Below, in pieces: positions 1 to 64,000 of a stretch of DNA of 64,000 nucleotides. The position numbers were made by a program, and so were the translations under genes. The notes beneath the pieces are model-generated. The model was not told the origin of the DNA and ran no database searches. It saw nothing but the letters and a program-made list of their open reading frames with translations. Positions within the stretch are counted from its first letter, which is position 1. Every line of letters begins with the position of its first letter. The DNA is from Candidatus Latescibacterota bacterium (GTDB lineage Bacteria > Latescibacterota > UBA2968), in NCBI GenBank assembly GCA_965207885.1, contig OZ242311.1, positions 5,344,001 to 5,408,000 of the forward strand. Direction: 5' to 3'.

Positions 1-938
1 CCCGCATGCAGGGGAACAGCCAGACCCATCGTGGCTTTCTCGAGAGACATTGCGAGGGTGGCCTTGTGGATATTTTGAATCTCCTCTAAATTCTCATAAA
101 TAGTTTTTGTAATCTCATAGACCACATCCTCGGGCAAATCTGCTCTACACGCCAAAAAATTGGGTTGTGCAATCGTCTCAATCGCTTCGGACTGCCCGGG
201 ATACGTATTGGCCGGAATAATATAGCGCGTCCACATGGGAAACACATTTTGGATCGCCGCGAGATGATCATCGCTAAAAGCAAGCACAGAAACCCCGTCC
301 GCACCGAGCTGAGCAAAAGCCTGCGTCACAGCAGCCACGGGCGGACCAGCCGAAAGAGTAGCCCCTGCAATACGGCCGTCAATCATAGCCTGAGCAGACG
401 GACTATAACCCAAATACTCAGACGTAAAATCCTCATCCGGAGAAATATTAAGCGCTGCGAGAATAGTTCGCGTCGCGCCTTCTGTACCACTGCCGCGTTT
501 GCCAATAACATATTTTCGGCCGAGTTTTCTCAAGTCCTCAACAGTACCTGTTTTGGCATCGGACGCCCGAAGTATAAAATGCTCGACATTCTCCCATAGC
601 AGGGTAATAGACCGGAGATCCCTAACCGCTTGCCCCTGATAAGTCCTCTCTCCGCGATAAGCCATCGCGCCGTACAAACCCAGCAAAATCGCCAGATGTG
701 CCTCTCGATTGACCAGCATCTGAATATTCTCGGCCGACCCTGCAGAATTGATAGCTGCGACCACAATCTTGGGCTGTAGCTTCTGTGTAATCGTCGTACT
801 CAGCGCCACACCCACCGGATAATACGTACCGCCGGGCGTGGCCGTTGCAACAATCAAATTCTGCGTCTGCATACCCTCCTGCGGTGCCCCACAGGAGATA
901 CAAAACAACAAAACAAGAACGAAATAGATACGCGACAT
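1..938 (-). CDS. TAXI-family TRAP transporter solute-binding lipoprotein (3' end runs off the window)
   Basis: Not in the ORF track (no stop inside the window). Manual translation from ATG 938 gives MSRIYFVLVLLFCISCG...IVATATPGGTYYPVGVAL...SAGSAENI...GKRGSGTEG...VPLHAG, which are typical TAXI motifs, plus a lipobox-like Cys. Confidence 0.9.
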   Translation of the reverse strand, partial: MSRIYFVLVLLFCISCGAPQEGMQTQNLIVATATPGGTYYPVGVALSTTITQKLQPKIVVAAINSAGSAENIQMLVNREAHLAILLGLYGAMAYRGERTYQGQAVRDLRSITLLWENVEHFILRASDAKTGTVEDLRKLGRKYVIGKRGSGTEGATRTILAALNISPDEDFTSEYLGYSPSAQAMIDGRIAGATLSAGPPVAAVTQAFAQLGADGVSVLAFSDDHLAAIQNVFPMWTRYIIPANTYPGQSEAIETIAQPNFLACRADLPEDVVYEITKTIYENLEEIQNIHKATLAMSLEKATMGLAVPLHA

Positions 939-982
939 GAAAGACCTCATACTAAAAAAGTGAACAGATATTTATCCGCATA

Positions 983-1010
983 ATTATACCCGCCCGTCTA
1001 TATGCGTCAA
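983..1010 (-). promoter_or_regulatory. sigma70-type promoter for the TAXI gene
   Basis: Minus strand TTGACG-N16-TATAAT. Confidence 0.65.
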
Positions 1011-1029
1011 GGGAAAACACCTTTGCACC

Positions 1030-1058
1030 TTGACAACCCCTGTTGCGATTTCTATACT
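1030..1058 (+). promoter_or_regulatory. sigma70-type promoter for the TPR-cNMP-eno operon
   Basis: TTGACA-N17-TATACT followed by a GAGGAG RBS and ATG 1078. The TTG at 1030 used by the ORF track is the -35 box. Confidence 0.7.
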
Positions 1059-1077
1059 TCTCCTGAGGAGTAGCTCT

Positions 1078-2061
1078 ATGGATAACACGCGCACAATTCT
1101 CTTTTGCACACTCGCATCCGTCATGCTTTTGTCTGGCTGTGCACAGTATCGGGCGTATCGCCATTTAGACCGCGCTATTGCTATCGAGGCCAATGGCGAT
1201 CGCGAAACAGCGCTGGCGATATTTCAGGCTGCTGTGGATATTTGTCCTGAAGACGCGGTTTTGCGGCGGTGGTTGGGCAGGGCATATCTGAGGCGCAGCC
1301 AATACGACGCAGCGCGCGTCGAATTTGAAACTGCGCTCGGATTAGCGCCCAATTATATGATCTTGTACCGTGACCTCGCAATCATCAATGAAGCACTTGA
1401 GAGGCCAGACGCCGCTATCGCGTGGCTGGAAAAAGCCATATCACAAGTACCCGAGCATCGGGAATCTTACCGCGACCTCGTCAGCCTCTATCTGGCTCAC
1501 GACCAGTTGAGCGAAGCCCAATCCCTATTGGAAACAGTTATCGAACAGTGGCCAAAAACGATATGGGCACATTTTCAACTGGGCGGTCTTTACATGGTAT
1601 TAAAATGGCCCGAGCGAGCCGAAGAAGCTTATGTACAGGTACTGGATATTGAACCCAAAAACGACAATGAAGCAGAAATACAGGCACGCGCGCACGGCGA
1701 GTTGGGCAATGTCTATTACGAACGCAAAAACTATGAGCGAGCCGAAGAATTCTACAAAAAGGCACTGGAGCTCAACCCCCTCGACGACAGCAGCCTGAAC
1801 AATCTCGCCTGGATATACGCCATTCAGGGGATACACCTGCGCGAAGGCATTCGCCTATCGCGGCGGTCTTTGCGCCTGCGCCCACACACGCCTTCCTACC
1901 TGGACACACTGGCCGAATTGCATTACCAGATGGGCAATACCGAGCGCGCCATTTTCATCATCCGCCAGGCCATTGCATTGAATCCAGATAATCCAGAAGT
2001 GCGCGCCCATCTCCATCGACAACTCGCCAAATTTATTTCCGGCGGACGGGGAAAGGTATAA
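1078..2061 (+). CDS. Tetratricopeptide-repeat lipoprotein
   Basis: Lipobox LLSGC; many TPR motifs (AHGELGNVYYERKNYERAEEFYKKALELNP; LNNLAWIYA...YLDTLAELHYQMG). Confidence 0.85.
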   Translation: MDNTRTILFCTLASVMLLSGCAQYRAYRHLDRAIAIEANGDRETALAIFQAAVDICPEDAVLRRWLGRAYLRRSQYDAARVEFETALGLAPNYMILYRDLAIINEALERPDAAIAWLEKAISQVPEHRESYRDLVSLYLAHDQLSEAQSLLETVIEQWPKTIWAHFQLGGLYMVLKWPERAEEAYVQVLDIEPKNDNEAEIQARAHGELGNVYYERKNYERAEEFYKKALELNPLDDSSLNNLAWIYAIQGIHLREGIRLSRRSLRLRPHTPSYLDTLAELHYQMGNTERAIFIIRQAIALNPDNPEVRAHLHRQLAKFISGGRGKV

Positions 2062-2117
2062 TGAATTAAAAATTGGGAAGCAAGGCGGATTAACCACTAA
2101 CCACTGACTACTGACTT

Positions 2118-3958
<1,841 letters not shown>

Positions 3959-3969
3959 AGGCACAAAAA

Positions 3970-4695
3970 GTGAGTGATTTACTACAAATCGCATCGCCAA
4001 TTTTACCCGAAGAGACCCGCGCGCGCCTAAACGCAGTGTACGCACAGGTCCCCGCTGTATCGTGCGCAGGTTGCGATGCACCGGGAAGCTGTTGCGAACT
4101 GACAGATGCCGAATACAACGACGATTTTGCAACCATGTATCCGCTCTACGCCGTCGAATACATCAACATCATAGATTATGTGCGCTCGCACTTTGATCCC
4201 AAAAAACAGCGAGAACTGCTGAACACAGTTGAAGAACGCCCGCGCCGTTGTCCGTTCTTAACACCCGAAGGCGGCTGCTCAATCCATCCGGCGCGTCCCT
4301 TAACCTGTCGCACCTACGGTATTTTGAACCAGGTATCGCAGGTCAACGCCACCGCTGAATCCGCACGCGACCAGGTACCCTATCAATGGATATCATCCTT
4401 CTTATCCACAGAGCGATACACAGTATGCCCAAAAACCAGATTACAAGAAACCGACAAAGTCGATGCACACATGAAAGCGATGGTATCTCTGGAATACGAG
4501 CGCGAATTGATCTATCTGTCGGACACACTGAACTGGTTGGACGCGGACCGCCGAGAACTATTCCAACAAATAACAAAAAAAACCCACCCCACGCGGTGGA
4601 CGTGGGGTGGATTTAACGCACTCGCCCAAAAACCATTAAAATGGGTAAAACATCATTTTGCAAATTTTTGGAAAGCATCTTTTCTAGGTGAATAA
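3970..4695 (+). CDS. YkgJ-family cysteine-cluster (putative Fe-S/Zn) protein
   Basis: CxxCxxxGxCC and CPFL....GCSIHPARPLTCRTY motifs. Confidence 0.8.
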   Translation: MSDLLQIASPILPEETRARLNAVYAQVPAVSCAGCDAPGSCCELTDAEYNDDFATMYPLYAVEYINIIDYVRSHFDPKKQRELLNTVEERPRRCPFLTPEGGCSIHPARPLTCRTYGILNQVSQVNATAESARDQVPYQWISSFLSTERYTVCPKTRLQETDKVDAHMKAMVSLEYERELIYLSDTLNWLDADRRELFQQITKKTHPTRWTWGGFNALAQKPLKWVKHHFANFWKASFLGE

Positions 4696-4729
4696 TCCGT
4701 CATTTAATGAATTTTATCATATATTCTAT

Positions 4730-5011
4730 ATGATCAGAACGTTTAAATGCCGAAATACCGAACAAATTTTCAATCGCCAGCGATCGCGCAAATTTCCTCA
4801 GGACATTCAGCAAGTAGCATTGAGAAAATTGCGAATGCTCAACCGTTCAACATCTTTGCAGGATCTACGCGTTCCACCTGCGAACCGATTAGAAAAATTG
4901 CGAGGAAATCGCGCTGGACAATACAGTATTCGTATCAATGACCAGTGGAGAATATGTTTTATCTGGCGAGATGGCGATAGTTTTAGCGTTGAAATTGTCG
5001 ATTATCATTGA
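4730..5011 (+). CDS. higB: HigB (RelE/ParE-fold, plasmid-killer type) toxin
   Basis: MIRTF...LRVPPANRLEKLRGNRAGQYSIRINDQWRICFIW...VEIVDYH. Confidence 0.92.
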   Translation: MIRTFKCRNTEQIFNRQRSRKFPQDIQQVALRKLRMLNRSTSLQDLRVPPANRLEKLRGNRAGQYSIRINDQWRICFIWRDGDSFSVEIVDYH

Positions 5012-5020
5012 GGGAATACG

Positions 5021-5317
5021 ATGAACAAAAAATTAAATCCGATTCATCCCGGAGAAGTTCTGTTAGAGGAATTTCTCAAGCCTATGAATATGAGCCAGAA
5101 TCGTCTGGCCCTTGGTATAGGCGTTCCACCGTATCAAATTAACGAGATTGTATCGGGAAAGCAGGGTATCACAGCCGACATCGCTTTGCGCCTGGCGAAA
5201 TATTTCAACATGTCTCCACAATTTTGGATGGGTTTGCAGATAGACTATGAACTCGACATGGCTGAAGATCTATTGGGGGATCGTTTAGACCGTGAAGTGC
5301 AAGTTTACATGAGTTGA
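5021..5317 (+). CDS. higA: HigA HTH antitoxin
   Basis: PIHPGEVLLEEFLKP...ITADIALRLAKYF..SPQFWMGLQ; directly downstream of higB. Confidence 0.93.
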   Translation: MNKKLNPIHPGEVLLEEFLKPMNMSQNRLALGIGVPPYQINEIVSGKQGITADIALRLAKYFNMSPQFWMGLQIDYELDMAEDLLGDRLDREVQVYMS

Positions 5318-5350
5318 CCTCGCCTGCTCCTAATTCTTAATTCCTAATTC

Positions 5351-6298
5351 CTAATACCCCTTCTCCTTATCCACTACATTCTGCAGCGCCTCACCCCTCA
5401 CATACCTGTGCAAATTATCCACAAACCGCACCATAGCACGCCTCCGAATATGTTGTGAAGACCCCGCGCTATGCGATGTCAAAATCACATTGGGTTCGGT
5501 CCACAGCGGACTATCTTCTGGACAGGGTTCCGTATAAGTCACATCCAGCCCAATACCCGCCAGTTTGCCCGACCGCAACGCCGCGACCATAGCCTCCTCA
5601 TCCACCACCTTTCCCCGACTCACATTGACGAGCAAACTACCCGCCATCAACCGATCAAACATCTCACCCGACAGCATCTTATGCGTTTCAGCCGTACTGG
5701 GGCAACATACCATAACCACGTTGGACTGCGACATAAGTTCGGGCAAATAATCCATCTTCTCCAACCGATCCACGGAATCGGGACACGCCATATCCTCCGG
5801 ATCGACCGCAATAACCCGAAACTCAAACGCCTTTGCGCGGTCTGCAATCGCCCGTCCAATGCCGCCCAAACCAATAATACCCATCGTCATACCCGCCAGT
5901 TCCAAACACGGCACACGCTCCCAGTGCTTGGTCTTCATAAACTCCAACTGCGTATGAATCTGTCGCGTCAACGCCAGCAATAGCGCAAACCCATGCTCTG
6001 CAATCTGGGGACCGAACAACCCCCCCGCATTGGTCAAAACCATATCGCTATTCTTAAATTTTTCATACAACTGCCCTTCGGCTCCCGCATGGGGCTGCTG
6101 AACCCACTTCAACGCATCTGCGTAATCAAAATCGGATTCCGGAAGCCGGCCAAAAAGCACTTCCACGCCCGACAAATAATCAGCCTGCTTTTCCCCCTCC
6201 GGCAAAAAAATCACCTCAACCTCAGAAGGCGCACCTTCTAACAACGCCTCAACATCCTCTGAATACCGACTGCCAATCAACGTGCGAACCATGCTCAT
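5351..6298 (-). CDS. D-2-hydroxyacid dehydrogenase (NAD-dependent)
   Basis: GIIGLGGIG, LVNVSRGKVVDE, GLDV...EP and VILTSHSAG motifs; start placed after an AAGGAG RBS. Confidence 0.9.
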   Translation of the reverse strand: MSMVRTLIGSRYSEDVEALLEGAPSEVEVIFLPEGEKQADYLSGVEVLFGRLPESDFDYADALKWVQQPHAGAEGQLYEKFKNSDMVLTNAGGLFGPQIAEHGFALLLALTRQIHTQLEFMKTKHWERVPCLELAGMTMGIIGLGGIGRAIADRAKAFEFRVIAVDPEDMACPDSVDRLEKMDYLPELMSQSNVVMVCCPSTAETHKMLSGEMFDRLMAGSLLVNVSRGKVVDEEAMVAALRSGKLAGIGLDVTYTEPCPEDSPLWTEPNVILTSHSAGSSQHIRRRAMVRFVDNLHRYVRGEALQNVVDKEKGY

Positions 6299-6409
6299 AT
6301 CTCCTTTTGGTCTCATGAATAACTAAATCAGCCTCTGGTCTTTCTCATGGTACAAAAAGAAAACGCCACCGCAAAGTATTTCCGATGGCGTTCTGGATAA
6401 TATTCATTA

Positions 6410-8098
6410 TCAAAGATACCGTTTGATGAGATCGGCAATATCCCCATACCCTTTTTTCTCTGCCCAGGCGAGAGGTGTTGCCCAATTAGCACCCGCCAGT
6501 GTGGGATCGGCACCGCGCTCGAGATAGAGACGCGCGAGATCGTATTTGCCCCATCGCGCAGCCCAGCCAAGCGGTGAAGATTGCAAAAGCTCATCGACCA
6601 CATCGAGATCGGCACCATAATCGAGGAGAATGGTGGCAAAGGCGACGCGCTCAGCTTCGGTCATAATCACCTCTCCCCACACAACACCGCATGCCGCCAT
6701 GTGATGCGCAAGGCGATACCCGAAACGCCCGACCAGATTGGGGCTGACGCCGTGATCGAGAATCAAGCGAAAAATCTCGGGATAGACCGCGCGATCAAAA
6801 TCTCGGAATTTGCGATGAGGGTGAGTCCGCCACAGGCGCACAGGTTGCTCAAGCAAGCCAAACCAGCGACCGTCATTTGCATCCCACTCGAGTTGACGCA
6901 GACACATCCCCACAATATTGGGATCGCCCCCACAGCCCGCAGCCCACAAAAGCCTCTCCGCAAGAGAAGAATCATTGTGAAGCGCAACCGCAGCGGCAGA
7001 AGTCTCACCTTCAAGACCAGCAGTAATATGATCCAAAACCCCGCCGTATCTAAACAGCAAACCCTTCATTTTATCGTCGCGATTATTATACGCAGCCGCT
7101 ATGGGATTGCCACTCGCGTAAATACTCGCATTGGGATCGGCACCGCGCTCGAGCAGAAGTTCGGCAATCTCATACTGCGAATGACCTGCCGCATGAGCCA
7201 GCGGTTGGCCCCACGAATAGGGTTTGGTCTCATAGTGATGCAGTTGGTATCTGTCGTCGGGATCGAGCCCCAGATCCAGCAGCATACGCACCATATCGAG
7301 ATTGTCATTTTGTACAGCGATCTGTAAAAGACCGTCTCGCTCGCTGTCATTGGACTGAAAGCGTTCGGGATGTTGTCTCTTATACTCTTGAACAAAACCA
7401 AGATCCCCAAGCGCGACAGCAGACTCAAGCGATTGTTCGCATCCGGCCTGAAGCAGAATACCCGCACAAATCAAACACCCCTCATTGAGCGGCCTGTTGC
7501 GACCGCGAATATTGTGAACAGCACCGTCGAGAGGCGATTGGCCCTCGGGCGTGAGATGGGTGATATCCGCACCGCGCTTGAGCAGATATTGAACAAGCTC
7601 ATAATTTCCAAGAGATGCACCAGTGTGAATCACACTACCGCCATTGCGATGGCAGGCGTCGATCAAATCGGGATTCTTATAGAGAATTTCCACAGTCTCC
7701 ATCATCCGCCCCTCGCGAATAGCCTCAAAAAGCGCGTCATTCTCCTCCGTAATCGCAATATTCTTACAGGCCGCGAATTTGCGTTTCTCGTCTTCCTCTC
7801 GCAAAATCTGAACAATATCATCCAGACCGCGTTCATCTGCTATAGTAAGCGCGTCCGTAGCATCGCGATGGGGATAAATACCCGACGTGTGATCTGCACC
7901 CGCCTCCATGAGAACGCGCACCGCATCCGCGTGCTGATTCATAACCGCGTAATGAATGGCGAGATGCTCATTGTTTTCGGCCATATGCACATTGACCAGA
8001 TCGGGTTGCACATCGAGAATCTGACGAATTTTGGCGACATCGCCCTCACTTGCGGCTTCGCATAAGTCGGCGACCTGATAAGTTCCATTTATATCCAT
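6410..8098 (-). CDS. Ankyrin-repeat protein
   Basis: Many ankyrin motifs (AIHYAV..QH.DAVRVLMEAGAD; SPLGWAARWGK..LARLYLERGADP; TPLAWAEKKG). Confidence 0.9.
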   Translation of the reverse strand: MDINGTYQVADLCEAASEGDVAKIRQILDVQPDLVNVHMAENNEHLAIHYAVMNQHADAVRVLMEAGADHTSGIYPHRDATDALTIADERGLDDIVQILREEDEKRKFAACKNIAITEENDALFEAIREGRMMETVEILYKNPDLIDACHRNGGSVIHTGASLGNYELVQYLLKRGADITHLTPEGQSPLDGAVHNIRGRNRPLNEGCLICAGILLQAGCEQSLESAVALGDLGFVQEYKRQHPERFQSNDSERDGLLQIAVQNDNLDMVRMLLDLGLDPDDRYQLHHYETKPYSWGQPLAHAAGHSQYEIAELLLERGADPNASIYASGNPIAAAYNNRDDKMKGLLFRYGGVLDHITAGLEGETSAAAVALHNDSSLAERLLWAAGCGGDPNIVGMCLRQLEWDANDGRWFGLLEQPVRLWRTHPHRKFRDFDRAVYPEIFRLILDHGVSPNLVGRFGYRLAHHMAACGVVWGEVIMTEAERVAFATILLDYGADLDVVDELLQSSPLGWAARWGKYDLARLYLERGADPTLAGANWATPLAWAEKKGYGDIADLIKRYL

Positions 8099-8112
8099 GT
8101 TGACCCCTTTCT

Positions 8113-10491
8113 CTATTTACTCTCGGCGCAATACCTCTGCGGGATTTGCACTGGCGGCTTTATAGACTTGATATCCAACCACGAGGATTGTTGCAACAAC
8201 AACACCCAGAGCACTAACCACAAAAGGAAAAAACCCAGATCTACACGATAGGCAAAATTCTGCAACCAATTCCGCATCAAAAAATATCCAACCGGACACG
8301 CAATCGTGCTGGCGAACACAGCGAGCCTGGCAAAGTCCTGACTAATCAAAACGACGAGATGAGATGCCGAAGCCCCCAGCACCTTGCGAATACCAATTTC
8401 GCGGGTGCGCTGTTCAGCGGCAAAAGCCGCCAAACCCGCCAGACCCAGACAGGCCAGTACAATGGCGACAATTGCAGACCGCGTAAAAATATGCCCCTGG
8501 CGTTGTTCTCGTCGGTATTTGGAATCGATATAATCGTCAATAAAAAAGTATTCAAAAGGCCGCGTCGGGATAAAATGCGTCCAGGTCTCTTCAACAAAAG
8601 CCATCGTCTCCCGAATACGGTCGGATTTAATCTTGAGATGCAAGTACTTCAAATCCGCACCCGCCGCAGACAAAACCACAGGACCCAAAGGTTCTCTCAG
8701 AGAACGCACGTGAAAATCTCCCATCACGCCAATAACCTGCGCGGGTCTCTCCCCAATCATCAGCGTATGCCCCAGGGGATTCGACCAACCGAATCGCTTT
8801 GCAGCAGTCTCATTTATCACCACCTGCATCGCGCTCGAATTCTCTGTCACCTGCTCCGCATAAGCCTGCGAAAAACTTCGACCCGCGAGTATTGAAATAT
8901 TGTAACACGTGAGAAAATCTTCATTCGCCCGAAAAACGCGCACATCAACTTCTCTGTCAGGCATTTCAACATCCGACACAAAACGTCGGCTCGGCCAACT
9001 GTGTCCGGGCAGATCCAAACTCGTACCCGCTGCGACAATATTGGGATGCTGGAGAAATCGCTGTTTGACCGCGTTATATTGACCATTTAAGCGAATTTGA
9101 TCCGCATCGGGACCAAAAATTTTCACCACAACAATCTCATCGCGATCAAAACCCAAATATTTACTCTGCACCAGATCCATTTGCTGATAGACCACGAGCG
9201 TAGATGCAATGAGAATAGCAGACACGGCAAATTGCACCACCACGAGACCTTTCCGTAGCCAGAGATCTCCTGGAAGCCTGTTGCGCAGCCCCTTCAGCGC
9301 ATCGACGGGCTGCTGCGCCGAAAGATAAAAAGCGGGATAACTTCCCGAAATCAGAGATGTAACCAGCGCAATACACACAATCCACCAAACATGATCAAAA
9401 ATATTAAAGACAAGCGGTTGCCCCATCAGACCTGAAAATTGGGGCAGCAGCAACACCGTCAATCCAAAAGATACGGGCAGAGCAACCCCGGTAAACAACA
9501 CAGACTCGCACAAAAACTGCCCCATAATATGCTGCCTGCGCGCCCCCACAACCTTGCGCAGACCAATTTCGCGGGCGCGTATAGCTGATCGCGCAGTAGC
9601 CAGATTCATAAAATTGATACAGGCGATGAGCAAAATACCCACGCCCAGAACAGACAGGGGATAGAGATCGCGGACATCCCGATACGGCATCCCCGAATCA
9701 CCTGTAAAACCCTCCAGATCAATCCTGGAATACAGATGGACGCGCGGCAAAGCCTGGAGATGGTAAGTCGCCTCTTGAGACTCAGACGGAAAGCGAGCGA
9801 CAAGCGCATGCTCAAGAGCCTCAACATCTGCATCGGGACGCAAACGCACGTAAATCGGCGCAGTGCGTATAGCCCAGTTATCAGACGCAAAAAACGTCAC
9901 ACTATCAAACTCCAGGCGCGTATTGGTGGGGCGATCTTTCATCACAGCAACAACCGTAAATACCTGCTGATAGGTCTCGCGCTGCACCTCAACGGTGCGA
10001 CCAATGGGGTCTTTATGACCATAGAGCTTATTGGCGACACTCTGCGTTAAAACAATAGATGCATCTCGGCGTTTGAGCGCGGTCGCATCCCCCCGAATAA
10101 TATCCAGACCAAAGAAATCCACAACATCTCCATCAACCGGACACAGGCGCTGTTGAAATAACCGGTCCTCCGCGCGAAACCAGGACGTGATACGGCGAAA
10201 CTGAACAACAGCCTCGACCTCGGGATATTCATCGCGCAAATGCACGGCAATCTCTGAGGGAAGTGCGCCGCGCCATTCGACTTGCCCCCGCGCATCTATA
10301 TCCCTCTTCATAATCCGATAGACGCGATCGGCCTGGGGGCGAAAGGCGTCATAGCTCATCTCGTAGCGAATAGAAAGCATAATGAGCACAGCACACGTCA
10401 ATCCAATAGCCAGACTGCTCAGACTGATAATCGCATAGAACTTGTGACGCATCGCGTTGCGAATCGCAACTGTCAGAAAATTGTAGAACAT
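8113..10491 (-). CDS. MacB/FtsX-type ABC transporter permease (duplicated domains); C-terminus frameshifted at the A6 run 8228-8233
   Basis: ACINFMNLATARS..RAREIGLRKVVGA and EQRTREIGIRKVLGAS. The canonical tail ...AASANPAEVLRRE lies in another frame (ORF 8117-8299). Confidence 0.88.
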   Translation of the reverse strand: MFYNFLTVAIRNAMRHKFYAIISLSSLAIGLTCAVLIMLSIRYEMSYDAFRPQADRVYRIMKRDIDARGQVEWRGALPSEIAVHLRDEYPEVEAVVQFRRITSWFRAEDRLFQQRLCPVDGDVVDFFGLDIIRGDATALKRRDASIVLTQSVANKLYGHKDPIGRTVEVQRETYQQVFTVVAVMKDRPTNTRLEFDSVTFFASDNWAIRTAPIYVRLRPDADVEALEHALVARFPSESQEATYHLQALPRVHLYSRIDLEGFTGDSGMPYRDVRDLYPLSVLGVGILLIACINFMNLATARSAIRAREIGLRKVVGARRQHIMGQFLCESVLFTGVALPVSFGLTVLLLPQFSGLMGQPLVFNIFDHVWWIVCIALVTSLISGSYPAFYLSAQQPVDALKGLRNRLPGDLWLRKGLVVVQFAVSAILIASTLVVYQQMDLVQSKYLGFDRDEIVVVKIFGPDADQIRLNGQYNAVKQRFLQHPNIVAAGTSLDLPGHSWPSRRFVSDVEMPDREVDVRVFRANEDFLTCYNISILAGRSFSQAYAEQVTENSSAMQVVINETAAKRFGWSNPLGHTLMIGERPAQVIGVMGDFHVRSLREPLGPVVLSAAGADLKYLHLKIKSDRIRETMAFVEETWTHFIPTRPFEYFFIDDYIDSKYRREQRQGHIFTRSAIVAIVLACLGLAGLAAFAAEQRTREIGIRKVLGASASHLVVLISQDFARLAVFASTIACPVGYFLMRNWLQNFAYRVDLGFFLLWLVLWVLLLQQSSWLDIKSIKPPVQIPQRYCAESK

Positions 10492-10497
10492 GGAAAC

Positions 10498-11346
10498 TCA
10501 GGGAAAACGACCAGCGTGTTGATAGACGCGGTCTCCGTGTGCCATAAGCATCTCATTCTCTTCTGGCGCAGGTGCCCGCCAATCATCCAACAGTGAAAAA
10601 TCGTGCTCAAGCTCCGCCCGGTCGTTGGGCGCTGCAATCGCAATGGCGACAGAAGGATAGGCCAGTGCAAAGCGGTACCACTCTCTTGCAGGTGGCGGTA
10701 TAAAATCGGGTGGATCATCCGGGGTGGGCTTCATCAAAGCACCCCAGCGCAGACAGGTATAAACAACCACCGGAATACTGATCGGATCGGTCAACGGGAA
10801 CACATCCTCTTCTGCACCACGGTGGGCGGCATTGTACCGGAGCATAAGCATATCCAGAGGGCGGGACTCAACCTGTTCAGGCGCGCGAAGTTCACCCATA
10901 GCAATGCGCGCGGCCATATTGCGCTGGTGGCTGGTAAGCCCGAGAAAGCGCACCTTCCCCTGCCCTTGGGCGCGAGCCATAGCTTCATAAGCGCCCCCTT
11001 CAGACGCGATATCGCACCATTCGCCCTCGCTCTCCACATAGTAAAAAGTCACAACATCTATATAATCGGTATTCAGCTCACACAACGCATCTTCAAGCTC
11101 TCGTTCCGCACCTGAAGCAGTACGGGACTTAAGCTGCCATGCCAGTACAATCTCCTCCCGCTCCACCCCCATACCCGCAACAGCGCTACTCAAACCATCG
11201 GGACGACCGCACCAATTGAGATAATTGACACCGCGCTCAACTGCATAACGGACATCGGCAGGGGACAAATGCGTATTGCCCCTTGTAGCCAGACCCAGGC
11301 GACAAAGAGGCGGAGTATTCTGATCAAATTGAAAAGTACGTCGCAT
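10498..11346 (-). CDS. Aldo/keto reductase family protein
   Basis: AVERGVNYL, L.TDYIDV, GKVRFLGLTSH and MLRYNAAHRGAEEDVFP. GGGAGGA RBS before ATG 11346; the longer ORF call runs into the IS end. Confidence 0.82.
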   Translation of the reverse strand: MRRTFQFDQNTPPLCRLGLATRGNTHLSPADVRYAVERGVNYLNWCGRPDGLSSAVAGMGVEREEIVLAWQLKSRTASGAERELEDALCELNTDYIDVVTFYYVESEGEWCDIASEGGAYEAMARAQGQGKVRFLGLTSHQRNMAARIAMGELRAPEQVESRPLDMLMLRYNAAHRGAEEDVFPLTDPISIPVVVYTCLRWGALMKPTPDDPPDFIPPPAREWYRFALAYPSVAIAIAAPNDRAELEHDFSLLDDWRAPAPEENEMLMAHGDRVYQHAGRFP

Positions 11347-11378
11347 GAATTCCTCCCGAAACTGTTTAACACAATTTC

Positions 11379-12576
11379 CATAGTACACGACAAAAAATAA
11401 AAGACCTGTGAAAAAAGCTAAAAAGAGTTAGGTTTGAATGTCCCAAGACAAACCTTTCTCATCTTAACAAGGCACAGGTCTATGTCTCCTGAAACTATTG
11501 AACTTCAAACGATTATGCAAGGATATTTTCACTGGCATAAAGCCCGAATAACGTTTACCGCTGCGTTCATATTGTCGCTGATAAAATTGCGTAGCGTCAA
11601 TTTTATGAAACTGGCAAACGCACTCAATGGAACCGTCAAGCAGAAATCTAATTATCGTCGTATCCAACGCTTCTTTGCCCACTTTGCCTTACCCTATGCG
11701 TGTGTGAGACAATTGATCTTGCACTTATTACCTATAAAGTCGGATTTTATAGTCTCAATAGATCGCACCAATTGGAAGTTGGGAAAATTCAATATCAACA
11801 TCCTAACCGCAGGCATTATCTATGAAGGGGTCGCCTTTCCTATCTGTTGGCACTTGTTAAAAAAACGGGGCAATTCCAATAGTGATGAGCGTATCCATTT
11901 GATGCAAGAAATGCTCAACTGCATCTGCAAATCGCATATCCGCGTTGTCGTCGCAGACAGAGAATTTATTGGAAGAGAATGGTTTAGGTGGTTAGACACA
12001 CAAAATATACCCTTTGTTATTCGCATCAAGGAAAACGCTCTTGTCTCATCAGGCGGTAGAGAGATCCCCATAAGAAAACGGTTTGAAAATCTTAATATCC
12101 ATCAGCAGGTCAACTTGTGCAAACGCCACCGCGTTTATGACCTGCCTGTATATCTGTCTGCACTAAGATTGAAGGACCAATACCTCATTCTTGCCAGCAA
12201 CCAAAAAGGTCAAGCCGCATTGGATACCTATAAAAAACGATGGGGCATTGAAGTCCTTTTTGCCAATCTTAAAAGTCGAGGATTTAATCTGGAAGAGACC
12301 CATCTTATACATCAAGACCGCATTGAGAAACTCATCGCGCTTTTGGCCATTGCCTGCATCTGGGCGCATATCATCGGCGAATGGATAGCAAAAACAAATC
12401 CTTTGACGATCAAAAATCACGGGCGGATGGAGAAAAGTCTCTTCCGATATGGGTTGGACTATTTGCAGTATGTCCTGCTCAATATAAACCAACAAACCCA
12501 ACAGTTCCTCATATGCATTCGTTTACTGAGTAATCCGCCACTGTTTAAAACAATTTAAGTTTTGTCGTGTACCATG
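11379..12576 (+). mobile_element. IS4-family insertion sequence, copy 1 (1198 bp)
   Basis: Terminal IRs CATAGTACACGACAAAA / TTTTGTCGTGTACCATG; perfect 9-bp target duplication CACAATTTC (11370-11378 and 12577-12585). Confidence 0.95.
11482..12558 (+). CDS. IS4-family DDE transposase
   Basis: IDRTNW, VVADREF and YKKRWGIEVLFANLKSRGF (YREK motif). Confidence 0.93.
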   Translation: MSPETIELQTIMQGYFHWHKARITFTAAFILSLIKLRSVNFMKLANALNGTVKQKSNYRRIQRFFAHFALPYACVRQLILHLLPIKSDFIVSIDRTNWKLGKFNINILTAGIIYEGVAFPICWHLLKKRGNSNSDERIHLMQEMLNCICKSHIRVVVADREFIGREWFRWLDTQNIPFVIRIKENALVSSGGREIPIRKRFENLNIHQQVNLCKRHRVYDLPVYLSALRLKDQYLILASNQKGQAALDTYKKRWGIEVLFANLKSRGFNLEETHLIHQDRIEKLIALLAIACIWAHIIGEWIAKTNPLTIKNHGRMEKSLFRYGLDYLQYVLLNINQQTQQFLICIRLLSNPPLFKTI

Positions 12577-12607
12577 CACAATTTCATAAACAAAAATACT
12601 GCACATA

Positions 12608-12636
12608 TGTATAGTTTTAATTTTGGGAAATGTCAA
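12608..12636 (-). promoter_or_regulatory. sigma70-type promoter, probably the native promoter of the AKR operon, now displaced by the IS
   Basis: Minus strand TTGACA-N17-TATACA, ~30 bp outside the IS right end. Confidence 0.6.
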
Positions 12637-12664
12637 GGGCAAACACATAGATTTTAGCGATGTA

Positions 12665-12692
12665 TTGACATCGGGCGTAAGATAGCTATAAT
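12665..12692 (+). promoter_or_regulatory. sigma70 consensus promoter for the MFS gene
   Basis: TTGACA-N16-TATAAT, perfect consensus boxes. Confidence 0.75.
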
Positions 12693-12733
12693 CATGTCCA
12701 AATTTGACATAATTCTTGCGAACAGGAATCATA

Positions 12734-13969
12734 TTGACCAAACACAATCCCTATGAAGCATTTCACATCAGGGAATTTCGGTTATACGCACTGGGCTGGT
12801 TTGTCGCATTAGTCGGCACGCAAATTCAGAGCGCCGCCATAGGATGGGAAATGTACGCGCGCACCGGGCAGGCACTCGCGCTCGGCCTGGTGGGTCTGGC
12901 AATCGCATTGCCCACAATGATCCTCGCACTCCCCGCGGGATATCTCGCCGACCGCTTTAACCGACGCACAGTCATGATGTTGAGCTTAACGGGCACAACA
13001 TTAACCTCTCTGGGCCTTGCCGCAGTATCGTGGAAACAGGGACCAATTGCCCTGATGTACGCCATACTCGTCGTCGATGCCGCAATAACCGTACTCGGCG
13101 CCCCAGCACGGCGGGCAATTGTACCCCAATTGGTACCCCGCGGGATATTTCCCAATGCCGTGGCATGGAGCATGAGCTTGATGCAAATGGCGTGGGTAGT
13201 GGGACCCATGATCGGGGGCTTGATCGCAGCAGTCTATGTACCTGCAGCGTACCTTGCAAGTGCCGGATGTACGGGATGGTTCTTGTTGATATTGTCCCGA
13301 TTGCGCGTACCGCCCGTAGAACGCGATAAAAATGCAGCGCGAATTTCACCACTACAAAATCTGATGGGCGGACTGGTGTTTCTGAAGAACAATCAATTGC
13401 TATTGTCGCTCATGGCACTGGACATGTTTGCCGTGCTCCTGGGCGGAGCCGTGTATTTATTGCCGATATACGCGCAGGATATATTGAAGGTAGGCTCAGA
13501 GGGATTTGGAATATTGCGCTCAGCACCTGCGGTGGGTGCCCTGATAATGGCACTCACGCTGGCACACTTGCCCCCGATGAAAAAAGCCGGCAGAAATCTG
13601 CTCCTCACCGTAGCTGGCTTTGGCGTGGCAACCATAGTATTCGGAATATCGGAAAACTTTTGGTTGTCATTTGCGATGCTCGTATTAACCGGGGCATTTG
13701 ACAACGTGAGCATGGTCATTCGTCACACACTCGTACAGTTAATCACCCCCGATGCAATGCGCGGCAGAGTATCGGCTGTAAACGGAGTATTTGTAAGCGC
13801 GTCAAATGAACTGGGTGGTCTCGAATCTGGAGGCGTGGCGGAATTGTATGGACCTGTATTCTCAGTCGTAAGCGGCGGCATCGGAACACTTTTGGTCACA
13901 GGCATAACAGCAATAGCTTCCCCGAAGCTCAGAAAAGTAGGCGCACTGGATGAAGTGGAAGAGGGATAG
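12734..13969 (+). CDS. MFS transporter (EntS/DHA3-like)
   Basis: About 12 hydrophobic helices, AGYLADRFNRR motif A, TPDAMRGRVSAVN. Confidence 0.9.
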   Translation: MTKHNPYEAFHIREFRLYALGWFVALVGTQIQSAAIGWEMYARTGQALALGLVGLAIALPTMILALPAGYLADRFNRRTVMMLSLTGTTLTSLGLAAVSWKQGPIALMYAILVVDAAITVLGAPARRAIVPQLVPRGIFPNAVAWSMSLMQMAWVVGPMIGGLIAAVYVPAAYLASAGCTGWFLLILSRLRVPPVERDKNAARISPLQNLMGGLVFLKNNQLLLSLMALDMFAVLLGGAVYLLPIYAQDILKVGSEGFGILRSAPAVGALIMALTLAHLPPMKKAGRNLLLTVAGFGVATIVFGISENFWLSFAMLVLTGAFDNVSMVIRHTLVQLITPDAMRGRVSAVNGVFVSASNELGGLESGGVAELYGPVFSVVSGGIGTLLVTGITAIASPKLRKVGALDEVEEG

Positions 13970-14014
13970 GATAGCAGGAGGGATACTGATCAGACCTGGA
14001 CCGCAACCTGTGAT

Positions 14015-14953
14015 CTAATGCCGCTTGATAACAACATAACTGATATCATCATCGGGTGTATTAAACGCGATGAGGTCCTCTTTAATCGCGTAGAAAATTT
14101 CTTTGGCGGTCAGATCTTTGATCTCGTGAAGTTTTTGTTCCAGATAATGCGGCGCGTAAAACTCGCCATTTCGGTGGTGTTCAACCAGACCATCGGTAAA
14201 AAGAATAAGAATATCGCCCGTGCCCATCAAATCCCATTCATTAAGTTGGTATTCTTCCTTAAAACCGAGCACACTCTCATTGATATTGCGATCGATATCG
14301 CGTCCCGAGGGAAGCGTACCAATGGGCGGAGAGGCAATCATTCTATCTTCGGACACATCGACAATACCTTTGTACTTGCGCGAATACACCAGCGGCATGG
14401 GATGTCCGGCCGACAGAAACTGGAAATGCCCTTCCTGAGATATCTCCCCGTAAATCATCGTAATAAATTTACTGAGACTCGACGAATTGTAAAACCGCGT
14501 ATTGAGATTTTCAAACAACTTAGCCGTGATATTGCCGTAATAATCCATCTCGTAAAGCGCACCCAGCAAAAAAGCCTGATGGAGCATCGCGGCGAGAAGC
14601 GCGTCCGTGATCTGATGCCCCGAAACATCGGCCACTGCCACACCCGCCTTAAAGCGACATTCCTCCAACTTTTTGACAACATAATCCTGCCCGCGGTCGC
14701 GGGCTTTTCTTATGCGGGCATTGAGATCATAGCGCTTCTTAAAATCGACATACACAATATGATCGCCACCCACAATGCCATTGAGCGGAATAGTCTCGCC
14801 GTAAATATCAACCCCATCGAGCGCGGGTATTTCCCCCGGTAATGGTGTGACGTAGCGGGCAATATCCTGAAAATTATTCAACTCTCCCATGAGCATCTTC
14901 ATGGAGTCATTAACTTGCTGGAGACCCGTTTCGTCTATCTCATCAAAAGCCAT
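14015..14953 (-). CDS. Stand-alone PP2C/SpoIIE (RsbU-like) phosphatase
   Basis: VGGD, AVADVSGH, SAGHP, LFTDGLVE and DDIS motifs. Confidence 0.88.
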   Translation of the reverse strand: MAFDEIDETGLQQVNDSMKMLMGELNNFQDIARYVTPLPGEIPALDGVDIYGETIPLNGIVGGDHIVYVDFKKRYDLNARIRKARDRGQDYVVKKLEECRFKAGVAVADVSGHQITDALLAAMLHQAFLLGALYEMDYYGNITAKLFENLNTRFYNSSSLSKFITMIYGEISQEGHFQFLSAGHPMPLVYSRKYKGIVDVSEDRMIASPPIGTLPSGRDIDRNINESVLGFKEEYQLNEWDLMGTGDILILFTDGLVEHHRNGEFYAPHYLEQKLHEIKDLTAKEIFYAIKEDLIAFNTPDDDISYVVIKRH

Positions 14954-15047
14954 AGAATTTTTATCACCTGTCTAAATATTAACCCGGCATCTGAACAGCC
15001 TCTAACCAAACGCAACGTTTCAAAAGTAACCATTTGTCGATCTCAAA

Positions 15048-17243
15048 TCAAGTCAGGCAATCCTCATCCGACAAAATCTTGTACGACGACATAAAAGGCA
15101 CGTAAAAAGAAGCAAACGATTTGGGACCTGAGCCATCAAAAAGCACAGTATCCCCAACGAGATCTTTGACAATGCGCTTGCCACTGCGGCTACCACTCGG
15201 ACGCATGGATTTCATCATGCGCGCCGCCTGTTCCAAAAAGCGTTTATCGCCCGAGTGCTCATAAGCATGACACAGCGCTTCCATTTCTCGGGGACCACCT
15301 GCGCGCCGCTGGAGACTGGGCAATTCCTTGTAAAAAAAGCGACCATCGGGCATCACACAGTGATCGAGTAAATCGCCCATCTCCGCCACAATAAGTGGCG
15401 GAATGCGACCATCTCCCGTCGCGGTATAATACCGGTGCAACGCATTGATCGCTATAGAAATCATAAAAGGAACGCGCACCAGCGTATGCGCGGTATAAGG
15501 CGCGAGAAAAGCCCCCCATTTTTCCTTCCACGCAATAAATTGCTCGGCAATACTGCGACACGCATCGAGGTATTTTTCTTCCCTCGTCTCAATGTACACA
15601 GCAATCAGACCGCGCATCGCCCAGCCAGTCTCGCGGGCTTGCTGCCCTCCGGCGCGGGCAAATTTGGGCGAATCGAGATGGCGGATCATATTATCCGCAA
15701 TAGAAACCGCCTTTTCGCGAGCCTCCCGTTTACCGGTCATGTGATAATAATCCAGCAACCCCTCGGTCCACTCGTGCGAAGGTGTTACACCGCCCGTCAC
15801 ATGCCCCGCCGTGTGAATGGGTTGTCCACCCACCTTGAGTGGATCGTCGCTGTAATGGCAAAAATCCACATCAATCCAGTGTTGTGCAGCCACACACGCG
15901 GCATCTCTAAACCGGCGCTCACCCGTCTTCGCATAGAGCAAAAACATCGCATGTGGAAAATCGTATTCATTATTGGTCCACACCAATTCCCCTTTGCCGC
16001 GCCCCTGCTGAGTGTACCCGTGATCCGGACCATCGCCCCAATGCATCATCCCAAGCCCCTGATTGCGCCCATCGGCCATATTGATAATACTGGCTTCAAT
16101 ATCCCAATTTTTATTCGAGGGAAAGAGATTCTCCCAAACATTGGCTTCGCGATACCACGACTCGGGCAAAATACCGATATCCGGATATTGAAATTGGAGC
16201 GATTGCACAATAACATCGTCCAGAGACATAGCAGAAGTGTGAAAATAAAATTGCATGCGATGGGTTTTCGCCACGCCCTGCAAAACCTTGACGGGATCCT
16301 GACTCGCGGGATAAATATCCAGATCAATGCCATCTTCGCCAACTGCAATCCCCTTGGGAAAATTCTGATGCGCTTGAAAAGGCGTAATACAAACGCCCTT
16401 TTCAGCATCGCACCAGTCTGCCCAGAAATCCCCGTAAAACGTATCAAGCACGTGTTCAACAGACTGAAAAACAATCGTCTCAGCATCCAGAAGACGCGCA
16501 TTTGCCCCCTCTGTAAGATCGGTGCGATAATAATCCTCTCCAGTAGCGCATCGCACATCGCCCGCACCCAATGCCGCGAACTTCAGCGCAATCTCTGCCA
16601 CATCAACACTCGCCACCTTCTCTCGATTGATAAACTGATAATCCAGGCGAAGAAAAGGTTTTCCCGCCCATGCCTCAATGAGAACGCGCATATCGAACAA
16701 TGTCCCCACATCGCCAACGTGCTCACCCGCACACTCAACCAGACTCCGCACGGGACCTGACTCCAGAACAGTAATGGTATCGATATTGGCGAAATACGAT
16801 CCACCTTCTGCACCAGCTATACCAAAAGAAGCATTTGCACCAAACCATTCAATATCATTTACGCGAATCGCCTTAAAAAGATCTGTCCCAAGCCCAACAT
16901 CAACAGAAAGAACACCCGTATCAATAGTATAGAAACCTCCCCCTTGCGTCACCGTAGTCCTCTCATCGGGATCAGGCGAAGCAATACTGCCATCAGTGGC
17001 AAAAGCGAGATCGTGTGCGCGGTTGCCGGGAAGATCAGCCAGAAAATGCGCCATAAGCCACTTAATCGACCCGTCGTCCCAGCGCGCTGTAACATCGGCC
17101 TGAACCGCTATATCTCTTACATCATTACAAATACCAAATTGCCCAGAGTCGGTAAGTCGCCCCTGGGCAAATGGAATACCGAGTGAAACGGGTTCGCCAA
17201 TGCGGTCGTACATCGAAAGTTTATCAAAATGAATCGTGGACAC
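15048..17243 (-). CDS. YetA/PcRGLX-like (alpha/alpha)-barrel protein, putative polysaccharide lyase/glycosidase
   Basis: EPVSLGIPF..G, W.DGSIKW N-terminal motif, G...WGD, WTNNEYD, SHEWTEGL.DYY..TG. Confidence 0.65.
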   Translation of the reverse strand: MSTIHFDKLSMYDRIGEPVSLGIPFAQGRLTDSGQFGICNDVRDIAVQADVTARWDDGSIKWLMAHFLADLPGNRAHDLAFATDGSIASPDPDERTTVTQGGGFYTIDTGVLSVDVGLGTDLFKAIRVNDIEWFGANASFGIAGAEGGSYFANIDTITVLESGPVRSLVECAGEHVGDVGTLFDMRVLIEAWAGKPFLRLDYQFINREKVASVDVAEIALKFAALGAGDVRCATGEDYYRTDLTEGANARLLDAETIVFQSVEHVLDTFYGDFWADWCDAEKGVCITPFQAHQNFPKGIAVGEDGIDLDIYPASQDPVKVLQGVAKTHRMQFYFHTSAMSLDDVIVQSLQFQYPDIGILPESWYREANVWENLFPSNKNWDIEASIINMADGRNQGLGMMHWGDGPDHGYTQQGRGKGELVWTNNEYDFPHAMFLLYAKTGERRFRDAACVAAQHWIDVDFCHYSDDPLKVGGQPIHTAGHVTGGVTPSHEWTEGLLDYYHMTGKREAREKAVSIADNMIRHLDSPKFARAGGQQARETGWAMRGLIAVYIETREEKYLDACRSIAEQFIAWKEKWGAFLAPYTAHTLVRVPFMISIAINALHRYYTATGDGRIPPLIVAEMGDLLDHCVMPDGRFFYKELPSLQRRAGGPREMEALCHAYEHSGDKRFLEQAARMMKSMRPSGSRSGKRIVKDLVGDTVLFDGSGPKSFASFYVPFMSSYKILSDEDCLT

Positions 17244-17335
17244 AATTCCTCCCTTAAGTTCATCAAACCAATCTGCGTTTCATCGAATATATTTCAAAGC
17301 TCTCCCTCATGCAACAACGCTATAAACTTGACAGC

Positions 17336-17363
17336 TTGACGGAGTATGGTTTTGTCTTATATT
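17336..17363 (+). promoter_or_regulatory. sigma70-type promoter for peroxiredoxin
   Basis: TTGACG-N16-TATATT upstream of an AAGGA RBS. Confidence 0.5.
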
Positions 17364-17418
17364 ATCGCCACGCAGTTGGATTCTATCTCCTCCACAATCC
17401 AATAGAAAGGATTATACT

Positions 17419-18051
17419 ATGTCATTGCAATTAGGCGATGTTGCCCCCGACTTTACGGCAGAAACCACGGAAGGCACCGTCAATTTTCACGAATGGCTGG
17501 GTGATGGCTGGGGCATTCTGTTCTCCCATCCCGCCGACTTTACGCCGGTATGCACCACCGAATTGGGTGCCATGGCGAATATCAAAGACGAATTTGACAA
17601 ACGCGGCGTCAAAGTCTTAGCGATCAGCGTTGATCCCCTCGAATCGCATGAAGGCTGGATTAGCGACATCAACGAAACGCAAAATGCAACCGTCAATTAT
17701 CCCATGATCGCCGACCCCGACCGCGAAGTAGCCGACCTCTACGAAATGATCCATCCCAATGCAGATAACACGCTAACCGTGCGATCGGTATTTGTAATTG
17801 GACCCGACAAAACAATCAAACTGATGCTCACCTACCCCGCATCTACGGGCCGCAACTTCGACGAAATACTGCGCGTAGTCGATTCTCTGCAATTGACAGC
17901 CAGGCACAGTTTGGCCACGCCCGTGAACTGGCGACCCGGCGAAGACGTGATTATTTCGCCTACAGTTACAGACGAAGAAGCCGACGAGCGATTCCCCGGA
18001 TACACCGCTGTAAAACCCTATTTGCGCGTCATACAGCAACCCGCTGAGTAA
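17419..18051 (+). CDS. 1-Cys peroxiredoxin (Prx6 family)
   Basis: FSHPADFTPVCTTE and YPASTGRNFDEILR motifs. Confidence 0.96.
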   Translation: MSLQLGDVAPDFTAETTEGTVNFHEWLGDGWGILFSHPADFTPVCTTELGAMANIKDEFDKRGVKVLAISVDPLESHEGWISDINETQNATVNYPMIADPDREVADLYEMIHPNADNTLTVRSVFVIGPDKTIKLMLTYPASTGRNFDEILRVVDSLQLTARHSLATPVNWRPGEDVIISPTVTDEEADERFPGYTAVKPYLRVIQQPAE

Positions 18052-18105
18052 ACGACCACCCGCAAAAAGCAAAAGGTCTGTGACACTTGTCACAGACCTT
18101 TTTTA
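18024..18105 (+). repeat. Repeat A copy 1 (peroxiredoxin 3' end plus terminator)
   Basis: Diverged direct repeat of 20713-20795. Confidence 0.9.
18071..18104. terminator. Bidirectional intrinsic terminator
   Basis: AAAAGGTCTGTGACA-CT-TGTCACAGACCTTTTTT hairpin between convergent genes. Confidence 0.9.
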
Positions 18106-18121
18106 TTTTCACTATCCCAAT

Positions 18122-20569
18122 CTATTCATGCCGCAGTGCTTCCACCGGATTCGATACCGCCGCGCGAAGGGCGTGGAAACTCACAGTAAACAACGCAATC
18201 GCCAGGGCAACCGCACCACTCAAAACAAATATCCACCACGAAAGATCCGTGCGATAGGCAAAACCCTCCAGCCAACTTCGCATGACAAAATAGACAACCG
18301 GCCATGCAAACAGATTCGCAATCAGAACCATAATTGCAAATGTTCTGGAAATTAGCATCACTATATTTGACACACTCGCACCCAAAACCTTACGCACCCC
18401 AATCTCTTTCACGCGCTGCTCAACTGTAAATGCTGCAAGACCAAACAGCCCCATACAAGCGAGCAAAATCGCCATTCCCGAAGAGAGCAACGTCAGAGCC
18501 TGCGCCCGCTGTTCTGCAGAGTACATATATTCAAACTGCTGGTCCCACATCATATATTCAAATGGCTGATCCGCAGGGGCGAAACGCTTCCAGGTCTTTT
18601 CAAAAAAAGCGAGCGTTTCTTCCATGCCTTCGGCTTTGACGCGCACGCCCAAACTATAAAATTGCTGATGCCGAAGCGTTAGCGCAACAGGACCTATTTC
18701 TTCTTGCAACGGACCGTAGTGAAAGTCTTGCACAACACCAACCACCGTCCCCTTCCGATTCCTCTCTCGATCAACCCACTCAAAAGACTTGCCAATAGGA
18801 TCATCCCAACCGAGCCGCGCAACCGCTGTTTCATTGATGATAAAAGCTTTTGACGTATCTGTGGGAAATGCAATCGGATCAAATTTGCGCCCTTCTACCA
18901 GTTCGATCTGAAACACGTCGAGATAATCTTCATCGACCTCCAAGAGAGGCATACGCCAATCCGTGCCCTCGTGCCCCTCTGCCCGAATGGTCCGGATAAT
19001 CCCCCCACTCCAACCAACCCGCCAGCGATACGCCGTTGCTTCGAGCGCATTCGGATGGGTGAGGAATGCCTCTTTCACCGTGGCATAACGGGCAGCGAGC
19101 TTTTGCCCCGGATCCAATTTTGTTTCCTGGTCAAGAACAAATATGGGCATGAGAACCATCTGCTCCATATTAAGACCCAGATGCTTATTTTTAATATAAT
19201 CGAGTTGCTGATAGATCACTCCCGTACTCGCGAGCAAAATAATTGAAATTGCAAATTGCACCACCACCAATCCTCTTCGAATCCACTGCCCCCGAGAACC
19301 CGCGCGAAACGCTCCCTTCAGCGTTTCTGTGGGTTCATACGCCGAAAGAAAAAACGCGGGATAAACACCAGCCAACAGCCCGACGAATACGGCAATACCA
19401 ATCAAAGAAATTACAAGCAACGGATCGCTCAACAAATTCAACTCAATCTGTTTAAAGAAAAAGGCATTAAACTCGGGAAGCACCAATTTGACGGCAACAA
19501 GCGCGAGCACAAGCGCGACCAGTGCTGTGAGAACAGACTCGCCCAAAAACTGACCCATCAGTTGTGAGCGATACGCACCCGACACCTTTCGCAAACCCAC
19601 CTCGTGCGCCCTGCGAGCCGATTGCGCCGTCGTCAAATTTGTGAAATTAATACATCCAATCGCAAGCACCAGAACCGCAATAGCACCAAATTGATAAACG
19701 CGGTCAATATCGCCGTACCAATCCAGACCGTAGTCCTTCCTCGAATAGAGATAAATGCGATTGAGAGGCTGGAGATGATACGCATTTGTACGCGCGATCT
19801 CTGCCCCCATATAGCGATCGATCAACTCGGGAAATTTTGCGGACAGCGCCTTTGGATCCGCCCCTTCTCGCAGCAGAAAATACGTATTGACGGGACGCCA
19901 GCCATCGGTTGGTATCCAATCTTCCCAGGCGTACTTCGCGCCTGGGGACGTAAATCCGCCTGTTGAGAGATAATCGATTTCACCGAAGCCGAGTGTAGAA
20001 TTGCGAGGCACATCTTTTAATATTGCCGTGATGGTGCGCTCGCCTCCGTGGTGATTGCTCTCAGCGGTGATGGTCTTGCCAATCGGATCTTCGTCTCCAA
20101 ACAACCGTTTTGCCGCCGATTCTGTTATGGCGATCGCATTGGGATTGGGAAATGCAGTTTCGAGATTGCCGCGCACAAAGGGAAAATCGAAAATTTCAAA
20201 CAACTCGGGATCGGCAACACAGACACCCATCTCGAACTTTTTTTCGTCCAAACGCACATCTACGGAACTCCACGTTATCACGCGCACGGCTTTCTCTACT
20301 TCGGGAAAATCCTGCTCAAGTGCCCGCGCCAGCGCACCCGACGTTAATGGCAAATAATCTGATTGCCCTCCAGATCGGGTCTCTCGGATCACGCGATAAA
20401 TCCGATCTCCTTTTGCATGCCAACTGTCAAAACTCAACTCGTCCTGAATATAGAGCACGATCAAAAAGCACGTACTCAGACCAATGGCAAGCCCCAGAAT
20501 ATTAATTGCACTAAAGGATTTTTGCCGATTGAGATTTCTCAGTGCGATAATCAGATAATTTCTAAACAC
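18122..20569 (-). CDS. MacB/FtsX-type ABC transporter permease (duplicated domains)
   Basis: (V)FRNYLIIALRNL, GCINFTNL, EQRVKEIGVRKVLGAS and AAVSNPVEALRHE; GTG start after GGAGG. Confidence 0.92.
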   Translation of the reverse strand: MFRNYLIIALRNLNRQKSFSAINILGLAIGLSTCFLIVLYIQDELSFDSWHAKGDRIYRVIRETRSGGQSDYLPLTSGALARALEQDFPEVEKAVRVITWSSVDVRLDEKKFEMGVCVADPELFEIFDFPFVRGNLETAFPNPNAIAITESAAKRLFGDEDPIGKTITAESNHHGGERTITAILKDVPRNSTLGFGEIDYLSTGGFTSPGAKYAWEDWIPTDGWRPVNTYFLLREGADPKALSAKFPELIDRYMGAEIARTNAYHLQPLNRIYLYSRKDYGLDWYGDIDRVYQFGAIAVLVLAIGCINFTNLTTAQSARRAHEVGLRKVSGAYRSQLMGQFLGESVLTALVALVLALVAVKLVLPEFNAFFFKQIELNLLSDPLLVISLIGIAVFVGLLAGVYPAFFLSAYEPTETLKGAFRAGSRGQWIRRGLVVVQFAISIILLASTGVIYQQLDYIKNKHLGLNMEQMVLMPIFVLDQETKLDPGQKLAARYATVKEAFLTHPNALEATAYRWRVGWSGGIIRTIRAEGHEGTDWRMPLLEVDEDYLDVFQIELVEGRKFDPIAFPTDTSKAFIINETAVARLGWDDPIGKSFEWVDRERNRKGTVVGVVQDFHYGPLQEEIGPVALTLRHQQFYSLGVRVKAEGMEETLAFFEKTWKRFAPADQPFEYMMWDQQFEYMYSAEQRAQALTLLSSGMAILLACMGLFGLAAFTVEQRVKEIGVRKVLGASVSNIVMLISRTFAIMVLIANLFAWPVVYFVMRSWLEGFAYRTDLSWWIFVLSGAVALAIALFTVSFHALRAAVSNPVEALRHE

Positions 20570-20657
20570 AACAACCGCCTCCGAAATAAAAAATAAATGC
20601 GTCACGTACGAGTGTAGCTACGATCTTCAGAACCGTCAAGGTTTAGCATAAATTTCC

Positions 20658-20714
20658 AATTAAAAACCATCACCCATTGGACACATCTGGATCGCATATA
20701 GTTTCTCTTTCAGC
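20658..20714 (+). repeat. Repeat B copy 1 (copy of the region upstream of the FGE gene)
   Basis: 48/57 identical to 21415-21471 by manual alignment. Confidence 0.85.
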
Positions 20715-20795
20715 GCGTAATACAGCACCCCGCTGACTAACCGAGCCACCCGTAAAAAGCAAAAGGTCTGTGACACTCGTCACAGACCTTTTTTA
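20713..20795 (+). repeat. Repeat A copy 2 (diverged peroxiredoxin 3' end plus terminator hairpin 20761-20794)
   Basis: GCGCGTAATACAGCACCCCGCTGACTAA...AAAAGGTCTGTGACACTCGTCACAGACCTTTTTT. Confidence 0.9.
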
Positions 20796-20889
20796 GTCAG
20801 AACAGATTCGATCGGGCAATGGCTCAAGTTGTGCGATTTTCTCTGCTTGTTCAGTGCGCATCGCCTGCCACAAATCCCAATCCGATTGC

Positions 20890-20953
20890 AGGCGTTGAAA
20901 AGCGCGAAGAAGAATCCCGAGTCCACCAAAAGCGTTTTAGAACCCACGATCAT
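20890..20953 (-). pseudogene. N-terminal stub of a PIN/VapC toxin
   Basis: MIVGSKTLLVDSGFFFALFN matches the PIN start motif (hhhDs.hh.Ah); similarity stops after ~20 codons. Confidence 0.55.
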
Positions 20954-21257
20954 CAACGTACTCCGCGTATGTGCCGTAACCCGACCAGGGCGCGCTTTTG
21001 CGTCTGCCAATGATGAAACGTCCTCTTGTCTCTCCTTCTTGCATACAAATGATATATATCCGCGAGCGTTTATTCAGCAAGACTGCCTCCTCTATCTCGG
21101 TCTTGAGGGATTCAAATAAGTCTCCATCATAGCAGAACGAAAAACACGCGACGCTATTACCACACTCTTTTGCATCGTGATCGTCGAGCCAGGTGTACAG
21201 CCCTTCGTAATCACCTGTCACACCGAGATCGTAAGATATCCAAATAAAACTTTGCAT
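20937..21257 (-). CDS. Small hypothetical protein with a Cas2/VapD-like N-terminus
   Basis: FIWISYDL start resembles the hhhsYDl strand of Cas2/VapD ferredoxin folds; AAGGA RBS; overlaps the PIN stub. Confidence 0.6.
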   Translation of the reverse strand: MQSFIWISYDLGVTGDYEGLYTWLDDHDAKECGNSVACFSFCYDGDLFESLKTEIEEAVLLNKRSRIYIICMQEGETRGRFIIGRRKSAPWSGYGTYAEYVDDRGF

Positions 21258-21414
21258 ATCCTTAGCCTTTCACTGGATTTTGAAAAATACCGTGACCGTA
21301 TTAAAAATATCTTCAATACCACGATTTCGGAACGAATTTATCATACCATATATTAATTGTCAATTATCGATGTCTATAGCTCAGCGCAACGGGACCAATT
21401 TTTTCTCGCAAACG

Positions 21415-21471
21415 AATTAAAAACTATAACCCGTTAGACACACCTGGGCTGCATATAGTTTCTCTTTTAGC
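21415..21471 (+). repeat. Repeat B copy 2
   Basis: Direct repeat of 20658-20714. Confidence 0.85.
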
Positions 21472-21535
21472 CGCGATAAATTATATTGGACGAGTTATAT
21501 TTCCATGTTCCCACACATCCTCTGCCTGATCCATC

Positions 21536-22381
21536 ATGAAGACCTTCACCCGTACAACCCTCTATCTGATCATCCTCTCTACCTTCTTACCCGGATGCAA
21601 AGACAAACCCACTGCCCCGCCGGAAGAACCAGAGTCGCCACCGCCCGTTGTATCGCAGACGCAAACAGGTATCCAGATCACAACCCATGTGGGCACGACG
21701 CACACCCTCATCTTAATACCCGAAGGACCGTTCGAAATGGGTGCCAACAACGGCATCCGCAACGAAGGCCCAGAACACACCGTCCATCTCAAAGCCTATT
21801 ACATAGACCATACAGAAATCTCCAATGCCCAATGGAACCCCTACGCCATTGCCGAGCGCCAACTGCCCAACTTCGCCCCGGCCGAACATCCCGTTGTCAA
21901 CATCAACTGGTTTCAAGCCAGCGAATACTGCGCATGGCTCGGCGGACGCCTGCCCACCGAAGCCGAATGGGAAAAAGCAGCGCGCGGAACAGACGGGCGT
22001 ATCTATCCCTGGGGCGCTGCCCCGGATCCCAACCGCGCCAACTACCTCAACAGCGGCGACCCCTTTGACAACGGCACAGCACCTGTTGCATATTATCGGG
22101 AAGGCAATAGAGACGGGCGCAGCCCTTATGGCGTATTGGACATGGCAGGCAATGTTTGGGAGTGGACACAAGACGAATACGACAGCGCGTACTATCAACG
22201 CAGCCCACGCGATAACCCCGTCAATTACGAACTCAGAACCCACTTCTTGCACCTCGAACGCGTTGTCCGCGGCGGATCCTGGTTCAGCACGGCCTTCCTG
22301 GTACGCACAACCGCGCGCGACGCTCGAACATCCAATCTCCAGACCAATACCCTTGGATTTCGGTGTGTGGTGGATCGGTAA
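21536..22381 (+). CDS. Formylglycine-generating enzyme (SUMF1/FGE-sulfatase) domain lipoprotein
   Basis: Lipobox LPGC; F.MG, RLPTEAEWEKAARG, DMAGNVWEW, RGGSW and GFRC motifs. Confidence 0.92.
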   Translation: MKTFTRTTLYLIILSTFLPGCKDKPTAPPEEPESPPPVVSQTQTGIQITTHVGTTHTLILIPEGPFEMGANNGIRNEGPEHTVHLKAYYIDHTEISNAQWNPYAIAERQLPNFAPAEHPVVNINWFQASEYCAWLGGRLPTEAEWEKAARGTDGRIYPWGAAPDPNRANYLNSGDPFDNGTAPVAYYREGNRDGRSPYGVLDMAGNVWEWTQDEYDSAYYQRSPRDNPVNYELRTHFLHLERVVRGGSWFSTAFLVRTTARDARTSNLQTNTLGFRCVVDR

Positions 22382-22454
22382 TTTCTATTTTTTTATACAA
22401 AAAAAGACACGCATTCATATATCGAGTGCATGTCCTTTTTACTTTTGACAAAGA

Positions 22455-22997
22455 TCAAAGGCCGAGGATTTTGAGAAGCCTTTTCAATTCGTCGTCATAT
22501 CGAGCCGCCCGCTGTAAGTCAGATAAGGCGAAACGCCGGCTCAACTGATCCGCCGTCAGTTGTTTGCTGTACTCGGACCAAACTTTCCGAAGTTCCGCCT
22601 CCGCGTTGTTTACAATTTTTCGCCTCTCGTGTCCTTCATGTAGCCTGAGCAATAACCCTTCCAGGTTTGGACGCAAAAAAATGAGCTTTAATTTCTCCTT
22701 CGACGCCACACTTTGCGCGTCGCGTCCGGCCTGTTTGTCTTGTCTAATGCGGTCAGAGTCTAACAACACCAGCCTGTCGCTAATATCTCGCCTTCCGGGA
22801 TGTCTATTCAAGTAGCGGGCGGCTTCCTCGACAACGACTACTGAATCGCCGCCGTCTGCTGGCTTAGTGTCCAGATGCAGATGCAAACACTTCTCGTTGC
22901 AACAGTCTTGAAGGAATCTGACGAAGGCCCGGTCACTCGTCCCCTCAACCCCGATAAATATGACTCGCCTGCGTTCAACCCTGTAGCGACGCACCAC
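22455..22997 (-). CDS. RloB-like (TOPRIM-related) protein
   Basis: IFIGVEG.SD, LLDSD and P.LEGLLL.LH motifs; coupled to an AAA ATPase. Confidence 0.75.
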   Translation of the reverse strand: MVRRYRVERRRVIFIGVEGTSDRAFVRFLQDCCNEKCLHLHLDTKPADGGDSVVVVEEAARYLNRHPGRRDISDRLVLLDSDRIRQDKQAGRDAQSVASKEKLKLIFLRPNLEGLLLRLHEGHERRKIVNNAEAELRKVWSEYSKQLTADQLSRRFALSDLQRAARYDDELKRLLKILGL

Positions 22998-23000
22998 TTT

Positions 23001-24209
23001 TTAACCAATCTTTGGAATACCACCGAGCACTCCCGCCCGGTATTTGGGATAGAGACATGTATCTCGGCGGAGACCCTGCACATCTTGTGCGCCATGCACG
23101 CGAGTCGCGCCACTGCTATCCTTCTCGACGATAAAAATCTCCTCCTTTTCCAGATTATCGAGCAAGCCAACATTGTGAGAGGAAACAAAAAGCTGTGCGC
23201 CTGAAGGATTGACCTCTTGAGAGCGGAACCAGCTAAGAATTTCTCCGGCGATATCCACATGGAGATCGCCATCTATCTCATCGAGGACAGCAGGAACGCC
23301 ATGGCGAAGCGCGGTACCAATCTGAGGCAACAGATGGAACAGGCGTTTTGTCCCACTGGATTCAAGACTCAGGGGGATCGGCGTATCAAGCCCGTGATGG
23401 TCAAAGAACACTTCCTTTTCCCCAGATCGGTCAGAAATATTTATATCCTGAATTCCCAAATCACTGGATCGGATACGATTTCTAACCCAGGATTCCATAT
23501 CGGGATCGTCCTCAAATGTATCCATCACTGTTTGAGTCGGAGGCGTCCATCTCTCATGAAACATGATATTGGATGACCAAAGAAAATCTTCCATCCAGTC
23601 TGCAATACGCATTGCCAGAGGCACATTGAGCATGGCGAGCGTAGCGATCATCGATGAGTCTTTTCGAATAACTGCCTGGAGGCTATCATCCCTGAGCTTA
23701 AGACCAAATTCGCTGGAAACATATATAGGTTCTCCCGGGGCACCGCGCTCAAAAAGGCGCCGGGGGCGGCCCTTTGGGAAGTAGGACAAGGCTTCGTAAG
23801 AGAAGAAAGGATCATTGGAGTTAGCAGCACCGCATACCACCACCAACTCGTATCGGAACAACTGACGGATCTCGCCCAGCCAATCTGCTTCGAACTCCAT
23901 GCAAAATCGCTTCGGTTCGTTTCTGGTTTTCTTTGTCCAAAAGGGTAAAAAGGCCTTAATCGGTCCGGTCCTCTCAGTGGGGGATGCGAATGAGGCGATG
24001 AAGGCAGTAGCGACCAGCGCACTGAGCAATGTTGACTTGCCTGACCCATTGGGGCCTATGAGTACGACTACAGAAGGAAGCCGGATATCTGGCTTTGCTG
24101 TACTCTTTCGGAACCGCGGCAGGTCGGGGGCAGTTCCCGGAATACGCAGGTCAAGAACCACTTCTTCGCGGACCGAATGGAAGTTAGATATAGAAAATTT
24201 GTGAATCAT
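23001..24209 (-). CDS. RloA/AbiLi-like AAA_21 ATPase
   Basis: SNFHS, Walker A GPNGSGKS, ESSGTKR, Walker B VLDEID..LH, QLFVSSH, Y..G..GGIP; start placed at MIHKF. Confidence 0.88.
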   Translation of the reverse strand: MIHKFSISNFHSVREEVVLDLRIPGTAPDLPRFRKSTAKPDIRLPSVVVLIGPNGSGKSTLLSALVATAFIASFASPTERTGPIKAFLPFWTKKTRNEPKRFCMEFEADWLGEIRQLFRYELVVVCGAANSNDPFFSYEALSYFPKGRPRRLFERGAPGEPIYVSSEFGLKLRDDSLQAVIRKDSSMIATLAMLNVPLAMRIADWMEDFLWSSNIMFHERWTPPTQTVMDTFEDDPDMESWVRNRIRSSDLGIQDINISDRSGEKEVFFDHHGLDTPIPLSLESSGTKRLFHLLPQIGTALRHGVPAVLDEIDGDLHVDIAGEILSWFRSQEVNPSGAQLFVSSHNVGLLDNLEKEEIFIVEKDSSGATRVHGAQDVQGLRRDTCLYPKYRAGVLGGIPKIG

Positions 24210-24331
24210 ATTGAAATAATAACAACTTTTCGTTGAGATAGCAATATAATAGTCAAAAAATAACGGGATAATCAGTATCCCGCTCTTGTGGACTGATTGC
24301 CCCGTTCCGTGTGTAAAATCCCTTTGTATTC

Positions 24332-27300
24332 TCAAACTCGAGCAGTGTGATAGACCTCTTTGAGCAATGCGTCCATGATGAAATCGCGCAGAGCTTTGTC
24401 AGACATAAAATCATTAACGATCTTCTGGTTTCTGCCCTGTCGTTGAACAAATGCCTTCATCACCTCGGGTTCAAAAACCTGCTTAAACTGATCAATTGAA
24501 TTGGCCTGCGCCTGTTCTGCAAGACGTGAATTTCGCGCCATATCGCCTGAAATCTGATCAAATAGCAACTTATCCTCATCCGTCCAACTGGTGCCAAATC
24601 GCTCGTTAATCACTTCAATAATAGACGATAGCGGTGCGGTATGGTCATCCTTGGCCTTTGCCGTACCAACATCGCCCACGCCCTGCACAAAATCTTTGTC
24701 TCCCACCTCCAATGCCCCACTACCCGAAAATGTCATCTCGTTGCGGTAGTGTGAAAGCGCAACTTCGTCGTCGAGTTCCAACATCCCCTCGCCCGAACGG
24801 CGAGGCAATTTGGTGAACAAATGCCTCCCATACGCATAGAGCTTCTCCAACTCGGTATCCTGCCATTCGATAATCTGACTCAAACCATATAGCCGTATAA
24901 AGCTCTGCAAGGTACTTTTGAAAATCTCGCCTTCTTCCGTGTACGCTTCCCCACCCGAACCCGGGACACCGTAAGATTGCTTGAATCGCTCCACAGCGGG
25001 ATCAACCCATTTGTTGAGTAGCCCGTGATCATGCCTTGTTTGATGTGGTTGGAGCTTGAAATAAGTCAGGGCAAATTCCTCAATCTCCTCATCGCGCAGC
25101 ACAGGTTCGCTTTTCAGTCTTGCATCCAGCGTATAGAGATGATTGGAATCGGTCGGTTCATCGATCTCCGTCTGTTCGTAATATGGCTTGAACGCCTCTT
25201 TGATCTCATCAATCTCATTGGCAAAATCCAGCACAAATGTATCCACCTTCCCGCCTGCTGTGCGGTTGAGCCGCGACAAAGTCTGAACAGCTTTCAGGTC
25301 TGCCAGCCGCTTATCGACGAACATCGTGTGCAAAAGAGGTTGATCAAAACCAGTCTGATACTTCTCCGCAACAATCAAAATCTGATATTCGGGCGTCGCA
25401 AAATAGGCGGGCAATTCTCGTTCACTGATGCCGTTCATGCTCGCCTCTGTGTAATGCTTATCCTCGACATCTGGATCGACAACAGTTCCTGAAAATGCCA
25501 CAAGCGTTTTGAGATCAGTATATCCTCTTGCCGCAATATATTTGTCAAAAGCCTGTTTGTAGCGCACCGCGTGTAACCGCGAGCGCGTAACAACCATCGC
25601 TTTGGCTTTGCCATTGATCTTCTTGCGCGTGAAAGCGCGAAAATGCTCAACCATAATTTCCGTCTTCTGCGCGATATTGTGCGGATGCAAACTCATAAAC
25701 CGCGCAATAGCCCGCTTCGCCTTGCTTTCATCCACCTCGGGATCGTCTTCAATCGCTTTGGACAATTTGTAATACGTCCTGTACGTGGTATAATGCTTGA
25801 GCACATCGTGGATAAAGCCCTCTTCAATACCCTGACGCATAGCGTAAAGATGGAACGGCTGCGGATTGCCCTCTGCATCGCGCACACCAAACATTTCGAG
25901 CGTGCGGTGTTTAGGCGTAGCCGTAAAAGCATAAAAATTGATATTCGGCTGCGGTCCCCGGCGTTTGGCCTCCGCAAGAATCAAATCTTCCATATCGGGC
26001 GGATCTTCTCCCTCAGCTTCCTCAGCCTCCGCTTGCTCAAGCCCACCCAACACACCGCGCAAATTACTCGCACTTCGCCCACCCTGACTGCTATGAGCCT
26101 CATCCACAATCACCGCGAATGTCCTGTCTGACAGATCCTCCACCTTGCCCATCAAAAAAGAAAATTTTTGCAGCGTCGTAATGATAATCTTTGTCCCCTT
26201 ATTGAGTTCATCAGCCAGATCACTCGAATTGCGATCCTCATCAATTTTGACAACCACGCCCTGCTTGTGTTCGATCTGATAGATATTATCCTGCAACTGC
26301 TTGTCCAGATTGCGCCGGTCAGAAACAACCACAACCGAATTGAAAATAGGCGCATCCGCATCATCGTGGATACTGGCAAGCTGATGGGCAAGCCACGAAA
26401 TGGTATTGGTCTTACCCGATCCAGCACTATGCTGAATCAGATAATTGTGACCCACACCTTTGGCTCTGGTATCTGCGATCAGATTGCGAACAGCGGTAAG
26501 CTGGTGATAGCGGGGAAAAATGAGCGTTTCTCTGGTGGTAGTTTTGCGCGTGGTGACGTCGGCAGTCTTTTCCACATGAAGGTGGATAAATCTGTGGATA
26601 ATATCCAACCAACTATCGCGCTACCAGATTTCTTCCCAGAGATAGCCAGTTTTGTATCCCGTCTGATACTCGTGATCGCCTGGATTGCCTTTGCCGCCTC
26701 TGTTACCCGTGTTAAAAGGCAAGAAGAAAGTCTTATCACCCGAAAGCCGCGTAGTCATATACACATCATCGGTATCAACGGCAAAATGCACCAGCGCACG
26801 TTTTTTGAACTGGATAAGGGGTGTTCTAACGGTAGGAACGCGGTCCTTGATATATTGCTGAATAGCGTGACCCGTACGCTGTCCAGTGAAAGCGTTTTTG
26901 AGTTCAACCGTAGCAATGGGCAGACCGTTAAGCGACAAGAGCATATCTATCGAATTATTGCTATCCAGATCATAACGCACCTGTCGCGTCACCGTGAGAC
27001 GATTCTGATTATAGCGTTTTTCTGTTTCAATATTCAGACGAGTTGGCGGACGAAAATACGCCAGACGCAGATGTTTCCCCCGGTCACGCACGCCATTCCG
27101 CACCACATCGAGCAACCCGCGCTTATCGCACTCAGAGGCAATCCGCTTGACAACTGCCTCCTCCACCGCGCTGCCATAGCTCCTCTTGAGCGCGTCCATT
27201 GTATCGGGCTGCGTCTCATTGAGAAATGCGAGCAACGTGTGTTTATCCAGACCGAGTGCCGGATCGAACTGGCGACTATCAGCTTTGGCATATCCAGCGC

Positions 27301-27364
27301 GATCTACCAGCCACGCTTCAATCGCGTCCTCAAAGTCTTTTTCAGATGTGGATTTGCTGGTCAT
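24332..27364 (-). pseudogene. hsdR: Type I restriction subunit R interrupted by an in-frame TAG (26621-26623)
   Basis: Nuclease motif ID...NGLPIATVELK and helicase motifs HSAGSGKT, DEAH, FTATP, TGFDQP. The frame reads LWEEIW*RDSWLDII straight through the stop. Confidence 0.92.
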
Positions 27365-27501
27365 TGTGAGAGCTCAAGAAATATTCAAAAAAATGAGACC
27401 TCATCCAAGACCGTACAAACGGTTTCGGACGGGCCTTTTTCTCAAACCGTGTCATCTGCAGAGGCAGATCGGTTAGCCAGAACTTGAAACAAATAGAAAC
27501 T

Positions 27502-27930
27502 CTATGTATTCTCTTGCAAGTACCGAAGGATACCTGCCTTGATCTGATTTTTATCCGAACTGTTCAGACATAGCTGTTCTAATTTATTCTTTATCTCGGT
27601 TGCATCCCGCAATACCTGTTCAACGTTACTATTTTTTTCAACCAAAGTATCATTGAGAATATAATCAGCCTTTCGGCGCCAACCATGAAGGCTCCTGATC
27701 TTCTCACCCAATTTTTCCACCTCCGTAACCCCACATCCACAAAGAGAATTAAATACATTTCCGTGTGCGCTGGCCCCTCCCCCCACTCGCCCACCTAAAG
27801 CCTGGATAACGTTGGCCCCTATATGATGTGAAGCATAATAGGCGCGGCTAACAGCAGTCCGTTTCTTAGCTGGTGAAGCGGAACCTTGTGCAAGATCAAG
27901 TGCTAAATTGAAAAATTCATTTGGATCCAT
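27502..27930 (-). CDS. HEPN-domain protein (putative RNase toxin)
   Basis: RTAVSRAYYA and L...RRKADY motifs. Confidence 0.8.
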   Translation of the reverse strand: MDPNEFFNLALDLAQGSASPAKKRTAVSRAYYASHHIGANVIQALGGRVGGGASAHGNVFNSLCGCGVTEVEKLGEKIRSLHGWRRKADYILNDTLVEKNSNVEQVLRDATEIKNKLEQLCLNSSDKNQIKAGILRYLQENT

Positions 27931-27933
27931 TGA

Positions 27934-28548
27934 CTATTCCGCAATATCCAAAAGAAGTTGGAAATGTGCTCTTGCCTCTGCTGGAACCTCCTCAACCCAG
28001 GTATCAAGAAATATGTCATAAAAGTCATTAATTTCTTCTGGGTCACCCGAGACCGAGAATAATACCTCAACAAAGACATCTTCAGATTCATCATCTTCTT
28101 GAAGACTGAATTCTCTACCCTCTAAATTTGGGAAATAGCTCTCAAGAAGCCCGGGTATCTTTGAATACCACTCTGCTATGCCTTTTTCTATACAAAAAGC
28201 CTCTATAGCATCAATTTCATTAGCATCAATTTCATCAAAATCAGAAGGATGGATTGAGGGATAAATCGTATCTGCAGGGGAAATAAATACGGTAATAATA
28301 TCTCTTTCAGCAGCCAAAATTTCTGCCCAAGGCCCAACAAAGTCCAGTGTGCTATCAACACCAGAATTTTGTGCCAAAGGTGACGCAATTTCCTCAATGC
28401 CGCAGTCAGAAGTTCCGGAAAATCCCCTCCATCTTCTTCGCAGAGAAGGATCGAGTTCAGGCCTACGAGGTTCAGCCAGAAAATCAGGAGTATCTGTACT
28501 CAGAAAATATTGCTCTGCTGAAACTGAAGAATTTCTATTCACCTTCAA
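27934..28548 (-). CDS. Acidic hypothetical protein, putative antitoxin partner of the HEPN protein
   Basis: Very D/E-rich; overlaps the upstream gene and ends 3 nt before the HEPN start. Confidence 0.6.
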   Translation of the reverse strand: MKVNRNSSVSAEQYFLSTDTPDFLAEPRRPELDPSLRRRWRGFSGTSDCGIEEIASPLAQNSGVDSTLDFVGPWAEILAAERDIITVFISPADTIYPSIHPSDFDEIDANEIDAIEAFCIEKGIAEWYSKIPGLLESYFPNLEGREFSLQEDDESEDVFVEVLFSVSGDPEEINDFYDIFLDTWVEEVPAEARAHFQLLLDIAE

Positions 28549-29326
28549 AACTCCTCAATAAATCGCCCTCAGAAAATTTCACGAACCAATCGTGAGTGAT
28601 CTCATGAGCGGAATCTAACCAATTCTCAAGCCCTTTGGGTATAATGGGGACATCGTTTCCTGCAGACTGTACAGTCGTGTGCCAAATAATTGATGGACAT
28701 TCATTACCATCCTTCTTTGCGTTTCCAGTTGCAAATAGCACAACCGCCTGACCTTTCGGTTTATTGCATGGAAAAGATACTTCAAATTTAAGGGACCGGG
28801 GTTTATACTCTATATGTCCACCTTCCAAGCCATCGGGTAACGTGATACCGACCTTTAGTTTGTCACGCAGAAATTGTCTCACATCCTCTCTTGTGTGGTC
28901 AAATTGAATAGCATCAATATATTTGAGATAGATACTTACAGGTTCAAGTCTTTCTTTTTGTGGATATGCTGAGTAGTAATATTCTACAGCTTCCAGAACA
29001 TCTGTCTTGAAATGCGACCAAATATATTTTGATGTTTCATTAAAAGTGAAAATTCCAGGACCGACTTGAATCACAGGCCACCCGTCCTGCTGGGTTCTGA
29101 AACGATGTTGGACAGTGTAACCAGCCATTTCATCTGGAATATGAGCAGAAGGAAGAGGTTCATAATAAGGAAACTTACCCTCAATCTGACCATGCAACCT
29201 CCCCAAAAGAAATTTGTAATCAAAGGACTGTTCCTTTTCTTGTTCTGGCAACCGCCACCGAATCTCTACATAAGCCTCAACTAAAGGCTTATTCTTCAAA
29301 TCTTCATAAGACTTCAAGGAATCCAT
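28535..29326 (-). CDS. TIGR04255-family protein
   Basis: LKNKPLVEAYVEIRW, IQVGPG.FTFN..Y.W..F, I.LKYID and WLDSAH motifs. Confidence 0.78.
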   Translation of the reverse strand: MDSLKSYEDLKNKPLVEAYVEIRWRLPEQEKEQSFDYKFLLGRLHGQIEGKFPYYEPLPSAHIPDEMAGYTVQHRFRTQQDGWPVIQVGPGIFTFNETSKYIWSHFKTDVLEAVEYYYSAYPQKERLEPVSIYLKYIDAIQFDHTREDVRQFLRDKLKVGITLPDGLEGGHIEYKPRSLKFEVSFPCNKPKGQAVVLFATGNAKKDGNECPSIIWHTTVQSAGNDVPIIPKGLENWLDSAHEITHDWFVKFSEGDLLRSFEGE

Positions 29327-29475
29327 ATATAATTTCCTGATAGTTTCTGGCCTTAGCTCGTCTAGTCCGAAAAAATTGAGCAAATTGCGTGCCAGAAAGA
29401 TGATTTTTAAAAATTGAGAGACAAAATAGTGCTTGTTTAGATACCGGTCAATATCTTTCCGTTATAATCCGAACA

Positions 29476-29736
29476 TTAATTTTCTGCTGGCAATATCTCG
29501 TCCCCACGGCGCGGTGGCTCATCGCCCGCTGTCTTCAGCAAACTACCAAACGCCTCCAAATCTGCGCGTGTAGCGCGTTCCTGAAAGTAGCGAACCGTCC
29601 GCAAAGCAGCTAACTTCTCCGCTACTGCCACGTTAATAAACTGGTTGAGCGTTGTACCCTCTTCCTCCGCCACCTTTTCCGCCTCAGCTTTAAGCGAGGC
29701 AAGCAGGCGCAGGGTGTAATTACTCATAGTAGCCAT
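29476..29736 (-). CDS. RHH/HicB-like antitoxin (orphan)
   Basis: YTLRL..SLK.EAEKVAEEEGTTLNQFINVAVAEKL ribbon-helix-helix signature. Confidence 0.8.
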   Translation of the reverse strand: MATMSNYTLRLLASLKAEAEKVAEEEGTTLNQFINVAVAEKLAALRTVRYFQERATRADLEAFGSLLKTAGDEPPRRGDEILPAEN

Positions 29737-29763
29737 AATTTTCTAATCAGGGTCTATCGTACT

Positions 29764-32700
29764 TCATTCAGCACGCAGTCGGATGAGAAGGGGCCAAAAC
29801 GCCTTGGCTTGTGAAACTGGCAACTCTTTACAAAAGCGTCGAACCATAAATTCGAGATTCGGTATGTTATCTTTCCATATTTCGATAATTTGGCTCAATA
29901 TTTCTACAAAATGAGTAATCGTTTCCTGAGATTGCAGACCTGCTGCAATAGAAATGTCAACTGCTGCGTCAAACGCAGTTAGTAAGCGCTCTCTTTTTAA
30001 CATAGCGTTCTCACTATTATCGGTAGGCCCTTCTGGAGATTCCTTTTCTAAATACTCAACTATCTTCAATAGCTCTGACTTTAGATGATTACTGATATCT
30101 TTCGTACCAACTTGCTTGGCCTGAAGGATAGCTGCATTTAGGGCGACATGGCCACCGTTTGCATCTTTCTGATACATATCCGCAAATTCCGTTTGAAGTA
30201 TGATTTCTCTAATGGTATCTCGGAAATTCTCGTAGGGAGGTAAATCACCTAATATTGCCTGGATATATACCCACGGAGACCACTCATTATCTTTCTGTCT
30301 TAACCTTTCTACTGCCGCAGCTGTGATTTTTTGTAATGAAGCAGTGGTCAGTTGTGTCGCCATTTCTTTATCTAATAGACTTGACAAAGTTTCGCCCGGA
30401 TCCTTGCCGAGAAATGATTGCAGTTTATTTTGTGCTTGGGTTGAGTCTAAGAGTAGCTGTGGAATAGGGACAATCATATTTTCAACTGATCGAAAACCCT
30501 GATCACGAAATAGACGCTTGAGTTTTCCGTCAACAAAAACATTTGCTTTATCCCCAATGCTATAAGACAAACCATGAAATAAGAACGATATGTCTTGAAT
30601 CCGAGCCGGATGAGCAATATCGTACCAATAATCAGATTTTCGTTCAAATATCTCAAAAGGGAGTCTCTTATTGCTTAAATCCTTAAATGTCTCTTCAAGC
30701 CATGCATCGGGAGCACCCAAATCTGAAAATATACGATATAGCTCATTAGCATGTGCCCAGACCATAAAAAGTCGAATGTGGGAGGGCAATTGCCGAAATT
30801 CGGACCAATGATAGAGTTCCTCATTCGACCACTTCAGAAGAGATAAAAAAGCTGAAAGTTTCGTCTTTCCTTCATCACTAAAGAGATTTCGGATAATTTT
30901 CTTTCCCAACCGCCAGAATGCAGATTGCTCATCACCAGCCTGAATCAACAGATGCACAAAATGGATCTGTGTTAAGGGCGAACCAGCAGTTCTTGAAAGT
31001 TCTTTAATTAAAGTATGTTGTTCTTCATCAGGTAAATCCAAAACAGCATTTACCAATGCCTGGGAAAGGGGAATAGGAAGATTGGAAAAACGCGATATTG
31101 CTGTTTTAATCCCTTCATCTTGTATCAATTCACTTGTCTGGCTTTCCAGCCATTCATGCAGCTTTGAACCCGCCTCAACATCAGTTGTCAACCTGTAATG
31201 TCTTAGTAAACCTTCAGTACTTGGAGGACGCAAATCAAATATAGGAAAATCCGGTTGGGTCTCTATGTATTTATAAAGTTTGGAATAATAGACCGCAGCA
31301 CTGTTTTTGACCCAAGAACGGGCTTTTTCAATTCTTCTGCCTGGTTCTTCAATAGAAACGATTTCTGCAATCGCTTTCTCAAATGTCTTCCTGGGGCAAT
31401 CAAACCAGGACCTGTTCCGACGCAGAACAGCCTCGCGTTCTTCAGACGACTCGAGCAACAGTTCCAAAGTAGCCTCTGAAAGCACCTTTTCTTCTGTTCC
31501 CGGTTCATCAAGACAAATGGCTTTATTGCCATTATCCAACTTGAATGGGATAAACTTAACTTCTCGATCTCTTTCAAGTGTGGAAAGGATAGCCTCACGT
31601 CCGTTTATTGCCTCAGAAGAAGCCTCAAAAAATTCATCAGGGTCAAAATGCAGACCAAAAGCCTTAGCAAAAGGACGTAAACTGAAACCAATTTTTGCCA
31701 TAAAATCGGTATCACGCCTTAATTCCTCACGGATAGGATCAGGCAAGTCATTATATAAAAATTGCAATAATTTCACGGTGACGTCTGCTGTATCTTTATC
31801 AAGTTCCTGATCCAGCATAGACATTAGAGATATTTTCAGGACATCAGCAACCTCTACAATAAGATTTGGGTCCGCTTCAAATTTGTTATGCAAAAAAGAT
31901 TTGTATAACCAATCATAATATACAGTCCGCTGTTTTGGACGACCATTTTCATCTTGCTCGTGAAGAAATGATATTGCGCCGTCAATTAGTCCAGAAAAGG
32001 TCATTGCCGCCAGTTGTCGATCATTCTGAGCGGGCTTCTCCTGATCAATTGTTTTAAATAGACCTTGTAGTTCTAAATATAAGTTGTCAATCAGCCAGTT
32101 TGACTGTGCAATGCACTTCTCCTTACTACTTTCCTCTCTCCACAGACTCACAATCGTGCGAGGAATCACAAGTGCGAGATTAAGTACGAATGCAATCTCT
32201 CCTTCCTTGTTTGAAGTGTTTTCAGGCATTGGGGGGAACTGTAGAATGTTTTTCTCCAATAGACAAGCGGCAATATAACGCCGAAAAATACGAAGTTCCG
32301 GTGTCTCTGTAAGGAAGCCATTTTCATCCACTCTGGCTCGAGATAGATAGTAAAGAATTTCTTCCTCTTCAATAGGAATAAATCGAACATTAGCAGCGCG
32401 TAGTTTGGTGATTATGTTGTAATATTCTGAATCAGGTATAGAACCGCTACTCACAAGACCTTTCAAGACTTCGTTTATACCAATGATAGGAATTTCGCCA
32501 CTGTGAAAATAGCCGTTCACAAATCTATCATCAGACCAAATCACATCACCTTCGCTTGCCTTGAAGCTTAATAGGTCGCTCAAAAGTCTTTCTGAGAGAT
32601 TCTGTTGATCCAGTACCTCAGCCTCCTCATTTCCCTCATAAGGTATCACCTCATAGATTCCACTGTCTATGCCATCGCGAATTCTGTTTATTAGCCTATC

Positions 32701-35118
32701 AAGCCAGTTGATTAAGTCGTTTCTTCGTCTATGAATTTCTAATTCAGAACGTACAGAGTCGAGTTCCGGTTTTTCCAAATAAACATCAAAATGATCGCAA
32801 ACTGTGCGAAGCATATCTGATTCTGCGAGGACATGTGCAATACCTCGATTTTCTAAGAAGATACGCCTTCCCTGCTGCGGAATTACGCCATTGGGATTCT
32901 TCTGGCCTTCCTCACCCAATTCCTTAAGTGTCTGTTCATACTTCTCTTTTGATAGCTGTCCCTGTTTATCAAGCGAATCGACAAGGGCACGGCAATTTAC
33001 AATGTATTTGTGTGCTTCATCCGGTAATGTTGGAGGACCACTCATATCCTGCGTAGTCAAGCGAGAAAAACAGACTACGTACCCATTTTCTCTGCATGCC
33101 CTTTCAAAAACTGCCACCCAGTGTTCACCCATTTCTTCAATCAGTTTCGGGTTGCTATCCGACAAGGGCGTCTCATATTCCCAGATATTCAGCAATCCTT
33201 CACTTTCTATATCAATTATCTGGTTAGCAATTTGCAACCGTGAAGGTTGATGATGTGTCAGTTCGTCTTTAATTCCCAGCAGACAGGGGACAAGAGTTTT
33301 AGGTATTCTTAACGGAGCAAAAGTGTCCTCAACTTTAGATAGAATATCCAAATGGGCAGCCAAAAGAACGGCGGTGATATCCAAATTGAGACGCCATTGT
33401 GGTTTCTTACTGAGATCAAAGTCAACTTTTCGCCCTCCATGTCTTGCAAATAAATAGAATTGATTTCTCGGATCTGGTGCTTTTGCATTTTCACTTAAAC
33501 CGTAATGAAATAGTTTTAAGAGTGCTCCATTTAACTCTTTAGCAATGATATGAATAGGAAGAATTCCTTGATCATAAACATCTTTCATTTCTTCTATATG
33601 CTCTCTTCGCTGTTTAGCAAATGAAATCATATCTTGAAGATCTAAGAGAGTGACCCCACCTTGTCTGCTGTCTCCCAGTTTTCGCATCCTTATTAAAAAC
33701 GGGTTAAGTTCCTCACCCTCATCTAATCCAAGTTGAAAGCCTAAATGAACTATCTCGCTAACCTGATCATCAGACACATCTTCAGAAACAGCCTTTTTCC
33801 AAAAAGAGATGGCGAGATCGCTATCTTCCAATTTTACTAAATAGGCGATTCTGAGTAAGTCTTGTTGCGTTAGATCGGGTAATTCTCTGTGTTGGCGTGC
33901 AATAATAGCCAATTTTTTAAGATTTCCTGTTTCATGGTAGAGACCCATTAAAGCAAGCAAATTGTCAGCATTTGGTTCTTCTTTTACAAGGTCCTCAGCC
34001 TCTTTAATAGCTTCTGAAACATCTCCAAGCATATTTTGGCAACTCACCCTGAGTCTTCTTAGGTCATTAGATAACACACCAGCTTCAAACAGGTCTCTAT
34101 TGCTATCCAATAAACTCAGACAGATATCAAACTGATTGCTATTATGGTAGGCAATAGCTGCAAGTCTTAATGCTTCAGGAGTTCCAATTCCATCTATGAG
34201 TTGCTGGCTTTTTTCTGCCACATACTCCCAATTACCTTGTTCTCCCATCAGACTACAGCAGTTAAAGAGAAAAGACATATCACCCGTTTCTTCGTAAGCG
34301 TTTTCTAAAAATTCAACAAGCGGTTGCCAATCATCGTTTTTGCGTGCAATAGCCTGAAGAGCTATCATTTTTTCATAATAGAGATTTTCTTTTTGGCTAC
34401 TTTGATCAATGACCTTTAATGCAGATTTTGGATCGTCGTTAGCCATCAGTGACTTCACATAAAGAGAAGTCCAAACTCTAATTTCCTCTTGTGACTTAAA
34501 TCGAGACTCGGAATTGTCCAGTAATTCGATGGCCTCTGTTATTTTTTGCGATACAAGTTTACAGATCACCAGCGAGATCACATGTGATATATCAGATTTT
34601 TCTTCTACTATGATGGAGCTTAATGCTTTCTCACTTGGCTCAAGATCAAGTCCATAATTGCGATGTGTTGCCCATTCTATGGCTCGGAAATCTGTTGGGT
34701 CATATTGGAGTAGTTCTCGACAATAATCTATTGCTTCCTCCTGTTTATCAGGATCATTCGCAAGACAAGCAAGATACCAACATTGCAATATCTTCTTTTC
34801 CTTTCCATCTTCAGTTTCTTCAGAAAGCTTCTTAAATATTGCTGCCGCTTCTCTTAAACGTATTAGACTATCATCATCACGCTTGATAAATAACCAGCTT
34901 ACAGGCTCAGGCCACTGAACAAGCCGGTCTGGCAGAGCAACAGGCGAAAGAGCACTAAAATAATTAATTATTGCGGCTGTCTCTCTCTCGATCTTTCGAT
35001 CTGGTTCTTGCTCTAATGCCTTACTTATTTCCAGCCGTGCTTGTGCAAGGTTCTTCAATAGAAGGTTCCCAAGAGCCTTGAGCCGATATGTTTCAGAATT
35101 TGGTTTAAGTTTGGCCAT
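29764..35118 (-). CDS. Very large TPR + PIN-like domain protein (putative defence sensor/effector)
   Basis: N-terminal helical TPR-like repeats; PIN-like LNLDITAVLL and IWSDDRF motifs; AT-rich; ATG 35118 follows GAGGA. Confidence 0.7.
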   Translation of the reverse strand: MAKLKPNSETYRLKALGNLLLKNLAQARLEISKALEQEPDRKIERETAAIINYFSALSPVALPDRLVQWPEPVSWLFIKRDDDSLIRLREAAAIFKKLSEETEDGKEKKILQCWYLACLANDPDKQEEAIDYCRELLQYDPTDFRAIEWATHRNYGLDLEPSEKALSSIIVEEKSDISHVISLVICKLVSQKITEAIELLDNSESRFKSQEEIRVWTSLYVKSLMANDDPKSALKVIDQSSQKENLYYEKMIALQAIARKNDDWQPLVEFLENAYEETGDMSFLFNCCSLMGEQGNWEYVAEKSQQLIDGIGTPEALRLAAIAYHNSNQFDICLSLLDSNRDLFEAGVLSNDLRRLRVSCQNMLGDVSEAIKEAEDLVKEEPNADNLLALMGLYHETGNLKKLAIIARQHRELPDLTQQDLLRIAYLVKLEDSDLAISFWKKAVSEDVSDDQVSEIVHLGFQLGLDEGEELNPFLIRMRKLGDSRQGGVTLLDLQDMISFAKQRREHIEEMKDVYDQGILPIHIIAKELNGALLKLFHYGLSENAKAPDPRNQFYLFARHGGRKVDFDLSKKPQWRLNLDITAVLLAAHLDILSKVEDTFAPLRIPKTLVPCLLGIKDELTHHQPSRLQIANQIIDIESEGLLNIWEYETPLSDSNPKLIEEMGEHWVAVFERACRENGYVVCFSRLTTQDMSGPPTLPDEAHKYIVNCRALVDSLDKQGQLSKEKYEQTLKELGEEGQKNPNGVIPQQGRRIFLENRGIAHVLAESDMLRTVCDHFDVYLEKPELDSVRSELEIHRRRNDLINWLDRLINRIRDGIDSGIYEVIPYEGNEEAEVLDQQNLSERLLSDLLSFKASEGDVIWSDDRFVNGYFHSGEIPIIGINEVLKGLVSSGSIPDSEYYNIITKLRAANVRFIPIEEEEILYYLSRARVDENGFLTETPELRIFRRYIAACLLEKNILQFPPMPENTSNKEGEIAFVLNLALVIPRTIVSLWREESSKEKCIAQSNWLIDNLYLELQGLFKTIDQEKPAQNDRQLAAMTFSGLIDGAISFLHEQDENGRPKQRTVYYDWLYKSFLHNKFEADPNLIVEVADVLKISLMSMLDQELDKDTADVTVKLLQFLYNDLPDPIREELRRDTDFMAKIGFSLRPFAKAFGLHFDPDEFFEASSEAINGREAILSTLERDREVKFIPFKLDNGNKAICLDEPGTEEKVLSEATLELLLESSEEREAVLRRNRSWFDCPRKTFEKAIAEIVSIEEPGRRIEKARSWVKNSAAVYYSKLYKYIETQPDFPIFDLRPPSTEGLLRHYRLTTDVEAGSKLHEWLESQTSELIQDEGIKTAISRFSNLPIPLSQALVNAVLDLPDEEQHTLIKELSRTAGSPLTQIHFVHLLIQAGDEQSAFWRLGKKIIRNLFSDEGKTKLSAFLSLLKWSNEELYHWSEFRQLPSHIRLFMVWAHANELYRIFSDLGAPDAWLEETFKDLSNKRLPFEIFERKSDYWYDIAHPARIQDISFLFHGLSYSIGDKANVFVDGKLKRLFRDQGFRSVENMIVPIPQLLLDSTQAQNKLQSFLGKDPGETLSSLLDKEMATQLTTASLQKITAAAVERLRQKDNEWSPWVYIQAILGDLPPYENFRDTIREIILQTEFADMYQKDANGGHVALNAAILQAKQVGTKDISNHLKSELLKIVEYLEKESPEGPTDNSENAMLKRERLLTAFDAAVDISIAAGLQSQETITHFVEILSQIIEIWKDNIPNLEFMVRRFCKELPVSQAKAFWPLLIRLRAE

Positions 35119-36160
35119 TTGATTCATCCTCAAAATCCAAAATTTCTAAGCCTTCCTCAAAGCGACCGAGCATAAATAGAAAAGTTGCTCTCAGGTTGAG
35201 ACTGTCTATATCCTCCTGATTATCCAGAACGCTGACTGCCTCTTCAGGTCCTTTTTCGTAACAGACGATCCACGCATGAATGCGAATTTGATTTTGTGAA
35301 GGCATGAGGGTCCGGGCTTCATCAGCCAATTCCCGAGCGCGACTAATGTCGCGATTTTCGTCCAATTCGATACCAGCCTCAAAAAGAAGCACATCGGCTT
35401 TTACTTCTGATGACAGAAAAGGCCATTTACCATTTCTTAAACCTTCCAGCCATTGCTTTACTTTCGACGTATGACCTTCCTGCCATTCCCTACGCATACG
35501 TTTAAGCTGTTCTGCCGTGTCTTCCGATGCTTGTCCTGATAGCTGGTTTATTTGATTTTCTAATGCTGATGTTATAACAACAGACGGTTGAGTAGCGGTA
35601 TTTTCCACAACTGACGATGGAGGTGTTAATGTTCCACATATTTCTTTTGTCCAGTGGTCGGAAGGATGTAAATAAGAACCTACAATCCCTGGATGAGGCC
35701 GAAGCTTATTGCGAATTTGAGCGGCTGACCACACTTCATAATCAATCCCATACTTTGCAAAACACTTCGTCTGTTTCAATATTTCTTGTTGGCGATTTGT
35801 TTTGCTAAGATCACAGGCTACAAATAATATGAACCGTTTGACCTTGCATTTAGACCAGTGACTGTCCCAATGTTTAAAAAATTCATCCGATACATCTCGA
35901 ATTTGATAAGGAGAAAAATCTCTGTAACATTTACACTGACCGAGTTCTATTTCATCCGTATTTTTTCTTTTCGCTATGAGATCTATGCCCTGCTGTCCTT
36001 CGCCGCGCACTCCATAAATTTCACAAGTTGCGACAGTGTCTTCTTCAAAAAAAAGATCTCGACAGAGTTCTTGGAATACAAACTCGTCTATTTCATGAAA
36101 AGGAGGAACTTGACCGGGCCTGATACCAGGAGTCATATTGGGTATGGAGTTGCCCGTCAT
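35105..36160 (-). CDS. Restriction-endonuclease-like (PD-(D/E)XK, Mrr-like) domain plus TPR start; probably the N-terminal part of the giant protein
   Basis: FQELCRDL...YGVRGEGQQGIDL...GQCKCY motif; the C-terminal TPR helices continue in the next ORF after a one-base shift. Confidence 0.75.
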   Translation of the reverse strand: MTGNSIPNMTPGIRPGQVPPFHEIDEFVFQELCRDLFFEEDTVATCEIYGVRGEGQQGIDLIAKRKNTDEIELGQCKCYRDFSPYQIRDVSDEFFKHWDSHWSKCKVKRFILFVACDLSKTNRQQEILKQTKCFAKYGIDYEVWSAAQIRNKLRPHPGIVGSYLHPSDHWTKEICGTLTPPSSVVENTATQPSVVITSALENQINQLSGQASEDTAEQLKRMRREWQEGHTSKVKQWLEGLRNGKWPFLSSEVKADVLLFEAGIELDENRDISRARELADEARTLMPSQNQIRIHAWIVCYEKGPEEAVSVLDNQEDIDSLNLRATFLFMLGRFEEGLEILDFEDESNGQT

Positions 36161-36235
36161 ACTATTTCCTTATTAATCCACGTTAATTGTGTCTGCCGTT
36201 ATAACATAGCGATTCTATGTACATCTTTCAAGGGG

Positions 36236-37459
36236 CTATACTGCGTTCCGCACATCAATCTTCCCTGTCACCGCAGCGGAAATCAGTGCGGTTCGGCGTT
36301 CTTTGAGCAGCTCAATCGCCGTTTCACATTTTTCAATGAGAGTATCGATTTTCGCGATTTCTTTGTCGAGGAAGGCGATGATTCGCTTTTGTTCTTTGAG
36401 TGGGGGCACGGAAACGATACAGTTACCGATGAAATCCCAATTTGCCCGAGGCATCTTTGCCCCATAAGTTTATGAATCAACCACTTTGATAAATCCATCG
36501 GTAAGCAGTAAGTATAGCAATAACCGGCGATCAAAACTCGTACTCTTGAAAACCAGAAGTTCTGTTGAACACAAGCCTTCAAAGTCTGGGTTACAGGCTT
36601 TGGCGAGATATGGCCGAAGTTTGCCAAATAAGGTCATCCCTTTACCAAAACGATTGGCAACACTGGTTGGAACAACATTTGGGTCAATAGGCAGTAGTTT
36701 CCCTGTCCAAGACTGGATATTCTCCAAGCCGACATACGGCAAAGGCTTTTCTCGGTTGGCGTCAATTTTTTGGTCTGTCAACTGAACACAAAATTTAAGC
36801 CGCCGCACCTCCCAATGCTCCGGCACCTCTCCCAACCACTCAACCCCACTGTCTTTCATCTTCACATTCGTGTTCAATCCTCTGGTAACGGCATGTGAAA
36901 TGATCGCTTGCCGCTTTTCCTGAAGCAGTGTGATCAATTGCTCTTGCTTGTCAATGAGGGTGTCAATATTCGTCGTTTCTTTGTCGAGGAACGCGGCGAT
37001 TTGTTTTTGTTCTTCGAGTGGCGGATACAAACCTATCTGTTGATAGGCATCCTCGCGATTGAGACCAGGTACTATCGAGTCTTTGGAAACGGCATCTAAT
37101 TGTAATAAACCAAGCAGGTAGTAAAGCCAGCGGATATTTGCGGTCGTGTATCTGCTATCCACAAAAAATGTTGTATCAATCGCAAACGCTGAATCTGATG
37201 AGTAATTTACCTTCCCAAAAGAACCTTTACGACCAATGATAATGCAAGGTGCGGTCGTGTTCGAGAACGAATGTAATCCTACGTGCCCGTTTGATCCATA
37301 GACAGGAACATTACCTTCTATCCGCATTTCTGAAGGCAGAGAATCTCCGTATGCAAAGCGACAGATATACTTTAATTGCCGCACCGCCCAATGCTTCGGC
37401 ACCTCTCCCAATCCCTCAACTCCACTTTCCTTATATTCTGCATACTTCCGAAAACTCAT
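36236..37459 (-). pseudogene. hsdS: Type I specificity subunit S interrupted by an in-frame TAA (36470-36472)
   Basis: Two TRDs, [14 protein letters not shown] and [15 protein letters not shown] conserved regions. The frame reads VVDS*TYGAKMPRANWDFIG...PPLKEQKRI...ALISAAVTGKIDVR. Confidence 0.92.
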
Positions 37460-37494
37460 GCTTCGTTCTCCTCAACGGACTCGCATTACAAATC

Positions 37495-37518
37495 GGGCAA
37501 GGCATGCCTCGCCCCTAC
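37495..37518 (-). repeat. GTAG-family REP palindrome
   Basis: Minus strand GTAGGGGCGAGGCATGCCTTGCCC. Confidence 0.75.
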
Positions 37519-37532
37519 GATTCTTTTGGATA

Positions 37533-37661
37533 TAATTGTGTCAGCACTGCTGGCACTTTTAACGGGTTGAGACGGTCCATGGTAATTGTCTCAGCGATGC
37601 TGAGACTTTTGGCGGCCTGAACACGATCCCCAATAATTGTCGCACCACTGGTGAGACTTTT
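37533..37661. repeat. Three 28-nt palindromic repeats with 22- and 23-nt spacers
   Basis: TAATTGTGTCAGC-ACT-GCTGGCACTTTT (37533), TAATTGTCTCAGC-GAT-GCTGAGACTTTT (37583), TAATTGTCGCACC-ACT-GGTGAGACTTTT (37634). Confidence 0.85.
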
Positions 37662-37706
37662 TTGTTTGTATGTACGTTATGCCGCGCGGGACGATCAAAA
37701 CCTTCT

Positions 37707-37737
37707 GGATTGCGGCTAAAACCATGCCGCAATGACG
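37707..37737 (+). repeat. GGAT...ATGAC-type REP-like hairpin
   Basis: GGATTGCGGCTAAAACCATGCCGCAATGACG; near-identical at 60563-60593 and related at 39859-39890. Confidence 0.8.
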
Positions 37738-37796
37738 ACTTTTACACGAAAGTTGAGGTATTTAATTTTATCGCTAGATAACCTGCCCACAGATTA

Positions 37797-39818
37797 TCAC
37801 CCATTCAAAATCCCTCCAACCGTTTCAACAATACCATCCGTCACACCTTCAATCATTTCAACAATACTATCCGTCACACCTATCAAATCCGCACCAATCT
37901 CATCTAACGGGCGGGGCGGTTTGAACACGTAGAAATATCGGTTAAAAGGAATTTCGTAACCCACTTTGGTCTTGCTGTAATCTATCCAGGCCTCCGGCAC
38001 ATGGGGCTGGATTTCGCGTTCGAAATACGCATCAATATCCTCCCGCAACGGCACATTCTCATAATCGCGCAAATCGGGATCGGGTTCTGGCTCGCCTTTG
38101 CGGTTGGTACAAACATCAGCGGTCTCATCATACTCGCTCAAGGATTGATAAATCAACTTCAACTGAGCCGTAGTAATATTCACTTGCGCCCCTGTAAAAG
38201 CATCCGTAAGAATGCGAATGAACGCATCGCGGTTTTTATACTGACAATCACCCTCAAGCGTACCCAGAACCTCGAGAACGCGCTGTTGCTGTTCTTGTGG
38301 CAAACGGGTAAAGCTCCTCGCCGACTCGAGAATCTCAATACGATCTTCACACACTTGAAAATTGCGCTTGAGCGGGCGCTCAATGGTGATGCGCTGATAC
38401 CCGAAATCAACATTGTCAAAAATCTTCACGCGATCCTGTACATCCTCAAAATCGCCAAACAATTGCGTAATCTCCGCGATCTGTCCATCGGAAATCTCCT
38501 TGCGCTTGCTACCCAGGCTCTGGATCATCGCAACGTGAAAATCTGCGGCATTGATCAATTGCACTTTACCCTTGCGCTGCGGCGTCTTCTGATTCGTAAT
38601 AATCCAGATATAGGTCGCAATACCCGTGTTGTAAAACATATCCGTAGGCAGGGCTATAATCGCTTCCAAATAATCATTCTCAATAATCCAGCGGCGGATC
38701 TCGCTCTCCCCACTCCCCGCGCTACCCGTAAAAAGGGGTGACCCATTGAGCACAACAGCCAGACGGGACAAATCGCCATTCTGATTGAACTTTGAAATCA
38801 TGTGCTGCACAAAAAGCAAAGCACCATTGTCAACACGCGGAAGCCCTGCGCCAAAGCGTCCCCTATAACCGAGGTGATTGGCTTCGTCCTTGATCTCGGA
38901 TGCCACCTTCTTCCAATCAACCCCAAACGGTGGATTGGACAACATATAGTCAAACTGCCCATCAGGAAGACCATCTTCTGTAAAACTATTGCCGGGATGG
39001 ATATTTTTTGCATCCTGTCCCTTGATCATCATATCTGACTTACAAGTCGCATAACTCTCATCATTCAACTCCTGCCCATACACAATCAAACTGGCTTCTG
39101 GGTTGAGTTCCCTGAGATAATCCTCCGCAATAGAAAGCATCCCTCCCGTGCCACACGCCGGATCGTACAACTTGCGAATAATACCCCGTTGGGTAAGCGC
39201 GGCCTCATCCTCTAAAAACAGAAGATTGACCATCAACCGGATAACTTCACGAGGCGTAAAATGCTCGCCAGCCGTCTCATTACTCTGCTCGGAAAACCTG
39301 CGGATGAGTTCTTCAAAAATATAGCCCATGTGCAGATTGGAAACGCGATCTGGATGCAAATCCGCCTGTGCAAAGCGGCTGACAATCAGATAGAGCAAAT
39401 TATCCCGGTCAAGCCGCGCAACCTGCTCGTGCAACTTAAAACGATCAATAAAAATATCACGCGCATCATACGAAAACCCGTTAATCATATTATTCAAATT
39501 AGCAGCAATATTGTCGGGATCGTCCAGCAACCTCTCAAGGGTAAACGGACTTGTATTGTGAAAATTGTGCCCACTCGCCATATTGAGCATGGTCTCGCGC
39601 ATCGTATCGTCGATATTCTCGGGCAAGTTTTTCAACTGCGCCTGCACAGCGTCTTTCGTCGGCACCAACACGCAATCGAGCCGTCGCAAAACCGTGAACG
39701 GCAGCACCACCTTTCCGTACTCCGATTGTTTGTAATCACCCCGCAGAAGTTCCGCAATGGACCAGATAAAACCGATATGTTCACCAAAATCTGCACGAGT
39801 GCTCGAATTATTTGTCAT
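37797..39818 (-). CDS. hsdM: Type I R-M methyltransferase subunit M
   Basis: GEHFTPREV, YDPACGTGGML and NPPFG motifs; uninterrupted frame. Confidence 0.96.
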   Translation of the reverse strand: MTNNSSTRADFGEHIGFIWSIAELLRGDYKQSEYGKVVLPFTVLRRLDCVLVPTKDAVQAQLKNLPENIDDTMRETMLNMASGHNFHNTSPFTLERLLDDPDNIAANLNNMINGFSYDARDIFIDRFKLHEQVARLDRDNLLYLIVSRFAQADLHPDRVSNLHMGYIFEELIRRFSEQSNETAGEHFTPREVIRLMVNLLFLEDEAALTQRGIIRKLYDPACGTGGMLSIAEDYLRELNPEASLIVYGQELNDESYATCKSDMMIKGQDAKNIHPGNSFTEDGLPDGQFDYMLSNPPFGVDWKKVASEIKDEANHLGYRGRFGAGLPRVDNGALLFVQHMISKFNQNGDLSRLAVVLNGSPLFTGSAGSGESEIRRWIIENDYLEAIIALPTDMFYNTGIATYIWIITNQKTPQRKGKVQLINAADFHVAMIQSLGSKRKEISDGQIAEITQLFGDFEDVQDRVKIFDNVDFGYQRITIERPLKRNFQVCEDRIEILESARSFTRLPQEQQQRVLEVLGTLEGDCQYKNRDAFIRILTDAFTGAQVNITTAQLKLIYQSLSEYDETADVCTNRKGEPEPDPDLRDYENVPLREDIDAYFEREIQPHVPEAWIDYSKTKVGYEIPFNRYFYVFKPPRPLDEIGADLIGVTDSIVEMIEGVTDGIVETVGGILNG

Positions 39819-39858
39819 GGATACCCCTTGTATTTATTATAGGTGACTCAACATCACT

Positions 39859-39890
39859 GGATCGCGGCTCAACACCGTGCCGCGATGACG
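39859..39890 (+). repeat. GGAT...ATGAC-type REP-like hairpin
   Basis: GGATCGCGGCTCAACACCGTGCCGCGATGACG. Confidence 0.7.
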
Positions 39891-39984
39891 GCGGCTCGGC
39901 CATGTCAACCAATATAAAAAACTCTATACTTCTTTGTCCCACAATATTAAAATGATCTCATAACAAAAATCAGGAGACAATCTC

Positions 39985-41388
39985 ATGGCATCAGACATAA
40001 ATTACGCAAGCTGGCCCCGGCATGTGGCGCGTCATATTGATGTGGGTGATCAGAAGCAACTCTTTCTGGACGACGGGTTTCTGGTAGAACGCGCCGAAGG
40101 GATTCGCTATGTCATGCACCAGCCGGTAAAACACGCACAGAACCCGTTGCTCGTACCCGACACGCCCTGGGAATTGCAGGTACAACTCTACGGCTCCGTC
40201 CTGTGGGATGAAGAAGCCCAAATCTACAAAATGTGGTACACAAACCGAACCCGCAAATACGGCAAAGACAGCGCAGTACTCATGGCCTATGCCACCTCTG
40301 AAGACGGACTCAAATGGAAAAAACCTATCTTCAACATCCTATCCCATGAAGAATCTGCTAAAACCAACCTGCTACTGGATCCCGGACCCGGCGGAAGCGG
40401 CGGCGTATGCGTCTTAAAAACACCTGATGAGCAGAACAAAACATACAAAATGCTCTACAAAACCATCGAAGAGGGCGGCGGATTAAAAGTCGCATTCTCC
40501 CCAGACGGCATCCACTGGACAAAACACCCCAAAACCGTCTTACCCGGCGTCTTTGACACATTCAACGTCGCGGTCCAGGACAACGACAAATACGTCGCGT
40601 ACGTACGCATAAACCAGAGACCGCGAAAGCGGCACCGCGCATTGGGACGCATCGAATCCGAAGACTTCATCCACTGGACCACACCGACAATCGTCCTGAA
40701 ACCAGATGAGCGCGACCCCGAAGACACAGACATATACACATCCGCTGCATTTAAGTACCCGCAAGCGGATTATGCCTATATTATGATGCCCAGCCTTTTT
40801 GATTGGCGAACGGGAAAACTTCAGGTACAATTGGCCACGAGTCGGGACAATGCACATTGGAATCGAGCAGGAAACCGCGAGATCTTCATCCCACTGGGAG
40901 AACCAGACAGTTACGAATCGGAAGAAATCATGGTCGGCGCGCCATCAGTCGTAAAAGATCAAATCCACATCTACTATCACGGCAGCAACCGGCCACACTG
41001 GAATGGAATGGGACGTCCGTTTAAAGAAAAAAGCGGCATTGGTCTGGCAACACTGCGCCTGGATGGATTCATCTCGATTGACGCAGGTGAAAAACCGAGC
41101 GGCGGCACAATAACAACCGTACCCATACAATTCTCGGGCACCCACCTGGAAATAAACGCAGATGCAACCTGGGGAGAGATACGCGTCGAAATTTTAAACG
41201 ACGAAAATGAAGTAATCGAAGGATTTGATCGCCTATCGTGCCAACCCGTAATCGGCGACTCTGTGCGCCATCGCGTCTCCTGGTCGGGCGGCGATGTACG
41301 CACCTTGGTCGGAACAACCGTAAAACTGCGATTTCATATCCTCTGCGCCCGGCTTTACGCCTTTCAATTCAAAACAAAACACCCCTAA
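39985..41388 (+). CDS. Five-bladed beta-propeller glycosidase-like protein
   Basis: QLFLDD, YATSEDGLKWKKP, SPDGIHW, SEDFIHW, SRD..HW.R Asp-box-like repeats, LATLRLDGF. Confidence 0.7.
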   Translation: MASDINYASWPRHVARHIDVGDQKQLFLDDGFLVERAEGIRYVMHQPVKHAQNPLLVPDTPWELQVQLYGSVLWDEEAQIYKMWYTNRTRKYGKDSAVLMAYATSEDGLKWKKPIFNILSHEESAKTNLLLDPGPGGSGGVCVLKTPDEQNKTYKMLYKTIEEGGGLKVAFSPDGIHWTKHPKTVLPGVFDTFNVAVQDNDKYVAYVRINQRPRKRHRALGRIESEDFIHWTTPTIVLKPDERDPEDTDIYTSAAFKYPQADYAYIMMPSLFDWRTGKLQVQLATSRDNAHWNRAGNREIFIPLGEPDSYESEEIMVGAPSVVKDQIHIYYHGSNRPHWNGMGRPFKEKSGIGLATLRLDGFISIDAGEKPSGGTITTVPIQFSGTHLEINADATWGEIRVEILNDENEVIEGFDRLSCQPVIGDSVRHRVSWSGGDVRTLVGTTVKLRFHILCARLYAFQFKTKHP

Positions 41389-41402
41389 CCCAAGGAGACC
41401 CC

Positions 41403-42308
41403 ATGTCCACACACTTTGTATTTGTCACAGACAGCCATCACCACGCCGCTGCCGAAAAAGACTTCGGCGCGCCCAAAATGCTAACGCGCAGCCATGAAAT
41501 ACACCGTGCAATGGTACCCGCCATCAACGCCTGCAAAGCGGACTTCATCGTACACGGCGGCGACGTGGTCTGCGGCGGTGGGGCATTTGAAATGCCTTTT
41601 GATATCTACTTGCAAACCATAGACGAAGCCAAAAACGCGTTTGACGGCCTTCACGCGCCCACATACTACGTCCCGGGCAATCACGATTGCGATGCACAGG
41701 AAGGGAGTTTTGAGGCTTTTGCCCGACAATTTCCAATCCCCGAAACCCTGGACATCGTCGAAGCCGCGCCGCGCCTGCGCCTGGCGCTCGCCAACGTGTA
41801 TCCCATCAGCCCACTGGAAGACAGCTTGGGCACATGGACAGAAGCACACGACCGCATCTTGCGCGAAGCCGCTGCAAGAGCTCATGACGACCGCTGCGCC
41901 CTCATCCTGTTCATTCACCCCTGGGTCTTCCCCCAATACGAAGCACAGGCCGATTTCGTCCCGAGTGGCGTTGTCACCAACGCCGAGCAACTCATGGAAG
42001 CCGTAAAAGACCTGCCCGCTGTCATAGCCATCTTCACCGGACACAGACACATCAATCGCATCCGCATGTATCGCGACTTCCTCATCGTTGACACCGCCTG
42101 CCTGATTGGCTTCCCACTGGGATTCCGCGAAATCTGGCTCACGGAAGACGGCTATTTCAAAACGCGCTTCCGCACACTGGACCTGCCCGACCTGATGCAG
42201 GCTTCCTTTGACCGCTCACCCGTACAAACAAATCAAATGTGGCAAGGAGAAATCCACGACCGCGACACGGAAATTTTGATCCCGCGACTAAAAGCACTCT
42301 GGGAATAA
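41403..42308 (+). CDS. Calcineurin-like metallophosphoesterase
   Basis: TDSH, HGGD, PGNHD and FTGHRH motifs; GGAG RBS before ATG 41403. Confidence 0.88.
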   Translation: MSTHFVFVTDSHHHAAAEKDFGAPKMLTRSHEIHRAMVPAINACKADFIVHGGDVVCGGGAFEMPFDIYLQTIDEAKNAFDGLHAPTYYVPGNHDCDAQEGSFEAFARQFPIPETLDIVEAAPRLRLALANVYPISPLEDSLGTWTEAHDRILREAAARAHDDRCALILFIHPWVFPQYEAQADFVPSGVVTNAEQLMEAVKDLPAVIAIFTGHRHINRIRMYRDFLIVDTACLIGFPLGFREIWLTEDGYFKTRFRTLDLPDLMQASFDRSPVQTNQMWQGEIHDRDTEILIPRLKALWE

Positions 42309-42309
42309 A

Positions 42310-43095
42310 CTATCGCCCCTGAAAATCCGGCTTGCGCTTCTCCATAAATGCCGCGCGGCCCTCTTTGTAATCCTCACTCGCAAAACACGCATCGATAACC
42401 CGCTGGCACAAATCGAGATCGCGCCGATCTGCATCTTTGCCAATCTCTGCAATAATCTGCTTGGTCGCGCTAATCGTAAGCGGCGCATTACCCGCAATGG
42501 TCTCGGCATAATCATCCACATAAGCGTCTAACTCATCCCGCGATAAAACCCGATTAATCAGACCCATGTGATACGCCTCAGAAGCATTGAACCGACGCGC
42601 CGTAAACAAAATCTCGCACGCATTGGCAGGACCCACCAGACCCACAAGCGGTTTGAGCGCACCGTACCCATACCCCAGACCCAGCTTCGCAGCGGGAATG
42701 GCAAAAGACGAATCATCGGACGCAATCCGCAAATCGCAACACAGCGCAGTCGCAAGCCCACCACCAATACAATACCCTGCAATTTTGGCAATCGTGGGCT
42801 TGAGCACCTGCGCGAGCTTCTCATAAGCGCGTCCCATAGTCGCATTATACACCTCCACCGCATCTGCCGTCCCGCGTTGCGCTTCAAACTGCGAAATATC
42901 TGCCCCCGCAGAAAACGCCCTGCCGCCCTCGCCCGAAAGCACAATAACGCGAACCGCATCGTCCGATTCAAAATCGTCAATAGCCCGCGCCATACCCTGC
43001 CACATCTCATAAGAAATGGCATTGTGTTTCTCCGGCTGATTCAGGCGAATATGCCCAACACCGCCATCTTTCTGCACAATAATTTTATCTGTCAT
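42310..43095 (-). CDS. Enoyl-CoA hydratase/isomerase
   Basis: AFSAGADI, KPTIA.I.GYCIGGG and EGRAAFMEKRKPDF motifs. Confidence 0.93.
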   Translation of the reverse strand: MTDKIIVQKDGGVGHIRLNQPEKHNAISYEMWQGMARAIDDFESDDAVRVIVLSGEGGRAFSAGADISQFEAQRGTADAVEVYNATMGRAYEKLAQVLKPTIAKIAGYCIGGGLATALCCDLRIASDDSSFAIPAAKLGLGYGYGALKPLVGLVGPANACEILFTARRFNASEAYHMGLINRVLSRDELDAYVDDYAETIAGNAPLTISATKQIIAEIGKDADRRDLDLCQRVIDACFASEDYKEGRAAFMEKRKPDFQGR

Positions 43096-43119
43096 TGAAT
43101 AAATACCCCACAGAGAACA

Positions 43120-44307
43120 TCAAACGACATTCTCCTCTTTCATAGCCGCAATTTCACCTTCCGAAAACCCAAACTCACTCAAAATCTCATCCGTATGCTC
43201 ACCCCGTTCGGGCGACGCCCTGTAGGGCAGATCTGGCGCATTGCTCAAATTAGTCGCATTCCTCACCACATCGCAATCCCCCATAACGCTGTTATTCACC
43301 GAACGCGACATCTTCAAATGCATAACCTGCGGATCGGACCACATCTCATCCATGCGATAAATCGGCCCACACGGCACACCCGCGTCATTCAGCGCATCAA
43401 TCCAATGGGCACTATCTTGCCCTATAAAATACTTTTGCAAACTCTCATTCAGCGCATCCCGATTGGTCAACCGCACTCCGCCATTGGAAAACCTGGGATC
43501 CCTGAACAAATCCCCAGCACCCAGCACATCGCACAAACGCTGCCACATAAGCTCCCCGCTACAGGCAATATTGATATACCCGTCGCGGGTTTGAAACACA
43601 CCCGTCGGAATACTCGTGGGATGATTATTACCCGCCTGCTCGGGCACCTCATTTGCAATCAGCCACCGCGCCGCCTGAAAATCCAGCATCGCAATTTGTG
43701 CCTCCAGCAATGACGTATGCACCCACTGCCCCTCCCCTGTCTCCTCGCGCTGAAGCAAAGCAGTGAGAATACCAATAGCGGTGTACAAACCCGAAGCGAG
43801 ATCTGCAATCGGCACCCCGACGCGCACCGGACCCTGCCCCGGCAAACCCGTAATCCACATTAACCCCCCCATACCCTGTGCAATCTGATCAAAACCCGGC
43901 CGCAAACTATACGGACCATCCTGCCCAAACCCCGAAATACTCGCGTACACAATACCCGAATTCTCTCTCTTACACCTCTCATACCCAATATCGAGGCGAT
44001 CTTTAACATCCGGCCGAAAATTCTCCACAACCACATCCGCGCGCTTAACCATGCGGAAAAACGCCTCGCGACCCGCATCGGCTTTGAGATTCAAAGTCAT
44101 CCCGCGTTTGTTTCTGTGCAAATTTTGAAAATCCGGCCCGTGACGCGGTCCCCCCATAGTCTTTGCCTCGTCAATACTTTCAGGCGGTTCAATTTTAATA
44201 ATATTCGCCCCCCAATCCGCAAGCTGACGCACAGCAGTGGGACCCGCGCGCACACGGGTCAAATCGAGCACAGTAAAACGGGCGAGAGGTGCATGTCCAT
44301 TTTTCAT
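43120..44307 (-). CDS. CaiB/BaiF family III CoA-transferase
   Basis: VLDLTRVRAGP, NKRG.TLNLK, DVVVENFRP and ISGFGQDGPY motifs. Confidence 0.94.
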   Translation of the reverse strand: MKNGHAPLARFTVLDLTRVRAGPTAVRQLADWGANIIKIEPPESIDEAKTMGGPRHGPDFQNLHRNKRGMTLNLKADAGREAFFRMVKRADVVVENFRPDVKDRLDIGYERCKRENSGIVYASISGFGQDGPYSLRPGFDQIAQGMGGLMWITGLPGQGPVRVGVPIADLASGLYTAIGILTALLQREETGEGQWVHTSLLEAQIAMLDFQAARWLIANEVPEQAGNNHPTSIPTGVFQTRDGYINIACSGELMWQRLCDVLGAGDLFRDPRFSNGGVRLTNRDALNESLQKYFIGQDSAHWIDALNDAGVPCGPIYRMDEMWSDPQVMHLKMSRSVNNSVMGDCDVVRNATNLSNAPDLPYRASPERGEHTDEILSEFGFSEGEIAAMKEENVV

Positions 44308-44322
44308 AACACAAGTAACTCC

Positions 44323-45129
44323 TCAATAACTTACGCCCTGCACACCCGGCGGCATCTTAGGCGGCAGAGGTTGAACAATCTTACGTCGTTCGGGCGTCAA
44401 ACGCGCAATCAACTCGGGCGAAGGCTGATAGCCGTATCGGTCATTACCCCAGTGCGGACCATAGCGAATAATAGCAACGCGTCGTTCACCGGGACGCGTG
44501 CGCTCTGACGAACCGTGCGCCATACAATCCACAAAAAAAATCGCATCACCCGCATCGAGTTGAATTTGAACAGCCGCTTCAACGCGATCCAGCGAATGTC
44601 CACTACCCGTACCTTTGGGATCCTCAAACGCGGGATGAAGCAAATTGGACTTATGCGAACCGGGAATCGCCATCGTCGCCCCATCACCATCCCCAATATC
44701 GTTAAGCGCCATCAAAATATTGATCTGCCCGCAGCGAAACTGATTGTTGTGAAAGCGAAACTGCGTGCGGATACGCCGCTTGTGCGCGCCCGAATGAATG
44801 CGCGTCGCACCGCCCCGAGACCGAATATCGATAAATGACTCATCGATAAAAAGACCATCATCCCCACCGACAAAGCGCCTCATGTGATGAACCCACGATG
44901 GATGGTCAATCAAGCGTTCAAAAGGTTCACCCATCTCAAAAATATTGTGCAAATGTCGTGGCCCCCCGCTCCGATGAACCCACCCCCGCCATCCATCGGG
45001 TTCGAGATCGTCATACGTATCGATAATCTCATTGAGTTCGACGAGATGCTCGGCATCCACGGCATTTTTGAGCACAATATAGCCGCGCAAATCAAAAAGA
45101 TATTCTTCCATTTCAGTCGGTCGCATCAT
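44323..45129 (-). CDS. Phytanoyl-CoA dioxygenase (PhyH)-family protein
   Basis: YLFDLRGY, GAT..IPGSHK, AGDA.FF..C.AHG and RR motifs. Confidence 0.85.
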   Translation of the reverse strand: MMRPTEMEEYLFDLRGYIVLKNAVDAEHLVELNEIIDTYDDLEPDGWRGWVHRSGGPRHLHNIFEMGEPFERLIDHPSWVHHMRRFVGGDDGLFIDESFIDIRSRGGATRIHSGAHKRRIRTQFRFHNNQFRCGQINILMALNDIGDGDGATMAIPGSHKSNLLHPAFEDPKGTGSGHSLDRVEAAVQIQLDAGDAIFFVDCMAHGSSERTRPGERRVAIIRYGPHWGNDRYGYQPSPELIARLTPERRKIVQPLPPKMPPGVQGVSY

Positions 45130-45803
45130 TCTCCCCTAAGAATATTGCACAACTCCGATAAACTGCTAATCTCATAATCAGGCTCCGGAATATCGTCCCG
45201 CCGCACCGCCCCATCCCGGTTGAGCCATGCAATGGAAATACCAGCCCGTTTTGCACCAACAATATCATCCTCCTGAGAATCGCCAACATACAGAGTCTGA
45301 TCGGGATCGGCACCGAGAGCCTCAAAAGCAGCAAAGAAAATATCGGGATTCGGTTTATAACACCGCGCGGACTCCGAACTAATCACAACCGGAAAACTCA
45401 GATCATTAGCACGCAAAGCAGACATGAGATGCCCGTGATCCGCATTGGAAATCACACCGATTTTCACATCGGGCAAAGCATCAATAGTCGGTTTCACATC
45501 GCAGAACAAGGGCACACAGCCAAAAGCATCAAAAAGACCTGCCGTATAAGACTCGGGATTTGCCCGCACATTCAAATCGGCAAACGTCTTCTCCAGGCCA
45601 ATAATATGCGCATCCCAAAACGTGATAAAATCCCTCTCTTTCAACAGGGGAAAGAAATAGCGATCCCAGTGATCGAGAAACGCCTCCTTGCTCATATCGA
45701 TCTGCAAATCATCCACAATAATCTGACACGTCTCGTACAACGCATCAAAAGCTGTGTCAAAAAGCGTCCCATACCCATCAAAAAAAATCGTCCCGTACAT
45801 CAC
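45126..45803 (-). CDS. HAD-superfamily hydrolase
   Basis: FDGYGTL, ISNAD, KP.P.IF and YVGDSQEDDI.GA motifs. Confidence 0.9.
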   Translation of the reverse strand: MMYGTIFFDGYGTLFDTAFDALYETCQIIVDDLQIDMSKEAFLDHWDRYFFPLLKERDFITFWDAHIIGLEKTFADLNVRANPESYTAGLFDAFGCVPLFCDVKPTIDALPDVKIGVISNADHGHLMSALRANDLSFPVVISSESARCYKPNPDIFFAAFEALGADPDQTLYVGDSQEDDIVGAKRAGISIAWLNRDGAVRRDDIPEPDYEISSLSELCNILRGE

Positions 45804-46546
45804 CGATAATCCTCCGCATCCCCCTCGGGTTCAAAACCGAGCACATCGCGCGCATGCGTCATATCCCGATAGCTGTATTTATTATTCGAAACCACATAAA
45901 AAATGTCAAACTTGAGATCCTCGGACACCTCAATACACGACTCAACCATGCCAGCAATCGTACTTTGGCTGCACCACACAGAATAACCGCGCGTCCCATT
46001 GGGCCGATCCTCGGCATTCACCGCACCGATGCGGAGACAAATAACAGACAGATCCGTACTATCGGCATAATGCCGCGCCAAAGCCTCGCCCCAGACCTTT
46101 GTACAACCGTAAATCCCGCGCGGGCGCGTAGGCGTCTCGTGGGAAAATTTATCCCAACTCTCGGGCACCTCATCGTATCGCCCCGACACAATCGCACCAT
46201 ACGGCGAATCATTCTCCCAACCCGCTGTCACCGATCCACTACTCGCAAAAATAACGCGCGTGACCCCGGCGCGAAGTGCCGCTTCAAAAACATTATAAGT
46301 CCCCACGATATTGTGCGCGACAAACCCCTCAAAATCGCTTCTAATCGCAGCAGCCAGATGCACAACCGTATCAACCCCCTCAAACGCCGGACAAATCGCG
46401 TCAAAATCCGAAATATCAGCCCGCCGACAATCCACGCCAGCCACATCGCGGCGATTGAGCGCGCGAAGCTCATACTTGCCCTCAAGCTGCTCGCGAACAG
46501 CCCCGCCAATAAGCCCACTCATGCCTGTAATGAGAATTTTTTTCAT
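45800..46546 (-). CDS. NAD-dependent epimerase/dehydratase (uronate-dehydrogenase-like SDR)
   Basis: ITGMSGLIG, VVHLAA, FASS and YGCTK motifs. Confidence 0.88.
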   Translation of the reverse strand: MKKILITGMSGLIGGAVREQLEGKYELRALNRRDVAGVDCRRADISDFDAICPAFEGVDTVVHLAAAIRSDFEGFVAHNIVGTYNVFEAALRAGVTRVIFASSGSVTAGWENDSPYGAIVSGRYDEVPESWDKFSHETPTRPRGIYGCTKVWGEALARHYADSTDLSVICLRIGAVNAEDRPNGTRGYSVWCSQSTIAGMVESCIEVSEDLKFDIFYVVSNNKYSYRDMTHARDVLGFEPEGDAEDYR

Positions 46547-46953
46547 ATGTTGTCTCCCTGAACGTTTCACCTCTCTGTAAAATCACATCTACCATCAATG
46601 AGAATACATTGAGAATCGGAAATTATCAAGACCGATTTTGCTTGTGGTTCTCTCTTCTTATACCCGAAGACAAATCTTCTGGATATAAATTAAAATATCA
46701 GACAAGTCACTTTGAGCGTAAAACCGGTTTGCAGACACCACCCGAAATTATCCATATATAGTTTTTTTCGCTATATACGGAATCTTATCCATAAATATTT
46801 GTTAAAAAACAACATACGAGCCAGCCTGATTATTTTTGGCCATATATAGTCAAAAATATACAAAACTCAGGTTGGCTTTTTTTTCGTTTCAAAAAAATAT
46901 ATCTCGATGGAAAATAACGCCTTATGAACAAAATGATCTATAGAAATTCATAT

Positions 46954-46968
46954 TGGCACGATTATTGC
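46954..46968 (+). promoter_or_regulatory. sigma54 (-24/-12) promoter
   Basis: TGGCACGATTATTGC matches the TGGCACG-N4-TTGC consensus, ~140 bp upstream of the adhesin ORF and behind a long AT-rich intergenic region. Confidence 0.85.
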
Positions 46969-47109
46969 CTCCTGTGAAGGGTAAATCTTTTTCATCCACC
47001 AATAGTGTGAACAGTTTTGCGCGGTCCCGTGCCCCATAGTTCCTGAGGATTTGACCGGGTCAATTGAACGCCAGGATTTTCACAACTATCTATAGGGAAA
47101 GGAACCCCC

Positions 47110-49718
47110 ATGAGAGCATTATCACATTCTTCTCGACAAGCTAACCTTCTGCAAACTTTTGTCTGGAATGCCGAACACGGCGGCTATCGCGGGCGATGCA
47201 AACGCCTCCCTCGCTTTGTAAAATCAGTCGCCCACCGGACCACATCGCTCCTGATCGCCTTCGGGGCGTTCGTGCTGGCGCTGACTCTTCCCGCCTACGC
47301 CCTGTACACTGAGGGGCGGACGTTGGTGAACAACACCGGCCAGACATCGACTTCCTCCCCGAGCCTGCTGAAAGACTATACCCACGCACAGGGATTCACG
47401 ACGGGGTCGCACAAGTTCTGGTTGACCGGCATCGAGGTGGAATTCGAAACCGGCGGCACGCATCCCAATCAAATGGATCAGGTGCTTGCCACCGTGAATA
47501 AAGCCACTGAGTCGGCGACGTCGTAGCGGGTTTGACGGCGACGCAGGCATCCGCTGGCGTGACGCTCCTGAAGACGTCGTGGGCAAGTGAAATTACTATC
47601 CTGGAAGCGAACACCGACTACGTCGTCGTCCTGTGGGCCGGTCTCAGCTATTCCACGGCCAGTGTGAAGCTCACCGATAGCGACGCCGAGGACTCGGGCG
47701 GAGAGTCGGGCTGGAGCATTGCGAACCACGGATACCACAAGGAGCGGGGCTCGCGTGAGGCGTGGACGACATCCACGAGCGCCAAAAAGATCCGGGTGCT
47801 CGGTGAGCGATTCCTCACCGTGTCCGATGCGGAGGCGACCGAGGGTACGCACTCTGAGATACACTTCTTTGTGACATTGAGTAAGCCACCGGGGTCCGGA
47901 GAAGAAGTTAATGTGAATTACTACACCGTCGAAGGCACTGCGAAGGACGGCGACGACTATGTGTACAAGAGAGGGTCGCTGAGGTTCACATCCGGTCAGA
48001 CTCAGAAGACGGTCAGCGTAACCATCATCGACGACGACATCGAGGACGACGGGGAGACGTTCCAGCTGTTCCTGACAGGCGGGCCGCTTCCCACCTCCAA
48101 ACACGGGACCGGGACGATCAAAAACAACGAGGGCAGGGCACCGACTGTGTCGGTGGCCGACGCGCAAGCCACCGAGGGCCCCGGAGCGACGATGGACTTC
48201 GCGGTGAAGCTCGACCGGGCACTGGAAGATACGGTGACGGTCGATTATGCGACCGCCGACGGCACGGCGACCGCGGGTGCCGACTACACGACGACGAGCG
48301 GCACGCTGACATTCGCGCCGGGCGATCAGCGCAAGACGATTTCGGTACCGATCGCGCAAGACGCGGTGGAGGACGACGGGGAGACGCTGACGTTGACCCT
48401 GAGCAACATTTCCGGGGCGAAACTCGCCGACGCGCAGGCGACCGGGACGATCCACAACAATGCGCCGCCGACCGGCGCGCCCACCATCAGTGGCACGCCG
48501 CAGGTCGGTGAGATACTGACGGCGTTGGTCGATGATATTTCGGACGGGGACGGCATGGACAATCCGGCCTTCGCCTACTCGTGGTTCAGAAAGATCGACG
48601 GCGGCACGTACATGCTGAGTTGCTGTGGGGCATCCACCTACACGCCAAAGGCGAGGGACGAAGGGCATGCCATCTACGTCACAGTGTCATACACCGACGG
48701 CGCGGGCAACCGGGAGGCGGTCACCAGCGAGCCGACGGCGCCGGTACAGGCAGAAGGCTCAACCAACACCCCGGCGACTCAACAGGACGGTGTACAGAAC
48801 AACGAAGAGGCGGTGGAAACCACTCCCAACACCCCTGCCACAGGCGCACCAACCATCAGCGGCACGATACAAGTGGGACAGACGCTGACCGCATCGGTCG
48901 CGGACATCCAGGACGAGGATGGGCTGGACAACGTCACATTCAGTTACCAGTGGATTGCCGACGATGAGGATATATCCGGCGCAACAGACGCGACCTACAC
49001 CCTGACGGATAATGATGCAGGCAAGACCATCAAGGTAAGAGTCACATTCACCGACGACAGGAATAACCAGGAAACGCTCACCAGCGCGGCCACAGTCGCG
49101 GTTCCGGCTCAGCTAACGGCGAGCTTTGTAGATATGCCCGCGTCGCACGATGGCCCGTCAACTATCTTCACCTTCCAACTCCTCTTCAGCGAGGACCCCG
49201 CGGTGAGCTTCCGGACGCTCAGGGATACGTCCTTCGCCGTAACTGGCGGGACAGTGAAGCGTGCCCGACGTGTGAACGGACGCAACGACCTGCGTGAGAT
49301 CCACATCGAGCCTGCTGGAACCGATGCGGTGAAGATAACCCTGGCAGGCGGGCGAGCCTGTGGCACCACAGGCGCCATCTGCACGTCGGACGGACGACCG
49401 CTCTCAAACACGCTGAAAGCAACAGTAGCTGGTCCTGCGCTGAACTTCGGTCTGGATGTGAATTATCCCAATCCGTTTAATCCCGAGACACAGATCCCCT
49501 ATACCTTATCTGAGACAGGTCCGGTAGAATTGGCGATCTACAATATCATGGGGCAGCGTGTCCGGATTCTCGTGCAGAGTGTACAGGCTGCAGGTCGTTA
49601 CCAGGTCGTGTGGGATGGTCGCAACGACAATGGTGTGCCGGTTGCCAGTGGGATATATCTGTCTCGGCTGTCCAGTGTGCAGGGGGTGCAGGTGCGTCGG
49701 CTATTGTTGCTGAAATAG
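47110..49718 (+). pseudogene. Secreted Calx-beta/Ig-repeat adhesin with a C-terminal FlgD-Ig sorting domain, frameshifted near 47505-47525
   Basis: ORF 47110-47526 has a signal-like helix (LLIAFGAFVLALTLPAYA) and LVNNTGQ..AQGFTTG. ORF 47532-49718 has two Calx-beta units (VDYATADGTATAGADY), two TGAPTISG..QVG..LTA Ig units and NYPNPFNPET...IYNIMGQRVR...ASGIY. Confidence 0.8.
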
Positions 49719-49776
49719 TATAAGTCGCTGCTTTGCAAGCCGATATTGCGCTTGTAACCGGGATGCGACAACACAA

Positions 49777-49807
49777 AGGGCTGTTCAGTATCTCATTGGA
49801 CAGCCCT
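49777..49807 (+). terminator. Putative intrinsic terminator after the adhesin
   Basis: AGGGCTGTTCA...TGGACAGCCCT hairpin. Confidence 0.6.
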
Positions 49808-49847
49808 CGTTTGAATATACCTCATCACAATTTTTTTATTTTCAAAC

Positions 49848-51045
49848 CATAGTACACGACAAAAAATAAAAGACCTGTGAAAAAAGCTAAAAAGAGTTAG
49901 GTTTGAATGTCCCAAGACAAACCTTTCTCATCTTAACAAGGCACAGGTCTATGTCTCCTGAAACTATTGAACTTCAAACGATTATGCAAGGATATTTTCA
50001 CTGGCATAAAGCCCGAATAACGTTTACCGCTGCGTTCATATTGTCGCTGATAAAATTGCGTAGCGTCAATTTTATGAAACTGGCAAACGCACTCAATGGA
50101 ACCGTCAAGCAGAAATCTAATTATCGTCGTATCCAACGCTTCTTTGCCCACTTTGCCTTACCCTATGCGTGTGTGAGACAATTGATCTTGCACTTATTAC
50201 CTATAAAGTCGGATTTTATAGTCTCAATAGATCGCACCAATTGGAAGTTGGGAAAATTCAATATCAACATCCTAACCGCAGGCATTATCTATGAAGGGGT
50301 CGCCTTTCCTATCTGTTGGCACTTGTTAAAAAAACGGGGCAATTCCAATAGTGATGAGCGTATCCATTTGATGCAAGAAATGCTCAACTGCATCTGCAAA
50401 TCGCATATCCGCGTTGTCGTCGCAGACAGAGAATTTATTGGAAGAGAATGGTTTAGGTGGTTAGACACACAAAATATACCCTTTGTTATTCGCATCAAGG
50501 AAAACGCTCTTGTCTCATCAGGCGGTAGAGAGATCCCCATAAGAAAACGGTTTGAAAATCTTAATATCCATCAGCAGGTCAACTTGTGCAAACGCCACCG
50601 CGTTTATGACCTGCCTGTATATCTGTCTGCACTAAGATTGAAGGACCAATACCTCATTCTTGCCAGCAACCAAAAAGGTCAAGCCGCATTGGATACCTAT
50701 AAAAAACGATGGGGCATTGAAGTCCTTTTTGCCAATCTTAAAAGTCGAGGATTTAATCTGGAAGAGACCCATCTTATACATCAAGACCGCATTGAGAAAC
50801 TCATCGCGCTTTTGGCCATTGCCTGCATCTGGGCGCATATCATCGGCGAATGGATAGCAAAAACAAATCCTTTGACGATCAAAAATCACGGGCGGATGGA
50901 GAAAAGTCTCTTCCGATATGGGTTGGACTATTTGCAGTATGTCCTGCTCAATATAAACCAACAAACCCAACAGTTCCTCATATGCATTCGTTTACTGAGT
51001 AATCCGCCACTGTTTAAAACAATTTAAGTTTTGTCGTGTACCATG
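49848..51045 (+). mobile_element. IS4-family insertion sequence, copy 2 (1198 bp)
   Basis: Same IRs and identical translated ORFs as copy 1; imperfect flanking duplication TTTCAAAC / GTTCAAAC. Confidence 0.95.
49951..51027 (+). CDS. IS4-family DDE transposase
   Basis: Protein identical to that of copy 1. Confidence 0.93.
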   Translation: MSPETIELQTIMQGYFHWHKARITFTAAFILSLIKLRSVNFMKLANALNGTVKQKSNYRRIQRFFAHFALPYACVRQLILHLLPIKSDFIVSIDRTNWKLGKFNINILTAGIIYEGVAFPICWHLLKKRGNSNSDERIHLMQEMLNCICKSHIRVVVADREFIGREWFRWLDTQNIPFVIRIKENALVSSGGREIPIRKRFENLNIHQQVNLCKRHRVYDLPVYLSALRLKDQYLILASNQKGQAALDTYKKRWGIEVLFANLKSRGFNLEETHLIHQDRIEKLIALLAIACIWAHIIGEWIAKTNPLTIKNHGRMEKSLFRYGLDYLQYVLLNINQQTQQFLICIRLLSNPPLFKTI

Positions 51046-51125
51046 GTTCAAACATAAAAATGCAACCGTAGTATTTTTCAAATGTTAAATTTATAAATTT
51101 GTTTTTTCCCTAAGGTTCCTTTTCT

Positions 51126-54100
51126 ATGATCAAGCCTCTCGACCGCGCGGGTACCTGGCGGACTTATTCTCTGGATAGCGGCCTTGCCGGGTTGCGCGTT
51201 GAACACATTGCCGAAGACAGCGAAGGCTATCTCTGGTTCGCCACATGGGACAACGGTGCCTGTCGCTTCGATGGAGACGAATTCCAGAATTTTACCCAAC
51301 AGGACGGTCTTGTTAATGATCGTACTTATTTTCTTGCACAAGACAGTCAGAATCGATTGTGGTTTGGTACCGCAAATGGCGTCTGCTGGTACGACGGAGT
51401 TGGATTCCACCATTTGAAGGACGATGGGATTGCAGACCGAACAGTGCAGTGCATCTACGAAGACCGTGAGGGACGTATATGGTGTGGCGGTTCCAGGACC
51501 CTGGGATATTACGATGGCACTGTGTTCCACGACCTGATTCCGCGCTACCTCCAGCACTACGAGCAGCCGCCTTCTCCTGAGTGGCACCATTTTTGTTGGG
51601 GTATTACCCAGGATCTCAAAGGCCATCTGTGGTTTGGTTTTGACTACCCCATTCGCTTCGATGGCACATCCTTCCACCGCTATGATAAGAAAGAAGGGTT
51701 TCCCCAGGAAGGGACCGCCTATGTCGTGGACAGTGATCATACCGGCAAGGTGTGGATCGGTCAGTTTGGACATCGAGACGGACTCTGGTGCTATGCCGAT
51801 GGCACCTTCCAATCTGTTCAGGTAGATTTAGGAGGTTTGGTACGCAAAATTCAGTATGATCGGGAAGGTCGAATGTGGTGCTGCACTGCAGGTGGGGTGC
51901 TCTGTCAGGACGGTGATGGGTTCAGCAAGTTTCCCCTTCCCGATGGCTTACCTCATCCAGCAGTCAAATCCATGTATCAGGATCGCGATCATCGGTATTG
52001 GTTCGCCACCTGGAGTGGCGTCTTGCTCTACGATGCCCATAGTATCAGCGTTTTTGACCTCGGTAAAGCTATTCCCAAAGACAAAGAGCCGAACGAGGTC
52101 TCGCAGATCGTGCAGGACTGCCAAGGAGATATATGGGTTGGATGTATATCTCCCCTTCTCTCCGGTCCGATCAATAGCGTCTTTCGCTTTGACTGTAAGC
52201 ACTTTGTTTTTGTAGGCACTGAGGATGGCCATGATATCGACAGTTGTTTCTCTATCTACGAGGATCACGAGGGGTATCTATGGTTCGGCGGCCTCAACGG
52301 CCTGTTCCGCTACGATGGGCAGAAGCTAAAAAAAATGGAAGTAGCTGAGGATTTAGACGAAAGGAGTATCAGCACAATCATCCAGGACGCGCAAGGTCAA
52401 TTCCTTTTCGGCTATTGGGAAAAGGGCTCCTATAAAACCGTATATAAAAAAGAAGAGCTTTCGGTCAGCCCATTAAAGATCATTTACCAGCGGGACGAAG
52501 AGTTCCAAACCATTTTTGTAGAGAATAAAAAGAAAGATTCTTTAGATCGTATTGGCACTGTGGTTATCGGACGCAATAGCGAGATCTATTTTCATTTGGC
52601 CTGCCACAATTTCTCACCTGGCGACAGGGGTCTGGGGTGCTGGCATCCCGAAGATGGGCTTAAATTTTATGGGATTGAAGATGGGCTGATAGACGACAAG
52701 GTCAATGACTTGCTGTTAGACCGCGCTGGCAATCTGTGGATCGCCACTTTGAGCGGTCTTTGTCGCTTTGATGGCCATACCTTCCACACGTTCACGACTG
52801 AAGACGGTCTGCCGAACAACCACATCCGTTGTCTATTCGAGGATCGGCAAGGCCACCTCTGGCTCGGCACAGACGGAGGCGTGGCTCACTACAATGGTCA
52901 GTATTTTCAGACCATCAAGTCACCGCATATAGCACCGGTTTCCCAGATACTCGAAGATCGTGACGGAGCCTTCTGGTTTGGCACGACCCTGGGTTCTATC
53001 ATACGCTACCGTCAGCGGCAAACGCCGCCTCAAATTCGCCTGCTTCAGGTTGTCTCTGATCAGGTCTATGAGAACCTGAAGGAAGTCATCCTATCTACGG
53101 TAGGACAGCAGGTGATTTTCGAGTACAAAGGCCTGAGTTTTTCCACACATCCCCGCGACATGCTCTACATCTATCGCCTGAAAGGCTATGATGCCGACTG
53201 GCAGCCTGCGACTCGAAAGATGCGGACCTACTACCGGGACTTGCCGCCGGGCGATTATACCTTTCAAGTCAGGGCGATAGATCGCGACCTCAATTACTCG
53301 GAGATCGCACAGGTGCAACTCTCAGTCGAGATAGATCCGCGTATTGAAGGCCTAACGGCGACACTAAATAATCAGGGGGAAAACGAGTTTATCGGTCAAA
53401 GTGCAGCCCTGCACGCGTTTCAAATCCAGCTTGGAAAGGTCGCATCTGTTGATCTGACGGTACTGTTTAAGGGTGAGACGGGTGTGGGCAAGGGATTGGC
53501 TGCTCGGACACTACACGCGCTGAGTTCCCATAGTGATGGACCTTTTATACAGGTCAACTGCGGTGCCTTGCCCGAAACGCTGATCGATAGTGAACTTTTT
53601 GGTCACGAGAGAGGGGCTTTTACCAGTGCAGTCTCTCGCAGGCTGGGCAAGGTGGAACTGGCCAGGGGAGGTACGCTTTTTTTAGATGAAATCGGCGATA
53701 TGGCTCAGGAAACGCAGGTCAGGATGTTGCGCTTGCTGGAAGAGGGCACATTTGAGCGCATAGGAAGCAGCGAGACGCTGAGGGTGCAGACGCGCATTGT
53801 GGTAGCGACCAATCGCAATTTGGAAGAGATGGTCAGCGCAGGCGCTTTTCGCGAGGACCTCTATTATCGCCTTCAGGTCTTTCCGCTCTCTTTGCCGCCC
53901 TTGCGCGAACGCAAGGAGGACATACCGGACTTAGCCGAATATTTCAAGAATCAGATAGCAGTACATATAGGCACGCAAATTGACCCTTTGACATCAGAGA
54001 TTATCGCAGTGTTGCAAACCTATCATTGGCCTGGAAATGTGCGAGAACTAAAGCATACGATACAGCGGGCTGTAATCACCTGTAATGAGTCTCGAATCAA

Positions 54101-54344
54101 ATTGGAAGATCTTGGACTGTACGGTTCTCAAGTCAAAGATACGGCCCAGGAGGAGCACACCCTATTCGCTTCTCAAGACCGCGAAATCGTGCCTTTGGAT
54201 GAATTTGAACGCTACTACATCCTCAAAGTGCTCGAAGCCACCAAATGGCGGATAACCGGATCTAAGGGAGCAGCGACCCTGCTGGGATTACCGCCTTCTA
54301 CCCTGTATGGCAAAATGAAAAAACTGGGGATCAAACGTCCTTGA
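51126..54344 (+). CDS. sigma54 enhancer-binding protein with N-terminal Reg_prop beta-propellers and a Y_Y_Y domain
   Basis: Repeated I.ED.EG.LWFGT..G blades, Y.YRLKG.D..W...Y..LPPG.YTFQVRA, Walker A GETGVGK, GAFTSA, LFLDEIG, WPGNVREL and a Fis-type HTH. Confidence 0.92.
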   Translation: MIKPLDRAGTWRTYSLDSGLAGLRVEHIAEDSEGYLWFATWDNGACRFDGDEFQNFTQQDGLVNDRTYFLAQDSQNRLWFGTANGVCWYDGVGFHHLKDDGIADRTVQCIYEDREGRIWCGGSRTLGYYDGTVFHDLIPRYLQHYEQPPSPEWHHFCWGITQDLKGHLWFGFDYPIRFDGTSFHRYDKKEGFPQEGTAYVVDSDHTGKVWIGQFGHRDGLWCYADGTFQSVQVDLGGLVRKIQYDREGRMWCCTAGGVLCQDGDGFSKFPLPDGLPHPAVKSMYQDRDHRYWFATWSGVLLYDAHSISVFDLGKAIPKDKEPNEVSQIVQDCQGDIWVGCISPLLSGPINSVFRFDCKHFVFVGTEDGHDIDSCFSIYEDHEGYLWFGGLNGLFRYDGQKLKKMEVAEDLDERSISTIIQDAQGQFLFGYWEKGSYKTVYKKEELSVSPLKIIYQRDEEFQTIFVENKKKDSLDRIGTVVIGRNSEIYFHLACHNFSPGDRGLGCWHPEDGLKFYGIEDGLIDDKVNDLLLDRAGNLWIATLSGLCRFDGHTFHTFTTEDGLPNNHIRCLFEDRQGHLWLGTDGGVAHYNGQYFQTIKSPHIAPVSQILEDRDGAFWFGTTLGSIIRYRQRQTPPQIRLLQVVSDQVYENLKEVILSTVGQQVIFEYKGLSFSTHPRDMLYIYRLKGYDADWQPATRKMRTYYRDLPPGDYTFQVRAIDRDLNYSEIAQVQLSVEIDPRIEGLTATLNNQGENEFIGQSAALHAFQIQLGKVASVDLTVLFKGETGVGKGLAARTLHALSSHSDGPFIQVNCGALPETLIDSELFGHERGAFTSAVSRRLGKVELARGGTLFLDEIGDMAQETQVRMLRLLEEGTFERIGSSETLRVQTRIVVATNRNLEEMVSAGAFREDLYYRLQVFPLSLPPLRERKEDIPDLAEYFKNQIAVHIGTQIDPLTSEIIAVLQTYHWPGNVRELKHTIQRAVITCNESRIKLEDLGLYGSQVKDTAQEEHTLFASQDREIVPLDEFERYYILKVLEATKWRITGSKGAATLLGLPPSTLYGKMKKLGIKRP

Positions 54345-54365
54345 TGATAGCCATATCGTGAGGCC

Positions 54366-54753
54366 CCAATAGAAAAAGCCCAACGGTTTGGAAGAGGCCG
54401 TTGGGCTTTAAAAAAATAAAATTCGATCACACCTTCGCTGCACCTCAATTACAGGCGCCTGAGTAACTGGTCATAGTCCGCGTGCGATCCTATCCAGTGA
54501 AAAAGCATCATCAAGTGGTACCGTATCACCCGCAGCAACTTCCCTTCTTACTCCTTCAGCCAAACGATCCCACTGCTCATCCGTCGTGGCTTCAAAGCGC
54601 TCTGTCCAGGCCCGCTCGTCTTTCAGGTCAGCTATAATACGTGCAGCAATAGCATCCCGCTGATCTTGAGGCAGTTTTTGAATCTCTGCGACGACCTGTT
54701 CCAGTAAATCAGCCATTTCTGTAGCTCCTTGCGCGAAGGGCTGCGAAGATCAA
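54366..54753. repeat. Duplicated unit copy 1 (terminator plus antitoxin gene and leader)
   Basis: Diverged direct repeat of 55490-55866, including the AAAAAGCCCAACG...CGTTGGGCTTT hairpin. Confidence 0.9.
54471..54716 (-). CDS. Small acidic putative antitoxin, copy 1
   Basis: LLEQ..AEIQKLP..QRDAIA..I..DL.DE..W...F resembles the small helical proteins usually encoded upstream of ParE/RelE-like toxins; AAGGAG RBS. Confidence 0.65.
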   Translation of the reverse strand: MADLLEQVVAEIQKLPQDQRDAIAARIIADLKDERAWTERFEATTDEQWDRLAEGVRREVAAGDTVPLDDAFSLDRIARGL

Positions 54754-54767
54754 GTCGATCCAAAGGG

Positions 54768-54992
54768 TCATGCAGCGAGAACCGGATGGTTAAGCCGATC
54801 ACTGGCAAATCGCAAACAGGCGCGAATGTCCTCAGGTTCAAGGTCTGGATGCTCTGATAGAATTTGTTCACGAGTCAAGTCATGAGCGAGCAAATCCAGC
54901 ACATCCGTGACGCGAATCCGCATACCCCGAATACAGGGCCGTCCCCCACACTGATTGGGATTGACCGTGATACGATCTGTTAGAGTATCTAT
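54768..54992 (-). CDS. DUF433-family antitoxin (start codon reads ATA; possibly a pseudogene)
   Basis: Missed by the ORF track. Reads (I)DTLTDRITVNPNQCGGRPCIRGMRIRVTDVLDLL...EQILSEHPDLEPEDIRACLRFA; AAGGA RBS 5 nt before ATA. Confidence 0.85.
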   Translation of the reverse strand: MDTLTDRITVNPNQCGGRPCIRGMRIRVTDVLDLLAHDLTREQILSEHPDLEPEDIRACLRFASDRLNHPVLAA

Positions 54993-55004
54993 AGCTGTCC
55001 TTTC

Positions 55005-55358
55005 TTACACAAAATCTTTGTCCAGCATCGCTGACACAGAGGAAATATAGTCCCTATCAGACATCTGACGCTCTAAAACTCGCACCTCAGCCTCCAATCG
55101 CTCACCGAGGCGATCTTTCTCCAACTCCAAATTGTAGCGTGTCTGAAGATTGAGCCAGAACCGATCCGTGGTTCCAAAGTAGCGCGCCAGCCGAAGTGCT
55201 GTGTCTGCCGAAATAGCGCGCTTGCCGTGTACAATCTCGTTAATCCGGCGAGGAGGCACTGAGATGTCCTTTGCCAGACGATATTGGCTAATACTCAGAG
55301 GCTCGAGAAATTCCTCGAGCAAGATCTCTCCCGGATGAATTGGGGGCATTGTAGGCAT
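55005..55358 (-). CDS. higA: HigA HTH antitoxin (orphan)
   Basis: PIHPGEILLEEFLEP...RRINEIVHGKRAISADTALRLARYFGT...FWLNLQ. Confidence 0.9.
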   Translation of the reverse strand: MPTMPPIHPGEILLEEFLEPLSISQYRLAKDISVPPRRINEIVHGKRAISADTALRLARYFGTTDRFWLNLQTRYNLELEKDRLGERLEAEVRVLERQMSDRDYISSVSAMLDKDFV

Positions 55359-55489
55359 AGATACCTCCTAATGGTAAATTTCAAATGCTATCACAATGAC
55401 GAAGCAGATGATTTTTTTCCTTGTTAAAGAAAGCCCGTCAGTCAATTATGAGCAACACTAAAAGCACTTGTGAAGTCGCCAGTAAGACT

Positions 55490-55866
55490 CCAATAAAAAA
55501 GCCCAACGATTTGAAAAGGCCGTTGGGCTTCTAAAAAACAAGATTCGATCACACCTTCGCGACACCTCAGTTACAGACGCTTGAGTAACCGGTCATAGTC
55601 CGCGTGACAGTGAAAAAGCATCATCAAGTGGCACCGTATCACCCCCAACAATTTCCTTTCTCGCTGCTTCAGCCAAACGATCCCACTGCTCATCAGTCGT
55701 GGCTTCAAAACGTTCTGTCCAGGCCTGATCATCTTTCAGGTCAATTAGAATACGTGCGGCAATGGCATCCCGCTGGTCTTGCGGCAATTTTTGAATCTCT
55801 GCGACTACCTGTTCAAGTAAATCAGCCATTTCTGTGGCTCCTTGCGTCAGGGGCTACGAGGATCAA
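55490..55866. repeat. Duplicated unit copy 2
   Basis: Diverged direct repeat of 54366-54753. Confidence 0.9.
55593..55829 (-). CDS. Small acidic putative antitoxin, copy 2
   Basis: Close paralogue of 54471-54716. Confidence 0.65.
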   Translation of the reverse strand: MADLLEQVVAEIQKLPQDQRDAIAARILIDLKDDQAWTERFEATTDEQWDRLAEAARKEIVGGDTVPLDDAFSLSRGL

Positions 55867-56279
55867 TCTTCTGGTTCGGCGGGATTGTCTTTTGGGATCA
55901 AGATAAATGGATTGGCAATTGTGGTTTTGCCAAAACGCTTGAGCAATTGGACCTCATTGCTTGGGTCGAGATTCTCCTCGCGGATCACACGCTGAATGGC
56001 CGGCTGTCCCAAGCCAGGGATACGAACAACGAAAAACGGCCACAACACGTCAGATTCGTAGCGCTTGTCTAAACGCGGAAAATTGACGATTGGATAAGCG
56101 TCTTTCTTCTTCCGGAAAGTATCCGTGTATTCGAAACACCACTTTCCGTCATGAAGAGAGAGATGCCCCACATCGAGGTCGCCGTATCGCAACAAAAATT
56201 CAGCAGTTTCATCTTGCGGGGTGCGAAGGTGCTTCAGCCCGCCTTGGTGGAACAGGATTTTTTTTAGGGTCGATATCAT
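55863..56279 (-). CDS. HipA N-terminal (couple_hipA/HipS-like) domain protein with no kinase partner
   Basis: VGHL....GKWCFEY...F..PI..FP.....YES..LWPFF..RIP motif. Confidence 0.75.
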   Translation of the reverse strand: MISTLKKILFHQGGLKHLRTPQDETAEFLLRYGDLDVGHLSLHDGKWCFEYTDTFRKKKDAYPIVNFPRLDKRYESDVLWPFFVVRIPGLGQPAIQRVIREENLDPSNEVQLLKRFGKTTIANPFILIPKDNPAEPED

Positions 56280-56310
56280 AGCATACTCCATTAGGGGATT
56301 TTCTCAGACA

Positions 56311-56532
56311 TTATGGCCCTGTTGGCTTGCCCAGTCGCCGTTGTTCCGCTTCCCATTGGAGCGCAGCCTCTTGAGTGGTGCGAAAACCGACCTGAAAAAT
56401 GTGGCCCCTGTCCCAACCGGGTTTTCGCTGGTGCTCGGCCTCGCGGCGATCAAGATCTCTGGTGATGCCCGTGTGGACAATGCGATTGCCCAACTTAAAG
56501 TGGTATTTGTAAACGGTTCTACTGGTTGCCAT
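56311..56532 (-). CDS. Minimal GIY-YIG-like protein
   Basis: VYKYH......VHTGITRDLDRREAEH...AALQWE pattern; GGAGG RBS before ATG 56532. Confidence 0.65.
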   Translation of the reverse strand: MATSRTVYKYHFKLGNRIVHTGITRDLDRREAEHQRKPGWDRGHIFQVGFRTTQEAALQWEAEQRRLGKPTGP

Positions 56533-56533
56533 G

Positions 56534-56692
56534 TCGTTAGACCTCCACATTGACGTACTCCCCAAGCCAAAGCATTGGGATTCTAAAATCTTGTTGCTTC
56601 AGCAGGGATTGTGGGATCAACAGTAGTTGCTTGCTTCCCCGAAGTTCGGCAAGTCTTACGCTACCTCCGCCAGAGGTGGACGCCCCCACCTG
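56534..56692 (-). ncRNA. TnpB omega/reRNA (scaffold plus ~16-nt flanking guide); boundaries approximate
   Basis: Established for TnpB: the RNA overlaps the ORF 3' end and right end, and the guide is the sequence after TCAA (TGTGGAGGTCTAACGA...). Confidence 0.65.
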
Positions 56693-58056
56693 TGAATGTT
56701 TATCGCCGCGTTGAGGTCTCTGTCTATCTCAAGACCACACTCGCAACAATGGAATGTTCTCTCTCGCAATTCGAGATTCTCTTTCACTGTATCACAAGCC
56801 GAGCATGTCTTTGACGTGGGTAGCCATTTGTCGATTTGTTTGACAACTTTGCCCGTCTTTTTTGCCACATACTTGAGAATGTTCAAAAAGTCTGAGAAGC
56901 CCAAATCGCTAATCTTTCGTCCCCACAACGCTTTCATGGCGTCAATGTGCAAAGTCTCAAAGAACATAACGTCATAGTCTTTACACAGTTGATGGGCAAG
57001 TCGCCAATGATAGTCTCTACGCTGATTAGCAACGCACCTATGCACTCTGGCATGATTTACTCTTGCTCTGTGACGATTGCTGCTACCTTTCTTCTTGCGA
57101 GAAAGATTGCGATTAGCCTTTTTGACTTTCCTCGAATTACGATTGAAGAACAATGGCGATTGTGTCCTTGTGCTGTCTGAGGCTGTTAGATATGTTTGCA
57201 AGCCAAAGTCAAAACCTGCGGTTTTACCGTTCTTGATCATGAATGACTTGATACCCTCAGCCTTTGCAACAACACATAGCCACAAATCGCCTACGCGGTC
57301 ACGTTTGATTGTGACCATCTTGATACGCTCTACATCGAACTTTCTGCTCTTATGGTATCTGAATATACGCTTGCCAATACGCACCTTGTTACGCTCAAGG
57401 AATTTGTATCCTGCTTGCTTCAGCGTATAGGACTGATACCGAAAGCGAGACCTGAAAGTAGGCGGACGCTTGTTGTCTCTGGCAAAGAATTTCTGATAGC
57501 CAAAGTCTATGCGCTCAACCACATTTTGCAATGCCTGTGACGGCAACAAACGCCAATGTGCAAATCGTCCTGTTCTTTTCAGCTTTGCCAAATGGTTAAT
57601 CATTGTGAACTTACTCGGATATTTGCCAAAACGCCGATAGTATCGCTTGTGCAAGGCAATGAAATGATTATACACCTCAGCAAAAGAATCTATATCCCTA
57701 TGGATATACATATTGCGATCGCAGAGACTATACATTTTGTATTTGTATGTTAAGTATTCCATAATGTAAATATACATAAAAACAGTAATTTATGAAAATT
57801 TTATGTAGTCAGTGAACGGATGATTTTGGTCGATGAAGTGCTGGCGCACTTGTACACCGCTCCACCGCCCACATTGCCTTGAGCAATGTGCCACCATGCT
57901 AAGCATGTTCCGTGATGATTTTACACGGAAGCACCGCACCATAAGCATGTCCCTGCGAAAGCAGGGATTCGGAAGCCCTTGCAAAACAACGCTCGCTAAC
58001 TCGCGTCTGCTTCCCAACGCTAAAGCTCTCTGCGAGTGGGTCTTACGGGCTGTAAG
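56550..58056 (-). mobile_element. IS200/IS605-family element (tnpB only; tnpA absent or decayed)
   Basis: Right end is a GAAT-led hairpin (GAATCCCAA...TTGGGGAG) ending in TCAA at 56550. Left end is a candidate AAGA-led hairpin next to TTAT at 58057-58060 (left boundary inferred). Confidence 0.75.
56656..57762 (-). CDS. tnpB: RNA-guided endonuclease TnpB
   Basis: RuvC D (GFDFG), E (FFETL) and D (DRDLNAAINI); zinc ribbon CSAC...CCEC. Confidence 0.93.
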   Translation of the reverse strand: MEYLTYKYKMYSLCDRNMYIHRDIDSFAEVYNHFIALHKRYYRRFGKYPSKFTMINHLAKLKRTGRFAHWRLLPSQALQNVVERIDFGYQKFFARDNKRPPTFRSRFRYQSYTLKQAGYKFLERNKVRIGKRIFRYHKSRKFDVERIKMVTIKRDRVGDLWLCVVAKAEGIKSFMIKNGKTAGFDFGLQTYLTASDSTRTQSPLFFNRNSRKVKKANRNLSRKKKGSSNRHRARVNHARVHRCVANQRRDYHWRLAHQLCKDYDVMFFETLHIDAMKALWGRKISDLGFSDFLNILKYVAKKTGKVVKQIDKWLPTSKTCSACDTVKENLELRERTFHCCECGLEIDRDLNAAINIHRWGRPPLAEVA

Positions 58057-58096
58057 ATAATTGTCGGATATAACATCAGAAATAGGTACAAAAAAC

Positions 58097-58148
58097 AGGG
58101 CGACCACAAGGGTCGCCCCTACAGTCGCGGCAGGGATGCCGCTCCTAC
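58097..58148 (-). repeat. Two tandem GTAG-family REP palindromes
   Basis: Minus strand GTAGGAGCGGCATCCCTGCCGCG and GTAGGGGCGACCCTTGTGGTCGCCCT. Confidence 0.8.
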
Positions 58149-58179
58149 GACTTAATTTTCATACTTCACTCTTCTTACT

Positions 58180-59100
58180 TCACACTTCCAACCCCACACC
58201 AAACGCCCTCTCAAACTCCCCCCAGAGATCGAGATCGACATCGGCAGTGGCATCGGAGAGCACCTCGTCGAGTTCGCGGGGAGAAGCCGGTCCCACAAGA
58301 AGCATACCATTGCCATTTAAGGGTGCAGCCAGACAAAATTGCAGAGCAAAGCGACGAATACTAATCCCGCGCGCATTGCACCACTCCCACATCGCAACAG
58401 CGCGCTCTGCCTGTCCTGGATAGCGGCGGCCAGACAACTCGGCATCGGGCTTGGGACCAGCCAGCAAGCCCATCCCCTGCACACTCGCCAGAATAAGACC
58501 CACATCGTGCTCAAGTGCGAGAGGAATCGTCGTCTCCGCAGCAGTCTGACTCAGCAGCGTATAATCGAGAAACGTAATCACAATATCGCAAACCCCCGTC
58601 TCAATCGCGTAGCGGTGAAAATCGTGAGAACGACAGCCAATACCCGTATATCCAATCAACCCCTCGTCTCTCATCTTCAAAAGCTCATCCGAAGCAAATC
58701 CCGGTGAATAAACCTCTTCTATATCCCTCGGATCGTGGATAAGCAACGCATCGATATAATCCGTCTTGAGCTGTCTCAGACTATTCTCAACCGTCCACCG
58801 GATCGACTTCGCCGAAAAATCGTGTCGCCTATCCCGATGGGTACCCGCTTTAGTCTGCAAATAAACCTTCTCCCGGTACCCTCCTTGAAGCGCGAGACCC
58901 ACACGCCGCTCGCTCTCGCCCCCGCCATAAGCGGCAGACGTATCGATAAAATTAATTCCCCGATCAATCGCCTCTCGCACAGTCGCAATCCCCTCATCAT
59001 CAGACACCCGCTGCGGACTGCCGAGAAAAGCACAGCCAAGACCAATCGCTTTGGGTTTAAGTTCCGTGCGACCAAGACGTCGCGTTTCGAGTTCAGGCAT
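58180..59100 (-). CDS. Aldo/keto reductase
   Basis: RRLGRT, GINFIDTSAAYG..SE, TK and SLRQLKTDYID.LLIH motifs. Confidence 0.93.
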   Translation of the reverse strand: MPELETRRLGRTELKPKAIGLGCAFLGSPQRVSDDEGIATVREAIDRGINFIDTSAAYGGGESERRVGLALQGGYREKVYLQTKAGTHRDRRHDFSAKSIRWTVENSLRQLKTDYIDALLIHDPRDIEEVYSPGFASDELLKMRDEGLIGYTGIGCRSHDFHRYAIETGVCDIVITFLDYTLLSQTAAETTIPLALEHDVGLILASVQGMGLLAGPKPDAELSGRRYPGQAERAVAMWEWCNARGISIRRFALQFCLAAPLNGNGMLLVGPASPRELDEVLSDATADVDLDLWGEFERAFGVGLEV

Positions 59101-59113
59101 AGCATCTCCTTAT

Positions 59114-60550
59114 TTATTTTCGTTCACTTCTCACATAACGCGCCAGCAAGCTCAGATTCCGAATAAACGTGCGGCACGAAAGAATCTCCGCCTCAATGCG
59201 CTCGCGTCTATTCTCTGGATTTCTCAACGACCCCTGCTCGACCCAGCGACCCCGGTCATCGAGCGTATCAATAATTTCCCTCACGCGATCAGCACCCGGG
59301 TTTGTAATGCGCCCACGCTCAGATAAAATCTTCTCCCGCCCCTCTGCCCTGATGCGATTGTACAGAACCTCAACCCGCTCAATCCGATTCCCACTCACCT
59401 TAAACGCATAATGCGTGGGCAGATCCGAATCGTCATACGTAAGCACATAATCGCGGGTAAAAAACAGCGGCCGATTGGTCTGAAGCTCGTAAAACCGCGC
59501 CAGGCGACCATCGGGCAAAAGCGAGCGCTTTGCCCAATCCAGCGCCCTGGGAATCGGAACCAGAAAACGCGCCTCCCCAGTCGCCAAATACAAATCCAAA
59601 AGCACTTGCAAAACCCCAAAACTCTCGCCACCCGTAACAGAAGGCGGCTCAAAACGACGCGCCCAGGTCGGCTCCATATCCAAATTGTACTGCTGCGCCC
59701 ATGCGGGCTGTGGCTCGGGCATCTGCGCCAGAATAATAAAATCGCCACCCCGCTTAGCCGCATCGAGATAGCGGTCATCGCCGTAAACATCGTACGCCTC
59801 AACCATCGTCTCGATCACATCGGCAATCGCATTATCATTAAACGTATAATAATCCAAATAGCGCGTATTGGGATAGGTCCGCGACCACGTCTTGGGATAA
59901 CGCGCCTTCTTCACCGGAAACTTTTCCGGATCGGGAAAAGCCTCAAACCGCTGGGGCCACGCCCCATTTGGATACTGCGCCTTGAGAAGCGCATCGAGCC
60001 CAAATTGCACCGCCGCGTGAATCTCCTCATCCTCAAAATCTTGCACCTTATCCACCCGCATCAACAACTGCAACGCACTCTGCGTATTATTGTCGTCGAG
60101 CGTCGTGCGATTGCGGCGGTTCCCTGTATCGACATCGCCCCGATCGACATCTCGCCGAAAGTGCCAGCGCTTACTTCCCTCCGCATCAAAATCAATCCGA
60201 TAATCCCAACCCCCAGAAGCGAGTTGCCCCCACACAAGCGCGCGCGCCGCCTCAACAGCACCATTGAGAAACAGCGTATCGCCCGTAGCCTCATACGCCT
60301 CCAAAAACGCCATACCCACAGCAGGCGTACCCGGCGGCTGCACCCAGATCGTCGAAGGCGACGCCGTACCCTCGCCCTCGCGCATGGAAAAATCGGTCTT
60401 ATACCGCCACAAATAACCGCCATGAGTCGCAACATCGGTGCGGAAATAGCGCGTCGCCATAACCATCGCATCAATCGCAGCCCGATGAAGACTTTCATCC
60501 GCACCGAGCGGCGCACTGACCATCAGGAGCAAAACAAAAAAAAATTTCAT
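59114..60550 (-). CDS. Pectate lyase (PL10-like), secreted
   Basis: Signal peptide; TTLDDNNTQ, AQYPNGAWPQ, TFNDNA and WAQQY...P.WARRFEP motifs. Confidence 0.82.
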   Translation of the reverse strand: MKFFFVLLLMVSAPLGADESLHRAAIDAMVMATRYFRTDVATHGGYLWRYKTDFSMREGEGTASPSTIWVQPPGTPAVGMAFLEAYEATGDTLFLNGAVEAARALVWGQLASGGWDYRIDFDAEGSKRWHFRRDVDRGDVDTGNRRNRTTLDDNNTQSALQLLMRVDKVQDFEDEEIHAAVQFGLDALLKAQYPNGAWPQRFEAFPDPEKFPVKKARYPKTWSRTYPNTRYLDYYTFNDNAIADVIETMVEAYDVYGDDRYLDAAKRGGDFIILAQMPEPQPAWAQQYNLDMEPTWARRFEPPSVTGGESFGVLQVLLDLYLATGEARFLVPIPRALDWAKRSLLPDGRLARFYELQTNRPLFFTRDYVLTYDDSDLPTHYAFKVSGNRIERVEVLYNRIRAEGREKILSERGRITNPGADRVREIIDTLDDRGRWVEQGSLRNPENRRERIEAEILSCRTFIRNLSLLARYVRSERK

Positions 60551-60562
60551 AAAAACCTTTCT

Positions 60563-60593
60563 GGATTGCGGCTAAAACCCTGCCGCAATGACG
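60563..60593 (+). repeat. GGAT...ATGAC-type REP-like hairpin
   Basis: One mismatch from 37707-37737. Confidence 0.8.
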
Positions 60594-60728
60594 TACGCAC
60601 AACTCAGTAGTGACAGTTGCTTTTAACCCTTATCGCGCTGCAAGCTATCCCATTCACCTTCTGCGGTCAACCGCAAAATGTCCACATCAGTTGCGCTTTT
60701 AATCATTAGCATTTAAATTCAATTCACA

Positions 60729-61376
60729 ATGGACATCCTCTACCTCGACAATCACCTGCTGGTCGTACGCAAACCCGCTGGCCTGCTCGTACAGGGCAAC
60801 CACACCGGCGACAAAAACTTGCTGGACATGGGCAAAGCCTATCTCAAAGTCAAATTCAACAAACCCGGCAACGTATTTCTCGGACTCGTACACCGATTGG
60901 ACCGCCCAGTATCTGGCGTCGTCGTCTTTGCGCGCACATCGACATCAGCGCGCCGCTTATCGCAACAATTTCGAGAGCGAACCGTTGAAAAACGCTATAT
61001 CGCTCTCGTCCACGGCAAAACCCCCGAAAACGGCCATCTCGTAAACCACATCGCGCGGCGGCAGACAAAAAGCCGCATCGTAACCCCTCCTCATGGACAA
61101 CGCGCAGAACTCACGTACGAGCGACTGGCATACCGCAACGGCATATCCTCGGTGCGCGTGGACCTCGCCACCGGGCGCCATCATCAAATACGCGTACAAT
61201 TCGCGGACATAGGCCATCCCGTACTGGGCGATTTTAAATACGGATCGCGCAAACCATTTCCCAACCGCGCCATCGCCCTCCACGCACAGAGCCTGACCAT
61301 AATACACCCGACAAAAAAGGAACGCATGACCTTTGAAACCCGACCAGAAGCATTTTGGCCTAAATCTTTCACATAG
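60729..61376 (+). CDS. RluA-family pseudouridine synthase
   Basis: KPAGL, VHRLDRPVSG, TGRHHQIRVQ and GHPVLGD.KYG motifs. Confidence 0.93.
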   Translation: MDILYLDNHLLVVRKPAGLLVQGNHTGDKNLLDMGKAYLKVKFNKPGNVFLGLVHRLDRPVSGVVVFARTSTSARRLSQQFRERTVEKRYIALVHGKTPENGHLVNHIARRQTKSRIVTPPHGQRAELTYERLAYRNGISSVRVDLATGRHHQIRVQFADIGHPVLGDFKYGSRKPFPNRAIALHAQSLTIIHPTKKERMTFETRPEAFWPKSFT

Positions 61377-61396
61377 CTTTAGAGCACACCCCACTC

Positions 61397-62296
61397 ATGA
61401 CCGAACAAATAACCTATCGCAATCGCAAAACAGATGAAATGATCTCCGAACCGCTCATATTGCCCCGCATTCAATATGCTGTCGCGCGATCTCGTGTCGC
61501 AATATTTGTTTACAACATACTCCTGAACACATACCCATTTTGCTGGCTACTCGGCAAATGGATGGATCTGAAGGGATCGCGAAAAAAAATCCAGGCATTT
61601 GTACAAAAATACGACATCAACCTAGACGAAATCGAATTGCCCCTGAACCAATACAAAAATCTAAACGCCTTTTTCTCGCGCAAACTCAAACCCGACGCAC
61701 GCCCCTTTATCGCCGATTCCCACATCTTCTGTTCACCCGCCGATGGAAAAGTACTCGCATATCCCAAACTGAATGCACAAACCCGTTTACCCGTCAAAGG
61801 GTCCCATGTCGATATTGCACACCTTCTATCATCAAAAGAATCCGCAATCCCTTATAGAAATGGTGCTGCGCTCGTCATTCGATTGGCCCCGTCAGACTAC
61901 CACCGCTACCATTTTCCCGTTGCCGGCATCGCAACTGCATCTGCTAAAATCTCTGGGCGCTATTATCTCGTCAACCCCATTGCCCTCGACGTAAAACCCG
62001 ACTTATTTGCCCACAACAAACGCGAAGTAACATACCTCGAAACCGAACACTTTGGACGCATCATGATCATGGAAGTAGCGGGCTGGGGCGTGGGGCGCAT
62101 CGTCCAAACATACCAGCCGGGCAATGTAGAACGTGGGCAGGAAAAGGGCTATTTTCAATTTGGAGGATCTACTCTGGTACTCCTGTTTGAGCCTGGGCGC
62201 ATTGTCTTTGACAACGACCTCACCCGCGACACACAATCAGACATCGAAGTCCAGGTACACGCGGGATCACAACTGGGCGTGCAGGCCGTATCATGA
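61397..62296 (+). CDS. psd: Phosphatidylserine decarboxylase proenzyme
   Basis: FFSRKLK..ARP, SPADG, RLAPSDYHRYHFP and GYFQFGGST (self-cleavage site). Confidence 0.94.
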   Translation: MTEQITYRNRKTDEMISEPLILPRIQYAVARSRVAIFVYNILLNTYPFCWLLGKWMDLKGSRKKIQAFVQKYDINLDEIELPLNQYKNLNAFFSRKLKPDARPFIADSHIFCSPADGKVLAYPKLNAQTRLPVKGSHVDIAHLLSSKESAIPYRNGAALVIRLAPSDYHRYHFPVAGIATASAKISGRYYLVNPIALDVKPDLFAHNKREVTYLETEHFGRIMIMEVAGWGVGRIVQTYQPGNVERGQEKGYFQFGGSTLVLLFEPGRIVFDNDLTRDTQSDIEVQVHAGSQLGVQAVS

Positions 62297-62820
62297 ATCC
62301 GGAAACACCTTCCAAATTAATCGCACTATCGGGCCTGTTCTTTGCCTTTGGCATTGTAATCTATGCCATACACGCGCAATACGAAGTCGCCCTCATATCT
62401 CTGCTATTCGCCGCCCTGCTCAATATCTGGCGCGACCCAAAACACATCGCCCTCAACCGCCTCATTGCAATTTGCACCTATGGTTTTGCACCTGCTATCT
62501 TTGCCTATTGCTTTGGATTAAAAGGCCCCCTATCCGTCGCATTGCTCATCGGATACACAGGGGTTTACGCCATAAAATTATCAGACACAGACCGGGACGA
62601 AATGCCATCATCGGTATTACTCCTGCCGCTGGCATTCACAACGCGCTTTATCCTGCCCGACGAACGCGTTGGACAAATTTTATTCATCACATATCTTTTA
62701 ATAATCGTAGCCATGCTCCTCAACATACCAGCGCGCAAACCAAAAGCGATTGTATTTGCCTCGGGAATTGCAATACTCATCGCAAGCTACGCGTGGGCTA
62801 TCTGGACGGCAATGCAATAA
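62293..62820 (+). CDS. Membrane protein resembling PssA/CDP-alcohol phosphatidyltransferase but lacking the catalytic motif
   Basis: Helix pattern and YGFAPA / AIKLS correspond to PssA FGVAPA / ALRLA; no DxxDGxxAR...GxxxDxxxD; ATGA overlap with psd. Confidence 0.55.
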   Translation: MNPETPSKLIALSGLFFAFGIVIYAIHAQYEVALISLLFAALLNIWRDPKHIALNRLIAICTYGFAPAIFAYCFGLKGPLSVALLIGYTGVYAIKLSDTDRDEMPSSVLLLPLAFTTRFILPDERVGQILFITYLLIIVAMLLNIPARKPKAIVFASGIAILIASYAWAIWTAMQ

Positions 62821-62842
62821 ACCTTTAACCCCAAAATATCCT

Positions 62843-64000
62843 ATGCCAACAATCAACCTCATCACCCTCGGCTGCCCCAAAAACACCGTCGATTCCGAGC
62901 GCATGCATCACCTCCTCAAGCTCAACGGCTACGACCTCTCGGACGACGCAGAAGACGCCGACATCATCGTCGTCAACACCTGCGGATTCATCGAACCAGC
63001 CAAAGAAGAATCAATAGCAACAGTAATGGACGCCGCAGAATACAAAAAAAATGGACGATGTCGCGGCGTCATCGTCACGGGCTGCCTGGCCGAGCGATAC
63101 CGAACAGAATTGGAAACCGAACTCGTCGAAGCAGACAAGATCGTGGACCTTGCTGGCGAACGCGAAATCGTCGCACACTGCGATAACCTGTTGGGCACAT
63201 CGCGCATACACACCATCCGAGATGCTGAAGCGCGCCATCTCCTCACCCCAAAACACTGGGCGTACTTGCGAATCTCGGACGGATGCGACAGAACATGTGC
63301 ATTTTGCGCCATCCCGAGCTTTCGCGGAAAAAACAAAAGCGAAAACCTGGACCGCCTCATCGCCGAAGCCTATCGCATGGTCGGCAACGGCGTGCGCGAA
63401 ATCGCCCTTATCGCCCAGGACACCATGCGATATGGCGCAGATCTGTACGGCAAACCCCGGCTGATAGACCTGATAGAAGAACTGATCCAAATCGAGAAAC
63501 TCGACTGGGTGCGAATGTTATACGCATATCCAACCGGTTGGCGCAATGAACTCATCGACCTCCTGGCGACCGAAGAAAAATTGTGTGCCTACATCGACCT
63601 GCCCATCCAGCACGCATCAGACCCCCTACTAAAAGCCATGAACCGGGGCACCACAAAAGCGGGCATTCGAAAACTGATCCACACCTTGCGCGAACGCATC
63701 CCAAATCTGACCATCCGATCATCAATCATCACCGGATTTCCCGGCGAACGCGATGAACACTTTGCAGAACTCATGGACTTTGTCGATGAAATGCAATTCA
63801 ACCGCCTCGTCGGATTCACCTATTCGCACGAAGAAAATACGCAGGCAGGCGCACTGCAAGACGACGTACCCGAAGACATCAAGCGCGAACGGTTAAACGA
63901 CCTCATGGCATTGCAGGCGCAAATATCGGGCGAATTAAACGCTGCACACATAGGACGCACCTTCAAAGTACTCGTAGATGAAATCTCAGACGACCCGGCA
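62843..64000 (+). CDS. rimO: Ribosomal protein S12 methylthiotransferase RimO (runs off the window)
   Basis: Not in the ORF track. Reads MPTINLITLGCPKNTVDSE, VNTCGFIEPAKEESI, AYLRISDGCDRTCAFCAIP, YAYP, YIDLPIQH. Confidence 0.93.
   Translation, partial: MPTINLITLGCPKNTVDSERMHHLLKLNGYDLSDDAEDADIIVVNTCGFIEPAKEESIATVMDAAEYKKNGRCRGVIVTGCLAERYRTELETELVEADKIVDLAGEREIVAHCDNLLGTSRIHTIRDAEARHLLTPKHWAYLRISDGCDRTCAFCAIPSFRGKNKSENLDRLIAEAYRMVGNGVREIALIAQDTMRYGADLYGKPRLIDLIEELIQIEKLDWVRMLYAYPTGWRNELIDLLATEEKLCAYIDLPIQHASDPLLKAMNRGTTKAGIRKLIHTLRERIPNLTIRSSIITGFPGERDEHFAELMDFVDEMQFNRLVGFTYSHEENTQAGALQDDVPEDIKRERLNDLMALQAQISGELNAAHIGRTFKVLVDEISDDPA

Follow-up and report, generated by a model that had tools for sequence, protein, structure and literature searches.

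A candidate effector-TPR-GreA/B-C-PIN conflict protein, probably naturally split into two subunits, in a type I restriction-modification operon of a Latescibacterota bacterium

Suicide nucleases linked to restriction-modification (R-M) systems exist: the anticodon nucleases PrrC and RloC, for example, accompany type I R-M operons. In polymorphic toxin and cassette systems, toxic modules are exchanged rapidly on a conserved part that serves docking or delivery. Repeat sensors such as the Avs/STAND NLR-like proteins (compare PMC7159879, PMC13581612) have long helical repeats behind an N-terminal effector that varies (REase, TIR, protease, among others), and effector types are swapped among close relatives. 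The closest described system, effector-TPR-GreA/B-C-PIN, was predicted computationally by Kaur, Iyer, Burroughs and Aravind (eLife 2021; PMC8195603, Fig. 2K and EAD10 section); the relevant passages present it as a fused protein encoded by 'standalone genes' with few conserved neighbours, and list REase among its effector types. Those passages do not mention a split form, and the source data of the paper may list such cases. A literature search found no experimental paper on the TPR-GreA/B-C-PIN system. To our knowledge, no member of the family has a solved structure.

Here we describe two adjacent genes, A and B, that probably encode a naturally split, two-subunit conflict protein of this kind. 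The genes lie on the minus strand of the window, the 64,000-nucleotide stretch of a Candidatus Latescibacterota genome that was analysed, in a region (27500–36500) with a GC content of 0.38–0.44 versus 0.47–0.56 in its flanks, as an earlier sequence-only reading had noticed. ORF A (35105–36160) encodes 351 residues, in which helical repeats follow an Mrr-type PD-(D/E)xK nuclease domain. ORF B (29764–35118) encodes 1784 residues counted from its ATG. The ORF called at the B locus (29764–35133, minus strand) has 1789 residues from a TTG; the start in all close homologues is the ATG at 35118–35116 (MAKLKPN...), which gives the 1784-residue form, identical to database protein P0001. At the junction (35105–35133, minus strand), a GAGGA sequence at 35131–35127 precedes the B ATG by 8 nt, and the A stop codon, TAA, lies at 35107–35105, giving a 14-nt overlap between A stop and B start (ATGGCCAAACTTAA) with B in the +1 frame relative to A. 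Both the overlap and the GAGGA-N8-ATG arrangement read as first described, and this stop/start overlap with its Shine-Dalgarno sequence strongly implies that A and B are translationally coupled. A metatranscriptome run (X22) contains no contig over 29840–35983 and is silent on expression.

The N-terminal segment of A (residues 1–185; 35606–36160, minus strand) is a putative Mrr-type PD-(D/E)xK nuclease and forms the variable effector module. Specifically, residues 57–131 match the Pfam family Mrr_cat_2 with 24.8 bits (cut-off 22), Mrr_cat is matched with an E value of 0.002, and, across 12/12 aligned free-standing homologues, D60, G74, C76 and K77 show no variation and E72 and Q75 almost none. 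The above-threshold profile match and the conserved D...(E/Q)xK core, both present in A, point to the Mrr-like PD-(D/E)xK family (PF13156/PF04471), in keeping with the motif picked out in the earlier reading; PADLOC returned a 13-bit match only. The same REase domain is also N-terminal in fused homologues of ~2100 residues. The C-terminal segment of A (residues 186–351; 35108–35605, minus strand) is predicted to form a helical, TPR-like docking region. The constant region of single-chain homologues begins with its equivalent, and this docking region is kept behind various effectors, namely HNH (P0019), REase (P0026) and a transmembrane peptide (P0307, P0312 and P0320). Homologues of this tail give weak ANAPC3/TPR Pfam matches, and the tail itself gives a weak profile match to coatomer-epsilon TPR (E 0.0075); beyond weak TPR matches for the A tail, the profile searches of PDB sequences returned nothing meaningful. 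It is strongly implied that A joins a variable effector, a putative DNase, to the initial ~165 residues of a constant helical array.

Likewise, the domain content of B (all coordinates on the minus strand) strongly implies that B is the constant part, in which a TPR array leads into a helix-turn-helix (HTH), two alpha/beta units (the double 'PIN' region), a domain resembling permuted GreA/B-C and a helical tail. Residues 1–480 (33679–35118) are predicted to form the TPR-like helical array. The TPR matches in B are all under the Pfam cut-off (TPR_14, 22.1 versus 23.5 bits; TPR_2, 18.7 versus 27; TPR_19, 18.5 versus 25), and TPR families are found in 5–13 of 21 B homologues at E ≤0.1 (TPR_2 in 13, TPR_14 in 12 and the TPR-type family ANAPC3 in 8). 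Residues 494–563 (33430–33639) match HTH_upst_double_PIN (PF24407) with an E value of 5.2e-18 and 65.6 bits against a cut-off of 27, and this family is found in 21/21 aligned homologues. Residues 579–960 (32239–33384) comprise two alpha/beta units, the 'double PIN' region, of which unit 1 (~579–705) is the counterpart of PF20698 and unit 2 (~855–960) holds an invariant WSDDR motif. The PF20698 match in B itself is under the cut-off (13.6 versus 27.8 bits); 7/21 homologues match at E ≤0.1, one homologue (P0068) has a whole-profile match of 26.4 bits right after its HTH, and 24/30 named hits carry the family in an Atlas feature search. The motifs LDITAV and WSDD, earlier singled out as PIN-like, are conserved in 21/21 aligned homologues, with N578 and D580 (LNLDIT) and D863, D864 and R865 (WSDDR) invariant. 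Furthermore, the acidic residues D580, E597, E662, E672, D863, D864 and E883 are all invariant or nearly so.

The AlphaFold2 model of the double PIN region (pLDDT 81.7) has a beta-alpha-alpha-beta pattern. A Foldseek search of the PDB with this 400-residue model recovered no PIN (best E 0.18); neither it nor an 841-residue B model matched anything at E ≤0.001, and the larger model gave helical-repeat noise only, uninformative for the GreA/B-C-like domain. Similarly, hhalign comparison of B with 15 canonical VapC-type PINs (PF01850) of the same genome gave probabilities of 0.1–16%, which are not significant. Thus, of the two folds expected from the earlier reading, the REase is matched by profile in A, while the PIN fold was not recovered by Foldseek or hhalign, and the putative RNase (PIN) identity of B rests on the Pfam family name. 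Residues ~1151–1213 (31480–31668) form a small beta-rich domain that occupies the Permuted_GreAB-C (PF24388) position, modelled by AlphaFold2 as beta strands with pLDDT ~77–89. The match to PF24388 in B (residues 1156–1179) reaches 16.1 bits, under the cut-off of 27; 10/21 homologues match at E ≤0.1, and homologue P0049 scores 40.1 bits at an equivalent distance from its HTH. The remaining residues 1214–1784 and the stop codon (29764–31479) constitute a conserved, mainly helical C-terminal region that can be aligned from end to end in 21 homologues, has many invariant residues and matches nothing in Pfam, NCBIfam or PADLOC. No PADLOC model matches B, and neither Pfam nor NCBIfam detects an NTPase domain in A or B.

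By its profile matches, B is a member of the effector-TPR-GreA/B-C-PIN conflict system (PF24407, PF24388, PF20698). The kind is already known, from computation alone, because B belongs to the system predicted by Kaur et al. and to these Pfam families; the effector, TPR and PIN conflict architecture named in the earlier reading accordingly corresponds to the one in PMC8195603. A search with B returned 112 hits, and full-length homologues (2000–2340 residues) cover 99–100% of B, their N-termini being trypsin (PF13365), TIR (PF13676), PNP_UDP (PF01048), GT4-conflict (PF20706), HNH-like or REase. The single-chain proteins share with our pair full-length homology to B (31–46% identity, ~100% coverage), the order HTH, double alpha/beta region and GreA/B-C-like domain, the REase effector type, and a sporadic, island-like distribution. 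In contrast to them, our pair has the effector, together with the first ~165 residues of the constant array, on a separate 351-residue polypeptide that would be translationally coupled. Single-chain relatives of 2125 residues, annotated as 'hypothetical proteins', occur in Allocoleopsis franciscana PCC 7113 and Nostoc sp. C052, in both cases on conjugative plasmids. Among 61 genomes of relatives, full A occurs only in genome G000, with four weak REase-only matches in other proteins; among 168 genomes of the phylum, B occurs only in G000 and as one contig-end fragment (G067), and four other matches cover the HTH-PIN part only, in different frames of 900–1400 residues. Compared with Avs/STAND proteins, with which A and B share the variable effector before long helical repeats, A and B differ in having no detected NTPase and in a constant part made of an HTH, PIN-like units and a GreA/B-C-like domain. 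The PIN systems DS-3 and DS-5 of DefensePredictor are different proteins from A and B.

The position of the split is conserved. Among 94 B homologues of at least 1750 residues, 24 start within three residues of the B methionine (32–87% identity to B), 64 are fused and six have short extensions. The start is identical in 12 other database sequences of the window's clade, which come from other assemblies. On the effector side, 50 of 89 A-like proteins of 193–615 residues have 335–380 residues and end a few residues past the same LxF motif, and several free-standing A-like proteins come from contigs equal in size to those of split B homologues. We examined upstream DNA at seven metagenome loci (L006, L007, L008, L009, L012, L014 and L016). 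At L006, L007 and L009 (46, 44 and 41% identity), an intact REase gene (346–349 residues from the first ATG, 349–365 codons from stop to stop) overlaps the B start by 14, 8 and 14 nt, respectively. At L012 (33% identity), an HNH-type small gene is followed by a 5-nt gap before the B-type gene; L008 and L014 are fused, and L016 is broken. A contig scan with B alone as query returned nothing, and with an alignment as query it returned five loci, all fused or partial. The natural two-subunit alternative that the sequence-only reading had offered is thus favoured by the shared start and the intact partner genes, together with the predicted docking described below, and the junction comparison with homologues that it had proposed turned up both single-chain and split-start forms.

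The small subunit also appears to be exchangeable. In P0307, P0312 and P0320, a transmembrane N-terminus sits on the same docking region (66–79% identity), and the C-terminal tails of these proteins correspond exactly to the N-termini of P0007 (MAKIK) and P0009 (MTTLK) read out of frame. From equal-sized contigs and this frame logic, we infer that P0307 adjoins P0007 and that P0320 adjoins P0009. It is strongly implied that the small subunit is an exchangeable cartridge and that close B relatives pair with transmembrane-peptide small subunits. On the tree, split and fused states change a minimum of 8 times, whereas 500 label shuffles need 21.3 changes on average and never fewer than 16. As in polymorphic toxins, exchanged modules, here REase and transmembrane-peptide small subunits, are found on ~80% identical partners; unlike those toxins, A and B appear intracellular, the analysis identified neither a secretion signal nor an immunity gene, and the whole small gene is the unit of exchange.

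Complex prediction for A residues 186–351 with B residues 1–480 gave a score of 0.73, compared with 0.00 for the best of three controls; the score is a model confidence, not a measurement, and halves of split proteins tend to pass. The 0.73 mark is attained by 58 of 80 solved complexes and by 2 of 110 mismatched pairs, counts that hold roughly, own alignments having been used. The complex runs share at least 81% of contacts, with a partner pLDDT of at least 81 and a pLDDT of 89–90 for the B1–480 chain. In particular, the predicted interface places A318–344 against B4–21 and B38–43, continuing the solenoid. It is strongly implied that the cut falls between helical repeats.

A programmed +1 ribosomal frameshift at the overlap, by which some or all ribosomes would make the 2130-residue fusion, would have a known precedent. 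In prfB, a +1 frameshift takes place at an in-frame stop codon, and here the shift from the A to the B frame would likewise fall on the A stop codon, with the overlap kept in L006 and L009. However, the last sense codons vary (ACT in the window and in L006, GCT in L009, GTC in L007) and none re-pairs in the +1 frame, the two genes of L012 are separated, and an in-frame ATG is present at the same residue in every split form, mostly with a purine-rich stretch upstream. We therefore regard frameshifting as very unlikely. Conservation of the overlap follows from that of the B N-terminus, M-x-x-L-K/R, because its Leu-Lys/Arg codons read TAA or TAG in the A frame.

We give equally little probability to a dedicated guard function, in which A and B would be a PrrC/RloC-like backup of the type I R-M system, fired when restriction is blocked, as the sequence-only reading had proposed. 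The pair lies between hsdS and hsdR, as that reading had it, although four further ORFs (27502–29736) separate B from hsdR; like PrrC and RloC, it is a putative suicide nuclease gene within a type I R-M cluster, and a homologue in Desulforudis (L023) lies two genes downstream of hsdR. That is the only other locus near hsdR, and the remaining neighbourhoods are varied, L014 having Gabija-like genes, L007 a lone N6/N4 methylase, L009 a histidine kinase, L012 a periplasmic binding protein/transporter gene and L048 plasmid ParAB, so that A-B homologues have no conserved R-M linkage; the few conserved neighbours described in PMC8195603 argue in the same direction. In addition, Pfam, NCBIfam and PADLOC detect no ABC-ATPase or anticodon-nuclease domain of the PrrC or RloC type in A or B, and the R-M genes here carry stops. 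Specifically, hsdS (36236–37459, minus strand) has an in-frame TAA at 36470–36472, past which the frame runs for 77 more codons matching the C-terminal end of Methylase_S (22.2 bits, cut-off 22). Similarly, hsdR (24332–27364, minus strand) has an in-frame TAG at 26621–26623, with HSDR_N upstream and SWI2/SNF2, ResIII and T1R_D3 downstream in one frame. TIGR00348 matches the read-through hsdR at positions 47–156 and 235–671, and blastp of the Desulforudis HsdR against it aligned the motor domains only, with no alignment across the stop; the contig pieces from sequencing runs end short of both stops. The island may be decaying, because hsdS and hsdR carry these nonsense codons, and A-B might be intact but idle. 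In run X5, from a related organism, the hsdR and hsdS ends have a depth of 160–345 and A-B a depth of ~4, which weakly suggests, from contigs only, that an R-M operon without the A-B insert exists in that organism.

The reading of the pair as a ~2130-residue single gene recently broken by a frameshift, now a disarmed pseudogene, is largely refuted and highly improbable. The family is mostly single-chain (the 64 fused forms among full-length B homologues, and 84 of the best 150 representatives matching A), hsdS and hsdR next to the pair are also interrupted, and a fused relative, P0008, of 2127 residues and 80% identity, is nested inside the window's otherwise split clade with a support of 1.0. 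This relative has the size predicted for the fusion, but the one-base difference once proposed does not hold: protein comparison indicates that the window would carry ~7 extra bases at the junction. Against a recent break, the same break point with both frames intact is kept in homologues from 87% down to 32% identity, with intact partner genes down to 32–46%; the catalytic residues are retained in A-like partners, the break brings an ATG with a Shine-Dalgarno sequence at proper spacing, and small subunits with other effectors have the same tail geometry. An assembly or sequencing error in this genome can be given next to no probability: although the genome is a single contig and long-read assemblies can contain indel errors, the ~7-nt difference is no homopolymer slip, the start is common to the clade sequences from other assemblies, and a separately assembled Logan contig from public run X1 (1477 nt, depth 135), possibly from the source sample of the genome itself, covers the junction (34862–36338) with zero differences and zero gaps.

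In the two-subunit reading that we prefer, the C-terminal helices of A would dock on the N-terminal helices of B, as modelled, and restore the single-chain architecture, and the complex would act as an anti-phage or abortive-infection device. By analogy with the proposal of Kaur et al. (2021), the GreA/B-C-like domain would let B engage RNA polymerase, the PIN-like region of B would cut RNA, and the REase of A would be unleashed on DNA as a suicide or backup arm; the defence role and the RNA polymerase/RNA mechanism of the family are conjecture. The site within a type I R-M operon would reflect insertion into a variable defence-island slot, with no functional partnership with R-M. A bolder reading, which we consider possible but unlikely, is that the cut is itself a functional design. 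A swappable cartridge (REase, transmembrane peptide, possibly TIR or HD) would be held inactive by TPR docking until B, through RNA polymerase or a phage protein, senses infection; the cartridge would then be released or reoriented, leading to cell death or phage DNA cleavage. The at least eight switches between the split and the fused state would, in this view, stem from selection that favours quick exchange of effectors.

What is new here is the effector subunit on a separate gene, the effector-TPR-GreA/B-C-PIN kind itself having been predicted before. The family is widespread, with 1542 representative proteins matching A alone, and is known from computation, and the two-gene form offers a convenient entry to it, with a 39-kDa effector and a 200-kDa sensor that can be separately expressed, mutated and swapped. 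Natural fused and split relatives at 80% identity are ready controls, and modularity can be tested directly with natural cartridges whose docking helices are near-identical but whose effectors differ. Annotation should avoid labelling such pairs as frameshifted pseudogenes. If the cut is indeed functional, it would represent a principle of two-component activation that is not yet described among repeat-sensor immune proteins, and bacteria would have a new means of sensing infection if the state of RNA polymerase is what the system reads.

On the minus strand, the locus runs in the order hsdM (37797-39818), hsdS (36236-37459), ORF A (35105-36160, 351 aa), ORF B (29764-35118, 1784 aa counted from its ATG), four small ORFs (29476-29736, 28535-29383, 27934-28548 and 27502-27930), hsdR (24332-27364) and an AbiLi-like ATPase (23001-24335). 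The A-B junction comprises GAGGA, followed by 8 nt, followed by ATGGCCAAACTTAA, in which the ATG is the start of B, in the +1 frame, and the TAA is the stop of A, so that the two ORFs overlap by 14 nt. The GC content is 0.38-0.44 over 27500-36500 and 0.47-0.56 outside. Sequence and GC content thus agree with the locus description in the sequence-only reading, including the ORFs, the 14-nt overlap, the GAGGA-N8-ATG, the AT-rich block and the hsdS and hsdR flanks.

The N-terminal part of A matches Mrr_cat_2 with 24.8 bits, above the Pfam cut-off of 22, and residues D60, C76 and K77 are kept in all 12 aligned free-standing homologues, which supports the proposed REase. ORF B contains a strong match to PF24407 ('HTH_upstream_double_PIN', 65.6 bits versus a cut-off of 27) and weak matches to PF24388 ('Permuted GreAB-C', 16.1 bits) and PF20698 ('PIN domain associated with the TPR-GreAB-C-PIN system', 13.6 bits). 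These three profiles correspond to the system of Kaur, Iyer, Burroughs and Aravind (eLife 2021, PMC8195603). There, the constant part, which evolves fast, consists of TPR repeats, a GreA/B-C domain and a new version of the PIN; one of about 13 variable N-terminal effectors, REase included, precedes it, and the genes are 'mostly standalone'. The same text proposes on computational grounds that the protein engages hijacked RNA polymerase and that the PIN cleaves the extruded transcript, and predicts that the N-terminal effector serves as a suicide arm; our literature searches found no bench work on the system.

The placement of B in this family is confirmed by its homologues: among 112 matching proteins, many are 2000-2340 aa long, cover 99-100% of B and carry trypsin, TIR, PNP, GT4, HNH or REase N-termini. 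Fused 2125-aa copies, annotated as hypothetical proteins, reside on conjugative cyanobacterial plasmids. The suggested effector-TPR-PIN conflict architecture is supported by the strong PF24407 match and the published description of the family, and A-B belongs to a conflict family already defined by computation. Elsewhere in the phylum, 900-1400-aa open frames at four loci (L029-L032, in genomes G057, G005, G110 and G035) match the HTH and PIN-like part of B only (E ~1e-20 to 1e-24); other architectures seem to use the HTH-double-PIN module too. Furthermore, two loci of the same genus (L002 in G008 and L003 in G004) have open frames of 1663 and 1673 aa, neither a B homologue, that begin with REase domains 28-30% identical to the N-terminus of A; the effector type of A may be attached to another giant protein there.

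AF2 models of B (pLDDT 76.4 for residues 490-1330 and 81.7 for residues 566-965) predict a pair of beta-alpha-alpha-beta units and, at 1151-1213, a small domain rich in beta strands. A Foldseek search of the models against the PDB gave no PIN and no match at E<=0.001. When 15 PF01850 PINs of the same genome were aligned with hhalign, the probability was 0.1% for unit 1 and 16% for residues 840-965. Indirect support for a putative PIN comes from the homologous protein P0068, which matches PF20698 with 26.4 bits over the region equivalent to unit 1, from the named Atlas neighbours (24 of 30 with PF20698), and from conserved acidic residues including D580, E597, E662, E672, D863, D864 and E883. 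Likewise, homologue P0049 matches PF24388 with 40.1 bits at the equivalent position, indirectly supporting a candidate GreA/B-C domain in B.

The proposal that A-B guards the R-M system is not supported: both hsdS and hsdR carry stops, and A-B homologues occur in unrelated neighbourhoods. Specifically, hsdS has an in-frame TAA at 36470-36472, after which the same frame continues for 77 codons still matching Methylase_S, and in hsdR an in-frame TAG (26621-26623) separates the HSDR_N domain from the motor domains. hsdM looks intact; restriction by this type I system is probably lost or altered. In sequencing run X1, a lower-depth variant, ~10-14% divergent, joins 27388 directly to 29752, without the four small ORFs in between. 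A related organism's run, X5, covers the hsd ends at high depth and A-B at low depth, which is weak evidence, as it comes from contigs only. These observations suit a slot for variable cargo between hsdS and hsdR better than they suit a functional guard.

The 27389-29751 block, absent from the co-occurring X1 variant, is a separate insert. It encodes an 86-aa protein with weak RHH/HicB-like matches, a 282-aa TIGR04255 family protein, an acidic 204-aa ORF, and a 142-aa ORF with no profile match, whose R-x5-H motif we take to be reminiscent of HEPN. An AbiLi-like AAA_21 ATPase (PADLOC AbiLi, E 9e-58) and, after it, a 180-aa ORF without family occupy 22455-24335; together they may be another defence system at the island edge. 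Short contigs from a sponge metagenome (X6) match scattered stretches of 26000-37500 without differences, which suggests the presence of this organism, or of a near-identical strain, in that sample. Contigs of the metatranscriptome X22 map to 26077-29368 and 36222-36370 with 1-14% divergence.

Several lines of evidence point to the split between A and B as design, not damage. Among the 94 B homologues of at least 1750 aa, 24 start within three residues of the Met of B, with the pattern M-x-x-L/I-K/R-P-N-A-E-T, 64 are fused proteins longer by 200-600 residues, and six have extensions of 41-160 residues. Comparison of the junction with homologues finds single chains in the majority and the same split start in about a quarter. 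We inspected the upstream DNA at seven metagenome loci. At three of them (L006, L007 and L009; 46, 44 and 41% identity to B), the REase gene is intact, with 346-349 aa counted from the first ATG (349-365 codons stop to stop), and the overlap between its stop and the start of B is 14, 8 and 14 nt, respectively. At L012 (33% identity), an HNH-type small gene precedes the large gene by 5 nt, and L008 and L014 are fused. The copy at L016 (710-2521) is of the fused type; its REase part is interrupted by an in-frame stop, its match to B is much shortened, and it looks like a decayed family member. The three full-length genome loci, from Bacillota including Desulforudis and Desulfofundulus (L022-L024), are all fused.

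Consistent with a natural two-subunit form, one of the two alternatives offered by the sequence-only reading, 50 of 89 A-like matches of 193-615 aa are free-standing, at 335-380 aa. All 50 end just past the same LxF motif, at 35-100% identity to A, and several lie on contigs equal in size to those of split B homologues. The best 150 A-matching representatives of any length comprise 84 fused proteins (>=1900 aa), 10 of 320-400 aa, and fragments or other lengths. The other alternative, disarming by a frameshift, is not supported, since the split start recurs from 87% down to 32% identity to B and the partner REase genes are intact at L006, L007 and L009. On a midpoint-rooted constant-region tree (94 sequences, 1780 columns, FastTree LG; the six short-extension rows set to unknown state), the split state needs at least 8 changes, versus a mean of 21.3 and a minimum of 16 in 500 label shuffles, which shows clustering only, because related sequences share labels. 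Fused P0008 is nested in the otherwise split clade of the window's protein, and fused P0019 is sister to split P0020, both with support 1.0. Judging by the protein sequences, the junction of A-B probably differs from that of P0008 by ~7 nt.

Ribosomal frameshifting at the junction is unlikely: the codon preceding the stop of A is not the same at all loci and is unable to re-pair in the +1 frame, the two genes do not overlap at one locus, and an ATG stands at the large-gene start in all loci. An assembly error is also unlikely, as an independently built X1 contig is identical over 34862-36338 and keeps the split, and relatives from other assemblies share the split start.

In the two-gene form, residues 186-351 of A are assigned to a docking region outside the effector. 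The same segment is found behind HNH or REase domains in fused proteins, and the cut therefore falls ~165 residues inside the constant helical array. With A186-351 and B1-480 as input, complex prediction gave a score of 0.73 (best of three controls, 0.00). In the calibration, 58 of 80 solved complexes score this high, as do 2 of 110 mismatched pairs; these counts apply only roughly, because the alignments were supplied by us. At least 81% of contacts are common to the runs, with partner pLDDT of at least 81, and A318-344 is predicted to contact B4-21 and B38-43, continuing the solenoid; the docking expresses the confidence of the model and is not a measurement.

Close relatives of B appear to pair with a different small subunit. 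Four A-like proteins (P0307, P0312, P0320 and P0316) share the docking segment at 66-79% identity and begin, in place of the REase, with a hydrophobic, transmembrane-like helix, to which a low-complexity linker is joined. They may serve the same sensor as an effector cartridge that acts at the membrane. The small-subunit tails ..NGEN and ..NDDT are exact +1-shifted readings of the starts of the B homologues P0007 (MAKIK) and P0009 (MTTLK), and P0307 and P0007, like P0320 and P0009, lie on equal-sized contigs; we therefore infer that P0307 and P0320 are the respective upstream partners. Matches with TIR (P0306) and HD-CE (P0159) domains also contain parts of A-like sequence. Our literature searches found no description of the two-gene form, and the supplementary files of PMC8195603 may list such cases. 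In A-B, which has a putative anti-phage role and mechanism, the two-gene form is conserved and the effector subunit exchangeable.
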